A DNA stretch of 63,016 nucleotides, filler included, from Folioceros fuciformis (lineage: Eukaryota), in NCBI GenBank assembly GCA_049999805.1. It is 12 parts of 12 records of this genome, joined end to end, with 100 filler letters (N's around TTAATTAATTAA, not from the genome) between each part and the next. Parts side by side here need not be neighbours in the genome. Positions count along the whole stretch, not along the records: positions 12,593 to 25,591 come from JBNGIO010001479.1; 11 more parts are not named here. One strand, 5' to 3'. How positions within the stretch are numbered: the first letter of the stretch is position 1; every line of letters starts with the position of its first letter. Below, one piece after another: positions 1-63,016 of this stretch. A model generated the notes under the pieces. The model was not told where the DNA came from. It was given only the letters and a program-made list of their open reading frames with translations, and made no database searches. The position numbers and the translations under genes were made by a program.

Positions 1-578
1 AGTGATGAGCGTTACATCATCAGCAAAGGCAGAGGACGCAGATGCAGGACACCTGTACCATGTAACAGGCGACACGCATCTTCCGTAAGCTGAGAAACTC
101 CCGGCTTTGAAGGCCACGTGCCTTTAATCGGCACGGTTGGGATTGGACCGCTAGAATTTAAGAAAACGTCCAAATAATGTGAATTCTTTGTTAAAAATTG
201 AGGCATCTATATTTTATAAAAATCAAATAATTAAAAAAAATATACGTGTTACAACAAGCTTCGCGCGTGCGTCATGCACGACGTTTGAGGATAGAGGTGG
301 AAGCTGCTGGAGGGGGCCCGCGGTAGACTCCGCGTTGTTGAGGTTGAACGATAACCTTACGGTCCCCTTCGGATTTCGACACGGGACGGAGGTGGGGATC
401 GGATTCCTACGCACAGTTCTTGTAGCTTGCTTCTTTCATCTACGATGCTTGGGTGTTTGATTTGAAACGTTTCCAGCGTCCATGTTTTCGATGACGACGT
501 CTGTGGAAGTTTGGGACAATTTGAATGGTAATGGATCTAAGTGATTTTGTAGGTTCCGTGTGCTGAGGTGAGGGCGCC

Positions 579-1121
579 ATGGTGCTGATCAAGGAGAAGT
601 TCCGTTGTCGGGACGGGGATAAGGTTCACGTTAGGGATCCGTTGGCGGAGGCGAGAGGTGATTCCCCGAATGCTTATAGAGTTGAGGAAGCAGGAGCTCC
701 TAAGGAGAATCTGCGGCCTCTGGTCACGGGTGGTCCGCTTGCGCAACTGAGAAGAAACACGGAACTGTATAAGCAGCGGCACGAGGAGCCTTTACAGCAG
801 GGAACAGATGCGAGCCGAAACGTTGTGGAGGACTGTTGCCAGTCATCAGACGGGGAAGTGCCAAGCCGCGTACAGTCCTTGACCTCATTTTGTCCCGGAT
901 GCTTTCAGTCTGGTGAAGCGAAACACGAAGCTCTTCTCCAGGAGTTGGCTCAGACAGACAAGCTCGATGATCACATTTCAAGTGATATAATCGAATACAA
1001 TCGGAGGCCGCAGGAGAAGAAATACTACGGAGCAGGACCGCAGGGAATCACTGGCTTCTGCACTAAACATGCTTTAATCTCATTTCTGAAAAAGCTGTCC
1101 GCGTGCGCGTGTAGGGACTAA
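579..1121 (+). CDS. Hypothetical protein (180 aa), no recognised family
   Basis: Single ORF with ATG in good Kozak context (gcgccATGG), preceded by an acceptor-like TTTTGTAG at ~545-552; no domain recognised. Confidence 0.35.
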   Translation: MVLIKEKFRCRDGDKVHVRDPLAEARGDSPNAYRVEEAGAPKENLRPLVTGGPLAQLRRNTELYKQRHEEPLQQGTDASRNVVEDCCQSSDGEVPSRVQSLTSFCPGCFQSGEAKHEALLQELAQTDKLDDHISSDIIEYNRRPQEKKYYGAGPQGITGFCTKHALISFLKKLSACACRD

Positions 1122-1188
1122 GACAAATTGCAGCTCCAAATTGTGCAAATCTGTAGGGCCCATGGCCGACGAAACCACACACGACGTC

Positions 1189-2288
1189 TCAGATGGCTGC
1201 GAAGGCCTTCTTACTGCCTCCATCCGAGGCCCCTGCAGGGATTACCTTCAAAACGTTGAACCTGATAGTCTTCGACAGAGGCCTGAAACGCGAGCCACCA
1301 CAATTAGAGAGGATCGGAATTGTCTAGCTGCAGGTAGCATCGACATGTTCACACACCTGCACTGTCCAACGATAACCTTGTCACCCTCCTTAACACGGAA
1401 GCAGGGGGAAACGTGGGCAGACAAGTTCGAGTGCCTCTTCTCGTACCTGAGGCAGTAGGGAACACGGGTGACAAAACCTGCCTGTCAGAGAAAGACCACA
1501 ACGAACAATTTCCTCAGAACAAGGATGAAAACAGGGAAAGGAACACCAACCTCTGATACTTCCTCACAAAGTGTAAATAATCCCTCCGCACCACTATGGT
1601 GCGAGTCATCTTCGCATTGTAGACGGTGCCGGTGAGAATACGACCCCTGATACTAACGTTTCCAGTGAACGGGCACTTCTTGTCAACGTAAGATCCTGCA
1701 AGAAGTCCAAAAAAAATCGGCACCCTTCGTAACCATTACCCTTGCACACTCCAGTCCGGAAGCTCTACAACGATAACAACTACACTTGAGGCTAACGCAC
1801 CCTCAATTGCTTCACGGGGAGTCTTAAATCCAAGGCCCACGTTTTTCCAAAATCGCTGGCCAGCTTTCCCTGGAGCCTTGCCCTTCTTAGAGGCCTTGCT
1901 ACTGCAAAACCACAGGATAAGCAAACCAGGATTCAGTACAAAATCCGAGGTCCATCGTCCACGCCAGACAAATGAGCTAGAAACAGGGGAGTCCATCCTA
2001 AACCCTCATCTTCTTCGGACTGCCACAAAACCTTCGACTTCCACAACCGAAGCTGAATCAACGTCACATACGATGTGGAACGGGAATTCTCATACGCTAC
2101 CTCAGGAACACCTTAGGCTGCTTCAAAAACGCGCGCTCCGTCTGCACCAAACAACCCCGATGCCGTCAGTAAAAGCTCTGCTCGGAAAGGCTGCAAGACC
2201 TTATCTGCTGCTGGCCTGGGATCGCCGCAGCAAACCAAGACAGCCAAGCACGCGAAGACTTCCTGATGGGCCGCACCTGCTCCGCCAT
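1189..2288 (-). CDS. RPS11: 40S ribosomal protein S11 (uS17), 6 exons, 160 aa
   Basis: Exons 2288-2277, 2141-2101, 1901-1801, 1695-1551, 1446-1357, 1282-1189; all GT-AG with consistent phases. Spliced protein [17 protein letters not shown]...[33 protein letters not shown]...[18 protein letters not shown]...[17 protein letters not shown]. Confidence 0.97.
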
Positions 2289-2671
2289 GGTTACAGGGTC
2301 GCCGCAAAAACCCTACTACCGTGCGCGTCACAAAAGACTTCGGAAGGGGAGGAACGTGCTAGAAAAGGGCAACTGAACCCTAGAATAGAACAACCCCTAA
2401 TCTCTGAATATGTAACTAACTAGGGTTAGGGCGAGAGTCTTCAGAATGCAGCAGACACCAGTGTCGGTTGCAGCAGGGCAAGGGCTCCTTCTTGGCCGCT
2501 GGAATTGAAGGAATTCTGAATTGTCGCTGTCTGTTGCTTTCGCCGATCGCTGATAGTTTGTGGGAAGGGTGTCGGATTTGGTGCACAATCAGAGGTGTAG
2601 CGGGCTGGGATTACAGGGAATCGGACCATAGCCAATTGAGGTTGAATTGAGAGCAATTTGGGGTATCCAGG
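2289..2671. promoter_or_regulatory. Shared divergent promoter/5' UTR region of RPS11 and TIM23 with telo-boxes
   Basis: 383 bp between the two ATGs; AAACCCTA at 2308-2315, AACCCTA at 2376-2382, TAGGGTTAGGG at 2421-2431. Telo-boxes are known from plant ribosomal-protein promoters. Confidence 0.6.
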
Positions 2672-3250
2672 ATGCAGGATGACACGCAGGCTGAGGGGTT
2701 TGGAGCGAACGATGGCAGCGGCCCCCGGCTGTACAATCCGTATGCAGATCTGTATGGCGCTGTGGATGCAAGGTCGCTGGACACCATCTTCAAGCTTCCC
2801 AGCGCCCCGGAGCTGTTGTTCACGGAGGAGGCCGTGGCGCAGAGACGGAGCTGGAGCGAGAATTTGACCTACTACACGGGGTGCGGGTATCTGTCCGGGG
2901 CCGTGCTCGGAGGTGGCAAGGGGTTGATCGAGGGTTTGAGGGCGGAGGAAGGTGACACAATGAAGCTGAGGGTGAACCGGGTGTTGAACTCATCGGGTCA
3001 GAAGGGCAGGACGGTGGGGAACACGTTGGGAATTCTAGGTTTGCTTTATGCTGGGATGGAGAGCTTTAGCGCGCATGTTCGGGGCACGGACGACATTCTT
3101 AACAGCGTGACAGCGGGGCTCGGCACGGGTGCGATGTACAAGGCGGCGTCGGGCCCTCGCACGGCTGCCATTGCGGGGGCGCTGGGTGGAATGACTGCCG
3201 CTGGCTTGGTTGCTGGGAAGCAATTTTCGAAAAGATACCTTGCTATTTGA
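2672..3250 (+). CDS. TIM23: Mitochondrial inner membrane translocase subunit TIM23 (Tim17/22/23 family), single exon
   Basis: RLYNPY..L, LP..PE.LF.EE...RRSWSENLTYYTGCGYL, KLRVNRVLNSSGQ, GNTLGILGLLYAGMES, NSVTAGLGTGAMYKAASGPR are typical plant TIM23 motifs. Confidence 0.95.
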   Translation: MQDDTQAEGFGANDGSGPRLYNPYADLYGAVDARSLDTIFKLPSAPELLFTEEAVAQRRSWSENLTYYTGCGYLSGAVLGGGKGLIEGLRAEEGDTMKLRVNRVLNSSGQKGRTVGNTLGILGLLYAGMESFSAHVRGTDDILNSVTAGLGTGAMYKAASGPRTAAIAGALGGMTAAGLVAGKQFSKRYLAI

Positions 3251-4145
3251 GATCTGTTTGAGGTCGGCGAAGGGGTTTGCGGGAGATTTTAGACTGGCAG
3301 GTACTTATCTCAGGGTAGGCTGTGGAAGAATCGATTTTCTCTGTGTAGCACTCAGGTTTAGAGCACAAGACATGGCAGTGCAGCAGTTACGCCCTGCGGA
3401 GTTTCTGGTGCCTTCCAGTGCAGTGCAGTGCACTGCACTTTGTAGAGTGTTGAATGTGCATGCGATGCATCACTGCAGGTGACTCCTTGCCAGGCTCGCT
3501 GGACCCCTCCCACAGTGAAACAACTCCAGCCGGACTGGATGGGAGTGTCTGCAAGCTGAAAGAGTGGTATGTGCTCACGTCTGCAGCATGCTTCGTTCAC
3601 CATTACTTTCCTTCATTTGTCGAATTAATCTCGAGAGTTTTACAGAAAAATCCCGATTATGAGTATGTTCCGTGGACTATTTTCCGGGTACATTTAGGTC
3701 AAGAACTAGGTTAAGCGGATTGCTATAGATACATGTGGTTGCGAATTGTTCTCTTGGGCAGCTGAATTTTTCCTCCAGTCTACTTGTCTCCTCTACATTT
3801 CCGGTCCCGATGCCGCCTGTGGCATCAACAGCTACATTTTCAGTTGATACATGGAGCATAGCCTTCTTTTCTTATGCACTTTGCCGTGTCCTCCTCTAGT
3901 GAGAGCACTCACCACGACCAGAGACTGCGTCTAGGACCTGGCGGAGTAACTGCACTTACTTGCAGATGCTGCTCTGAGGCACCAAGGTAGGCATTGTGGG
4001 GCTGTTCCATTGTTCCGTGCTTAGTGAATTCGTCGGAATTGGAGTTGACTGGTCATTGGACTGGGCTTGTAAGTTGTCAGGGCCAGCTGAACTGTAAAAG
4101 TAGGTACAATATCATGTACCGAATTTGATTTCGAGAATGCAAGAT

Positions 4146-4525
4146 CACGTGACCTCCTTCTCTCCCCTCTCTCCTCGTCGTCAACACTCCCCTCGGCAGG
4201 GACAAGTGTGTTCAGCTATCTGTCTGAGAACAGGCAGTGTTAGTGTCTGAGGCGGCTCGCATTCTGGATAGACGACTCCGATTTCCTTGCGTGGATGGCA
4301 CAGATCAGCCTGATGAGCCAATTGTGATTTTCTCCTGCTGGTTTGCGTGGTGTTATCCTGTTGCTCTTCCCTGACGACAGGAAGATAAACCTCACCGCTG
4401 CTGCGAGTGTGTGCCCTCCTGGACTCTCATCTTCGCACCAGCCCCACTGCAAGTTCCATCTTTTTCCTGCCAGCTGTGCTTTCTCTTTGAGCTCTGCAGA
4501 AGCCGTCACCGAGCTTGCGCACGTG
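4146..4525 (+). promoter_or_regulatory. G-box/ABRE-like CACGTG motifs upstream of the AWPM-19 gene
   Basis: CACGTG at 4146-4151 and 4520-4525; AWPM-19 genes are classically ABA-induced. Function is inferred only. Confidence 0.3.
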
Positions 4526-4756
4526 TTCTTGAAGCTTGATCTTCTAAGTATAAGGAGGTGCAGTTCTGAGAATTGCGGATACCCCGTGTCTTGAATTGTC
4601 CAAAGACGGTGGTGGGCGGTAGTGCTTCGTTTCTGAGGCTACGTTATCGATAGGACTTACGCCTGCTGGGAATCAATCTTGCGGAGCCGACAGCTGAGAA
4701 AGACCTGTGCAAAAGAAACACCTGTGGTTCGACCTGCGGAGACGAAGGGGCTAGCC

Positions 4757-5669
4757 ATGGCGATGGGAGCTGGCCGGGGAATGCTAGCCGCGCTTCTGGT
4801 TATCAACTTCCTTGCGACCTGCGTGGAGCTGGGCATAGCGAGCTGGGCCATAAATCGTTACATCAACCAAATCGGGTCAATACCGTCTCCGGTCGGTGGG
4901 GTGGGAGGTTTCACAGCTATCGGTGGTATGTTTCAGACATTCGCTCTCACCTTCGCTCGCGATATGTGTGAACAATCTCGTCCTGCTGTGTCCAAGTCTT
5001 CTTGCGAACTTCTGATAATCAAATCAATGTACGTAAAAATCTGCACTGCAGGCAATCCGGTGACACCGATTTTCGTTACTGTGGCCCTCATTTCTGGAGT
5101 GGTCGCAGCGGCTTCAGTTTTCGCTGCCCTCCATCACGTTCAGGTCTGGAGGTGGGAGAGTCTAGCCACAGCTCAAGCTACCAACTTGATCGACCTGATG
5201 TTGTCGCTTTTGGCTCTCGGGTAACGATATGATCCAGACGTCGGGGAAGTTTTGTTTCTTAATCACTCTATTGTGAACTGGGTATCCAGAAACATCCAAG
5301 TTTTGTCAAGTGAACTGGACGCTGACAAGCTTCTGTTGTATTCCAGCTTTGCTTCTAAGGAGATCAACTACGGCCCTCGTGACAGGAGGCTGGTGAGTCT
5401 GCAGACTCTTTCCATTTTGTAGGAACGCTCCCTCTAAACATTAGTCCCTCTCTATGCATCACGGTTTGCCACCTACAACTATCGTTGTGATTTTGCAGAG
5501 GTGTCTGGAAGCGTTTGTCATCATTCTGGCTGGACTCAGATTGCTGCAGGTGCTTCTAGTCCACTCAGGGATGTATGGGGAAAGATTTGGACCACGTTTC
5601 AAAGAGACTGCGCCAGGTGCAGGCCCAGTGGAACCTCAGAAGGGAGCTGCTGCTACAGCCACCGTCTAG
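4757..5669 (+). CDS. AWPM-19-like (PM19L) plasma membrane protein, 4 exons
   Basis: Exons 4757-4925, 5052-5220, 5347-5392, 5499-5669 (GT-AG, phases consistent). Motifs LLVINF...GIASWAIN, GN..T..FV..ALISGVV..AS...LHHV..WR.ESLA, GFASKEI..G.R.RRLR.LEAFVIIL. Confidence 0.92.
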
Positions 5670-6330
5670 AGCCTGGATCTGGGACCTGGGATAACTAGAA
5701 TCAAAAGTTTGTGTGCCAGGAATATGTATACTGAACAGCACCAAACAGGTCTTTCCAATCGAAGCTGATAGCTCTCTCTGTGCTTTATAGGAAGAGTTGC
5801 TGCTTCGACGTCTTGTGCAGATCCCTAATCCAGTTCGGGTAGACGTAGCCTAAATCATGCAGGTGTGGTTTGTCAAGTTACAGTACAAGTCTTGTGCAGG
5901 TCTTTAAAACAGTTTAGAGTCGCTTTGTCCACCCAAACTTCGGGTAGACGAAGAAGGGTACATCGTGTAGATAAGAAAACCCACAATATAGGTGAATGAG
6001 TAGACATGCTCGTCACACCTCAACCTGGAAACCCTTTGAACAATTGGATATCATGCTGTCCAGTATGCAGAGGGAGAAAGGCCAATAAAAAAGAATTATT
6101 TACTTTAAACCCTTGCAAATATCAGAGCTGTCCGCCATGAAATACCGAGTAACATCTACTCTCTGCCAAAATTTTGCCTGCGACATCCTAGTATATCATA
6201 CGCTGATCCAGTATCCCGAGCTTGTGACCAAGAATTCCGAAAATGTGAAACAGTCATACCACCACCAGCCAGTTCATCACAACAGACACCAGCGAGATAG
6301 GATCACACATGCTCCGCTAGGCCATCTGCT

Positions 6331-7374
6331 CTAAGTGGCATATTCATCTTCGACACTACGCTTCTTCGGTGGAGGGTTGCCTCCTGCAAGGTAAACGTAA
6401 GTATAGAATCCGAACATCGCAGCACTAGCCAAGGCCACGAGAGCAGTAGGGAAAATTCCTCCAGTGATCTTAAACCGCCGGATCTCTCGGACGCAAATTG
6501 CCAGAGCTATCACGCCTTGGCCCTGAATGTATGGAAGGGAGGACTTGCCCTGCCTCCACGCCTTAAGACTTGAGACGCTGAGGAACAAAATAAGGCCCCC
6601 CAGGAACAGACCAAATCTGAGAGCAGCAACACTGCCTGAAACAACAAACCACAAAACACCACCTCCAGTGAGTAGAGCTCCGTATGGAATACCAAGGCAG
6701 AAATCATGAATCCTGGCCCAGTTCTCGGGCCTTCCAGACTCGAAATGAGCATCCAGAGCTGTCTCAGCAATGTCCCTGATCGGCTCAGGACCGGACTCGG
6801 CAATGAGAAGCAAGTTAGCCTTGCTCTGGCCAGCTGCTTCCTGCGCGGAAGCTGCTAGGGCAACCCTAGCCCTCTCTGCATGATCCCGCAACTGCTCGGT
6901 CGCGTCCCGCAACTGTGCCAACGCCCGGGCTGCAGATTCCTCTAGGGCCATAGCAGCTCCGGCTTTTTCCGCCTGATCCCGGAGCTGCTCGGTGGTTTCA
7001 CGCAAGATAGCCAAGGCCCGTTCCGAGGACTCATCGTAAATCACGCCCTTGAGCTTCTGCACTTCCTCGGCGAGCCGATCCACGGCCTGAGTCCAAGCCT
7101 CCTTGGACTCCTCATCTGCCTCCGTAGCCTCAGGTTCGTCGATCCTTGCATACGCCGCCTCATCCTGGGTGGAAGCACCAATTCTCCACCTCAAAGCACT
7201 GAGATTCCCCTTCAAGCTGCTCCCGGCTCCAGAGTTCCACTGTCCTGCGCAACGCCGCCTCCCGGCCAGCTTCCACTCACAATGCAGGGCATGCAGGGAC
7301 TTCCTTCTCGCCACGCGCACACACAGGGACGCAGACCCGCCTCCGATCCCCGAGCCGGACAGCAAACCAGGTTC
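6331..7374 (-). CDS. FAX3: FATTY ACID EXPORT 3-like chloroplast TMEM14 protein; intronless over the visible part, 5'-truncated by the contig edge
   Basis: C-terminal Tmemb_14 domain (IHDFCLGIPYG...GG...RFG..LGG..L..S...W..GK...YLAGGNPPPKK) after an Ala/Glu-rich coiled-coil and a transit-peptide-like region; frame is open to the linker. Confidence 0.85.
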   Translation of the reverse strand, partial: EPGLLSGSGIGGGSASLCVRVARRKSLHALHCEWKLAGRRRCAGQWNSGAGSSLKGNLSALRWRIGASTQDEAAYARIDEPEATEADEESKEAWTQAVDRLAEEVQKLKGVIYDESSERALAILRETTEQLRDQAEKAGAAMALEESAARALAQLRDATEQLRDHAERARVALAASAQEAAGQSKANLLLIAESGPEPIRDIAETALDAHFESGRPENWARIHDFCLGIPYGALLTGGGVLWFVVSGSVAALRFGLFLGGLILFLSVSSLKAWRQGKSSLPYIQGQGVIALAICVREIRRFKITGGIFPTALVALASAAMFGFYTYVYLAGGNPPPKKRSVEDEYAT

Positions 7375-7474
7375 NNNNNNNNNNNNNNNNNNNNNNNNNN
7401 NNNNNNNNNNNNNNNNNNTTAATTAATTAANNNNNNNNNNNNNNNNNNNNNNNNNNNNNNNNNNNNNNNNNNNN
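7375..7474. other. Artificial contig linker
   Basis: 44 N + TTAATTAATTAA (stops in all six frames) + 44 N. Confidence 0.99.
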
Positions 7475-7475
7475 C

Positions 7476-8279
7476 TCCATCCCTGTTGATTGGAGCAAAG
7501 ATGCAAATGTGTGCTTGGCACAGGTTCAAGCCAGAGCAGAAGTATTTCAAAGAATTCTTCCCATGGCTATGGATAATTTGGCTGTGGCCCAGCATCGGGA
7601 CCAGCTGAGGTATGCTTATACGCGGGGGGGCTCGTGGAAGCCCAAAGGCCGCAAGTTTGCATCTGGAGATTACGTGTACTTGCAGCGCAGGCCTGCAAGC
7701 ACGTTAGATGTCAGCACAGGAAGGCTTATCCTGCGAGTTGTCCAGGTTGGTGAGCAAGGTGTGGTTGAACTTGAAGGAAGAGATGGCAGAAGGTGCAAGG
7801 AACACATGAAGCACTTGGCTCCATGCCATTTGCCTGATCTGGATACACGAACTGTGCCTCAGACCTGGACGCCACCAGCAGATTTGCCCTGTGAGGAGTG
7901 TGGACACACAACTGACGACGAATTCATGTTGCTATGTGACAGGTGTAACCGTGGTTACCATCTGTTTTGCCTCAAACCGGCACTGGACAGTGTTCCAGAA
8001 GAAGAATGGCTATGTGATCACTGTAATGTGCTAAGTGTGAACGTGGCTCTTACAGAAGGTGATACTGAGGTTGTCTTAAATTCACACACGTTGGAAGCTG
8101 AAACAGCAGTTGACAGTCTCTCTGGATTCAAGCTGCCCAGTGAGATTACGATTACACAGGAGGCATAAGAAGACCCATCAGATGATGAGGATCTAGAAGA
8201 TGACGCCATTCCTCCTCCTCGGTCAGAACCACCGTCAGTGTTGGACAAGCTACGTTCTCGCTGGTGGGGACGTTGGTAA
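7476..8279 (+). mobile_element. 3' end of a Ty3/Gypsy pol: integrase C-terminal region followed by a PHD finger
   Basis: AMDNL.VAQHRD..RYA..RGG.W.PK.RKF..GDYVYL...LRVVQV...GVVELEG...H...LAPCHLP resembles a Gypsy integrase tail. C4HC3 PHD (CEEC...MLLCDRCNRGYHLFCLKPALDSVPEEEWLCDHC) at 7890-8024. TAA at 8166-8168 is probably premature, as the frame continues to 8279. Confidence 0.85.
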
Positions 8280-8357
8280 GTAGTTGTTTGTTTTCCTAGG
8301 CCAAGTTGGTCTAAACAATTTTGTGGGAAACCAGGTGGCTAGGCCTCCAAGTTTCCC

Positions 8358-8615
8358 AGGGGGGCTGTTGACGGGTCCCGGGTCTGCCTCTCTTAGGCAA
8401 ACCTAGTCTCTTTTTGTAGCCTTGCTCTTGGCCATAGGCCAAGGACAAATTAAGGCTAGGATTGTTGCAAACCTAGTCTCTTTTTGTAGCCTTGCTCTTG
8501 GCCATAGGCCAAGGACAAATTAAGGCTAGGATTGTTGCTCCTGGGCCGAAGGCCAAGGAGATCGCAGGCAGGCGGAAGCTTAGTGACCTAGCTTGGTAGA
8601 CAGGCTAGGTAGGCA
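8358..8615 (+). mobile_element. Polypurine tract and probable 3' LTR of the PHD-bearing element
   Basis: AGGGGGG at 8358-8364, then TGTTG at 8366; the CA end is uncertain (8602 or 8615). Confidence 0.55.
8397..8538. repeat. 70-bp tandem duplication (2 copies) within the putative LTR
   Basis: gcaaacctagtctctttttgtagcc...ggctaggattgtt begins at 8397 and again at 8467. Confidence 0.95.
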
Positions 8616-9180
8616 TGCAGCTATGCGGCTGCTGCGCGACACGTTCGTCTCAAATGAAATGTTCACAAACTCTTGGAAACTTGAGACAAGTTGGAGAAGA
8701 ACTTCGCTTAATCCGACCACAATCTGCATCTTCCAGTCCTTGTAATTCTTCTCCGAAGAACATGCAACAATCAGGAAGCATTTTCATCAAGGCAGCAATG
8801 GATTAACTTTCATTTAACTGTCACCCTATTCCACTCGCTTCATTACCGAAACCGTAATTATCGACATTCGTGATGTGGATTTATTTGAGAATTTCTTGGC
8901 CAACTCTACTCGTTTAAGGTCTGTGTTTCACATCGAGGCCTCCAAACCTCACCCCCTAGACGCTTCTCGAACGTATGGTGTAGGCGGCTACATATGACGT
9001 TGTCGTCGCATGTGGAATAAAGACCCGAAGTTGAAGCTGTGTACGTGCGGGCCAGACCTACGGACTCTCATTCGAGCTGTGGTTGATCGTCTCGACTTTA
9101 AGGCGTAGTTGACCGAGCTGAGGCTTATTTGTGTTGTGGATTGGAAGGGAGAATTGCCTGCAACAAGACGTAATCAAATC

Positions 9181-9924
9181 ATGATGTTGAGTAGCGTAGG
9201 GAGGGTAGGGGCAGGTGCTATCAAGAGCAGCAGGTTTGGCGCGCAAGGGGGTGTTGCTTGCAGGTGGTACCATGAAAGGGTGGTGGATCACTACAACAAT
9301 CCTCGCAACGTAGGCTCGTTCTCGAAGGAGGATCCAAACGTTGGCACGGGCCTCGTGGGAGCACCTGCCTGCGGAGATGTGATGAAGTTGCAAATTAGGG
9401 TTGATGAGGACGGCAAAATCGTTGATTCCTGCTTCAAGACCTTCGGCTGCGGCTCCGCGATTGCCTCCTCCTCTGTCGGTATGGCTTGTGGTTTGCTCTC
9501 GTGTTTGTAGTTTCTCAGTCTGAGCTTGCACTGCCGGGGCTTCGATGATCTACTACTTGTTTTCCTAGGTTTTCGCTCACCGTCGTGCTGACTTATGGCA
9601 GTTACGGACTGGGTCAAGGGGAAGCAAGTGGAGGACGTGGGCAGCATAAAGAATAGGTGCAGTGGAACAAGTGTTCTGTCCATGATTGAACTCTTGTTTG
9701 CTTGTGCTTGCTAATTTCCTATGATTCCTGCTGATTTCCTTTTTGTTTGGTTTTGATGCAGTGACATAGCGAAGCATCTCTCGCTTCCTCCAGTGAAACT
9801 GCACTGCAGCATGCTAGCAGAGGATGCAATCAAGGCCGCTGTGAAGGATCTTCAGGATAAGAGAGAAAAGCTCAAAATTGGTCCAGAGGGTCAGGACGAG
9901 GTGCTAAGTTCAGCATGCTCCTGA
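9181..9924 (+). CDS. ISU1: Mitochondrial iron-sulfur cluster scaffold ISU1/IscU, 3 exons
   Basis: Exons 9181-9478, 9602-9656, 9762-9924. YHERVVDHYNNPRNVGSF, GAPACGDVMKLQI, FKTFGCGSAIASSS, LPPVKLHCSMLAEDAIKAAV; presequence-like N-terminus. Confidence 0.97.
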
Positions 9925-11287
9925 GTAAACCCCAACGGCATGTGACACACTCCTGCGGATGTGCCTATTGCCGTAGACCTTTTGTGCTTGTACTGCATGA
10001 AGATTGAAGAGATGAGCCGAAGCCTTTGTGCTCGGAAGTCAGAGCTTTGTACATGTGTCTAGAGAACACTGCGACTACCAGTCACCTGTATATGTTTCTA
10101 GACAACGGTGCTTCTTTGAGTCGCGTAGCTCGTCAACAGGAGGTAGAATTCGTGGTCCATGGCCTTCACCAGGTCATCTTTTGGGGCTGTAGTGGGTCCT
10201 CTAGTGGGTCCTGGTCCACTTGTTTACATGCACTCCTATCCTGATAAAATGTAACATGAAAATATCTCCCTGAGACTGTCGTAGAAGTCACTGGTGACCA
10301 ATGAAGACCTCGTGGCAGCAGCTTTTGTCGGTGTGCCCTCGTGGGAGGACAGTTAGCCGTCAGTACGAACTCGAGCAGCGCTGTGATTCTCGACGTTCCA
10401 CCGAAGGGACCACAATCTACGTAAGTACTTTCCAAGTACCACAGTGTTCTCCTCGTGACTTCACTCCTCCTTCTACTTGATATGAGAGCTCAACCGGCGA
10501 CGTCCGGATGTCCACGTCCACCTATGTTATTGCTACGATACCAGCTACTGAGTTGTGAAAACCTTTGTCCGCGATGATATGACCAAAAGACTTTTTTCAA
10601 CCACATGGACAACGCAGCGGCGTGAGGACACCGTAGAGTGGTGAGCTCAAAGTTGATAGCAAAAACGTCCTCGCAAGGACCTGGAATGTATCGACACATT
10701 GCTGTACAATCTCACCTACATTGTTCTCCCCTCTCCCACCTCAACTCACCCACCCAACTATATTTACCTAATCTACTGTGTGAGCTCTTCCGTAGGCTAG
10801 CCTGCGCACAAGCCCATTCCAACCTGCGCACAAGCCCATTCCAACTTCAAAGACTGCTGGCTCACAGGAAAGCAGCTAAATATTACTTCCAAAAAAGAAA
10901 GGGCATCCTGCAGGCCTGCATTTGGAAAAGATCAAGGCTAGGAAGAGGAACGATCAATTGACTAGCCATCGGCACATTCAGTGACACTCGCAGATGATTG
11001 ACACAGTTCCTTGTCTAAGCAGAAGCATGGAGTGTCTTAGAAACCCTTTGGAAATGTGGAGACATTCAATGGGCTTGATACAGAACTAATCCACCTCGCT
11101 TGTTTGCCATGACGAGCTGTTGTAGAGATTACAGCCTGTATAGGTCGAAAGAGAGTCCATACAGCTACAAAAAGCAGCCTTGTGGCCGCGCAGCTCCTTC
11201 CTGAACACATGAGTGTCGCTGACATCCGTCTGTTCAGCAAGGCATCCTTTCCCTTCAACCCGTCACATGCCCAAGCAGTTGTAGCTC

Positions 11288-12062
11288 TCACTTCTTATTT
11301 CGCCGTGCTTTCTTAGAGCCCCATGCCTCAAACCTGGCTGCTGGACATCCACAGGGCGCTCGGAAGATAAGAACGGCCCTTCCATTAGGAGGAGCCATCC
11401 TGCGAAGCTCTGCCTCCAGTTCCTTCTGCTCATGGCCAAGCTCAACACCGTTCTTCCAAGAAAGCCCATCAGTGATAACAGGAGCCGTTTTCACGCACTG
11501 CTCTGTCTCCAGCTGGATATCAAGCTCCATGGCTTTCCGGAGACCCCTGCAATCAGGGTTATCACATTTTCTGCTTTTGTATTGATAGATCTCCCATGCA
11601 GCAATCACGAAGACGAACATGAGCACAGTCCCCAGAGCGTACGCCACCGGAGCTTGGTAGACCACTTCCCCTGTGCCGAACAGAAGTATCGAAGTTAGAA
11701 AGGGTGCGGGTGAGAACCCTGCACGTCACGAGTGTCTGCAGCACCGAAAACAACTGACCTATCATGAGGAATGTTGCTGGAAGGAGCTCGGCAAACTCAT
11801 TGCAGACATACTTGAAGTATGGCGTGAAAAGAATGCCCATGGAGCCCAACACCACCAGCAGCATAATAACGTCAAATGCTGCTGCGGTGGACTGTTCGCA
11901 AAGCGGAGGGCCAGAGTTATTTTGCGAGGCAGCAGGAAGCTTCCGCAGCCGGTACTGACTATGGTGGTGCCGGAGCTGGTCGGCCAGCGGCACAGAACTT
12001 GCCATGTTGCGCTGATTCTCTAGAGCCCGACACACGGATGCAAGGCTTTTGTACTCCACCAT
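11288..12062 (-). CDS. At5g19025-like uncharacterised membrane protein, 2 exons
   Basis: Exons 12062-11759 and 11670-11288 (GT-AG). Motifs C..S..A..D.I.LL.V, RKC.NP.CRGLRKA.E.DIQLETE.CVK, ELEAELRRMAPPNGRAVLIFRAPCGCPA.RFEAWG.KK.RR.KK. Confidence 0.88.
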
Positions 12063-12492
12063 AGGGGCCCCTCCCCTTCTCTACAGCGACACGGCAAAAT
12101 ACTCAAGATATGCCGAACAAATCCGTGCGTGTGGCTCCAATTCAGAGAATTGACCCACCGATCTGGCGGATCTCCAGCTCCCTTAACCCCGTAACGCACA
12201 ATTCAACCTCCAGCTTGCCCGATCCGCCACAGGAACACATGCACTGGCGCCCTTGCCCTTCACCTGCGAGTCCAGAACCGGCAGCAGCCAAGAGAAGGAA
12301 GCGTGAATCAAGAACCCTGGTGCGGCTCCAATTCCGAGATCCAAAGAAACCCCGGGACAATTCCAGGCTCCCGGAACAGCAATCTCAGTCAGGCAAGCCG
12401 TAGCAGCAGCATTCGCAACCAAATTGGAAAGAGCTGCAGCAAGCAGGCATAAGGCAAGGAAGGAAGCGTGTGGTAGTGTGACAGAGGCCGGT

Positions 12493-12592
12493 NNNNNNNN
12501 NNNNNNNNNNNNNNNNNNNNNNNNNNNNNNNNNNNNTTAATTAATTAANNNNNNNNNNNNNNNNNNNNNNNNNNNNNNNNNNNNNNNNNNNN
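12493..12592. other. Artificial contig linker
   Basis: 44 N + TTAATTAATTAA + 44 N. Confidence 0.99.
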
Positions 12593-12971
12593 GCTATTAA
12601 TTTAAGTAATGCAACCCTAATTACTTTAATTTCTTTACTTGGCAAGGGGCTCTTGATAGGGTCCTAGTTATATTAGCAGCACCAGCATGCTCACTAAGGA
12701 ATTTGCTCAATCTGGTCGTAGGCTCAATAATGAGAGGTTTACAACTTTGGATCCTGATGTGCACAGCCTCCTCTCTAGCGGGACGAAAGTAAGGGAAATA
12801 GTCGTAGAGGCAGGGTTAATCGAGAAGTTAGACTTGGTTAAAGCGAAGCGTGTTCGGGCATTAGAAGATCCTCTAGTCATTCCCCAGCACCTAGACCAAA
12901 TTGCAGTGGCAGTAGCCTGGAAAGCCTTACACCAAGCGATTCAACGGCTAGTCATCACTCCTACCTCTTAT

Positions 12972-15900
12972 GGAGTGGAATGTTGTGTCTGGGGACACCA
13001 CGAGGTCCACACTAACCCTCTATGTTGTTATAGCCATGGGATTCACTCCCAAGGAAATGATTTGTGCCAAGTAACATAGGTTTCTTCTACCACGGACTCT
13101 TACCTAGGTTAGGCCTTATCCGCTATCGTTTCTACTACCCACTAGCTCCCTACCACTACCCCCGGTTAGACTAGCTACCGCGGACCCTACTCTACGACTG
13201 CGGTCACTGGTTCCGCAACTGGTAGTGGTCTCCATGATCGTTGTGGCTCCCACCCAAAACCCTAACTAATATTTTTGGTGCATGCGTCGCCGCGGGTTTT
13301 TGCCCCAAGGGCTTCCAGACTCACAAACCTTGTCTTATTGGATGCTTCTAACACATGCAAATGCTAATCCTTGGGGAACAAGACCCCGCGAATCAGCCAC
13401 ACTCCTCCACACACACATGCAACACTCTCCACTCATGCAAAACACATGAGAACTCTGGTGTACACTTATTCCTCACAGGTCTGTCCCCACGTGTCTTCAA
13501 TCTCCTAGCAATGTCCACAAATCCCCAGCGAATCCTTGACAATCCTCCCTCACTCTCCAACAATCTTCAGCAGTTGTTCACAAACGTGTGGAAATCTCTC
13601 CGAGCCTTCCAAAAATCACATCCAAGCCTTAGCAATCTTTCTCAACCCATCCAGCAATTTCTCAGCAGTCTCTTCAGTCTCCAGCAATCGTCTAGGGTCC
13701 TTCAATAAAACCATAAAACTCCACCTCACTCTCACTGCCGCTTGACTTCTCTTGTTGAGGCGTGGGTAGGGTCCGCCGAGGGGTCCTTCCCCCACCTTCC
13801 AGCCGATGTTACTGAGGACCATCACAGGTTCTTGCTCCACCCAGGCCTGCGCTTCTTCTTCTGTGAGTTCCTCCAAGACTGCCTCTGAGTAGCAGGGAGG
13901 CAGCCCCCACACCCAGAAGCAATGGGAGTAGCATCCCCTGTGGGTCCTCAGTTGCAGGCAATAAGCCCTTGTCCCTCCTATTTCCACACGCACATGGACA
14001 GTAAGGTTAAGTACACGATCCCCATTCACATAGAGGCCAGGAATATAAGATTCCTCATCCAGATGGTGTAATACAATCTGGCCTCCTGCTGCAGATGAGG
14101 TGCTTACCCCCTCCTCCCGTGGGCTACCCCAAACTGTCTGTCTTCTGCTCTCTTAGGGTACTGGGGTCCTTTGTTCCCCTAGTTGCCGTTGTCCTCAGTC
14201 CTGTCCTCATGGTGCAGGTTGTCCTTCCAACTCCCCCGATTGCGGGTTCCGCTGCTTCCTCAACCTTGGTGGGGGTTTCCTCTACCGCTGTGGTCTCCCT
14301 CTGATCGGTAGCAGCTTCTGCTACCTCGATCGCGAACCTGCTGCTCCATTTGACCCTCCCTTTTCCTTTGACTCGGCTCCGGGCCTCATCCCATTCTTGT
14401 TTGTACTGGTCCACGAGCTTCTGGACCTTCTCCACTACAGCCGCCTCCTGCTCTTGTGCTCTCAACAACTCCTATTGCATTTCCTGGTTGGCTTTGTGGA
14501 CCTCTTTGACTTGAGTCAGGAACAGTTCCTGCTGATCTTTCATTACCTATACTTGTTCCTGAGCTCGGCGTACTTCCTTCGGCACCCGTAGCTTCGCTGC
14601 ACTCAGGGCCTGTCGGTCTTCCTCCAATTGTTCCCGCCTTGCTTTCGCTTCAGACAGCTTGGCCTACACCTCCTCTTCTCTCTGTCCCTGCATGCTCATC
14701 CAAGTGAGCGCCCGGGCAGCCTGATCCAGCATATCTGCCTGCGCTCGGACCATGGCCGTTGTCAGGCCCAGCATGTCCACCTATTGGGGTGCACTTCCAG
14801 TGGCCATCCCTTTGTCCAGGATTCCCCTCCCCAACAGGGTGTGCACCCTCGCCAAGTCCTCCGCCTATAAATTCGCCACCAAGGGGATGTCCTTAAAGAT
14901 CTCTTCCCACCCTCGAAAGAGTTCTTCTCCTGAAGTCAGCCCTAATTTCCCTGCCACCTCAGCCGGTTTTGCCTCCTCAGCTGGAGTCGATTCCTCGGGT
15001 TCAGCTGAGGAGGTGGCTGGCTGCCTAGCCCCTGTTTTCCGGGCAGACTCTTGTAGCGCCAAATTCACTGCTAACCTGGTGACGCATGCCCTCACTTTCC
15101 TCCTCTTCACGGGGGTCGTCCATCCGGCTTCTGCATTCCGTTTCCTACTTACCGACGCCTCCTCTTCCGAACTTCCCGTCGCCGCGGACTCCCAGTTGCT
15201 AGACTTTGCCTCCTCCTTGAGCTCTTCCGGCTTCTACTTGACCTCCCTGACATGCTTCCACATATGCAGGGAAGCCACAACATTCAGCTCTAGCAGACTG
15301 TTACCATGAGAATACAAATGAGCCAGGAAGGGTGAAGTCAGAGACGGACGGGGGGTGGGAGACGTCAAGTTCTGGCTCTCCTCATTTAGTCGATCGAAAA
15401 TAATTTTCCCCCAGTCAATCCTGCTCCCCTTGACGACTTCATGCAAGAACACCAACATGTGGTTTGACAAGTAGTCCTGCTTCCTATGCTGCAGAAAACA
15501 CAAGAGCCACCTGGCCAGTCCCATGAGCTGAGCGGTCACCATCTCGCATGCCAGCCAGCCATTGGCCTCCCTTCCTATCCCAGACTTGAACAGAGCTGCT
15601 GCCGCCGCCGTGGGGCTGCGCTTCCGCAAGGACTCGATCATGAGTCCACCAGCTTCTTTCTGGCTCCGCCCAGACACTGCCCTGACCAATTCCACCTCCT
15701 AGTCCTGGGGTCTCTCCCTAGTCCCTTCTTCTCGCGACCTGCTCCGCAGCTGGTGCGTGCACTCCTGTACCATGGCGAGGGTCACATGGTTCCATGGCTT
15801 TGCCATGAACCCAAGTCCTAACTCTCTCCACTAGTCCTCTTGCCCTGGCCTTCTAATGGTCCATGTTGGGCTAGAGCACTACCTCCACCTGTGGCAAAAG

Positions 15901-16230
15901 CTCCGGCGCAACGTCCCTACACAACTCCGCCGACACCAGATCAGTAGTCATCCCCTCCATCGTCCTTTGCTCCAAAGTCCACCTAGGCACCGCCACCTCT
16001 CCTGGTACCATAGCGCTCCGCTCTCCCTCGAACCTGTCAGGGAAATTGCCATGCCCACATTCCCCCTCCGTCCGGTGCGTTCGTCTGCACGCCGCGCTTT
16101 GTCGCCAAGTTCACTCCCCGACGCCACTCCCACCACGGTTCCGCTCCCCTTCGAAAATAGCCCGGGACACTTGGGTCCCTACTTAGGGTTTCTACTCGGC
16201 ACTTTTGGAGAACTTCACATGGACAGCAGC
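12972..16230 (-). mobile_element. Repeat family copy A: decayed long minus-strand ORF, probably an extra ORF of a Gypsy-type retrotransposon
   Basis: ORF pieces 15234-15695 (IDWGKIIFDRL...PFLAHLYSH), 14865-15110, a coiled-coil at 14124-14750, and 13616-14029 (LEELTEEEAQAWVE) are homologous to 17040-17543 + 24052-25591 and to 52793-53560. 12972-13075 matches 51029-51130. Confidence 0.7.
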
Positions 16231-16405
16231 ACCTAGTAGTTCAAGGGTGGGCATAACAAGGCAATTTTCTTCCAATCGATAGCTTCACCAACCACTTGGA
16301 GAGCAAGTGCGCGCCTGCATGTCCCAATGCCAACGCGCGCAGGATACTTGAGAGCATCCACGCATTCAACCCACTAATTGCATGAAAGTGCGAGTGGGCA
16401 ATGCC

Positions 16406-16640
16406 ATGGTGGACAACAAGGAGGGGCATGTTAGTGTGAACGATTATGCCCCCAGGCTCGTGCTCTTGGACATAGGGGCACAACCAATCATCATTAGCAA
16501 GACCCTTATAGCTAGGCTCCACTCGCAAGGAATGGTACTCTGCCCTTCACACTAGAACATCCAGACAGTGTCTAGTGCTGTGGAACCTGTGTGTGGGGAG
16601 ACTATTCAGCTCATAGCCATCACACTCAAGCATGGGTGTG
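16406..16640 (+). pseudogene. Retroelement aspartic protease remnant
   Basis: Frame reads MVDNKEGHVSVNDYAPRLVLLDIGAQPIIIS...*NIQT; LLDIGA is a mutated LLD(T/S)GA catalytic motif; internal stop. Confidence 0.6.
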
Positions 16641-16659
16641 ATGGCTACGGGTTGTGTGT

Positions 16660-17543
16660 TCTCTTCCTCACAGGTGCAGAGCACCCCTTCCACTAGCCAC
16701 AACAATCGCAGAGCTATGTCATACAGCTCTCAACTAACCAAGGATCTTCCTAGTCCTCTTGTCATGAGAGAACAGCATGCCAAATCAGGCCTTCATCGAT
16801 TGGATGTCTCCAACCACAACGCCTAAATTCAGCACATGGAAGCTCACACCTGAAAATTGTCTCTTGAGAGAGACGTAACAAGGTCCCTTATACATCTAGT
16901 CTTGGAGTACCATTACTGCCGCAGCCTTTAGAGTCTTAAGAAATGATTATACCTTCCTAGCACGCTTTGAAAGTCAACAATCTTTGGTTCAAAATCATTA
17001 GCTTACTATCCTTTAATAAAAAACCTAACCTAATATGCTCCCCAAACTAGCGTGCTCGTCCTCACTGCGGCCGTCTTGGCCTTCGGTCCCTTGTCATCCC
17101 CCTTGCTTTCTGGCCCCTTCATTGATTTGGGAGATCTTCCCATAACACCTCCACTTCACTCCCACTATCCACAGCTCTCTCTCCTCCTAGGAACTCTTCT
17201 CGGCTCTTCAATACTGGACAGCCACACCATGTGGCCTTCCACCCAAGCCCGCACCTCCTCTTCCATCATCTCCTCCAGCCTCACATGTGAAGGGTACGCC
17301 TCAGCGCCCGTTCGCAGGAACCATTGATAACACCCTGTGGTTGTTAAAATGTGCAGCCAATTGTTCTTGCCCCCTCTTGTTCCAACCACCACATACACAT
17401 TTAGAGCAAGCACGCGCTTACCTTACAATTGGAGGCCAGGGACATGGGTATCCTCATCCCTACATCCCAGCACAATATGGCCCCCTACTAAAGAGGTCCT
17501 TACTCTCTCCTCCCGTTGACACTCTTGGGGGGGGGCTGCCTCT
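16660..17543 (-). mobile_element. Repeat family copy B, part left of the Copia insertion
   Basis: Colinear with 52405-53287; encodes ...LHILTTTGCYQWFL...LEEMMEEEVRAWVEGHMVWLSS on the minus strand. Confidence 0.8.
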
Positions 17544-17742
17544 TAAAGCAAGTGTGGATCATTTAGGGGCACGAGTGGGTACGAGCGAAAGCGCGAGAGC
17601 GCAGCAAAGAAGAATGAAAAACGATTATTATTTTCACAGGAAATTGCTGAATATATACAATGGTGATAAGTTTGTTGTAACTATTCATAAAACTACTAAA
17701 GCATATTCATCCTAACATATAGGTGAATTAAGTATTTCTTCA
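17544..17742 (-). repeat. Copia 3' LTR (TG...TA termini)
   Basis: About 18 differences from the other LTR over ~199 bp by manual count (~91% identity); adjacent to the PPT. Confidence 0.93.
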
Positions 17743-17946
17743 CTCCCTCTTAGTTGCAATGAACAGACTAAGGTAAAACATGAAGATAATAATATTGTCT
17801 TAAACACAGGAACCCTGATTCGGGTTCAAGACAAAACTGAAAAGGAATCTACTTGAGATCCAATACACTAGTTGTTACGCTCCTCGCTCCTCTGTCCTCT
17901 ATCCTCTGGCCTGCCTATTGCGCTCCAGAATTCAGCTACAAATACC

Positions 17947-18805
17947 ATGGCGCTCCACACCTCCATCTTCGAAGTCTGTGATCTAGCTGCTATCCTCCTG
18001 GGTTGGTTTGCAATTTGCTTCATAGGGATATGGCTGCTCCGCTATAAGCACTGCTGCTTACTCACTGATGAACCTATGGCGAAGGCTCCCAATGGAGTTG
18101 AGTGCATTCACTGTGGAAGGGAGTGGATACCTACTTCCAAATACTCCCCTCGATAGTGGACTCTACATAGCTCTATTTGCCAGCACCCACCTACGGACAT
18201 CGACGCTCCCAAAACAGCATAGCAGCAAGCCTTGAAGGACTACAACAAGGTATACTTGAAGACCTGGACACTTACTGGCGACAAGGTTCAGCCTTATGAC
18301 ACACCTCGTGAAGTATCCTCTGAAAGAAGACTGACCAAGGAGCACTACTAGGCCGCTATATTGAAGGCCATGCCAAAAGAGGAAGATGAGTTGGAATACT
18401 ACTACTCGTACAGAATCAGCTCGGGAGCAAAAAAGACTCTCAGCAAGAAGGACCTCGGGAGCAGAAAAGACTCTCAGCAAGAAGGACCACGTCATATTGA
18501 TGCGGGCCACAAGGATCACTGGCAATGATGGTACTCCCTCTGTAGGGGCAAGACAGAAAAAGAGAAAATATGACGACCCAGATGAGGAAGGTCAGGCGCT
18601 TACAAGTACGTGTGAGCTTCATCCACCCTACCTTCCTGCTAACCTACCTCCCCTCAAGCATGCTCGACTCACCTTTACTTACCCTGTTGTGTGGTCTGCA
18701 GGTCCATTGGATGAACTAAAGAAGACGCCACTGCGAACACTGAAGGCAAAAATCAGCGAGAAAGGCTATCACGTAAACCTAGGAGCATGTTGTAAGGAGG
18801 AGTAG
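17947..18805 (+). pseudogene. Disrupted antisense extra ORF inside the Copia, between RNase H and the 3' LTR (~274 aa reconstructed)
   Basis: A single frame after reading through three TAG codons (18154, 18220, 18349) and removing one copy of a 34-bp duplication (18421-18454 / 18455-18488). Confidence 0.65.
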
Positions 18806-18829
18806 ACTAGTGGGATGTCCCTGTCCCAA

Positions 18830-21800
18830 GAGTAGGTGATATCTGATTGATCCCAGCTGCAGCCATGTGTTTGAGATGTAGCAATTTTGGAAGTGCCTAA
18901 GTCAGGACATCAGCAACATTCTCACCTGTTGGAATATATTGGACATCTACCTCTCCTATGTCATAAGCTTGTCTGATAAAATGATGTGTGATCTCTATAT
19001 GCTTGGATCAAGCATGGAAAACCAGGTTCTTCATGAGTGCAATGGCTGATTGATTGCCACACCACAACCTTGAGGCACCTGCTGGCAATTGTTGAAGTCC
19101 TCTAAGGAATGAACGAATCTAGATTACCTCATGAGCTGCTTGGGATAACGCACCATACTCAGCCTTCGTCGAGGAAAGACAGATTGTTGTCAACTTCTTA
19201 CTCGACCAGGACACCACTGAGCCTCCCAACAGATTGTAATAAGCTGCTATACTCCTTCTAAAATTTGGATTGCTTGCCCAGTCTGCGTCGCAGAAACCAA
19301 CAAGCTCTAATCCATCAGTCTGCCTAGTGTCCTTCAAGCCTAACCGAGGAGTTCCTTTGAGATAACGAAATATTCTCTTCACAATTGCCCAATGCACCTC
19401 TCCTGCGCTCTCTAAAAAATGTGAAACATTGCTCACTGCCTTGGATATATCTAACCTAGTCCATGATGCTAGGTACAGAAGACTACCAACTGCCTGCCTA
19501 TATGGGCGAGTAGACATAAGGTCCTGTTTCTCCTACATGGTAGGGCAATGTTCCTTAGACAGCTTCTCACTGGTAGACATAGGTGTAGATATAGGACATG
19601 CTTCAGCCATGTTGAATTGCTGCAGGAGCTGAGTGACAAATTGTTCCTGATGCAGCTTAATTATATGCATGTCTGCCGAAAACTGGAACTGTACACCAAG
19701 AGAAACGAAGTTGCCCAAGGTCCGACATATAAAAACGAGATAATAGAACACTCTTAATCCTAGCCATCAAGATCAAGGAAGTACTAAGAAGAAAGTTATC
19801 GTCCACATAAACTGATAAAATTAGAAAGTCGTCACCATCCCAAAGTATATAAACAGTACTATCAGCATCTGAGCATGTAAATCCTAATTCGATCAGCAGA
19901 GCATGAAACGTTTCATTCCAAGCTTAGCTTGATTGTTTGAGGCCATAAAGTGTTTTGAGCAACAAGCAAACTTTCTCCTCGTCCATCACAAAACCCTCAT
20001 GCTGCTGCATGTAAATCTCCTTTTCTAAAGTACCATTAAGGAATGTTGTCTTGACATCTAGTTGGTGAACGTGAAGACCAAAATGAGCAGCTAGAGATAG
20101 CAATATTCGGACAGAGGTAGACTTAACTACGGGTGCAAATGTTTCATTATAGTCTAGGCCAGCAACCTGGCTATACCCTTTGGCAACTAATCTAGACTTG
20201 TAGCAACCAACATTGCCATCAGTGTTAAGTTTCTTTTTAAAGACCCATTTACAAGCCACTGGTTTACGACCTTCTGGCAAATCTACAAGTTTCCAGGTAC
20301 CATTGGCAATGAGAGAATTATACTCGAAGTGTATGGACTCCTTCCAGAACTCTGCCTCATGACCGTAATGGCTTCTAGGAAGGTGGCTGTTTCAGATCTA
20401 TTAAAATTGGGAACAGAAGTCTTGGAAGTTACACTTGCAACGAAAGGAGGTTCTATCCACTCATGGCGAGGAGGTCGATTCCTAGTGGACCTGCAAAGAA
20501 CAGGTGAAAAGAGTGTATCCTCGATAAGTATGGGGTCTGGATCTGCAACTACTAGTAAATCAGGAGGCACTGGAGGATCAACTGCTACAGGTTCATCAAC
20601 AAGAGCAGACTCAGCAATTGGAAGTAAGGTAAACTCATCTGATGCAGTAGAAGATGACACAGACGGTGATGGTTGCTGAAGTTGCGGAGGTAACTGGTTG
20701 ATCTGCTCCCGTGAAGCTGAAGTAGTTGCATCCTCGAAGTAAAAAATGGAAACATCAGTGTCCTTATCAGCAACAAAATCAACTTCGTCATCTACACCAT
20801 GAATAGTGGCGGGTGGCAGCACAGAGGGAGGAGATAACAAGCTGTCATTTCGATGAAGTAAGGCATTCTCATGGAAAATTACGCTGTGAGAATAAGAAAC
20901 TTGCCGAGGGCTAGGATCAGATAGCTTGTAACCCTTGCCTTCCTCAGCATAGCCAACAAAAATTTGACGAACTACCTTCGGGTCGAGCTTACTCCTAAGC
21001 TGAGAGGGAACAGGTGCATGTGCAGGGTTGGCAAAAATCCTCATATGTGTGATACGAGGTTTCTTATGCGTCCAGCGTTCGTATGGTGTGATGAGGCCAA
21101 GCTCCTTTGTAGGAAGGCGATTCTGCACATAATTAGCTGCAACGAGAGCTTCTGCCAAGTATCCACGAGTCAACCCAACAAAAGACAAACTGGAAAGTGT
21201 AGCCTCTTGTAAGGTGCGATTCCTTCGTTCAGCAAAGGCATTTTGGGCAAGCGTATATGGGACGGTAAATTGATGGACAACTCCCTCTGCTGCACAAAAG
21301 TCCAAAAAAGCATGACTTAAATACTCTCCACCATTATCTAACCTAAAAATCTTGAGCTTGCAGCCTGTTTGTTGCTGAGCCATAGTGACAAAATCTTGAA
21401 AACAGGTGAAGGTGTCACTTTTGCTATGGAGAACATAAATTGTGCAATACCGGCTCCACTCGTCAATAAAGGTCAGAAAGTAATGAGCACCACCAAAAGA
21501 GGCTGTGGACATGGGTCCACAAAGGTCACTATGAACTGTATGGAGAAGACTAGGTGCTCGTGAGAGGTTTTGATCTCGGAAAGGCTGTGAGATAACTTTG
21601 TTGACTTGACAGGAATCACAAAATGCATGGTTTTCGAAAGAGAAGGACAAAGAATCTCTAAAAACAGTGTTGTTCACCAACAGGGACAAACGCTGAAAGT
21701 TGACGAGTCCCAAACGACAATTCCCCAGCTGAGTAGGAGATAGGGATAGAGACTGGCTGACTTGAACTGTAGTTGGTTGTGATAGCGTTTTGACATTCAA

Positions 21801-23111
21801 GAGGTACAAATCGTTAAAGGGAGTGCTAGAGAAAATCTCATCCCAGTCAACTATAGTGGAAATTGCGCAACCAGAATGGTCAAAGCAAATTCTACAAGAG
21901 TGCTCTTTAGAAAGCTTAATCACTAACATTAAGTTTTTGGTCATGGCTGGGACGAATAGCACACCTATCAGAATCATGGTGGTTGAATTGGGCAACTCAA
22001 TGGTAACTAAACCTGGACCCTTGATGGATAAGCCACTGTTGTCTCCTAACAAGACAAACTGTTGGCTGTCAGAAGAAGGAACAAAGTGATGGAAAGCACA
22101 CCTATCGTAGCAAATATGACTGGTGGCCCCCGAGTCCAAAAACCACATATCATAATGGATTTGAATTGAGGCCAAGCAAACAGCAAGGATAGAAAGTGAC
22201 TTAGCAATAGTTGTTGGCTTGGCTGTGGCTAGATTGGATTCGGGAGCAATCCCTTCCTTACGTGGTTCTCTAGCATGCTTCTTCCTACATACCTTCTCAA
22301 AATGCCCTGGTATCTTGCACCAGTCACAAGTAAACGTCTTCCTTTGGAGATTAGGTTGCTTGGCTGTTGGGTAGCCACCTTGACCTTGTCCTCCTCGACC
22401 TTGTCCACGAAAGCTCCCTCTGCCACAGCCAGAAAACATAACTCTTGAACTGGAATGCTGTTGTGCAGTTTCCTTTCCTTTGTGAAAACCCTTGGTGCGC
22501 TCCTCTGCTAATAAGGCCCCAATCAACTCGTCCAGAGAAAGGGCTGGAAGGCCTCCTACCACTGCAGAGGAGGCATGAGCAAACTGTGAACTCATGAAAT
22601 GACAGTAGCTTTGAGGTAAGGAAGCTAGCAGATTGGTCCCAGCTTGTTCCTCTGTGAGAGTTGTGCCACAATATGCCAAGGTAGCATGTGCTGTCCTAAA
22701 GCGGTTCATATAGGACTCCACTGACTCGTTGTCCTTCATCCTCATGCCATAAAAATCCCTATGTGCAAACACTTGAGATGCATTACTCCTGTCCTTATAA
22801 ATCTGGCTAAAACTATGCCATACAGCCGAAGAGGAGATAACACCCAATGTGTGAGGCATCATGTTTCTGTCGAGGGAAGCAATGAGAATCAAACGTGCTC
22901 TCCTATCCTTTCATTTCCAGTCGAGAACGTCGACAGCATTAGTTGTTGTTGCAGTAGGACATCTCTCACTCCCATCTACCACAGACATCAGCTCGCTTTC
23001 CTCAAATATCCGGGTCAATCTCAGTGACTACGTATTCTAGTTGTTTCCATTGAAACGATCCTTATCCCTAAACTCGATCTTCAAGGCAGGTTGAGGAAGA
23101 GCTGCTGCCAT
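18830..23111 (-). pseudogene. Copia gag-pol polyprotein, with stops and frameshifts in the gag N-terminus, RT and RNase H
   Basis: Zinc knuckle CDWCKIPGHFEKVC; protease WFLDSGAT; integrase HSDLCGP / FIDEWSR / DNGGEY / AERRNRTL in the 869-aa ORF 20283-22892; RT CKWVFK...RLVAKGY...QLDVKT; RNase H GFCDADWA...VSWSSKK...SSTKAEY. Confidence 0.95.
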
Positions 23112-23853
23112 AGTTGATGTGGATGCCCTGATTGAGGATGATGCTGATGTAGATGCTGCGGTGGTAGAAGTGGTAGAAGCAGTGACAGTACCTCTAGTTG
23201 TGGTAGGTTGTGCTCTATAAGCTGCTCCAGGAGAGATCAGAGGTGTCTCCTCTCCAGGATGTTGTCCACGAGAATGGTAAGCAAAACCTTCCCGTGGCCT
23301 CCCCTCGCGAGCTCCTTATGTGGGTTCTCAAGAAAGACCTAATTCAAAGTTGAAATCCGGGCGCCTATAGCGTTCTTCAACGCGTGTTGGATCAGTATCT
23401 TGATCCAGCTCAACGATGCCGCTAGCATCTAAGTCAAACTCATCTTCTGAAGGGGGCTCCGGACGTCTCCTAGGCGGCATCACATCAAAGCTTGAACACA
23501 AGTTAGTAGGGTGTTGCTCCCTCACGATGAGCAGCTAGCAACTCCACAAACTGCATGCGCCGGGAGATTTGATGGCTTTGACATCGTTTTGTATCTGCCA
23601 GAGAAGGGTGTTGGACTCACGCTGCGCCTTGAACAGGTTGATCCGGCTGGAAGCCTCGGTGAAGATTGCCAGGATACTGATGTGTAATGATTCTCCTGGC
23701 AAGCTGTGCAGATGAAACCCGTTATGATGGAAGGAAAGTTGTTAGCGTCTCTGTTGACCTTCCGCCTGGGCACACGTGAAGCAATCCCTCTCTTAGGCAC
23801 CGTGCCTCGCTGCACATGGGGGCTCGTGTGGATTGCCTACGGCTCTGATACCA

Positions 23854-24051
23854 TAAAGCAAGTGCGGATCATTGAGGGGCACAAGAGGTACGAGCGAAAG
23901 CACGAGAGCGCAGTACAGAAGAATGAAAAACTGTTATTATGTTCACGGGAAATTGCTGAATATATACAATGGTGATAAGTTTGTTGTAATTGTTCATAAA
24001 ACTATTAAAGCATATTCAACCTAACGTATAGGTGAATTAACTATTTCTTCA
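23854..24051 (-). repeat. Copia 5' LTR (TG...TA termini)
   Basis: Directly followed on the minus strand by the PBS TGGTATCAGAGC. Confidence 0.93.
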
Positions 24052-25591
24052 CCTCTTGCATTCCACGGGTGTTGCATGCTCCCCTGCCATGGTTTCGTCG
24101 GTGGTTGGTTCCACTACTCCCATTCCTCTACACTACGGTGGCTGGTTTAGCCACTCCGGTTGTTGTTTCGGCAACCATGGCCAATACCACCATAGTTGCT
24201 GTTCTGGCAACCGTGGCCAATCCCACCACGGTTGCTACTTCGGCCACCACGGCAGCTGAATTCTTTCCCTTCTTCGGTCTTCCTGCCTCACTCATAACCT
24301 TGGCTCTTGTCTCATCCCGTTCCCTTTAATATCTCTCAGCCAGCCTTTTGAATTTCTCCAATGTTGGTGCTGGCTCCTTGGTTGTTAGGGCTTCCTATTT
24401 CACCAGGGCTTCTTAATGAATCCGCCATCACCTTCAACTCCTTCTGTATTTACCCAGCAATTCATCGCTTGCTTGCTTACAGCCCTTTGCTACCTTGTTT
24501 CTACCTTCAACTTCTTCCAGCCTTTCCTTCAGCAGCTTCTCCTGTTGCCCCTGCATGCTGAGCCATGTGAACGTCATTGCGGCCTGGTTGAGAAGGTTTG
24601 CGTGGGTTTAGGCCATAGTTGAGGTCAGCCCCTGTAAATCACTAGTCTGGGTTGTTCTCGTACCCATCTTTTTCCACATCCACTCCCTCACTCGAGCCAT
24701 GCCTCATGCTTCCACTCTTGCTGGACAGTTCAAAGGATTAGCCCTGAAAATATCCTTCCACTCCTTGGAGCCTCTGTTGCCAATGCTAACCATCTTGCAC
24801 CAGCTACTGACTCATTACCCCTTGGCATTTCATTTTTCAGCATTGCGGAGGGAGCAGCCCACCTTTTTGCTTTTCCTTGTTCTTCTTATGGGTTCGTGGT
24901 AGCCTTGGATCTAGTGATCCGAGACGGGGTTGCCACCCCATGTTCGCGTGCTATGGTCTTCTCTCTCTTCGCCACGCTCTACCCTATTGCTTGGCCTTTT
25001 CTCTTCCTAGTCGTCGCGACTTTCCCCTTAGAATCCCCTAGTGGCTCAAGTTCCCAACTGCGGGAGTCCTCCCCGAGACATCTTTAGGCTCTTCCTCCTC
25101 GACTTTGACTTCTCTAACTCGCTTCTAACTATGAAGGGAATACACCACTTCCACTTTGTTAAGCACTTGGTGTGAGCGAAAAGGTGAATAAAGAAGGGTG
25201 AGATGAGGGAGGGATGGGGAGAAGTCATCAACAAATTGACTCTCCTCATAGGCACGCTCGAAAATAATTCGATTCTAGTCCACTTGTGCACCAATGACCA
25301 CCTCATGGAGAAAGACCGGAAAATGGTCAGCCATGTAGTCTAACTTCTTGCTCTACAAGAAGCATAGGATCCATTTAGCCAACCCCACCAATTATGCTGA
25401 AATCAGTTGCCGAACCACCCATCCATAGCCAACCCCACCAATTGTGCTGAAATCAGTTGCCGAACCACCCATCCATTGTTAGTTCTCACCTTTCTGGCTT
25501 CATAAGCTAGGCTATTGTAGCTTTCAAGGTCTGATAAGATGGAGTGATGATGATAGTGTTTCCTATGGCTACTTTTGACTCGCTCCCTCCC
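24052..25591 (-). mobile_element. Repeat family copy B, part right of the Copia insertion
   Basis: Minus-strand fragments GLAKWILCFL..KK.DY..DH..VFLHEVV.G..VD*.RIIFER..EES and KRVREVK are paralogous to 15234-15695; contains a 50-bp tandem duplication at ~25370-25477. Confidence 0.75.
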
Positions 25592-25691
25592 NNNNNNNNN
25601 NNNNNNNNNNNNNNNNNNNNNNNNNNNNNNNNNNNTTAATTAATTAANNNNNNNNNNNNNNNNNNNNNNNNNNNNNNNNNNNNNNNNNNNN
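25592..25691. other. Artificial contig linker
   Basis: 44 N + TTAATTAATTAA + 44 N. Confidence 0.99.
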
Positions 25692-25710
25692 GGCTATCTA
25701 GGAGGGGGAG

Positions 25711-25955
25711 GGGCGCCACGCAGGTGCCACCTCGACGCCATGTGAGAGCCACTTGGGTGCCACCGGGCGCCACATCAGCGCCATACGGGCCCCACCTAGG
25801 CGCCATGTGAGCGCCAGCGGGCGCCACATCAGCTCCGCTTGGGCACCACCTAGGCGCCACTTGGGCGCGACTTGGCACCACTTGGGCGCCACGTAGGTGC
25901 CACTTGGGCACCACTAAGGCGCCACCTAGGCGCCACCGGGCACCACGTGGGTGCC
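25711..25955. repeat. GC-rich degenerate tandem array built on GGCGCCAC / GGTGCCAC / GGCACCAC
   Basis: Many short GG(C/T)(G/A)CCA(C/T) units spaced ~11-14 bp apart, upstream of a Copia gag. Confidence 0.85.
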
Positions 25956-26243
25956 CGTGACGCGCGAAACGAGCGTGCCAGTGAAGCGAGGACCCGATTG
26001 ACGAGCGCCGGAAAGTGAACAAATCGCAGACGCCGGGAGCGAGAGTGTGGGCGCCGTATTGACCCCGGCTGAGGAAGTCAGGATCTCGATCAGACGTAGG
26101 AGGACATTCCTGTTATGAGCGACAGAGGCCCAAGTTGTGGACATACGATTCGGAAGAAGTTGTGAGGGTAACCTGTAGAATCTACTTTTCATTTCGACCA
26201 ATTTCAAACTAGCTTTTTGGTTGATTTGGATCGATTTTGAAGC

Positions 26244-28599
26244 ATGACGTCCTCAGAAAACATCATGTTCAATATCGAGAAGTTAGATGGTACTAACTTC
26301 CCGTTCTGGAAAGAACAAGTGTATAATGTTCTAGTACAGAAGAAGCAGATCAAGCCCATCAAGCTGCTAGGAGTGAAACCTGTTAGCATGACTCACGATG
26401 AGTGGCAGGATCTAGATGAGCTTGCTAGGTCTACCATCATGCTAACAGTGTCGAAGTCGATATACTTCAACGTGAAAGACAAGACCACAAGTTTCGAGCT
26501 ATGGCAGAAGCTGTGTGACTTGTATGAGAAGCAAAGTGCGGCTTCTCAGGTGTATTGGTTGAAACAGCTAGTGGACTTGAAGATGAAGGAAGGGACGAGG
26601 ATGTCCGATCATCTGAATGAGTTCAATACCATTTTCAGCCAACTCTCATCTCAAGGTATCTCGTTCCCAGATTCCGTGAGAGCTATGTTTCTGTTGGTCA
26701 CATTACCAGAGAGCTGGGACACCTTCCGTACGGCTCTGAGTAATTCCGCTCCTGCCAGTGTTCTTACCGTTGTAAATGTAGAAGGTAGCCTGTTAACAGA
26801 GGAGGTGAACAGGAAGAATATGGAACCTTCAAAAGGTTCTAATGCCCTCATGGTGAGAAGAAGGTCCACTTCAAAGGGGAAGTACAAGGAGCGAAGTTCT
26901 TCCCGTAGCAAATCTCGTTGTCGTAACAATGTTGAGTGTTACCATTGTCACAAGAAGGGTCACATCAGAAGGGACTGCGAGAAGTTCAAGAAGGAAAAAG
27001 GCAAGGAGAAGAAGCAGAGCGACAACAAGGCAGATTCGAGTATCGAGCGTGATGAGGTGAACTCTGTTGACGATGAAGATGTTCTTATCTCTTCTTCTTT
27101 TGGTTCTGCACAACTGACAGCCATGGAGAGTCACTTATTCTCTAATTGGATAATTGACTCTGGAGCATCTTTCCATGTTACTCCGCATAGGGAGTGGTTT
27201 AGCACTTATGATGCTACTAGGAAAGGACGTGTTCGTCTTGGAAATAACTACGCGTGCGAGATAGCAGGCGTTGGTGATGTGCAGCTGAAGTTCGACAACG
27301 GATCTTCATTCACACTAAAGGATGTCAGGCATGTTCCGAAGTTGACCAAAAGCATGATTAGCGCAGGGCAGTTGGATGACGCTGGCTACCACTGTTGGTT
27401 TGGAGATCGTTCGTGGAAGATCTCCAAAGGTTCTCTTGTGATAGCTCGTGGATCAAAGTGTGGCACTTTGTACTCACTTCAGGTAACCACTGTCAAGGAT
27501 CATGTGATTTGTGTAGCGGAACAGCCAAGTGTTTCCTTGTGGCATAGTCGGTTAGGACATATGTCTCAGAAAGGAATGAAGATCTTATCTCGTTTTGGTT
27601 ACGTCCCTGCTCTTGACTTCTCCGATTTCTCCGTGTGTGAGCACTGTTTGTATGGAAAACAGACGAAGTCACCACATGGAGCAAGAGGTAAACACAAAAG
27701 TAAACCTCTTGAATTGGTTCACAGTGACATTTGTGGACCTATGCCCACTGTGTCATTAGGCGGTGCATCTTATTTTGTCACTTTCATTGATGACTTCTCA
27801 CGCAAGGTGTGGGTTTATCCTTTGAGGAAAAAGGATGATGTTCTGACAGTGTTTCAGAAATTTGTCACCCTTGTGGAGAATGAGTCTGGCCTCCGACTGA
27901 AGTGTCTAAGGACAGACAATGGGGGAGAGTATGTCTCGAAGGCTTTCCAGTCATTCTGTGATTCCAAGGGAATCAAGAGAGAATTGACTGCACCGTATAC
28001 TCCTCCCCGGTGTGGCTGAGCAGATGAACAGGACCATCCAGGAGAGGATGCGTAGTTTGTTGTCAAACTCTGGATTGCCTAACGGATTTTGGGCAGAAGC
28101 GGTGGTTACGGCAGTGCATCTTATTAACAAATCTCCTAATAGGGCTGAGGATGAACAGGTTCTAGAGGAGATGTGGTCTGGAAAGAAGCCGTCATACAAA
28201 CATCTACGAGTGTTTGGCTGCGAGGCATACTACCATGTTCCGAAGGAGTTTCGCGACAAGTTGGCTCCTAAGTCAAAAAAATGTATTTTTCTTGGCTGTG
28301 GTGAATCTGGTGAGATGGGATACCGTCTCTGGGATCCGAAAGCCAAGAGGATGGTTCGCAGCAATGATGTGTTCTTCAATGAGACCAAGATGCACAAGAA
28401 GCCTACTCAAACTGTGGAGGTGCGACGGGTGGTCTTCCAAGAAGATGGACTTGACCGTCCCGCGCAGGCTGAACATCGTGATGTGCAGGAACAAGTTCCT
28501 CCACTTGTAGACGAGGAGAGAGTGCAACCAGCTCCGGTCGAGGCGCTAGTGCTTCGTAGGTCAGGAAGGATCTCACGTCCTCCTGACAGGTATGTTGCA
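26244..28599 (+). mobile_element. Ty1/Copia (Tnt1/Tork-like) gag-protease-integrase, 3'-truncated by the contig edge, with one frameshift
   Basis: IEKLDGTNF..WK, zinc knuckle CYHCHKKGHIRRDC, WIIDSGASFH, LWHSRLGHMS, HSDICGP, FIDDFSRK, RTDNGGEY. A small deletion at ~28008 breaks the TPxQNGVAE motif; the frame resumes VAEQMNRTI...FWAEAV...HLRVFGC. Confidence 0.95.
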
Positions 28600-28699
28600 N
28601 NNNNNNNNNNNNNNNNNNNNNNNNNNNNNNNNNNNNNNNNNNNTTAATTAATTAANNNNNNNNNNNNNNNNNNNNNNNNNNNNNNNNNNNNNNNNNNNN
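28600..28699. other. Artificial contig linker
   Basis: 44 N + TTAATTAATTAA + 44 N. Confidence 0.99.
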
Positions 28700-28935
28700 A
28701 AAATAGTTAGGTTCTCGGTCTTCTCAGAGTGAAGACGAATGGTCCTCTTCATCATCGTGTTTTTCCCCATCGACACCACAGACTCAGGCCTCAACCCCTT
28801 CCTGATGGCCTGCAGCTGATTGGAGCCGACATTGTCAGCAGCACAAATCAGGACCTGACTATATTCCTCTAACAGGTCGCACATCTTCCTGTCGTAAGCC
28901 AGTTTCCTCTCATACTTGTTGCGCTTGAAACCCAT
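28700..28935 (-). CDS. RPP0: 60S acidic ribosomal protein P0 (uL10), N-terminal part, 3'-truncated
   Basis: [52 protein letters not shown] at 28935 follows a probable 5' UTR intron (donor GTGAGT ~29304, acceptor ~28941). Confidence 0.92.
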
Positions 28936-29572
28936 TGCTCCTGCAAATGACAAGTACTAAAGTTAGCTTCAGTATTACAGTGGCAAAAAGAGACATAATT
29001 CGATCGTTATATAGTGACTGAAAACGGATTACTAGGACCCGAAAACTCAGCATTACCTTCAAGAGTTTACCTGTTAGCCAATTGTACCTAGAGCGTGTTC
29101 TAGCTAAAAAGCAAGCATAAGATACTCGGAAAGCTGAGCAACTGATAAAAACACTATCACACCTCGTTAGAAGGATGCTGAAAGGTCCTGGCAAACAAAC
29201 GCTCCACTTCACCGGCAAAGGATACAAGATCAATTCCTCGAACTACGGACTGCAAGAAACTGGGGGCCAAGCCGAGCGTGGTCGGACATGGCGGGCAGAC
29301 TCACTGCCAATTAAACCCCAGAGTACGAGATGCGCTGAAGAAGGGAGAGCGCAAAGCCGCAGCGAGAAAGAGGCCCAATTGAAGGCTCCCCCGACAATTT
29401 CAACAGCCAATATTTTGGGTTTTTGAGGTTCGTATCCTCATGCCTTACTTTCACCTTACGATTTCGACAGCCAATGTGTAGGATTTTGGCGCACACCCTT
29501 CAACCCGAAGCCTTACCCAAGGTACCGTGTGCACTTGGAGACATGGCTAAGAGCAAGCGGAAACGAGAAGAT

Positions 29573-30830
29573 TGTTAGAACCACATTATTACATCGATCT
29601 TTTTAATAAAGACGCAACCCTGTTTCTTAACATGGTAAGAAAGCCTTGGTTCGAGAGCCTTACAATTTCATACTTTTGAGAAAGTCTCTTTGAGAGTTGA
29701 ATGCTTGGATTGATTCCTTGTGCTAATTCTTCACCTTTTTTTTTTTTTTGTGAGAACTTGTATATGCAATTGCATAGTCCTTAGCTTTGTGCTTGTGAGA
29801 ACTTGTGTGTGATTGTGAAGGACTTAATAGCAATCCTCTTGATGGAAGTAAAAGATGGTGACAACAAGCATAAGACATATTTGGTGGAGAAGTTTGAAGG
29901 CAAGAACTTCAGGTTATGGAAGTTAAAATTGAAGATGCTTCTCATGGATTAAGGATTATGAAAGTTTGTTAACAAAGGCCTTGAGAAGACACATACTGAA
30001 GTAGGCATCGAGAAAGATAGGCATGTGCTAGTGACAATCCAAGTTCTCAATGTGTCTAATGACATGCTCTCTCAATTAAGTGAGTGTGTTACCTCAAAGG
30101 AGATATGAAGCACCTTGTGCAACATATATGAAAAGAGAAGCTTGGTCAGTAAGATGATTCTAGTGCAACAACTTGCCAATGTCAAGGTGGTCGACGGTAA
30201 CACTATTTAATAACATATCAACAAGCTGAAGAGCTTGGTGGATCAAATGAGGGTCGTCAACATCAAACCCTTCTAAAGGGAAGATGATTGTGGTGTTGTT
30301 AAGTAGTCTGCAATCTACTCGTAAGCAATTTGTGCTAGCCTTCAGAACATCAATGGCAATGCAACTAAGTGACAAACCAGCAACATGAGAGGAGGTGGTT
30401 GGGCTACTCTTGCAAGAGGAGATGGAGAATTCCTTCAAAGAATTAAAAAAAAAGATTCAATATTCTTCTCAAAGAAGAGAACAACATGTGGGAAGATCTC
30501 ACAAACCAACTCTAGAGAAGAACCAAAGAAGAAAGGAGGGAAGAAAAAGGTGTGGGCTACTTGCCATTATTGTAAAAGGCCTAACCAGTATGTGAAGGAT
30601 TGTAGAATAAGATTGCCTATTTGAAGAAGAAGAGAAAGGAATTGCAAGCCAGTAAGTGAATAAGAATCGATGTCTTAACAATAGAGAGGACGCAAGAAGG
30701 CTCATCAAAGTAGGATGAGAGTTTATATCTTGACTCACGAGCATCTAAACAATTTACGTTCAGTCGGCCTAAGCCATGAAGAAAAGCCCCTAGCTTATGA
30801 AGGATATAGATTGGAGCCTTAGTAAGCAAC
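29573..30830 (+). mobile_element. Decayed Ty1/Copia remnant (short LTR relic, PBS, gag)
   Basis: TGTTAG...TTAACA at 29573-29632, then the degenerate PBS TGGTAAGAAAGC; gag VEKFEGKNFRLWKLKLKMLL with many stops; knuckle CHYCKRPNQYVKDC at ~30560-30603. Confidence 0.8.
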
Positions 30831-31484
30831 AAGGTGTCATTTTAACCTTGTCCCAAGCTTGGTCCTCATATGTGTAAAAAACAATCGTGGACCATAAGTT
30901 CTTCAAAAGTTCAGACCTTAGCCACGGTTCGCTTTTTATTCGGGTGTTGAAGGTTTAAAACAGGTTCAATTTATAATTAGTAAATTATTTAGCTTTATAT
31001 CTAAGGGTTTATAATTATTATTGACACATGGGCGCATTTTATAATTGATATAGTCATAAAGACACCTCATGGATCCATGGACCATGTCTTTATTTATCTA
31101 ATACCATCTATGGCACTTATTAATATAGCCCTTATTCTATGAGATTTTATTCGCCCATTTTGATACATCTGTAAAAAGTGGATATACAATATTCTATTTT
31201 AAATGTAGTTATTAATATACATAATAATTTGTTGATATGCACGCTCATCCACGAAGATGGACTAAGATATGGTATCTCAACCATAGGCTTAAATAGGACT
31301 CTTATCCTATCATATTATGAATAGACACCCTTCAAGAACACATAAGGTTGCAATACCAACAATTGGAGCATCACTCATTGTGGTGTGCTTGTTGTTCTTT
31401 CGTGGTAAGAGTTCTTCTTTTCTAGAGATCATCTCTGTTTGAGCTCTTGTCTTATAAAGCTTCGTTTTTTTGGTTCTTCATTTG

Positions 31485-31486
<2 letters not shown>

Positions 31487-31526
<40 letters not shown>
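31487..31526. repeat. (TA)n microsatellite at the contig end
   Basis: About 20 TA units running into the linker. Confidence 0.97.
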
Positions 31527-31626
31527 NNNNNNNNNNNNNNNNNNNNNNNNNNNNNNNNNNNNNNNNNNNNTTAATTAATTAANNNNNNNNNNNNNNNNNN
31601 NNNNNNNNNNNNNNNNNNNNNNNNNN
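31527..31626. other. Artificial contig linker
   Basis: 44 N + TTAATTAATTAA + 44 N. Confidence 0.99.
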
Positions 31627-31754
31627 GATTGCAACACAACAGCAAGAGTGCACCCAGTGTATCTGCGTGACCGAATGCATGATGTGATCAAGAGGACCAA
31701 CGCAGCGAAAGAACAACACTGCGTCTGCACACAAACACCGAAACGGCAGCTCAC

Positions 31755-31952
31755 CATTTTGAACTCCTCGAATTGGTCAGCAAGATCTTCCACTTCATGA
31801 GGCTCATCCTTCCCATGGTAAGGATTAAACTCCAACGGAGACAACTTGGACCGCTTCCCAGACGAGGGACGACGACGCACTCCAACGAAGTAACCGGCTG
31901 CCAGACAACCTGCTCCCACCACCAACAGCTCCCAAACTGTTGACTCCACCAT
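31755..31952 (-). CDS. PTH2: Peptidyl-tRNA hydrolase 2, first coding exon (remainder beyond the contig edge)
   Basis: N-terminal TM segment (LLVVGAGCLAAGYFVG), then EP.EVE.LA..FEEFKM ending at a GTGAG donor; in plant PTH2 this precedes VLVVRNDLKMGKGK. The catalytic part is not visible. Confidence 0.75.
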
Positions 31953-32781
31953 TTCTACAACCCTCCCGCTTCCGGCAGCTTCCGTCACCCAATCACTCCA
32001 CGTTGCACCGCATCTTGCACCCGACCCCTTGCAGACCTCAGAGTTGTCTTCACACGTTACACCTTCCTTCGGTGCGGGAGATGGCCAACCCTAAGCATCG
32101 ATTCCATCGGCTGCCATGTTCAGGGACGCACATACCACGTTTTTGTCATCGCCGGCTGCCTCTGCCCTTCCTCATCGACCTTGTTCATGCTTTCACTCCA
32201 ATCTCAACCCCCTCCATGCTCCGCAGATCGTCTGCTTTGCTTTCCTGACTGGATCACCAGATTTCCCAGCTCATGCTCGGCTCACGAGTCCGTTGTTGGA
32301 ATTCCAGAACGTTTTCATCGCTAGATGTGCATCAAAATATCAATCACAAGTAAAGCTCGTGTTGGTAAACTCATTCCTCGTAACCAAACATATTAGAGGA
32401 AGCAAACTTTATAAATATATAATCCAATTCCCATTTCTGGATTGTTAGCTTCAAGCTATCAGTCCTTAGTGGACTTCAATAGAGTTCTTCTTCTATCCAC
32501 AGTTCTCTAATATATATTATTATCAGATAATTTTAATATTTATCAAACTATCGAAGTAAGCAATCTATTTGATTAGATTATCGGAAGTTGAACTGCTTTT
32601 CTTGCTATATATGTCAGTGATCACTGAGGGAACAGCTTGATTAGAAGGATACTGTTAATATATATTTTTCTTACCAGTATCTTCTTGAGAGCCAAAGTCT
32701 TTTTGTTTCATGCTTGTGTGACTATTGGACAAGAGATTTGTTGGGCAGCATTACTCTTATGTTCTATGAACTATTGATAGT

Positions 32782-34326
32782 ATGGAGTACAGAAATTGGC
32801 TAATCTTTCTTGTGTTCCTCTCCATAAGCACATGTTTCCAGCTCGCAGTTCAAGCAAGTGGTGCAGAGGTGAATTATGCTCTGTGTCACCATGTTGTGGA
32901 GTCTTGGGCGCAAAGGGAGCATCTTAAGATGAATGAAGGTCTGATACAGCCTCAGGAGTCTTTCAAGATGAAGGACTTGCTATTCTTTTTGCATATTCCT
33001 CGCACTGGTGGTCGTACTCTTGCGCAATGTGCAGTGCAAACTTTTTTCAAAGGGAAAGAGAGATGTCTGAATTCCTATGACAAGTGGCGTTTTGATGTTG
33101 ATAAACCCAACTGTAGGGTGATATCTACGCATGATGATTATAGCATCACTACAAGGTTACCTCAAGGGCGTACTTCAGTTATTGTGAGCATGAGAGATCC
33201 ATTGCATAGGGTGCTCAGTGCCTATGAGTTTGCTATTGAAGTTGGAGGAAGAGATGCTAATTTGCCATTGCAAACAAGACAAGAACAACAAAGTGCAAAT
33301 GCATTAGCCAAAGCAGATGAGGATGATCCTAATACAATTAGCACGTTTAATGTGTGGCCTTGGAGGTATTTGGCACCTTTTTTCCAAGAGGATATACGCA
33401 ATAGGAAAGCTCTCTCTCATAGTAATGAACAGGGTTTGGATGTGAAGGAGATTGTTGACAAAGATTTTGTGGAAAGTGTATCCATTGATGAGCATGCAAA
33501 ACTTGTTGGTAGCCCTTATAATATGCCAGAAATTGTGATGCCTCTTGATCAGTTTTTGAGGCAGCCAATAGCTATGGAGCTTATACACAATGGAGCAACA
33601 TTTCAAGTGGTCGGATTGTCCAACAATTCCATTATTGGTAGTGCTGGAAATCTTCGGCATTGCGTGCAACAATACAATTCACTTGGAAATAGTGTTCTCT
33701 CTGTGGCTAAGCGGAAGTTGGATAAAATGTTATTTGTAGGCTTGACTGAGCAGCATGAAGCTTCTGCAAGGATGATTCTACAAATTATATCTCAAAACAT
33801 GTTATCTAGTCATAATTTGGGAGACAATGATCAGCACTTGTCAAACAATGGTTCTGCAACTACAAGCAATCAAAGTGGAATGGATATGAAGGAACCAATG
33901 GAAAAATACAGGACATGTCTGAAGCATTTGAGATCAACACATGATGAACGCCTCCAAGCTGATCTTCACAAGGTTTCCTTGAACTTTTCAAAGGAACATA
34001 GGAATGAGTTGCCACAGTCTATTGTCAAGGATATCTTGGACCTGAATGCATTGGATGTCGAGTTATACAACTATGCCAAAGACATGTTTGAGAAGCAGAA
34101 GATGTTGTTGTTGTCTCTAAAGATGGACACTCAATACAAATCTTCTAAGCAAGTACAAACAAGGCTATCCATCTTATCAACTAGTGTTGTAACACTTTGT
34201 TTGACTATCATCTTGCCACTTATATGGCTTGTATGTATACTAAAAATGCAGGTGAAGCAAACATACTTCAAGCAACAAAACAATTTGAGCTTGCTAAGCC
34301 ATCACTCCAGAAACACTCGGTGCTAA
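32782..34326 (+). CDS. TPST: Plant-type tyrosylprotein sulfotransferase, intronless, 514 aa
   Basis: Signal peptide; LLFFLHIPRTGGRT (5'-PSB); SYDK.RFD..K.NCR...THDDYS; RDP..RVLSAYEF..EV (3'-PB); WPWRYL.P; HNGATFQV.GL; LD.MLFVGLTE.H..SA; LN.LDVELY; C-terminal TM helix. Confidence 0.92.
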   Translation: MEYRNWLIFLVFLSISTCFQLAVQASGAEVNYALCHHVVESWAQREHLKMNEGLIQPQESFKMKDLLFFLHIPRTGGRTLAQCAVQTFFKGKERCLNSYDKWRFDVDKPNCRVISTHDDYSITTRLPQGRTSVIVSMRDPLHRVLSAYEFAIEVGGRDANLPLQTRQEQQSANALAKADEDDPNTISTFNVWPWRYLAPFFQEDIRNRKALSHSNEQGLDVKEIVDKDFVESVSIDEHAKLVGSPYNMPEIVMPLDQFLRQPIAMELIHNGATFQVVGLSNNSIIGSAGNLRHCVQQYNSLGNSVLSVAKRKLDKMLFVGLTEQHEASARMILQIISQNMLSSHNLGDNDQHLSNNGSATTSNQSGMDMKEPMEKYRTCLKHLRSTHDERLQADLHKVSLNFSKEHRNELPQSIVKDILDLNALDVELYNYAKDMFEKQKMLLLSLKMDTQYKSSKQVQTRLSILSTSVVTLCLTIILPLIWLVCILKMQVKQTYFKQQNNLSLLSHHSRNTRC

Positions 34327-34788
34327 ATAGCCTATGAGTTTCTATCTCATCTTTTCATTTGTTCTACCTTCCCTTGCGTTCAATCCTACTAGTACCCACC
34401 TTTGTATTCATCTGTTTTTCATTGTGGCTGAGGATAGGCCCAACTAATGTATCCAAAGATTGGTGTAACCAGTATCCTTGTGTGTGACGTGAAACCTTAC
34501 AAAACCCTTTGTTTGAGCTCAATAGAAGAGCAAAATGCATCCATCCATGAAACTATCCTTGAGTTTGATAGAGAATATTGTTCTTCTATGAGGAACCCTC
34601 TTTGGAGAGCCTTTGCCTCAATAGTCAACATTCTTTTGGTTAAGTCTCTAAAACATGCGTATCTATTTAATAAAATATTTCATTATAATCTAAGCCCTAA
34701 ACCCTAAATCCTAAATTCTTAACCATAAATTAATTATGATATTCAACATTTGTCATCAACCCTTCCTAGGACCTCCATTCCAAGCAAT

Positions 34789-34851
34789 CTCCTCTATCGA
34801 GGACTGGGTTGGTTGGTAGCCTCCTCTGTCGAGGACTAGGTTGGTTGGTAG
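34789..34851. repeat. 31-bp tandem duplication
   Basis: ctcctct(a/g)tcgaggact(g/a)ggttggttggtag at 34789 and 34821. Confidence 0.85.
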
Positions 34852-36063
34852 ATGTGACTACTTTAACACACTACCATACCCTGAGGAGTGATTTAGCATT
34901 AAGTAATTATAATTTATAAATATTGAAAATTAAAAAAATATTGTGATGGAAACTAGTTTCGCAAAATGCCAAAAATGCGTGGCTCAACTTCACAGACGGG
35001 TGTCATCATTTGTGAAGCTGGAAGTCGTTTGTGAACAAGAGTTTCTTTCCTGGACTTGGATTTCACGAAGGATGGGCATTGAGCAGCTGGGCATTGAGTG
35101 GTGATGCTAAGCATGGAGACGGGAGTTTGCAGCAAGATGTTCCCCTTTCAAATGCTAACCCTTGGAGCATTTCCCTAACGGGAAGTAGAAGCTCTCTAAG
35201 GCAATTAGGTGCCTTAGTGCAGATGAGAGGAAGGAGTTAGGAATGAAATGCAAGTGGATGATTAACACTGGAAGACTAAAGTGGCTAAACTTGCAGGGAA
35301 TGCGTTCAAAGCTGGTAAAGTACGTGCCAGAGACAATAGTCATTGGTAAGGAGAGTGTAGGCCCCTGAAGGTGGCAAGGAGAAGGGTCGTCCAGAGTATG
35401 GTAGAAAGGTAGCTCCAACTCTAAGACTTTTAAGTCCCAGCAACTCCATTAGGGTGGATTTGGCAAGTAGTCATTGTGCAAATCCTTAGAGATGAAGAAC
35501 CTCTTCCATTTGCACCAGCCCAACATTTTGTTGTGATCTGTATTGTTAGTGCGAGTTGGAAGTGTTGGATGATAATCAAGTTGCCCAGAAAGGAGACAAT
35601 GTTTTGGCTGGAAGAGTACGGGAATTGCAGGTCACTTCGGCTTCTCTTGAGGTTATGTTGCTATTCAAGTTCTCGAGGTGATATCCATCTCCTTTTTGCT
35701 GAAATGCTTGAGCAACCCCATCTAATGCAGATGTCATTGTAATTCTCAACAGAGTAGTTTCCATTCTTTTATGATGCAAACCCAGATTTCTCGAAATGGC
35801 AATGGGATTATCTAAGTCAGCCCCGCATGACAAACCTTGCCTTCCATCGTTAAAAATAGGCTAAGGTGCAGAGCCTGGATACAATGTGCTTCCAGCCCTG
35901 GAAACTTATCCCTAACCGAAAAAGTATGCACCATTCCGTCCAAGTTAGACCACCAAGTCTAGCCTAGTTGCTTCCATGCCCCGATTTGCAGTCTCCTTGC
36001 CTATATCTCATGCACCTTCTCCCACTTCTAAGCACCCTTGTATATGTTGGATATCAATGTATA

Positions 36064-36254
36064 TGTTGCAGGCGTGTTTAATTATGAGTACATAAGCTTT
36101 GGAGACCGGAAGCTAGCTTCATGCACATCAAGGGTTTCACAACGATTTGTTGGTAGCTACTAGCTTGGTTAACATGTATGAACAATGTGGTATCATGGAA
36201 GAAGCTCAGCGAGTGTTTGATGGACTTGGTCAGAAAGATGTGGTGACATGGGCT
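36064..36254 (+). pseudogene. PLS-class pentatricopeptide repeat gene fragment
   Basis: LQAC...ALETG.*LHA..GFHNDLLVATSLVNMYEQCGIMEEAQRVFDGLGQKDVVTW matches L/S PPR motifs; has stops and no flanking ORF. Confidence 0.8.
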
Positions 36255-36829
36255 TATCTCTTTTTCAAGGTGTAGAGTTTCTCTTGGATTGGCTGACTTC
36301 TTAGATTCTCAACAACTTTGGTGTAGGTATTTTTTGACTAACATGATTAAGGATGAGCTTGTGTTTGGATGGCCACGAGTCACTGCTGATGAAGAGCTAC
36401 CATTGGCAAAAGAGTTATCTTACAGGGATTTCTTGCAACTACCTTGTAGTAATCCCATTGGATTCTAAACAATCCTTCAAAACATCAAAACTTCATCAAA
36501 CAATCCTTCACAACTTTTTCAACACTACAAGATTAGGGAAGCATGTCCCGTAGATAGTCAATTCTTCTTAGATTCATCTATAGTTTGTCCACAAGTTATC
36601 TACCATGTCTTCATGAATGTTCCAAAGCTCTTGCAAATTTCTATTTCTCCTAGCTAAGTGTTTCATTCTAACTTTGGTTGGCTTGAAATGTGGTACATCA
36701 GATCCACTGTTGAAGCTCTTTGTGTTGCCAAGCAGTTCTTTATCACATCCACCACCTCAGACAATTAATCTTTGACATCTTCATTTGTTGTGGAAAAGAG
36801 GCTTATTGTCGAATTTGTTTTCATTGCCT

Positions 36830-37320
36830 TTATGTGAAAATCCGAGTTGAATGCCCTTAGAAGACCTGTTTTTTCCCACCTATGTCTGATCATTTCTTGG
36901 ATGTTTGAAACGTGTGTCCATGCATTGAATAGCCACTCACAGCTTGGGCTTTACATATTTTAGCTTCAAATTGATAGCTGCTTTTCCACCTTCCTTCAGC
37001 TGCTCTTGAATCATGGCGGCTGTCCACTTACTGATCTCACCCTTAGAAGCATGTTTCAAATGATGTTGAAGGATAACATCACTAGGCTGTAACTTGCTGG
37101 TGCATCTAGCATGAACAAAGATCATGGGGTAAGTATTTTTAAGCCAATGAAGGAACTCCTTAGTTTTGTGAACACTCCAACAATCTATAATCCAAATACT
37201 CTTTTGTTTTGTGCCTAACCTTAATATTTCCAATGTCTTTCATAGTAGGGAAATATAATCTCCTTCACAAAAGCCTTTTATGACTCTAGTGTAGACCAAT
37301 GTGTGCTGGTGTATGTTAAA
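36830..37320 (-). mobile_element. Pogo/DDE_1-type DNA transposase remnant
   Basis: HWST.ES*K.FV..II.PY...IWIIDCWSVH....FL.WL...YP..FV.A.CTSKLQPSDV..Q..LK is a pogo-like DDD core; internal stops. Confidence 0.75.
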
Positions 37321-37340
37321 GTGAAAACCGGCCTTGAATG

Positions 37341-37442
37341 TTGAAATTCTAAAAAACATGTTAAAATTCTAAAAAACATGTTGAAATTCTAAAAAAAATG
37401 TTGAAATTCTAAAAAACATGTTGAAAACAAAATTCTAAAAAA
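37341..37442. repeat. 20-bp minisatellite, ~4.5 copies
   Basis: ttgaaattctaaaaaacatg repeated. Confidence 0.9.
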
Positions 37443-37564
37443 TATACATTATGATGCTCAACGTTTGATTTTTTTAAAAATAATTATTTCAGCATTACCC
37501 GTTGAACCAGCCCTCGGGGTTGGGTAGTCATGGTTCACCGGATGCGGGAGCCGCGGTGAACGTG

Positions 37565-37664
37565 NNNNNNNNNNNNNNNNNNNNNNNNNNNNNNNNNNNN
37601 NNNNNNNNTTAATTAATTAANNNNNNNNNNNNNNNNNNNNNNNNNNNNNNNNNNNNNNNNNNNN
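37565..37664. other. Artificial contig linker
   Basis: 44 N + TTAATTAATTAA + 44 N. Confidence 0.99.
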
Positions 37665-37935
37665 ATCAAAATGTACGACAATTACATATGAGAACGAGGA
37701 GATTTTATTGGGCAAACAAGATGAAAAAATCATCTATTGCATAAAAAGGAAGAAATAGCCTCAACGACCATGCAAAAGAGGACTAGTGATGATGTAGGTG
37801 ATAGATCTTTTATGATCCCATTTTCCAATTCAGAAATTGCTTGAATTTTTACAACAAGATAATGTTTGGAATTTACTTTAGATATATGTCATAGGATTGT
37901 TCTCAACTAACTTTTTAGATACATTAATGTTTCGT

Positions 37936-38430
37936 TTATATTATAGGAAGCATGTGAATGTGACTGAAAGGTGGAGGAAGGGTAACACTAATTTGGTCTA
38001 AGGTGAAATCATAATTGCTATACTTTATGAGACAACCTAGTTTTGTGATCAAAAAGCCTCCTTTCCTAATTCCACATGATCTTAGGAGAATACTTTGAGC
38101 CCCTTTCAGACAAGCTACACATTGTGCTTTAATGGATATTTGAGAACTCTCATCAACAATACATAAAGCCATACTAAATAGTAGTGGCACCGGCTCATCT
38201 ACCTTTTGAATGGACCACAAATGTATTGTGCTATCAGGGAACCTTGCAATTACTTCTGCTATTGCAAGATTAGTGACTTTAGTAGCCTCCTGAAATTGTT
38301 GTAAGGGGTAAAATGCAAACCCACTATCACAATCTGGTACATCCAGTTCCGGAAATGGAGAAAATCCCATGCTTGTAACACATAAAGCACATGATAGAAA
38401 AGTCCAAATGCATAGTTTAGTTAATGCCAT
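37936..38430 (-). CDS. Secreted single-domain Gnk2/DUF26 (stress-antifungal) protein
   Basis: Signal peptide MALTKLCIWTFLSCALCVTS; F.MALC...CVACLKGA...L..SC..RKGG.....GC.IKYSNYDF matches the Gnk2 cysteine/RY pattern. An alternative upstream ATG is at 38460. Confidence 0.78.
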   Translation of the reverse strand: MALTKLCIWTFLSCALCVTSMGFSPFPELDVPDCDSGFAFYPLQQFQEATKVTNLAIAEVIARFPDSTIHLWSIQKVDEPVPLLFSMALCIVDESSQISIKAQCVACLKGAQSILLRSCGIRKGGFLITKLGCLIKYSNYDFTLDQISVTLPPPFSHIHMLPII

Positions 38431-39026
38431 ATTAATTTGAGTAAGATGAAAGTTGTACATTGTATCATATGAATATTTCTATTTAAAATAAATTTTTAGA
38501 ATGATTGTTGATGTACTACCGAAGATTCTATGTTGGGAAGCAAGGCAGGGAAAGATGGGTGTGGAAAGACTTGGAGCACCGAGAGAGGGGGAGAGCAGGG
38601 CCCTCAAAAGTTGAAGTCCTAAGGGGAGAGAGGGAGCATATCAATTTACTTTGGATACATAGCCAACACTAGTCTTCTTCTCATCCTAGCTTATACAAAG
38701 GGCCTATATAAAATAAAAAAAATACACTTTTTTTAGCAAGATTTGCATACCTACATTGAGAAAATAAATGAAGTACATACTATATGTGTGTGTTGCACGT
38801 TATATTTTTTATCAAAGCAAGTAGAGATTCACATTACTTTGCAAGCTTAAAACTAAGTATATAATCTTGCTGCCTTTTTAAGATTATATACAAATAGATT
38901 GAGAACCTAGCTACCTTTATTGTTACACTTCAAGAAAATCAAAGAGCAACACCTTTCAAAAGGATATTGCTTACCTCTATTCATAATCTTCTAGTCTATG
39001 TTTGCAATTGACCTTCTTTGATTCAA

Positions 39027-39700
39027 ATGGAGAATAACCTTGGGGAGGACAAATTGGTGAGTGAAACCAATAACCAAGCCAATGAGGTGAAGTGGAGTGT
39101 GACTTACGAAGATGCAAGTCACGAACAACTATGCAACACAATTTATAAGGAACTCATGAGTGACAAACCATTTAGTGAAATCCATAAACAACATTGGAGG
39201 GTAACTCATGAAAAATCAATTGTACCAGATAGACAACTATGGACTAGTGGAAACAAACAACCACGAAGTGATGAACAACCATGGAGTGGTGCAACACAAC
39301 ACCCATGGAGTGATGAACAACCATGGATTGGTGCAACAAAACATCCATTGAGTGATGAACAACTATGGATTGGTGCAACACAACAACCATTGAGTGATGA
39401 ACGACCATGGATTAGTGCAACACAACAGCCATGGAGTGATGAACGACCATGGATTGGTGCAACCCAACATCCATTGAGTGATGAAGGACCTTGGACTAGT
39501 GCGAGGGAGCAATCATGGAGTGATCAAGGACCTTGAACAAGTGCAAGGGAACAGTCATGGATTGATGGAGGACCTTGGACTGGTGCAAGGGAACAATCAT
39601 GGATTGATGGAGGACCTTGGACTGGTGCAAGGGAACAGTCATGGAGTGATGGAGGACCTTGGACTGGTGCAAGGGAACAGTCATGGATTGATGGAGGACC
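39027..39700 (+). other. Trp-rich repeat-encoding ORF with an in-frame TGA at 39534-39536, running into the contig edge
   Basis: Unique N-terminus, then 14-aa units (PWSDEQPWIGATQH grading into SWIDGGPWTGAREQ). Confidence 0.45.
39232..39700. repeat. 42-bp tandem repeat, ~11 copies
   Basis: catggagtgatgaac(a/g)accatggattggtgcaacacaac..., later catggattgatggaggaccttggactggtgcaagggaacagt. Confidence 0.93.
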
Positions 39701-39800
39701 NNNNNNNNNNNNNNNNNNNNNNNNNNNNNNNNNNNNNNNNNNNNTTAATTAATTAANNNNNNNNNNNNNNNNNNNNNNNNNNNNNNNNNNNNNNNNNNNN
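39701..39800. other. Artificial contig linker
   Basis: 44 N + TTAATTAATTAA + 44 N. Confidence 0.99.
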
Positions 39801-40254
39801 TATTTGTATTGTGAGTTTGAACATGTTATCGTATAATGGTTGAGCGACACCTAATATAATATTAATTTCTAAATATGAGACTCAGAAATATATTATGATG
39901 TAAAACTAAATTTTATAACTATTTAATATTAATTTATTTTTATTTAAATGAAAATCAATTAAAGGACTTATTTGTTATAGACCATGATCTGAGTGGTTAC
40001 TACGCTTGATGATTTCTTATTTCACTGCAAAGATACAACCTTTCTAAGAAGAAATACCCTTACAAGTAAAATCTTTTACCTCCTATCGAAATGCCAACGA
40101 GTCATACTCCATGGAGTTCTCCTGATCCCAACTGGTTGAATAGGCCCCGCCAACTCCCGTAGCTGTTGTGGTGCTTTGGCCTGTCCCTGTCCGGACGAGC
40201 GACCGTGCTTGGCGTCGACCTTCAACGCGCACCGATTCTCTCTTATCCGCAGGT

Positions 40255-42599
40255 ATGGTGCTGCTGCGGTTGTGCTCGTCACAGCTGGGACTTTCTCTGC
40301 GTCCTGCTGCTGCGTGCCCAGCTCGCTTCCACATTCGCGGCGCAAACCCAGCCGTAGCTTCAGCATTTCGGCGAAAGGACCCGGGGAATCGAGCAGACCT
40401 GATTGTAGCGCCTCCCGTCGGCCGTCCTGACCCTTCAAGCCGCTGCTTCGCTCAGCAGGTTGAGGATGACCTTGACGGACAGGCAGGTTTGCCGCAAGCT
40501 GATGCTGAGCCTATCGACAATTTCAATCTTCTAACGAGCGTAAGCAGCCCTTACAACACTATAACAGTGCTGGAATCGCCGGCAGGCTCAGACTCGCGCT
40601 TTGCAGGCGCCAGGCTTCTGCTGCTGGATTATTCGGGTGAGCTGGACCTGTGTCTGTACTGTTTTCATTTTGAGGTGCAATGCTGGTGTATTATCCAGCA
40701 TAGATAGACTAGAGACTGGAACTAAGGTTTGTTGCAGGAAATGTACACAGCATATACAGACCGGACACAAACTGGACTGGTTCCTACTGGGTTAGTCTTG
40801 CAAGTGAAAACATGTTAAGCAGTTTTCTGTTCTCAGATGCTGCACTGGTAGGTATACGGCGCGCATGTTGATTGTTTTCTTCGCCTCTGCTCCGGCTTTC
40901 TTGTTTGTCGGATCTCAGGATGAGTTTGCAAGCCTACCAGCAATCATTCCTGAAGGCCCTGTTGCAATCCTAGGTTTGGTAAGTTGACTACGAAACTTGG
41001 TGTTTTTTGGGTCATGTGCTGTCCTTTTGCTGGAAATACCATCGGCTAGTGATGAAACCTGGGAGCTTCACCTGAAGCGGCTTCATGATACTTCGTCCTT
41101 ATTATGCTGCACTTGCTGTTTCAGGGTGGTGGGTCATCGGCAAGGCTTATTTTGGAACTGTGGCCATCTCTTAAGTTGATTGGCTACGAAATTGATGAAC
41201 TCGTACGTATTTTCATTCTTAAGACTGTCTGTGTCGGTTCTCTGTTGTGTGCACTGTTCCAGAGTTGATTTACTCCGAAGCTCAGGTGTGACCGTTTGTT
41301 TGGTCAGCTTGTCAAATGTTCGTTGAAAAATGTAGGTGATTGTAAGTGGAATGGAAGAGGAGAACATTTTCCTCATTCATACTGCACTCCAGCATAATTT
41401 GTAGATAAGTTCATAGTTTGTCAACGGAGCAGACGCAATATCAGACATGCACTGAGCACCATTTCAACCAAGTCTTCCCAGGGAAAATGCTTGGATTGTT
41501 TGTGAGTAAGAGGGCACACAAAATCATTCTGTCCTGTTCCATTGAGAGTCTGCTCCCTTCTTAGGTGTCATGCTAGCCATTTTCAATTCTGGACCAATTG
41601 TGGCATCAGCCATGCTGGAATTAAAAGTATTATCTGCCAGAATACCGTTCACTGATGTCTTTTAAAGTGACATGGCGACAGCTGGTGGGGAAGGCTAAGA
41701 TGTACCTCGGACTAGAAGAGCTGGAGGTGCCAACGAAACAAGGTGGAGTGCTGTCCATCGAAATTGCTGATGCTCTGTCGCCTGCAGCTACAGTCGAAGG
41801 TGGTTTTGCAGGTACCTGTTGTTAGGTTCTTAGTGTTGAGTTCAAGGTTGCATTCTGTTAATTTTAAAGGTCCTTCTTGGCCTCATGGTCGGATCCATGG
41901 AATACAGCAATTTAGTGTCAGCGTGTCTGGATTTCTGTCTGAGCTTGCATCACCTAGCTCGTCATTTTTGAAGCTGGGAGCTTTTGCTTAAACAACAATA
42001 CGTTGAAATGCAGGCATCATCGTTGACCTATTTGTGGATGGAGAAGTTCTACCTCAGCTTCGCAAGGCATGTCTACTGCCTCTCGTCTGTCCACCGTTTT
42101 GAAGACATGTCATGGCACTAAAAGTCGAGAAAATGTGCAGAGTGAGACGTGGAAGCAATTGAAGACGAAACTGAAGCCAGGTGGTCGAATAATGGTGAAC
42201 TGTGGAGGTGAATGCGTCGAGAAGAGTGATCCAAAAGGCGATGATCTAGACGGAACTTGGACATGGGAAGATGGGGGAAGTGCCAAAGACGCCACTCTAT
42301 CAGCGCTGTCATCAGTATTTCCAGGACAGGTAAATTGAACCTTGCCAAAGATGGCACTTTGTAAGCACGTCATTGGTATTTCCAGGAAGGTAAACTGAAC
42401 CTTTCGGTTTGAGGATAAATCTGTCCTACAAATCTGAGCCACTGGTGTCTCTGCGGCCCAGGTCTGGTGGAGAAAAATGGAGGATGGAGCTGCAGATAAT
42501 CACTTTGCACTCACTGGAGATCTTCCCGACCGCGTACGGTGGGCCAACCAGTTACCTGAAAAGCTGAAGAAAGCTGTTTTTTCCTGGAAGGCTTTGTAG
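40255..42599 (+). CDS. SAM-dependent methyltransferase superfamily protein (At5g63100-like), organelle-targeted, 8 exons
   Basis: Exons 40255-40636, 40738-40790, 40919-40978, 41125-41202, 41682-41811, 42014-42066, 42141-42329, 42462-42599. YN.I.V...RLLLLD.SGNVHSIY....WTGSYWDEFASLPAIIP.GPVAILGLGGG (motif I), GYEIDE, GIIVDLF, LKPGGRIMVNCGG. Intron 6 is GC-AG. Confidence 0.9.
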
Positions 42600-43809
42600 G
42601 AGTCAGGCACAGGCTTTAGTGGTAGTACTCAGTTTTACCCCAAAACGATCAGAGCATGCAGCATCTAGAGTATTCACGATGTCAACGGGCACACGGGCCC
42701 GAACGGTGAGTGTACAAGCCATCTTTCCACTTCAACACACGTCTCGTAACAGGGTGTGGGAAGGATTGTGATCCCCCTACGGTTCAGATGTGTACCACAT
42801 GGCCCTTCGAAGACTTTCGGAAGGAGCCGTTGGCTACAAGTGTAGCTCCTCAAGGGAGAGAAGTAGTTGTCAGATGATCTAATAGTTAAAAAAGAGATCA
42901 TACTCGGTAGTGGTGGAGGGAGCACGCAAAACGAGACTTGTGTACAGCCAGGTTGCTTCGGAGTTTGGGACAAAGTGAATGCAGATACGTCGACGTGCGC
43001 CGATACATGCATGAAGGAAGGCATCGGCATGCAGAAGAGTGTGATGAAATCATTCACTGGGAGTCTGAGACAGACGTGCACGAATATTGAAGTTGGTGTG
43101 ATATGACTTTGAGATTATCTCGCAGAGCCAGAGGTCAGGGAGGCATGGTCAAAGGTGTTGCAGAGATGAGATGATACCAAAGCTCAATGTTACGGACACG
43201 GCACTGAACCGTGCGCGCACATGAAGTCCAAATTCACTCTGACAACTGCTACTCCAGATTTGTCATTCTTGTTTGCGAGAGCAGTCAAGCTGCAGACTGG
43301 TTCACAGCAAGAGGAGATCTGCGAAATCAGACGGAACTGTCAACAGATGAGCAGCTGCGGCTATAACTTGCAGTGCTGTGTTTTCCATAATAGCAAAATG
43401 GATGGAAACAGGATATGGATGGAATCAAGCTGCCAGCACATGGCTCTCAGAGTCTAGGTCTCGCAGAGACCATGTCTATCTAACAAACACGAGATTTGCG
43501 CTCAGGAAGTCGGTGCTGGAGGTGTGTCCTGAGACAAAGAAAGCCAGGGCAACTCTATATCCTCGATCGAACAAAGACCCGCCTCGATCTGACGTCCGGA
43601 GTCGAGAAGGTGCAGACAAAGCCCATATTCCCGAGCTGCTCCGCTCCTGCAATACTGCAAGCAAAGACAACGGGACAATCGCAGGATCGAGCACATACAT
43701 GTCGTGAAAGCGAGCAGAAACCAACTCATGGGGGCACTGTAAGCAAAAGGGAAACTTGGTCAGCAAGCACACGAGGCAACAACGAGGAGAAACGTCAGAG
43801 AGCTAACAG

Positions 43810-43890
43810 ATGTGATATTGGCGCGGCTCAATCTGATGCCTTCGCTACGCCCTAGCGTTGTCATCTGATTGAGCCTTACCAACATCACAT
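43810..43890 (-). ncRNA. MIR171: MIR171 precursor hairpin; mature UUGAGCCGCGCCAAUAUCACA at 43831-43811, star arm at ~43887-43867
   Basis: Plus-strand TGTGATATTGGCGCGGCTCAATC is the reverse complement of the miR171 core; it pairs with GATTGAGCCTTACCAACATCACAT about 35 nt away, forming a near-perfect stem-loop. Confidence 0.93.
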
Positions 43891-45627
43891 ACATTTCACA
43901 ACTCAGACACCTCGTCTCTCTCCCGTCTCGCAGCCAGGCGGGAACAGAAGAGACCCAACACGGAGGACTGGAGCGGGATGTGAAGCTGATCCAAGTACGT
44001 CGTCGCATGGTAGACGGCGACAGGCAAGCCACCAGAGTAAACGACACCAGCAGTGGTTTCCTCGCTCATGACTTCCTCCAAGGACAGAGAGGTGAACTGC
44101 AGGAGTCCCAGAAATCCAGCAACACGCAATCCAGACACGCTAGGGACACGGGCGAGGCCAGTGCCACGCTTGGAACAACATGCTCTCCCAAAGCTCCGCG
44201 GACAGAGCGTGAACTCCCCACGCAGCCCTTGCCCCAGAACATCCCCAGGTAGCTAATTCACGGGTCACACAACCAAGGAGAAACCCGGCCGGTGCAGTAG
44301 GAGAGGGCAGCCCAGACAGGCAGAGCAGAGCAGAAGGGAGCAGGGCGGAGCCAAGCTGCAGGTGCAGCTCCAGCTCCGGGAGGAGAGGGAGTCCCATCTT
44401 CCCGTAGCTGCCTGGTGTGGTAGCCCAAGGCAAAGAGAATTGATGCATGGGAGGGGGAGGGAGGCCGCTCTTATCCCCCGCCGGCCCCTCTCTCTGACGT
44501 CGCCTCTGTCAGGGAGGCAATCAATTGGAGCACTTTGAATCCGCGGAGGGTGCCATGCCAGGGGGAAGAGCATCGTCCTGGGAGCTAGCGTGGCCTGGCT
44601 GGCTGGAGAGAAGCGGTGGAGGACTGGGGCCTGCCCCTGCAACAGGGCAGACAGTGCAGGCAGAGCAGGGTGCAATGCCATGCCCATCACCCCTTCCACT
44701 GCCGGAGCCATTCCCGTGGCCATCGCCACCACCATTCGCATTGACATTGCCATTCCCATGCCATCCCCCGGGAGGTTGCCTACAGAGGCTTCTGCTCGCG
44801 CCAGTCGGGCATTAAATGCGTAGCCTTTCTCACACTGAGAGTATTAGGGGGCAGTGGCAGCCCGTTTCTGGCCGCCCGGTATTGGCCACCAGTTCCCGCT
44901 TCCGCTTTAGGTACGGGTCTCCCCCACCATTCTCCAGGCTGGGCTGGCTGGCTGGCTAGCTAGCTGGCTGGGCACCCTCCAGGCATGGCCGACGCAAAAG
45001 CCCCGGCTCTGTGATGAGGCAGGCTGGTGACCCGGTCCCGGAACTCTCTCATCAGCCCCGGAACCCAACCTCAAACAAAACAAAAGAAACAACTCTGGTA
45101 GACCCGACCAGCACCTCTAGGGGTGCTACCACCTAAACCACGCGCTTAGCAAAGCCAGGCACCAATCGATTGATTCCGCTGCCAAATGCGGGCACAACGT
45201 GTAACTGCCGATCTACATGCGTAAGTCAACCGAGAAGACTTGTCAACAAGAAAACAAGTGGAGCGTACCGCCCCGCCCCTGCTCTCAGTGCAGAGCCTGG
45301 CCTGACTTGGAGTAGTAGCTGCAGGTGCAGACTTGGCAGAGCAGCAGACTGCACTGCACTGCTCTTCTCTGCTCTGCTCTGCCCTGCTCTGCCGCACTCT
45401 GCTACTATGTATAGCCGCGACCTGACACCCACTCCATTATGGATGCCCTCGCCAGAGCGCCAGCAAAGTCGACCCTGACCCAGGATAGGCCCACAGGCTG
45501 CAGCTGCTGGGTTAATGGCGCTCACATGACTTCCCCTGCGTGTACTCTTCGCAAGGCCCAGCAGCAATTAAGCTATCGTGCCCATCTCTTTCCCAGGCAC
45601 CTCCCTTTAAAGAGACATAGGCAGGCA

Positions 45628-45672
45628 GGCTCGGCTCCAGGCTCCAGGCTCGGCTCGGCCCGGCCCGGCTCA
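45628..45672. repeat. GGCTC/GGCCC pentamer simple repeat
   Basis: ggctcggctccaggctccaggctcggctcggcccggcccggctc. Confidence 0.7.
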
Positions 45673-46829
45673 CCTAGCCTCTCCTCTCCTCTGGGATCGA
45701 TCTCGCAGGATTGACGTGATCCACCCAAATGCGCAAATCGACACACACTCGCCCGCTTAGTGCTCGTCGCACGCCCATTTTTAGGCATGCCGCACATGTG
45801 GGCACGACTGGAGCCATCGTGCACCAGCCTAATACGCGCGCTCGGCCTGCAGTAAAGCAGCAGCTAAACTCGGGCTCGGTCGGTCTCACCGCGCCTTGCA
45901 AAAGCCAGCGCACCTCATGCTGCTGCCGAGCAGCCAAGTGCCAACGACATTCTCGCCCTCTTCAAGAAGCAACAAAAGGAAAGCTATCCTTTGGCATCAC
46001 CTACTTTGGAATGGCTGGCTGCTGGCTCCTTGGCTGTTGGCTGCTGGTCCCTGGCCCCCCCTGGCTCCCGGGCCCCTGGCCGTGGCCCCTGGCCCCTGGC
46101 TGCCGGCTGCGGCCTGCTGGCTGCTGGCTGCTGGGTGGGGACAAAATTGGCCTCTTCCACTCCCACCTACCTTGTCGTTTTCAGCCCTCTTTCCGATCAC
46201 AAGCCTATCGATCACGAAAAACACATACACTATGTGGATGTACACACACATTACGGCATCCCCCACTCCATCCCAACAATCTTTGTTTGTACTCCCATGG
46301 AACAGTACATGTGAATAGCTTATGAGTGACAGGAGCTAATTAGGTAGCAGCATTGTTAAAATATGTCATGACATTCAAGTCATGAGCTTTATTGAAAGAT
46401 TACTTAAAAAATTGAGTCACCATCCAATCATTGCTTCTTCTCTTCTTCCTCCTCCTCCTCCTCCTTTTCTGTTTTCCTTGCCGGCTTCTTCTCATCTTCC
46501 TCCTCCTCAAAGTTATTTCAAAGTTCTCCCATGACATGATATCAGATATATTCCATACGACTTCCAACATATATCCACAACATACCTTGCAAGAATATGT
46601 TGGCTACAAAGGATCAAAAGAGTTGTCACAAAGTACCTACCTCCTCTACCTTGAACATTTTCATGTTAAAAGAATCTTGTAACATTATCTCACCTAGACG
46701 ATGGGATAATCTACCACTCAGCATACCTACACTGTGTAGCTAATGAAATGGATGCATGTTTTGGGCTTGGTTCTTGTAATATACATTGCCACAACAACAA
46801 GGGGTGCTAGGGAGTCACAAGAGCCTCTG

Positions 46830-47612
46830 CTATTTCTTCTTTGACTTTGAGCTCTCAGCTTCACCAGTTTCCGGGTTCATGTGCACCAATATATCAGAGA
46901 AGGAGGGCATGACTTCAATCTCTTTCAACTTTGCTCCAGAACTTGTGGGTTTGATTAGCTTGGCCTCTGGCCAAGATGCTTGAGCCGGCCAAGGATTATT
47001 AGCAGGCATTAATTGAATAGTAGCTGTGTCTTCCGGAGGCAATAAAACATGTGGCCTCGCCAACAATTGAACAGCTTGTTTGAAGTTTTCCTTCTGGCCC
47101 ATCGGAACTTCGTGGTCATCTGAATCAGGACCAAAATGCAAAGCTTCCACACTTTTTAAGAGTTTGGCTTGGTTTTGCAAGTTCTTTTTAAATTGCAGGG
47201 ATGATCCAGCCCCTGTTTTATTCCTGTCATAATTTATGACCAAGGACCTATGTGATCCAGGCTTTTTTAGATTACCAGCTTCACCTCTTACCAAAGGCCT
47301 ATCGGGCCTACAGCAAAAATCAGTCTTGGTTGTAGCAATGCGCCTTAACCTATGCAATAGTGCATGATTTTCCCTCTCAATTTCCCTCAATCTAGATTCT
47401 TCCAATTGTACTCGCTTAGCATTTAATTGCTTGTCCAAGCCTCCATTAGGGCCTTTATTATCAATAGCAGCTTTCATGTGCCTCAATCGCTCCAAGTGAC
47501 GCTTATGGTGGTTGCCACGGTCCCAATCCAAATAGGGAGTTCTCCTCATGAACATTTGGTGTCTACTTTCTTGTTGGGATGCATTTAATGCATATCTACT
47601 TTTTTCAGTCAT
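46830..47612 (-). CDS. CFAP97/KIAA1430 (Hemingway)-domain cilia/flagella-associated protein, single exon
   Basis: W......HLERL..MK.AIDNK.P.......NAKR.QLEE.R..EIEREN..LL.RL..I matches the CFAP97D1/2-type consensus. Confidence 0.85.
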   Translation of the reverse strand: MTEKSRYALNASQQESRHQMFMRRTPYLDWDRGNHHKRHLERLRHMKAAIDNKGPNGGLDKQLNAKRVQLEESRLREIERENHALLHRLRRIATTKTDFCCRPDRPLVRGEAGNLKKPGSHRSLVINYDRNKTGAGSSLQFKKNLQNQAKLLKSVEALHFGPDSDDHEVPMGQKENFKQAVQLLARPHVLLPPEDTATIQLMPANNPWPAQASWPEAKLIKPTSSGAKLKEIEVMPSFSDILVHMNPETGEAESSKSKKK

Positions 47613-48400
47613 TGCATTCTTCCTTTCTCTACTTACTTACACAATGAAATGGTGGGTGTTGAGTAGTAGTAGGTTAAGATGTTGTCCCGACACTCCTTCT
47701 CCCTCAAAAAATTGCCAATTTTCACTCCACCCATAACCTTCTAAAAGAAGTGTTTGCACATGCATCAGCAAAGAACTTGAAAGTTGGGTCATAATCACCA
47801 ACAAAACACAAAACTAAATCTCTCTGTTCCATTTCTAAACACCACCATCTACCATCCTCCTCCACCCTATACCTAGATTACCACTTTCTTCAAAATCAGA
47901 GTCTTCCTACCCTAACAACACAATATTTCTTCCTCACATTCCCAATACACCCCCTTTGAAGTTTAAATTTCAAGAAGGTGATGCCTTTCTTGAACGCTCT
48001 TCTTTCTTTCCAGAATCAAGTCATGTATACACTGGAGTTGATTACAATTTTGAGCTCAAAGTTTGTGGGTGTATTAGAGTTGTGTTTCCTAAACTCCATG
48101 TCTGCTCCTCCAACAATGGATTGCCAACAATGGATTGCCAAGCTGAGACACAATGCGAGAAATCAATGAATCAACCAAACTAATTGAGGATTACTCTTTC
48201 AAAGATGCACAACATTATTTATGGGTTGATTGACTCCATCTCAAGGTGTACCATCCACACAAGATTGGGAGACTGCCAGATTAATTCGCAGCTGACGATA
48301 TACAGACATACATCCAATAGAGGAAGGAGGAAGGCACTTGGTGAGACAGGCCTCGAGGGCACGGCACGGCACCAGGGAATCAGGCGCACATGTGCTAGTC

Positions 48401-48500
48401 NNNNNNNNNNNNNNNNNNNNNNNNNNNNNNNNNNNNNNNNNNNNTTAATTAATTAANNNNNNNNNNNNNNNNNNNNNNNNNNNNNNNNNNNNNNNNNNNN
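48401..48500. other. Artificial contig linker
   Basis: 44 N + TTAATTAATTAA + 44 N. Confidence 0.99.
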
Positions 48501-50375
48501 GTGTTTGGTTCGTCTATGGAATCTTGGATTTTTCATCACTGCTTGACTATTTATATACAATTGTGTATATTGATTAGTTTGAGGTGTTTTGCCCAAATAT
48601 ATATATATAAGTTTTGTTTTTTTATTACTATACATTAAATAATTACAAGAGGTAGGTTTTTATCACCTATCTCTACGGAGTCATAAGGCACATTGTTGAG
48701 TTAAGCTAGATCAATCATAGCAATCTTTACTTCTAACTCTCCCTCCCGGGCTACGTGGGTTATACAAGTGATTTGTTATAGTTATCAACTTCAAGTAAGA
48801 AGAGAATTATCTATAACATAATATGTTTTACTAAACGTATAACTAATTCACCTAATACCTAATAAATGTAATACAATAAACCAATCCATGGTTTTTTTAA
48901 TGACAACAATGTTTAAACTTGGGAAGGACCTTGTTAGTATGTTTGCTATATTGTAGTTTGTAGATAGATATTATCACCTTGATAGTTCACTCCCTCATTA
49001 TTTCTATAACCTGTTGTAACTAATCTTGTTTTGTAGTGAATATGAGGTTCATTCTCATGAAACTAAATTTTCAGAACACACTTGTATTTGATGGTTGTTC
49101 TGCCTTTACGTGAGTTGATTAGAATCCAAGTATTATTTTAAATACGAAAATTATATTCATCATTAATAACAAACTTCCACTCATTTTGACACTGAATATG
49201 CATTTGGCAAAGTAAGAGGATTTCTTTCTAAAAGACCAACACCAAATTTCAAAGCATTAGTCAATGACCTACATCAATAGTCGTATAACCAAACTTGATA
49301 AAACTCTAAGTTATAGAGAATCTCTTTCTAAAGGTGTCTCCATTGTCTTTGACGAAAGGGATATATAAGCCTAGGAGCATAATCTAGTATAACTTGAGGA
49401 GATGGAGAACGAATAATCCATGGGTTAGGAATATTGAGAGCATTAGTGTCAATGACATGGATAACTGGTTTCCTCTTCCTCTCTCGAGCAAAAAGTATAG
49501 AGATATGTATAATTTGTATAGAGATATGTATAATTTGCTTGAGCTAAACAGGCACAGGATGGAGCAGAAAGTGGTAGTGTGATGGGGTCAAGAAAAATAA
49601 TTAAAAGATTGAATCTAAATCTTAGGTATAATATAGAACATTACCATAGATAAAAGAAGTCGCGTTTAAAGAAAGACTCTCAACGGAATGGGAAGATGCT
49701 ATTTATGCCTCTTTAAAATAACAAAGTGGGTGAATACAAGAGCATGATATCTGAGTTAATTAGTTCATAAGCCTTACAATCCTTAGCATGACCCACAAAC
49801 ACTATTTTGCAAGCCTAAGGAGAGAGCTTGTCTCGCAGTTGAAAAAGAATATAAGCATTAGTTAGGCAGCCAAAAATGTGAAGATAAGAGATCAAAGGCT
49901 CATATCCATACTAGGGCTTAAAAGGCATCCAACCAAAGTTGACTTGGAAAGAGCCCTGTCGAGTAGATATAGCACAATATTAATCAATTCGGCTTAAAAG
50001 GATTTGTGGAGCTAAGCGCATGATGGTATGGCATAAACAATGGCGAGTAAATCACCATTGGCCTTCTTTGCAACCCCATTCTATTAAGAAGTATAGGGAA
50101 CCGTATATTGTCAAAGAATCTTCTTCTCTTTGTAATAATCCTTGAATTGCCAAGCATTGAGTTTGCTAGCATTGTCATATCTAATGCATCAAAGTTTCCA
50201 ACCAGTTTGCGGCTACACTATGATAACAAAAGAAGTCAAGGAGCCTAAGTAGTCACTCTTCAATACGAGGGAATAGGAATAGCAAAGGTATAGCGATTAT
50301 AGTCATCAATAAATATCATAAAATTAAGTACTATACTAAGTGAACGGATAAGAAGAGGACCATAAGCATCAATCT
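48501..50375 (-). mobile_element. Highly decayed, internally deleted Ty1/Copia remnant
   Basis: Minus-strand fragments D.YGP, MIFIDDYNRYT, NGVA, FGC, KIVFVGH..DCKAY (integrase); RNase-H-like relic at ~48900-49100; PPT-like GAGGGAGAG at ~48745-48737. Confidence 0.65.
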
Positions 50376-51164
50376 AGACCGGTTGGCTTGTACAAGTGCA
50401 ACGTGCCAACTAGCTTGCACTAATCTCAAAAATTCAGAAAATATGATAAACTAGTAAAACTTCATTTTTTGAACAATTTGTGTCTTGCAGTTTTGTTTCA
50501 TATTTTTTGGATTTTTCTAGTCTTTTAGAAGATGGTCTTTGTCATTTTCAACTCTTTTAGCACACCTATGTTATAGAAACATGAGCTCAACTAGGCTATC
50601 CCTCATTTTTTTTTTGTGATCTAGACCATAGAGGAATAATGAGAACCAACTAACTATTTCTTTATAGTTTAGATCACGATAAAGAAATAAGGAGAAACTT
50701 TAGTGTGTTTTGCATCTTGAGATGTTGGCTTAGGGTCTTGGATTAGTGTATGTGATGAATGAAACTTGAATCAACCAAGACTAATTTAGAGATGGACGTA
50801 ACCAAGTTCTTATTTTAGAAGATCATTAATGATACACTATGCTCAAGCTATGGTTATCTACTTCAACTGGTAAGCAATTTGAGCACTCATTTTCTTAATA
50901 TTCACTCATTTTTTTCAATTAAATTATTGAACACTAGACCAAGAAGGGTCTAACAGCTAGACTATTACTTAGAGAAGCCCCACATTGTATAGTAGGAGCG
51001 TATTGCTAGAGTTTGTGAGTGCTAATGTGGAGTGAAATTTTGTGTCTAGTGACATAATGAGGCCCACATTCACCCTCTATGTTGTTGTAGTCCTAGGATT
51101 CAATCCCAAGGGAATGGTTTGTGTCAAGTTATTCTAAATCTACGACTTCTAGACTTTCTACAAT

Positions 51165-51610
51165 CAGTTCCTACCTAGATGTACTCCACCACTATCAGTT
51201 CCTACCTAGATGTACTCTTCCTACCTAGATGTACTCCACCACCATGCCTAAGTCCACCACCGTTGTTCTTGGCTCCAACCTAGATGTACTCTTCCTACCT
51301 AGATGTACTCCACCACCATGCCTAAGTCCACCACCGTTGTTCTTGGCTCCTCCATCGCAGTGAGTTCCGTCATCGCAGTAGTGGATTCAGCCGTCATCAC
51401 AGCCACCATCAGTTCCTACCTAGATGTACTCCACTACCATGCCTAAGTCCACCACCGTTGTTCTTGGCTCCTTCATCGTAGTGAGTTCCGTCATCGCAGT
51501 AGTGGATTCAACATTCATCGCAGTAGTGGATTCAGCCGTCATCGCAGTAGTAGATTCAGTCGCCGCGATAGTGGATCCAGCCGCCGCGGTAGTGGATTCC
51601 GCCATCGTGG
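51165..51610. repeat. Complex nested tandem repeats (cctacctagatgtactc units and 24-bp ccgtcatcgcagtagtggattca units)
   Basis: Directly visible duplicated blocks. Confidence 0.85.
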
Positions 51611-51929
51611 TGGGACCCGTCCATTCAGTGCACACGCGTGTTAGGGCGCCTGGATAACGCGAAGTTTCTGGCCACACCTATTAAGAAGCTATAGCTTGTG
51701 TAGGCTAATTCTCATGCACACCCAACCATACTTATGTTATTTTACGCCCAAATCTTGCTAGAAGCTACAGATGAGGACCACCCACTCGCGATGCTTCACT
51801 TCATCATTGTTTTCCCACACAATCTACCTCCAATCTTCTTCAACACTTTAAGATTTCAAACCTCACACTTCAACAAGTACCAAATCTTCACTCAATCCCC
51901 CTTCCCGGGACACTTAAACCTCACACATG

Positions 51930-52250
51930 CCACACATACTTCTCCTTAGGACACAAAGTCCACTCCTAGGCCACATTTACCTCACACAAGCCACACATAC
52001 CTCTCCTTAGGACACACAGTCCCCTCATAGGCCACACGACCTCTCCTTGGGACACATAGTCCCCTCATAGGCCACACTAACCTCTCCTTGGGACACATAG
52101 TCCCCTCATAGGCCACACAGCCCTCTCCTTGGGACACACAGTCCCCTCATAGGCCACACAAACCTCTCCTTGGGATACATAGTCCTCTCATAGGCTACAC
52201 AGACCTCTCCTTGGGACACACAGTCCCTTCCTAGGCCACTCAGACCCCTC
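51930..52250. repeat. 41-bp minisatellite, ~7 copies
   Basis: ctctccttgggacacatagtcccctcataggccacacagac at 52001, 52041, 52082, 52123, 52164, 52205, plus a partial copy at 51941. Confidence 0.95.
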
Positions 52251-54510
52251 TTAAGATTAAACACGACCTGGTTAGACAACGGAGTGAGAAAGGGAAAAAA
52301 TCACAGCCGAACAGCTCCACTAGAGTCTCACGAAATCGCGCTCCCTCTCGGCTTTCTAGGGGTTTTGCGAAACTCAATTTGCCACCCTAACCTTTTGCAG
52401 AAATTTCTTTTCCTCATAGGTGCAAAGCACCTCTTCCACTAGCCACTTTAGTCGCAGAGCTTGGTCACACAACTCTCGACCACCCACGGATCTTCCTGAT
52501 CCTCTTGTGAGGAGAGGAGAGTATGCCAAATCAAGCCATCATCGATCGGATTTCTCCAACCCATAACGCACAAATTCAACACATGGAAGCTTACACCTGA
52601 AATTGTCTCCACAGAGAGATGCAACAAGGTCTTTATACATCTGGCCTTGAAGCACCATTACTTCCGCAGCCTTTTAGAGTCTTAAGAAATGATTATACCA
52701 CATTGGCACGCTTCTAAAGTTAGCAGTCTTTGGTTCAAAATTGACTAGCTTGCTATTTTTTAATCCAAAAAACTACTAACCAAGTATGCTCCCTAGACTA
52801 GCATGCCTGTCTTCCGTCTAGGCCTTCGGGCCCTTGGCATGCCCCTTGCTCTCCTGCATTGCCAATGATCCGATAGGTCTTCCCATAATATCTTCACTTC
52901 GCTTTCACTGTCCATTGCTCTCTCTTCCCTCCTAGAGACTTCCCCTCGCTCCTCATCACTGGATAGCCACACCGTGTGGTCTTCCACCCAAGCTCACACC
53001 TCCTCCTCCGTCATCTCCTCCAGCCTCACCTATAAAGGGTACGCCCCAACATCCATTTGCAGGAACCACTAATAACACCCAGTAGCTGTTAAGATGTGCA
53101 GCCAGTAGTTCTTGCCCCCTATTGACCCAACCACCATATACATATTTAGAGTGAGCACCCGCTCACGATGTAGGTAGAAGCTAGGGACATGAGCACCTTC
53201 ATCCCCACGCCGTAGCACCACACACCCTTCTGCTGAAGAGGTCCTTACCCTCGTCCCCCCCTTGACAGTCCCGAGATGGTTGCCTCTTGAAATCCAAGGA
53301 GGTTGAACCCCCCTCTGCTGCACTGTCGCCAGTGGCTGGTTCCACCACTTCCGTTCCTTCTTCCGCCATAGTGCCTGATTCTGCCACCGCAGTTCCTTCT
53401 TTAGCAACCGTGGTTGACTCCACCACCTCGGTGGCTGGTTCCACAACGGTGATTGTTTCAGCCACCGCGGTGGTTGATCCCCTGCCCCTTTTCGGCCTAC
53501 ATGTTTCTCTTGACCCTGGCCCTAGCTTCACCCCTCATTCACTTATACCTCTCTGCTAGCTTCCTAAACTTCTTCGGCATGGCGGTGCATGCTACTCCGC
53601 CCAACTGCCACAATAGTCACACCCAATTTCTGAATCTCCACTTGCCCTGGAATTACACACGATCACCATGCTAGATGGTGATCTTCCTCCAATTGTGCTC
53701 CGTCTTCGTTAGTGTTCTTCGTTAGTGTTCCTCTGCTCACTATCTGTCCAAACTCCACAACTAGGATCACTATTTCTACTTGGTCTATGGCTATTTCTAC
53801 TTGGTCTATGCCTGTACATTCCATATTCAGCCACCGTTGTGGAATAGGCCACTCCCCCGCTTCTCTGTGTTGAGATGTCACCCCCGCCATGCTCAAAGGA
53901 GGTTAAAACAAGTTAGTTGAAGCAAGATGCAGAATCCCAAAACTAAGAGCACTATAACAAGGCTCTTAAACTCAAATAAAAAGGAGAATTACAAAAACAA
54001 CACAATACAAGTGAAGAGGGAGTTAGACTGCATATACTAAATGGGTTCATCCCTTCTTTTATGGACCTATGGGTGGCACTCTCATTTCGTGCCCAATATG
54101 GGATAAATGACCCCAAACCCTACAATACTTTTTTTGCCTAACATAGCAAAGTCTAATAAGCTATATATATATATATAAATCATAACCTTAATCACTCTTA
54201 CCACTAATTAGTACAAACTCAATAAGCTGGATTAGCACTAATTAATCAATCTCAACATTAATCATGCTTAACACTCTGCACAACTGTTGCTAAATAAAGG
54301 AGCCCCCCTCCTTCTATAGACAATTTCTACTCTAAAAGTCCCAAGGTCCAAGGACCTTCTAGCCTGACATTTACAGTTCAAGGGCCAAGGGCTAGTTATT
54401 TGCAAAAGGAAAAAAACCAAAAGCCAAGGAGTGGTGCGACCATAGGCCAATGACACTTTTAGTATAAAAGGTCTTGCCTCGGCAATACCTGAAAACTTTA
54501 TCAGTCAAAA

Positions 54511-54737
54511 CACACACACAAACAAAAAAAAATCATTCAAACCAACAATCCAAGGGAGGGTCATTGCACACACACCCAAACAAAAAAAATCATTCAAACC
54601 AACAATCCACGGGGGTTATTGCACACACACCCAAACAAAAAAAATCATTCAAACGAACAATCCATGGAGGGTTATTGCACACACACCCAAAACAAAAAAA
54701 ATCATTTAAACCAACAGTCCAGGAGGGTTATTGCACA
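54511..54737. repeat. ~56-bp tandem repeat, 4 copies
   Basis: cacacacccaaacaaaaaaaatcattcaaaccaacaatcca..ggg.ttattg with periods of 55-57 bp. Confidence 0.92.
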
Positions 54738-54793
54738 TGTGGTCTTCCACAATTTCAAGGGGTGACCCCTTGGGTGAGTGGCTGAAGGGAGAG

Positions 54794-54893
54794 NNNNNNN
54801 NNNNNNNNNNNNNNNNNNNNNNNNNNNNNNNNNNNNNTTAATTAATTAANNNNNNNNNNNNNNNNNNNNNNNNNNNNNNNNNNNNNNNNNNNN
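54794..54893. other. Artificial contig linker
   Basis: 44 N + TTAATTAATTAA + 44 N. Confidence 0.99.
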
Positions 54894-56919
54894 CTCTACA
54901 GTCTAGGAATTTGCAGATAGACTAACGCCTTACACAGTTGCGCATGCAAGTGCTGTACTCTGGATGTAGCTTGAGCTACGAATAATTAGATTTTTTTTCT
55001 TCGTATTTTTTTTTTTTTTAACAAAGTCAAACACAACCATTCAATCTTATCAGCTTGTTTTGCTCTTCACATGCCTTGGCCGACCAACATTAAGCCTTAT
55101 CTTCCTAAGCAACCTACAATTGGGCTAGGAGTAATACAAGCTCAACTTTCACTTTGTGCACCTACTCCACTTATTCCTCATTACTAAACCCTTGCACCTT
55201 ATCATATTCTTCTATATCCTACGTCGTAATCCACCAAAGTGATTGGAAGCAATGTGTCCACCTCAAGTTCTGAGCCTTTCGTAACATGACCAAGTTCTAC
55301 TCATTCATACTCAAAAGAGCCCTCCTACTAACCCATATCTGTCCATGCCTATTGTCCTTTTCTTTGAAGGTATCTCATTGTCCTCCTGGGTGACGTCCTT
55401 ACATGTTACACATACATTCTATTATTATAGATCCCTAGTCCCATCTATTTAATTTTTACCCTATATGAGACATAGAATACGGACAAGTGTTCTTTCCATT
55501 GTCACTTTTGCTGTGTCTAATCCCAGCTAATTTGTGTCTCTGTGATTTGTTCTCTATACAACATCCTCCTACCATAAGTTATCATGCTTTCCTCTTCCAC
55601 TAATCCGATTACACACTCCTTACAAGCATCTCCTCCCTACTCCTCACAATGCACCCATGTGCTACCTAAGTGGGCAGCATCGGGAAAGAAGTAGGAGTAA
55701 GAGGAGGGGAGTAGCAATAAGATGTGGGAGGTAGTAGCAATAGGATGGAGGGCAAATGAGGAAGGATTGGAGGAGCAGCAGCAAAAGCTATAAAGGAGCA
55801 ATCAAGGTAGGCTTGAAGATTAAGGACTCTAAAACAAATTGAAGAAAGCAAAAAGTTGTGAGAAAGCAAAACATATAACACTGCTCAAGTAACAAACAAC
55901 AGTAACCACTGAACTTGTGTAGCACCATAAGCATTCTGCTTGAGCAGCTCTTGGCTATAGCAATAATAGGCCCCACAATTGTAGCTAACTTGAGTGGCCT
56001 AGAAATTTGGAAAGTAGTATGTTATGGCAAACACAACATGCAATGCCTCTAACAGCTTCTACTCAAGTTGTTGATGTTAATCCCATAATATTTATCTGAT
56101 TGTGCACCTCCATTGCCAAAGCTACCAATAGTTCCATCGAATTGTATTAATCCAATTTTTTGTCCTATTTTTTAATAAATAAAAATAATCAAACTTTACT
56201 AGTAAACCTTAGGGCTTGTTCTCCAATTTTTACTAAATGACCTTGGCACTATATTTTTACTAGGTGGCCTTGGGCCCTAGGGGCTAGTGTTCCACGAACA
56301 AGGTGAACATGTAGATGAATCCGCTGGACACACCCGTCAATTTAGGGCTCGCGGGCTCTTAACCTAATTGCCGAATTGGCATGGCATTCGAAGCAGAAAT
56401 TAAAAATGGGGAAACGGCAAAGGGCAGTGAGTCGTGTCTGTTCGAGCAACTGGCGTTGAGAGAGTTGGGCGAGGCTGTCTACAATGCGCCCTCCTTACCC
56501 TAAGCAGCAATTTGGAATTATGCCGGACCCCTGTGAAACGTCGTTTGATAACAGCCTCTTTACCCGTGCCATATCTTCGATGATGGATAGCGTAAGCGAG
56601 TGGTACAGTATGTGAAAGGCTCGCCGTTGATGCTGGAAGGTTTGCACTGCTGGAAGGAGATTCGACAAGGGTCAGAAATTCTTGTGGAAGAGATTTGACA
56701 TCCATGTCTAAGAAGTAAGCTCGGGGAAGAATATGATTTCCCCTAAATTGCGTGTTAAGCGCAACAAGCAAGGTCGCGTACTGCGTTTTGATTGAATGCA
56801 ATATGGCGGCAGGTGCAATGCCATGTGACTGCAGTTGGTCCGGGGCCTTGCAGTCCATAAGTTTAGGGTTGTGGTGTTTGTTGTTGGCTGTCTGACAAGG
56901 ATCGCGTTTCTGTGTCAGG

Positions 56920-58269
56920 ATGTCTGGCTCTGATGTGGTGATGAGTGTGGCCGTGGAAAACCTGAGCAAGGAGCTGTTTGAGGCTGCAGAGAGTGGGAAG
57001 TTGGAAGCATTTCAGGAAATATCAGCAGAAGAATTGGCAGGGGCACGTCAACTGAGAAATGAGGACGCCCGTTCTTTGCTTCATGTGGCAGCTGCGAGTG
57101 GCCACAGTAAGGTGTGTGACTTTTGCTGAGTGGCGACTCGTTTGAGTTGTGGCAGTAGAAGGAAGGTTGTTTAAATGATTGAATCAACACTTATCTCGCT
57201 GATCCAGATTGTCAGTTTACTCAGTGATGGCGTTGATGCGTCCGAAAGTGGGATCAATGCATGCGATGAGGAGGGTTGGACTCCCCTAATTTCTGCTGTC
57301 AGCAGTGGACGGAGTGCTGCTGTTGAAGCACTGTTGAGAGCAGGTGAGCAAATAGCGCAAGCTTTGTGATGGCAGGATGGATGTAGCAGGAAGCTCTCCG
57401 TCTGCTTTGGCAACTATTTCCCCCTGAAAACTTGATGTGATATCCATTTCCCTGTGCTGGTAACCCTCCACATGACCATTTTTGCCTCCAGTTGACTTGT
57501 GCTAGTTTTCAATGCTACCTGCATATAAGGAATATACCTGCTTTGACTGAAGCTGCAGTCTTCACATTGTTCTGATTGTTCTCGACATTCAAAACCGATA
57601 CTAACCTCAGAGTGCCAATACGTTAACGTTGTTGCAGGAGTAGATGTCTCTGTACCTAATCTAGGTGGGCGTACTGCCCTTCACTATGCTGCTAGTAAGG
57701 GTCGTGCCAAGATAGCACATACCTTGATTCTCCATGGTGCTAGAGTCAATGTCAAGGACAAGGTTTTGACCTCTTTCCAAAGCTCTGAAGTGCTGATTTC
57801 TCTTGGAAATTGGTATTTCGCAGCATCTTTGTGTCTGACTTGTCGCCTTAATCATGCGTAGGTGGGCTGCACACCTCTCCACCGGGCAGCAAGTGCTGGG
57901 CAAGCAGAGGTCTGTGAAGTGTTATTGGAGGAGGGTGCGAATGTGGATGCCACCGACTCCACTGGTCAAACACCGCTGATGCATGCTGTAATATGTGGCA
58001 ACCAGCAGGTACCGATTTCTTGGTTGGTTTTCTATCTGGTGGTACTCGTAACTGTGTAATTGTCAGTTGTATGGCCAGGAACTTCTGGAATGATTGATCA
58101 GGGGTGGTCATGGGTCCTTATTTATGTCTTCCAGGTCGCATTGCTGCTCATACGACATGGTGCCGACGTAGATGCCCAAGACAAAGAGGAATACACTGTG
58201 CTTGGACGGGCATCTGATCAATTACGTCCTCTTCTCATTGATGCGGCAAAAGTTATGCTCGAAGGTTGA
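56920..58269 (+). CDS. PSMD10: Gankyrin / 26S proteasome assembly chaperone PSMD10 (Nas6), ankyrin repeat protein, 5 exons, 244 aa
   Basis: Exons 56920-57111, 57208-57343, 57638-57762, 57862-58008, 58135-58269. RNEDARSLLHVAA, DEEGWTPL, GGRTALHYAASKG, GCTPLHRAAS, GQTPLMHAVIC, C-terminus LIDAAKVMLEG. Confidence 0.93.
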
Positions 58270-58765
58270 AGCAGTCGGTAGGGTCACGCATAGCGTGTGG
58301 GTGATTCGTCCACCCTACCGTGTACACTAGGCCGCACGATAGCATTCAAGAACAGGGTCTAGGATAACATGTGGGAGTGGGTAAAAATTTTACTAGGGTT
58401 CATGTGAAGTTACTAGGGTTCGTGTGACGTAACTTCACGGCAAAAACTCACTATGTTACATTGGCGCACCTTGCATATTCACAAATTATTGCTAGAGCTC
58501 GAGTTTCTCCACCTATGTACAGCGACTCTCGGATCTGCTGAGGCAGAACGTTATCTCTACCTAATCCTGTAGATATATGCACGGTATCCTCGTGGCATGC
58601 TGTCAGCGCTACCTTGTTTGGTTGCATGAGGAGGCAGTTCTTCCACTATCAGACTGCCAACGAGGTCCTAACAAACGGACAGCCTGCTCCGATCCATATC
58701 GGGAGAGGAGGACACGAGCCCACCGTAAGGGCCCGCCACGCAGGGGTTCGGGGGAAGAACCAAAG

Positions 58766-58824
58766 TTAGATGGCCACATACTCAGGGATGCTCTCCAGCG
58801 AAGCTACCCACGGCTGCTTACTCT
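58766..58824 (-). CDS. 3' end of a gene cut by the contig edge, possibly DUF4228/PADRE family
   Basis: Reads ...SKQPWVASLESIPEYVAI*; a terminal W-x2-SL-x-SI-x-E motif is typical of DUF4228 proteins, but only ~19 codons are visible. Confidence 0.35.
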
Positions 58825-58924
58825 NNNNNNNNNNNNNNNNNNNNNNNNNNNNNNNNNNNNNNNNNNNNTTAATTAATTAANNNNNNNNNNNNNNNNNNNN
58901 NNNNNNNNNNNNNNNNNNNNNNNN
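58825..58924. other. Artificial contig linker
   Basis: 44 N + TTAATTAATTAA + 44 N. Confidence 0.99.
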
Positions 58925-59311
58925 CCCCGGCCCCCTGACGTCAAATCCCTCCCACTCATTCGTGCGAATTCCCACAAGGTGAACGCGCAGTCGCAGGAAG
59001 TCGCCCGGAACACAAGACGCAGCAGAAGTCGAATTACACACTTCCCGGCGAGTCAAGCCCGGCGCGCGCCCGCATCAATTGTTTTTTTTACCCCCCAAAT
59101 TCCTTCCCTTCCTTCCTCACCCTTTCCGTCGTACCCACCATCATTACTGGGGTTTAATTTGTTGCAGTAAGCGAATTCAATTCCGTGTCCCGAACGGATT
59201 AATGAGGGGCTGCCTTGATGTGCTGGCCCCAAGGCCATGGCGAGCGAGCTGACACACGCGGGCTCCACCACATCGAGGCACCCCAGCATTAAAGGCCCCT
59301 CAGAGTGAGCT

Positions 59312-59375
59312 GAGCCGAGCCGAGCCGAGCCGAGCCGGGCCGGGCCGAGCCGAGCCGGGCCGGGCCGAGCCGAGC
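59312..59375. repeat. GAGCC/GGGCC pentamer microsatellite
   Basis: About 12 units of g(a/g)gcc. Confidence 0.92.
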
Positions 59376-60520
59376 AGGCCCCGAACCTTGGAACGAAACG
59401 TTTCTCATTTTTTCACCCGACAACGAAGCGTTTACCGCGGCCGATTCGGAGCTCCGATACGTGACATGTACTGACGACACACGTACGTGAAGCGGAAGGA
59501 GCAGCAGCACGCAGTGCGCAGCAGCATTTTCTTCGTATGCCGTCATGTACATGTACAATATTGGGTATGTACAGCTGCCAGGCATTCATTGCAGCCCGGA
59601 TTCACCTTCCGCCCTTCCGCCATTCCCAGCCTCTTTTCTTTTCACCTCCCCGGCTACTCATTCCGCCCGCTTTTCATCATTCCCGCTTGCTTTCGCTCTT
59701 CTCCTTTTGGCGTCCGAGCTCGACACGAATTGATGGACGCCCGCCTCCCTTCTCCGCCTCCTCTTCTTATTACCCTCCTCTTACCTTGCAATTCGGCTTT
59801 CCAGTTCACACATGTAGCCTGCCTGCCTGCCCGCCCGCTCGGCCTGCACCTGCACCTCTTCCCTCCACAAGCCTTTACCCAGCCTCGTACTCAATGCTGC
59901 GTGGAACCGGGCCTAAATTTGAGCTCCTCTTAATCTCACGCCTATTTGCTCGCCTCCACACTCTGAAGAGAGCCCCCCGTATCCTTCACAAAAGCTGGAC
60001 GCTGTAATCCGATCGGCTCTTCGGAGTTTCGTGAGGGCAGCTGGGAGCATTGAGTGCACTGAGCAAGCATTTAGGGCGTCACATGGAAGCATTCGTGATT
60101 GGCAGCCTAGTCTTCGCTTTTGCTCTCGGGTGGGGTGCTCTGGAGTGGGTTTTGGTGTTTGGACTGGGAAGGAGCCACGCCACGGGAGCATGATGGGAGG
60201 GTGGATGACGAAACACGCCATCCTTCTTTTCCAACTCTTGGATGACAAGCTTCTCCAGACGCCCATCCTTTTCCATCCAACGTGGTGATGTGGAGGGGAT
60301 GTACTGCCCGAGGTGTTTCAACTTCACCGTGTTGGTCAGACCGTTGCATCTGCTTCCAAGCCGTCTAGAAGGACGACAGGGCAGGCCAGGGTATGTCAGC
60401 AACTCCCTACGCATGTCTCCCTCAAGGGGTTGCTGCTTCTCCCAACACGACGGGGCTGCTTATCCTGTCACACTCTAGGGGGAAGGAAGGCACACATGTC
60501 CCGAGGATCCATGCCGCGAA

Positions 60521-60620
60521 NNNNNNNNNNNNNNNNNNNNNNNNNNNNNNNNNNNNNNNNNNNNTTAATTAATTAANNNNNNNNNNNNNNNNNNNNNNNN
60601 NNNNNNNNNNNNNNNNNNNN
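60521..60620. other. Artificial contig linker
   Basis: 44 N + TTAATTAATTAA + 44 N. Confidence 0.99.
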
Positions 60621-62530
60621 GCGAGTACGGGCGCTTCACCTTCGTCGACCACAGTTGGTTGCCGCCGGGTTTGCGACCCGGGCTGTCTATTCCTGGCGTC
60701 TGGCATTCGGATGCGTGGGCCCTCCGGATCGGGTCAGGCAGCAGAGGGAGCCTGTGGGGCAAGGCAACCCACGGATTGGATCTGTGCTTCCCTACCGCTT
60801 CCCACCCACCTCTGTAAAACTACACGTGGGGCCACTTTTTGTTATTTTTCTCTGCACGCCTCAACTTTTTCTACACAAAAAGAGACGCGTAGCGACTCTT
60901 CTTTCTTAGGGCGGGGCCGAGGATTTCGGGATCCAGGCGTGTTCGGGCAACAACTTCCCGTCGGATCTGGATCGTGAAACCCTTGCTCAACAGAACACAT
61001 CGCTTTGTCGACCACCACGAAAAATGAAACATACGATTGTGCAGACTCAGAGACCTCGTCTCATCGTAGATCAGGAGTACAGCTCAGGTGAGCTGCTTTT
61101 GGTCATTTATTCATCACAGTCTGCGATTAAGATTCGAACCTGGGTCATCTCGATGAAAGTCTCAGTGACTACCGTTGGAGCTAACCTTCGTCTTTGATAA
61201 CTTTTGTAGTTCAGCACACTATATCGCATGACTTTTTTCTTCTACTTATTTCCATCGGACAGCTGACTCAGATATATTGGAAAGGGCGAGAACAGAGAGG
61301 ATATTTTCGTAGATTTTCTCATATTCTCTCAATAGATTGCACTTCATGTCGCCTACGAGGGTCGAGTTCGCGTTCAATGCGCTTTACAAAGACGTGTTTC
61401 AGAAAACCATTTATAATATGTCAAATAAAAAACGACATTAAAATTATAATAAATTTAAATAAATCATATACGTACACATCTATTTTCAGCATGTTTAAAT
61501 TGTGGGATATTTAAATATTCCTTCGCCAGGTGCTGAGATCGTGCCAGGCCAAGGCCGGACACGGATCCAATCGGATCGGCGTACTCTTGGATACCGGAAC
61601 CTGCCTCAGGACGTAGGGTGTAGAAGCGGCGAGCAGCGCCGCCCAGGCGCGGTGCGGATCGGCTGTGCCACCTTGCTTCCCGCGCGTGGTGTACGGAGAA
61701 GAACCTCGGACTCGGGCAGACTCAGCAGGTTTGGCAGGCGGTTTAGGTTTGCACAGGCTAAGAGGCCTTCAACTATCTCAGGACCTCTCAGGTTGTTGGC
61801 TCCTAGAGGCGAGGCAGTATCAGGAAGAAGACGTTGGCCTCATTCTGTTACGGGCAACGAGAAGAGAAGGGAACCACACCTTCATCGTGCGTTTTCGATG
61901 CCTGCATGCTGGCGCAAATTGCATGACTTCTCTTGCTACGGCGCCTTCATCGACCTGCGTCAGCCACACAATTTGTGGCTGACTTCAGCCCCAAGGCAGC
62001 GGCAGCAGCTCTCCATGCAATCGCTGCGATGTCTGCGAGCCGGGCTTGGCTGCTCCCTGCGTCTCTTCGTGATCTACATCTGTTCGTGACTTCATGAGGC
62101 CGCAGGATGCGCTTCGTTTTGCTCGCCTCTCCATCAAGAGGAATTTCACGCGAGAAAGTTCCCCTCCGCCTCCGAGCCAGGTTGCAGGACGGGATAAAAT
62201 CGTACGGAATATACCTCCTGTCTTAAATTCAGATGCACGAACGCACGAAACACAAGGTGACGACTACCGAGGACGGACATATTGAGATGTACAAATGGGA
62301 GACGGAGAAACAAAAATTGAACTCCATTATGGTCCCATTCCGTCGGACCGTATTCTCACACACGTATGTATGTAGTTCGATGCAATGAATGTAGACCTTG
62401 GAAATCAAACAGTGTACGATGACATACATGTACCTCAAAATAGGGCCTGGTACGTTTTGTTAGAGTCGTATTCACTGTTTTGTGACGATGTCGTCTGTCT
62501 TCTCTGCTTTCTAAGAGGGTTACGATCAAG

Positions 62531-62698
62531 CCAACGACGCCGGGCTTAAGGTTTAGACGCGAGGCTAGAGTCCGAACGACGCCGGGCGTAGGGTTTAGAT
62601 GCAAGGCTAGAGTCCCAACGACGCCGGGCATAGGGTTTAAACGCGAGGCTAGAGTCCCAACAACGCCGGGCTTAGGGTTTAGACGCGAGGCTAGAGTC
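62531..62698. repeat. 42-bp minisatellite, 4 copies, each with a telomere-like TAGGGTTTA core
   Basis: ccaacgacgccgggcttagggtttagacgcgaggctagagtc at 62531, 62573, 62615, 62657 (the first copy has TAAGGTTTA). Confidence 0.93.
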
Positions 62699-63016
62699 GG
62701 AGAGGTGATGGACCAATCCTTGAGTACGTAAATTTGTTTAAGTCCTTTATGGACCGATCTCCATATGGCATACCAAAGGGGACACGCCCCCTCTCTCTAT
62801 GATTCTTTACAAACACACCCGTTATGCATCCCCTTTGGCCCGTACGCAACTTTGAAGGCCAAAACCAAACCGGACATTTGACAGATGCATGTGAAAAAAT
62901 GTGTGTGGAGGGCACTTGAAACACGTTTCCTGGGATCGAAAAAAAAACTACCACTAGCTTAGCCAAATCTCTCGCCGCCCGTCTCTGCCTTTCCTGCTCA
63001 GGGTTTAGGGTTTCCT

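Follow-up and report, generated by a model that had tools for sequence, protein, structure and literature searches.

What occupies the space between the end of pol and the polypurine tract of a Ty1/copia element, and could it once have been a gene read from the other strand? The question is raised by 1.06 kb of sequence in a 63,016-nt window of joined parts from the Folioceros fuciformis assembly (GCA_049999805.1), in which an initial annotation saw an antisense gene hidden inside a Copia element. Some Ty3/gypsy lineages regularly carry antisense accessory genes, which are barely recorded in Ty1/copia. If true, this one would be a Ty1/copia reverse accessory gene comparable to those of the Tat-clade Gypsy elements, and, at 1 kb, a compact system in which to study the function of antisense accessory genes. 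The reading that we prefer, tentatively and with a little less than even confidence, is that the stretch is a decayed, lineage-specific reverse extra ORF of a Ty1/copia element, belonging to the REXdb class eORF-3'R.

The setting of the stretch is clear. A complete but dead Ty1/copia element of 6.5 kb occupies positions 17544-24051 on the minus strand (Table 1), with two LTRs, a 5-bp target site duplication, a primer binding site (PBS) beside the 5' LTR and a polypurine tract (PPT) beside the 3' LTR. The PBS is presumably complementary to the 3' end of initiator tRNA-Met. All domains lie on one strand in the Ty1/copia order gag - protease - integrase - RT - RNase H, as assigned by Pfam and, for the RNase H-type C-terminus, from the translation. 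An empty site is also present, in that an uninterrupted paralogous copy of the flanking repeat runs across the insertion point. The Copia setting described in the initial annotation stands, with domains on the minus strand and the pol stop, PPT and 3' LTR as in Table 1. The two LTRs, aligned over 199 nt, differ by 17 substitutions and 1 indel. Rfam recognized no RNA family in 17400-19000, and a repeat search found no inverted repeats suggestive of a nested element.

Table 1. Features of the Copia element and of the frame opposite its 3' end, in window positions.
Feature	Position	Strand	Basis or remark
Left target site duplication CCTCT	17539..17543	.	identical 5 bases at 24052-24056, immediately outside the LTRs
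3' LTR, 199 bp	17544..17742	-	91% identity over 200 nt with 23854-24052
Polypurine tract (PPT), minus-strand AAGAGGGAG	17743..17751	-	sequence; adjoins the 3' LTR, the position expected in an LTR element
Leader before the antisense ATG, 195 nt	17752..17946	+	short upstream ATG frames at 17752 and 17780; CT-rich tract 17878-17912
Antisense frame, part 1	17947..18411	+	ATG in ACCATGGCG context, hydrophobic segment, CxxC...HxxxC, three TAG
Antisense frame, part 2	18365..18805	+	146 open codons, stop TAG 18803-18805; RQKKRK patch and C-terminal tail
34-bp tandem duplication, 2.0 copies, 97% matches	18420..18488	+	TRF; shifts the frame by +1
Copia pol stop codon	18807..18809	-	minus-strand translation ends ...GINQISPTLGTGTSH*; convergent with the antisense stop, 1 nt apart
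RT-RNase H region of pol, with 5 premature stops and 2 frameshifts	18807..20391	-	RVT_2 E 6.5e-63; translation
Gag-protease-integrase frame, 875 codons open	20283..22910	-	Pfam Retrotran_gag_2, Pol_BBD, gag_pre-integrs, rve, SH3_retrovirus
Primer binding site (PBS) TGGTATCAGAGCCG	23840..23853	-	sequence; beside the 5' LTR
5' LTR	23854..24051	-	alignment with the 3' LTR
Right target site duplication CCTCT	24052..24056	.	sequence

On the plus strand, a frame can be followed from the ATG at 17947 to the stop at 18803-18805, broken by three TAG codons (18154-18156, 18220-18222 and 18349-18351; TAG translated as X) and by a 34-bp tandem duplication. The initial annotation had joined two plus-strand ORFs into a single frame of about 274 residues by reading through these codons and removing the duplication, and each of these parts was found where it had been placed. 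In an ungapped repeat comparison the duplicated units are 18412-18445 and 18446-18479 (88% alike), at the point where the two antisense frames overlap, and as 34 is 3 x 11 + 1 the duplication fits the +1 offset between them. Subtracting it from the 859 nt of the frame leaves 275 codons including the stop; as the sequence now stands, no open piece is longer than 146 codons, the next being 94. The ATG lies in a good context, with A at -3 and GC at +4/+5. A sense env-like ORF was also considered for the pol-to-PPT stretch and was ruled out by the 13-20 stops in each minus-strand frame.

How broken should such a frame be if it was intact when the element inserted? From the divergence of the LTRs, 825 nt of antisense frame is expected to have gained 1.2 new stops and 2.1 indels, and 3 and 1 are observed, or 4 breaks where 3.3 are expected. 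The corresponding values for the RT-RNase H part of pol are 2.3 and 4.0 expected and 5 and 2 observed. With 4 breaks in 0.86 kb against 7 in 1.58 kb, the antisense frame is as broken as this part of pol, which certainly was a gene, and its break count is consistent with decay since insertion from an intact frame. In the preferred reading that decay would have consisted of three transitions to TAG and the frame-shifting duplication. Decay biased towards transitions yields TAG more often than any other stop (share 0.45), and the duplication is young-looking and in the right phase.

The same stretch may instead be a non-coding spacer between pol and the PPT, in effect a 3' untranslated region, in which a nearly open frame arose by chance and the motifs and neat ends are coincidences of a 63-kb scan. 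We consider this quite possible, if on the doubtful side. The agreement of the breaks with the decay expected of a former gene, and with the RT-RNase H part, argues against it, as do the exact coincidence of the frameshift with a tandem duplication in the right phase, the good start context and the end of the frame 1 nt from the pol stop. So does the identity of the stops: the stretch holds 24 TGA, 10 TAA and 10 TAG triplets, yet the stops in the antisense frame are all TAG, which has a probability of about 0.012 from the local triplet frequencies. The TAG stops, the start context, the abutment on pol and the motifs were, however, chosen post hoc.

Openness as such was compared with 1000 dinucleotide shuffles of 17752-18806. 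An ORF of at least 146 codons appeared in 20 of these, and a path of 859 nt with one free frame switch and no more than three stops appeared in 30 (3%). The best shuffle paths had a mean of 6.5 stops (sd 1.6) against the 3 seen in the antisense frame, so that its openness is marginally beyond chance. Within the window itself, 850 of 3440 sliding paths have three stops or fewer, real genes being among them, and these equally open paths favour a chance frame. The stretch is moreover stop-poor on both strands, with an opposite-strand ORF of 142 codons (18163-18591), which again fits a chance frame, but the translation of that ORF is rich in Leu, Val, Ser and Phe and resembles the reverse reading of a gene.

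Composition divides in the same manner. Third-base periodicity in the antisense frame is coding-like, position 1 being purine-rich and position 2 A-rich and G-poor, and only 11 of 2000 plain shuffles matched its chi-square of 17.9; of 1500 random frames built to be open, 103 matched it, so it lies within the range of open frames that arise at random. Codon usage is ambiguous. Log-odds for three 107-codon pieces of the frame are -5.3, +3.8 and +3.4, where real coding chunks score 5.3 (sd 4.8) and other chunks, each taken in its highest-scoring frame of the six, have a median of 2.8, so that the antisense frame can pass for the best frame of an arbitrary chunk. All told, the statistics for the antisense frame reach a level of a few per cent and are weak after allowing for selection. 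Its openness, break count and placement are nevertheless consistent with a decayed gene.

What would that gene have encoded? The strings singled out in the initial annotation, LAAILLGWFAICFIGIWLL, CIHC-x17-HSSIC, RQKKRK and DELKKTPLRTLKAKISEKGYHVNLGACCKEE, are all present in the antisense translation, one of the TAG codons falling within the x17. Three of these features are individually rare in the 126028 six-frame codons of the window, and their meeting in one frame speaks against chance: hydrophobic segments like this one (hydropathy 2.52 over 19 residues) number only 7, CxxC...Hx3C strings 8 and basic patches 26. The interpretation of the strings fared less well than the strings themselves. 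A SAP/HeH-like fold had been proposed for the tail, and neither the 146-residue piece nor the 34-residue tail matched any Pfam family at E up to 10; the tail likewise had no match at E up to 10 among PDB sequences, where the other antisense queries gave only noise (E 0.3-0.8). The proposed zinc finger found no Pfam family at E up to 10 with the antisense frame, and the first Cys of its CxxC is TAC (Tyr) in one related contig (18104 G>A). Transposase_28 (PF04195), SMC and other Pfam families gave no match in the frame either. A DNA-binding or nuclear function is thus backed by no domain, and the strong hydrophobicity of the N-terminal segment suggests a membrane anchor instead of a soluble nuclear protein.

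In the preferred reading the frame would once have been translated. The intact product would have had about 274 residues, beginning with a short N-terminus, a hydrophobic segment resembling a membrane anchor and then basic residues. Under the positive-inside rule, which is the basis for this predicted topology, the rest of the protein, hydrophilic, Cys-containing and partly basic, would be exposed to the cytosol or nucleoplasm. Other antisense extra ORFs suggest, by analogy, a regulatory or accessory role in the life cycle of the element.

Relatives of either half of the antisense frame were sought widely, and none was found in the Pfam, PDB, protein or contig collections searched, an outcome that fits a chance frame. 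A word search of 5.8 billion clusters yielded nothing for either half, near lengths being covered for the C-terminal one and both near and longer lengths for the N-terminal one. When the C-terminal half was run with HMMER against 1.84 billion representatives, the sole hit was a weak 30-residue match, repeated ninefold within one repetitive protein, and does not amount to homology. The Atlas search gave no usable match to the C-terminal half and, for the unbroken 69-residue N-terminal ORF, only sub-threshold scores below 0.9 to small phage membrane proteins. Scans of metagenome, viral and prokaryote contigs returned nothing or pattern-selected chance matches. Among these, nine prokaryote loci match the N-terminal ORF over the same 23 residues, selected by pattern, where a bacterial ORF of 1197 residues ends; the match lacks the second Cys and was set aside as chance. 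An RNase H query recovered 26 distant Copia loci from the metagenome contigs (identity at most 50%), and neither antisense half matched any of them, all five alignments returned having E of at least 1.8. The ORFs downstream of pol in these loci were a mixture of spacers and pol remnants and were discarded as a control. Inside the window, the C-terminal half aligned with 39504-39680 (tblastn, E 0.027, 32% over 60 residues), a tandem-repeat array, and the match was therefore taken as compositional.

A lack of homologues would be usual for an extra ORF, such proteins being highly heterogeneous according to the REXdb survey (Neumann et al. 2019, PMC6317226). That survey reports extra ORFs of at least 250 codons in 582 Ty1/copia elements, sorted into 45 mutually dissimilar groups, and similarity to any CDD domain for only 21.4% of extra-ORF proteins; the antisense frame would simply be another unrelated group of the reverse 3' class. 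A gene once read antisense in this family of Copia elements is thus a tentative reading, no homologue, intact copy or transcript having been obtained.

The stretch is not confined to this one insertion. Diverged copies are present in contigs from the same organism, in two of six sequencing runs from one study and one sample, which is possibly the source of the window itself. Run X4, putatively RNA, has no contig over 17400-18988, which has no bearing on expression. One contig spans pol and the pol stop and continues to 18614 with about 89% identity (149 other letters and 16 gaps in 1351 nt), and variants or indels occur among the contigs at 18086, 18104, 18132/18136, 17979-18028 and 18653-18731. 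The stretch is therefore a property of the family, not of a single copy. The differences themselves lean towards a chance frame: both in-frame substitutions are non-synonymous (18086, Ala to Val; 18104, Cys to Tyr, the first Cys of the CxxC), and two related contigs have frame-breaking indels, one skipping 77 nt and the other replacing 48 nt by 13.

A bolder version of the gene hypothesis has a family-wide antisense gene with its own start region behind the PPT, encoding a membrane-anchored protein of about 274 residues without relatives, perhaps with an intron (18591 or 18606 to 18701), and surviving elsewhere in intact copies under selection. We think this rather unlikely. If true, a conserved Copia example, membrane-anchored and without relatives, would extend such genes to a broader set of elements. 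A single broken and unmatched copy is a pointer to a family worth scanning and not a result.

The contigs also bear on a further origin for the stretch, namely that transduction or template switching placed host or foreign DNA behind pol in one sublineage, so that the stretch, once part of a gene, looks gene-like and never served the element. Transduction is one origin of additional ORFs according to a review, and the REXdb survey describes Copia elements as usually having little between pol and the PPT, the internal region of lineages without extra ORFs being almost all polyprotein (PMC6317226). One contig, of depth 146 and from a single run (X2), joins 17771 to 18885 and so skips 1113 nt, as if commoner relatives without the stretch may exist. 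This joint, however, is a matter of one contig in one run, with only 34 letters on its shorter side and the intervening letters unread. Against capture, there is neither a similar protein (the C-terminal half compared at all lengths, the N-terminal half with longer proteins) nor similar DNA elsewhere in the window, where no further copy of the pol-to-PPT stretch was found. Moreover, the frame fills the gap exactly, beginning with a start codon and ending 1 nt short of the pol stop, a fit that would be rare for a random fragment. Capture appears improbable on this evidence.

How does a reverse extra ORF in a Copia element compare with known systems? The initial annotation held that antisense 3' ORFs are known mainly from Ty3/gypsy, and the literature agrees: they are described for that superfamily (PMC7264820, PMC11963269, PMC4093653), and the REXdb survey puts the reverse 3' class at 1% of SIRE elements, with two small figures each, of ambiguous column, for Bianca and Ikeros, among Ty1/copia (PMC6317226). 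The Tat-clade reverse extra ORFs (eORF-3'R or aORF-3R), those of Retand, Ogre, Grande of maize (gene23), RIRE2 of rice and bean (ORF2), resemble the present frame in lying between pol and the 3' LTR, antisense to gag-pol. Their function is usually unassigned in these reports, some being nuclear or predicted to bind DNA (PMC7264820, PMC11963269, PMC4093653). The Tat elements have 2.9-6.6 kb between pol and LTR and ORFs mostly of more than 200 codons, whereas here the element is a Ty1/copia with 1.06 kb and a broken frame of some 274 codons. In Retand, Transposase_28 is reported in 97% of clusters, unlike the antisense frame here, which has none.

Measured against REXdb, the frame at 17947-18805 has the placement of an eORF-3'R, lying downstream of the polyprotein in reverse orientation, with the two-copy 34-bp unit as its sole tandem repeat. 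REXdb extra ORFs are uninterrupted over at least 250 codons, whereas the pieces here reach 146 and 94 codons, in an element of 6.5 kb that has 199-bp LTRs and a complete primer site of tRNA-Met type. A 2020 review reserves the term true additional ORF for one present in all or most copies of a family.

The env-like ORF of SIRE (Maximus) also belongs to Ty1/copia elements and also lies behind pol. SIRE env-like proteins are described as having membrane-protein-like features, as the product predicted here would. That ORF runs in sense, 74% of SIRE elements having an eORF-3'F (PMC6317226), whereas the present frame is antisense. The antisense gene of HTLV, with its promoter in the 3' LTR, likewise yields a protein read antisense from the 3' end of a retroelement; HTLV is an animal retrovirus, for which no sequence relation is expected, and serves as an analogy only, one that reviews invoke for a regulatory role.

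In our preferred reading of a decayed reverse extra ORF, the antisense transcript would begin either within the leader of 195 nt or within the 3' LTR. The TATATA near 17653, suggested in the initial annotation as an antisense promoter, is indeed present, but it reads the same on both strands and lies 84-91 nt from the 5' end of the LTR in the sense direction. It thus occupies the expected site of the sense promoter box and says nothing specific about antisense transcription. Any antisense promoter would have to be in or before the leader (17752-17946), the CT-rich part of which is made up of 7-nt repeats (TRF).

A structurally complete Ty1/copia element, old and dead, occupies 17544-24051 on the minus strand of the window. 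Over 199 nt, its aligned LTRs differ by 17 substitutions, of which about 11 are transitions, and by 1 indel. Both flanks, joined by script, align without a break to 53053-53358 at 74%, so the Copia element was inserted into another repeat and its boundaries are right. Decay within the element is uneven: the gag-protease-integrase frame has no breaks, although the LTR divergence predicts about 3.8 stops and 6.6 indels for it, whereas the adjoining RT-RNase H part is broken. This difference suggests either that a younger copy overwrote the intact part by gene conversion or that constraint acted on the 5' half.

The interval from the PPT to the pol stop is 1055 nt, and behind pol, opposite to gag-pol, runs a broken antisense frame (17947-18805). 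The initial annotation had joined two plus-strand ORFs into this frame by reading through three TAG codons and removing a 34-bp duplication. Reanalysis confirmed the construction, and every peptide string quoted from it was found in the translation; the observation is real and the description correct. The two frames share 18365-18528, with the duplication inside this overlap, and since 34 is 33 + 1, the duplication accounts for the offset between them. The antisense stop and the pol stop lie 1 nt apart, tail to tail.

Features of the Copia element and of the antisense frame within it
Feature	Position	Strand	Details
Flanking CCTCT	17539-17543 and 24052-24056		both element ends
3' LTR	17544-17742	-	LTR pair 91% identical over 200 nt
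PPT	17743-17751		purine run AAGAGGGAG; adjoins 3' LTR
Antisense frame start ATG	17947	+	context ACCATGGCG
In-frame TAG codons	18154, 18220, 18349	+	
Second open frame	18365 to stop 18803-18805	+	146 codons
34-bp tandem duplication	18420-18488		2.0 copies, 97% matches (TRF)
Pol stop TAG	18807-18809	-	
RT-RNase H part	18807-20391	-	5 premature stops, 2 frameshifts
RVT_2	downstream of 875-codon frame	-	Pfam
875-codon open frame	20283-22910	-	Pfam: gag, Pol beta-barrel, pre-integrase, integrase core, SH3-like domain
Primer site TGGTATCAGAGCCG		-	adjoins 5' LTR; presumably initiator tRNA-Met type
5' LTR	23854-24051	-	LTR pair 91% identical over 200 nt

An intron-like segment is also present on the plus strand within the antisense frame, with GT at 18591 or 18606, a CTAAC branch-like site, a pyrimidine-rich run, and TGCAG/G at 18697-18702. 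The candidate intron would be 111 or 96 nt long, both divisible by three, and an intron inside an antisense gene would outlast replication of the element.

The damage to the antisense frame fits a former gene. Half the LTR divergence corresponds to about 35 substitutions per 825 nt since insertion, and with the LTR transition bias 3.4% of substitutions in the host ORFs make stops. On this basis 1.2 stops and 2.1 indels were predicted for the antisense frame, and 3 and 1 were observed; the same calculation for RT-RNase H predicted 2.3 and 4.0, against 5 and 2 observed. The antisense frame is thus as broken as a stretch that surely used to be a gene. The stretch contains 24 TGA, 10 TAA, and 10 TAG triplets, yet all three in-frame stops are TAG, the likeliest stop from transition-biased decay (share 0.45). 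A reverse extra ORF, lineage-specific and now decayed, is the reading we favor, tentatively and with somewhat less than even confidence.

That the frame arose by chance within a non-coding spacer is a plausible if rather doubtful alternative; that it is a captured fragment we consider unlikely. The antisense frame exceeds chance only marginally. When the 1055 nt were shuffled 1000 times with dinucleotides preserved, an ORF of at least 146 codons appeared in 20 shuffles, and 30 shuffles allowed an 859-nt path that crossed at most 3 stops, one frame switch being free (mean 6.5 stops, sd 1.6). Equally open sliding paths number 850 of 3440 over both strands of the window, many of them on real genes or transposon remnants. 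The periodicity of the frame is gene-like (chi-square 17.9), matched by 11 of 2000 plain shuffles and by 103 of 1500 random frames open by construction. Codon usage, modeled on 3853 training codons from Pfam-supported frames in the window, says nothing either way: three 107-codon pieces of the frame scored -5.3, +3.8, and +3.4, whereas cross-validated coding chunks gave 5.3 (sd 4.8) and off-frames -6.8 (sd 5.4). When the highest-scoring of the six frames was taken from each of 135 other chunks, the median was 2.8. Each motif is rare in the six-frame translation of the window (126028 codons): segments that reach the hydrophobicity of LAAILLGWFAICFIGIWLL number 7, CxxC-x(10-25)-Hx3[CH] strings 8, and basic patches 26, but all three motifs had been picked after looking.

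Several details of the initial annotation are unsupported, namely a nuclear protein with a zinc finger and a SAP/HeH tail, transcribed from the LTR. Neither half of the frame matched any Pfam family at E up to 10; among PDB sequences the halves gave only noise (E 0.3-0.8) and the tail no match, leaving both domain readings without profile support. The first Cys of the CxxC is moreover Tyr in one related contig. The N-terminal segment has a hydropathy of 2.52 over 19 residues and is followed by RYKH; by the positive-inside rule it resembles a membrane anchor that would leave the remainder of the protein on the cytosolic side, an arrangement that fits uneasily with a soluble nuclear protein. The TATATA proposed to drive antisense transcription is identical on both strands and sits at the expected place of the element's own sense promoter box, and is thus no evidence for an antisense promoter. 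A transcript starting from it would include two short upstream ATG frames, at 17752 and 17780.

Word-indexed searches of 5.8 billion clusters found no relative of the C-terminal half at near lengths, nor of the N-terminal half at near and longer lengths. HMMER matched the C-terminal half to one of 1.84 billion representatives, a repetitive 998-residue protein that was rejected as a homologue: a 30-residue stretch (37% identity) recurs in it nine times, and this recurrence inflated the score. An Atlas search gave no usable match, and scans of metagenome, viral, and prokaryote contigs gave no relative; a match at the end of a bacterial 1197-residue ORF was rejected as pattern-selected chance. 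Neither half matched at 26 distant Copia loci (RNase H at most 50% identical), and no second copy of the stretch was found within the window.

Other copies were sought in contigs from two DNA runs of one sample, both of which contain the stretch, compared over 17400-24200 at a likeness of at least 80%. Diverged relatives are many (in run X1, 175 of 264 matching contigs are less than 90% alike). Summed depth over the antisense stretch in X1 is 20-42; for contigs that match the window exactly or almost so, it is about 7-12. One contig, at about 89% identity, spans pol and the pol stop and continues to 18614. The diverged contigs over the stretch show that it belongs to a family. Contig variants within the frame include 18086 C>T (Ala to Val), 18104 G>A (the Cys to Tyr change), a paired +1/-1 indel at 18132/18136, replacement of 17980-18027 (48 nt) by 13 nt, and a skip of 18654-18730 (77 nt). 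The copies glimpsed are decayed as well, and the few visible changes bear no sign of constraint. Commoner relatives may lack the stretch, judging from an X2 contig of depth 146 that connects 17771 to 18885, although its shorter arm is just 34 letters long. In a third run of the sample, X3, C>T (390) and G>A (296) far exceed other changes over 17400-24200, a pattern resembling a bisulfite-converted library.

For Ty3/gypsy elements, a 2020 review (PMC7264820) and a 2025 Retand paper (PMC11963269) describe antisense ORFs in the interval from pol to the 3' LTR. In a bean survey, 15 gypsy families have an antisense ORF2, and 2 Copia families have env-like ORFs in sense orientation (PMC4093653). The REXdb survey counts 582 Copia elements with extra ORFs of at least 250 codons and sorts these ORFs into 45 dissimilar groups; the supplement table puts the reverse 3' class at 1% for SIRE, and gives Bianca and Ikeros two small figures each, with ambiguous column assignment (PMC6317226). 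Among the papers listed by searches for antisense ORFs in Copia, no title or abstract opening announced one devoted to a conserved example. If real, the antisense frame would add a new and unrelated member to a heterogeneous class that is already known, and would stand out mainly by its location in a Copia.

The repeat surrounding the element has, for its part at 16659-17524, a 79% similar copy at 52405-53270 that continues unbroken past the insertion point to 53358, and contigs of the same organism also connect the two flanks of the insertion. A second, unrelated Copia fragment (26241-28599, plus strand) encodes gag, protease, pre-integrase, integrase, and an SH3-like domain; no LTR pair was found for it. 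Regularly shaped masked stretches recur along the window: 22 runs of 44 N form 11 pairs, the two members of each separated by 12 bases, from 7375-7418/7431-7474 to 60521-60564/60577-60620, none within the antisense finding. Host-gene-like frames at 2651-9507, 37939-38478, and 46833-47636 match Tim17, AWPM-19, Tmemb_14, PHD, NifU_N, and CFAP97, along with a weak DUF26 (Stress-antifung) match. The combination of plant-specific families and a cilia/flagella protein points to a land plant that has swimming sperm, for example a bryophyte, lycophyte, or fern. Tandem-repeat arrays lie at 25711-25959 (GC-rich 11/54-nt units), 39233-39700 (units of about 84 nt), and 54510-54737 and 62531-62701 (units of about 57 nt and 84 nt).
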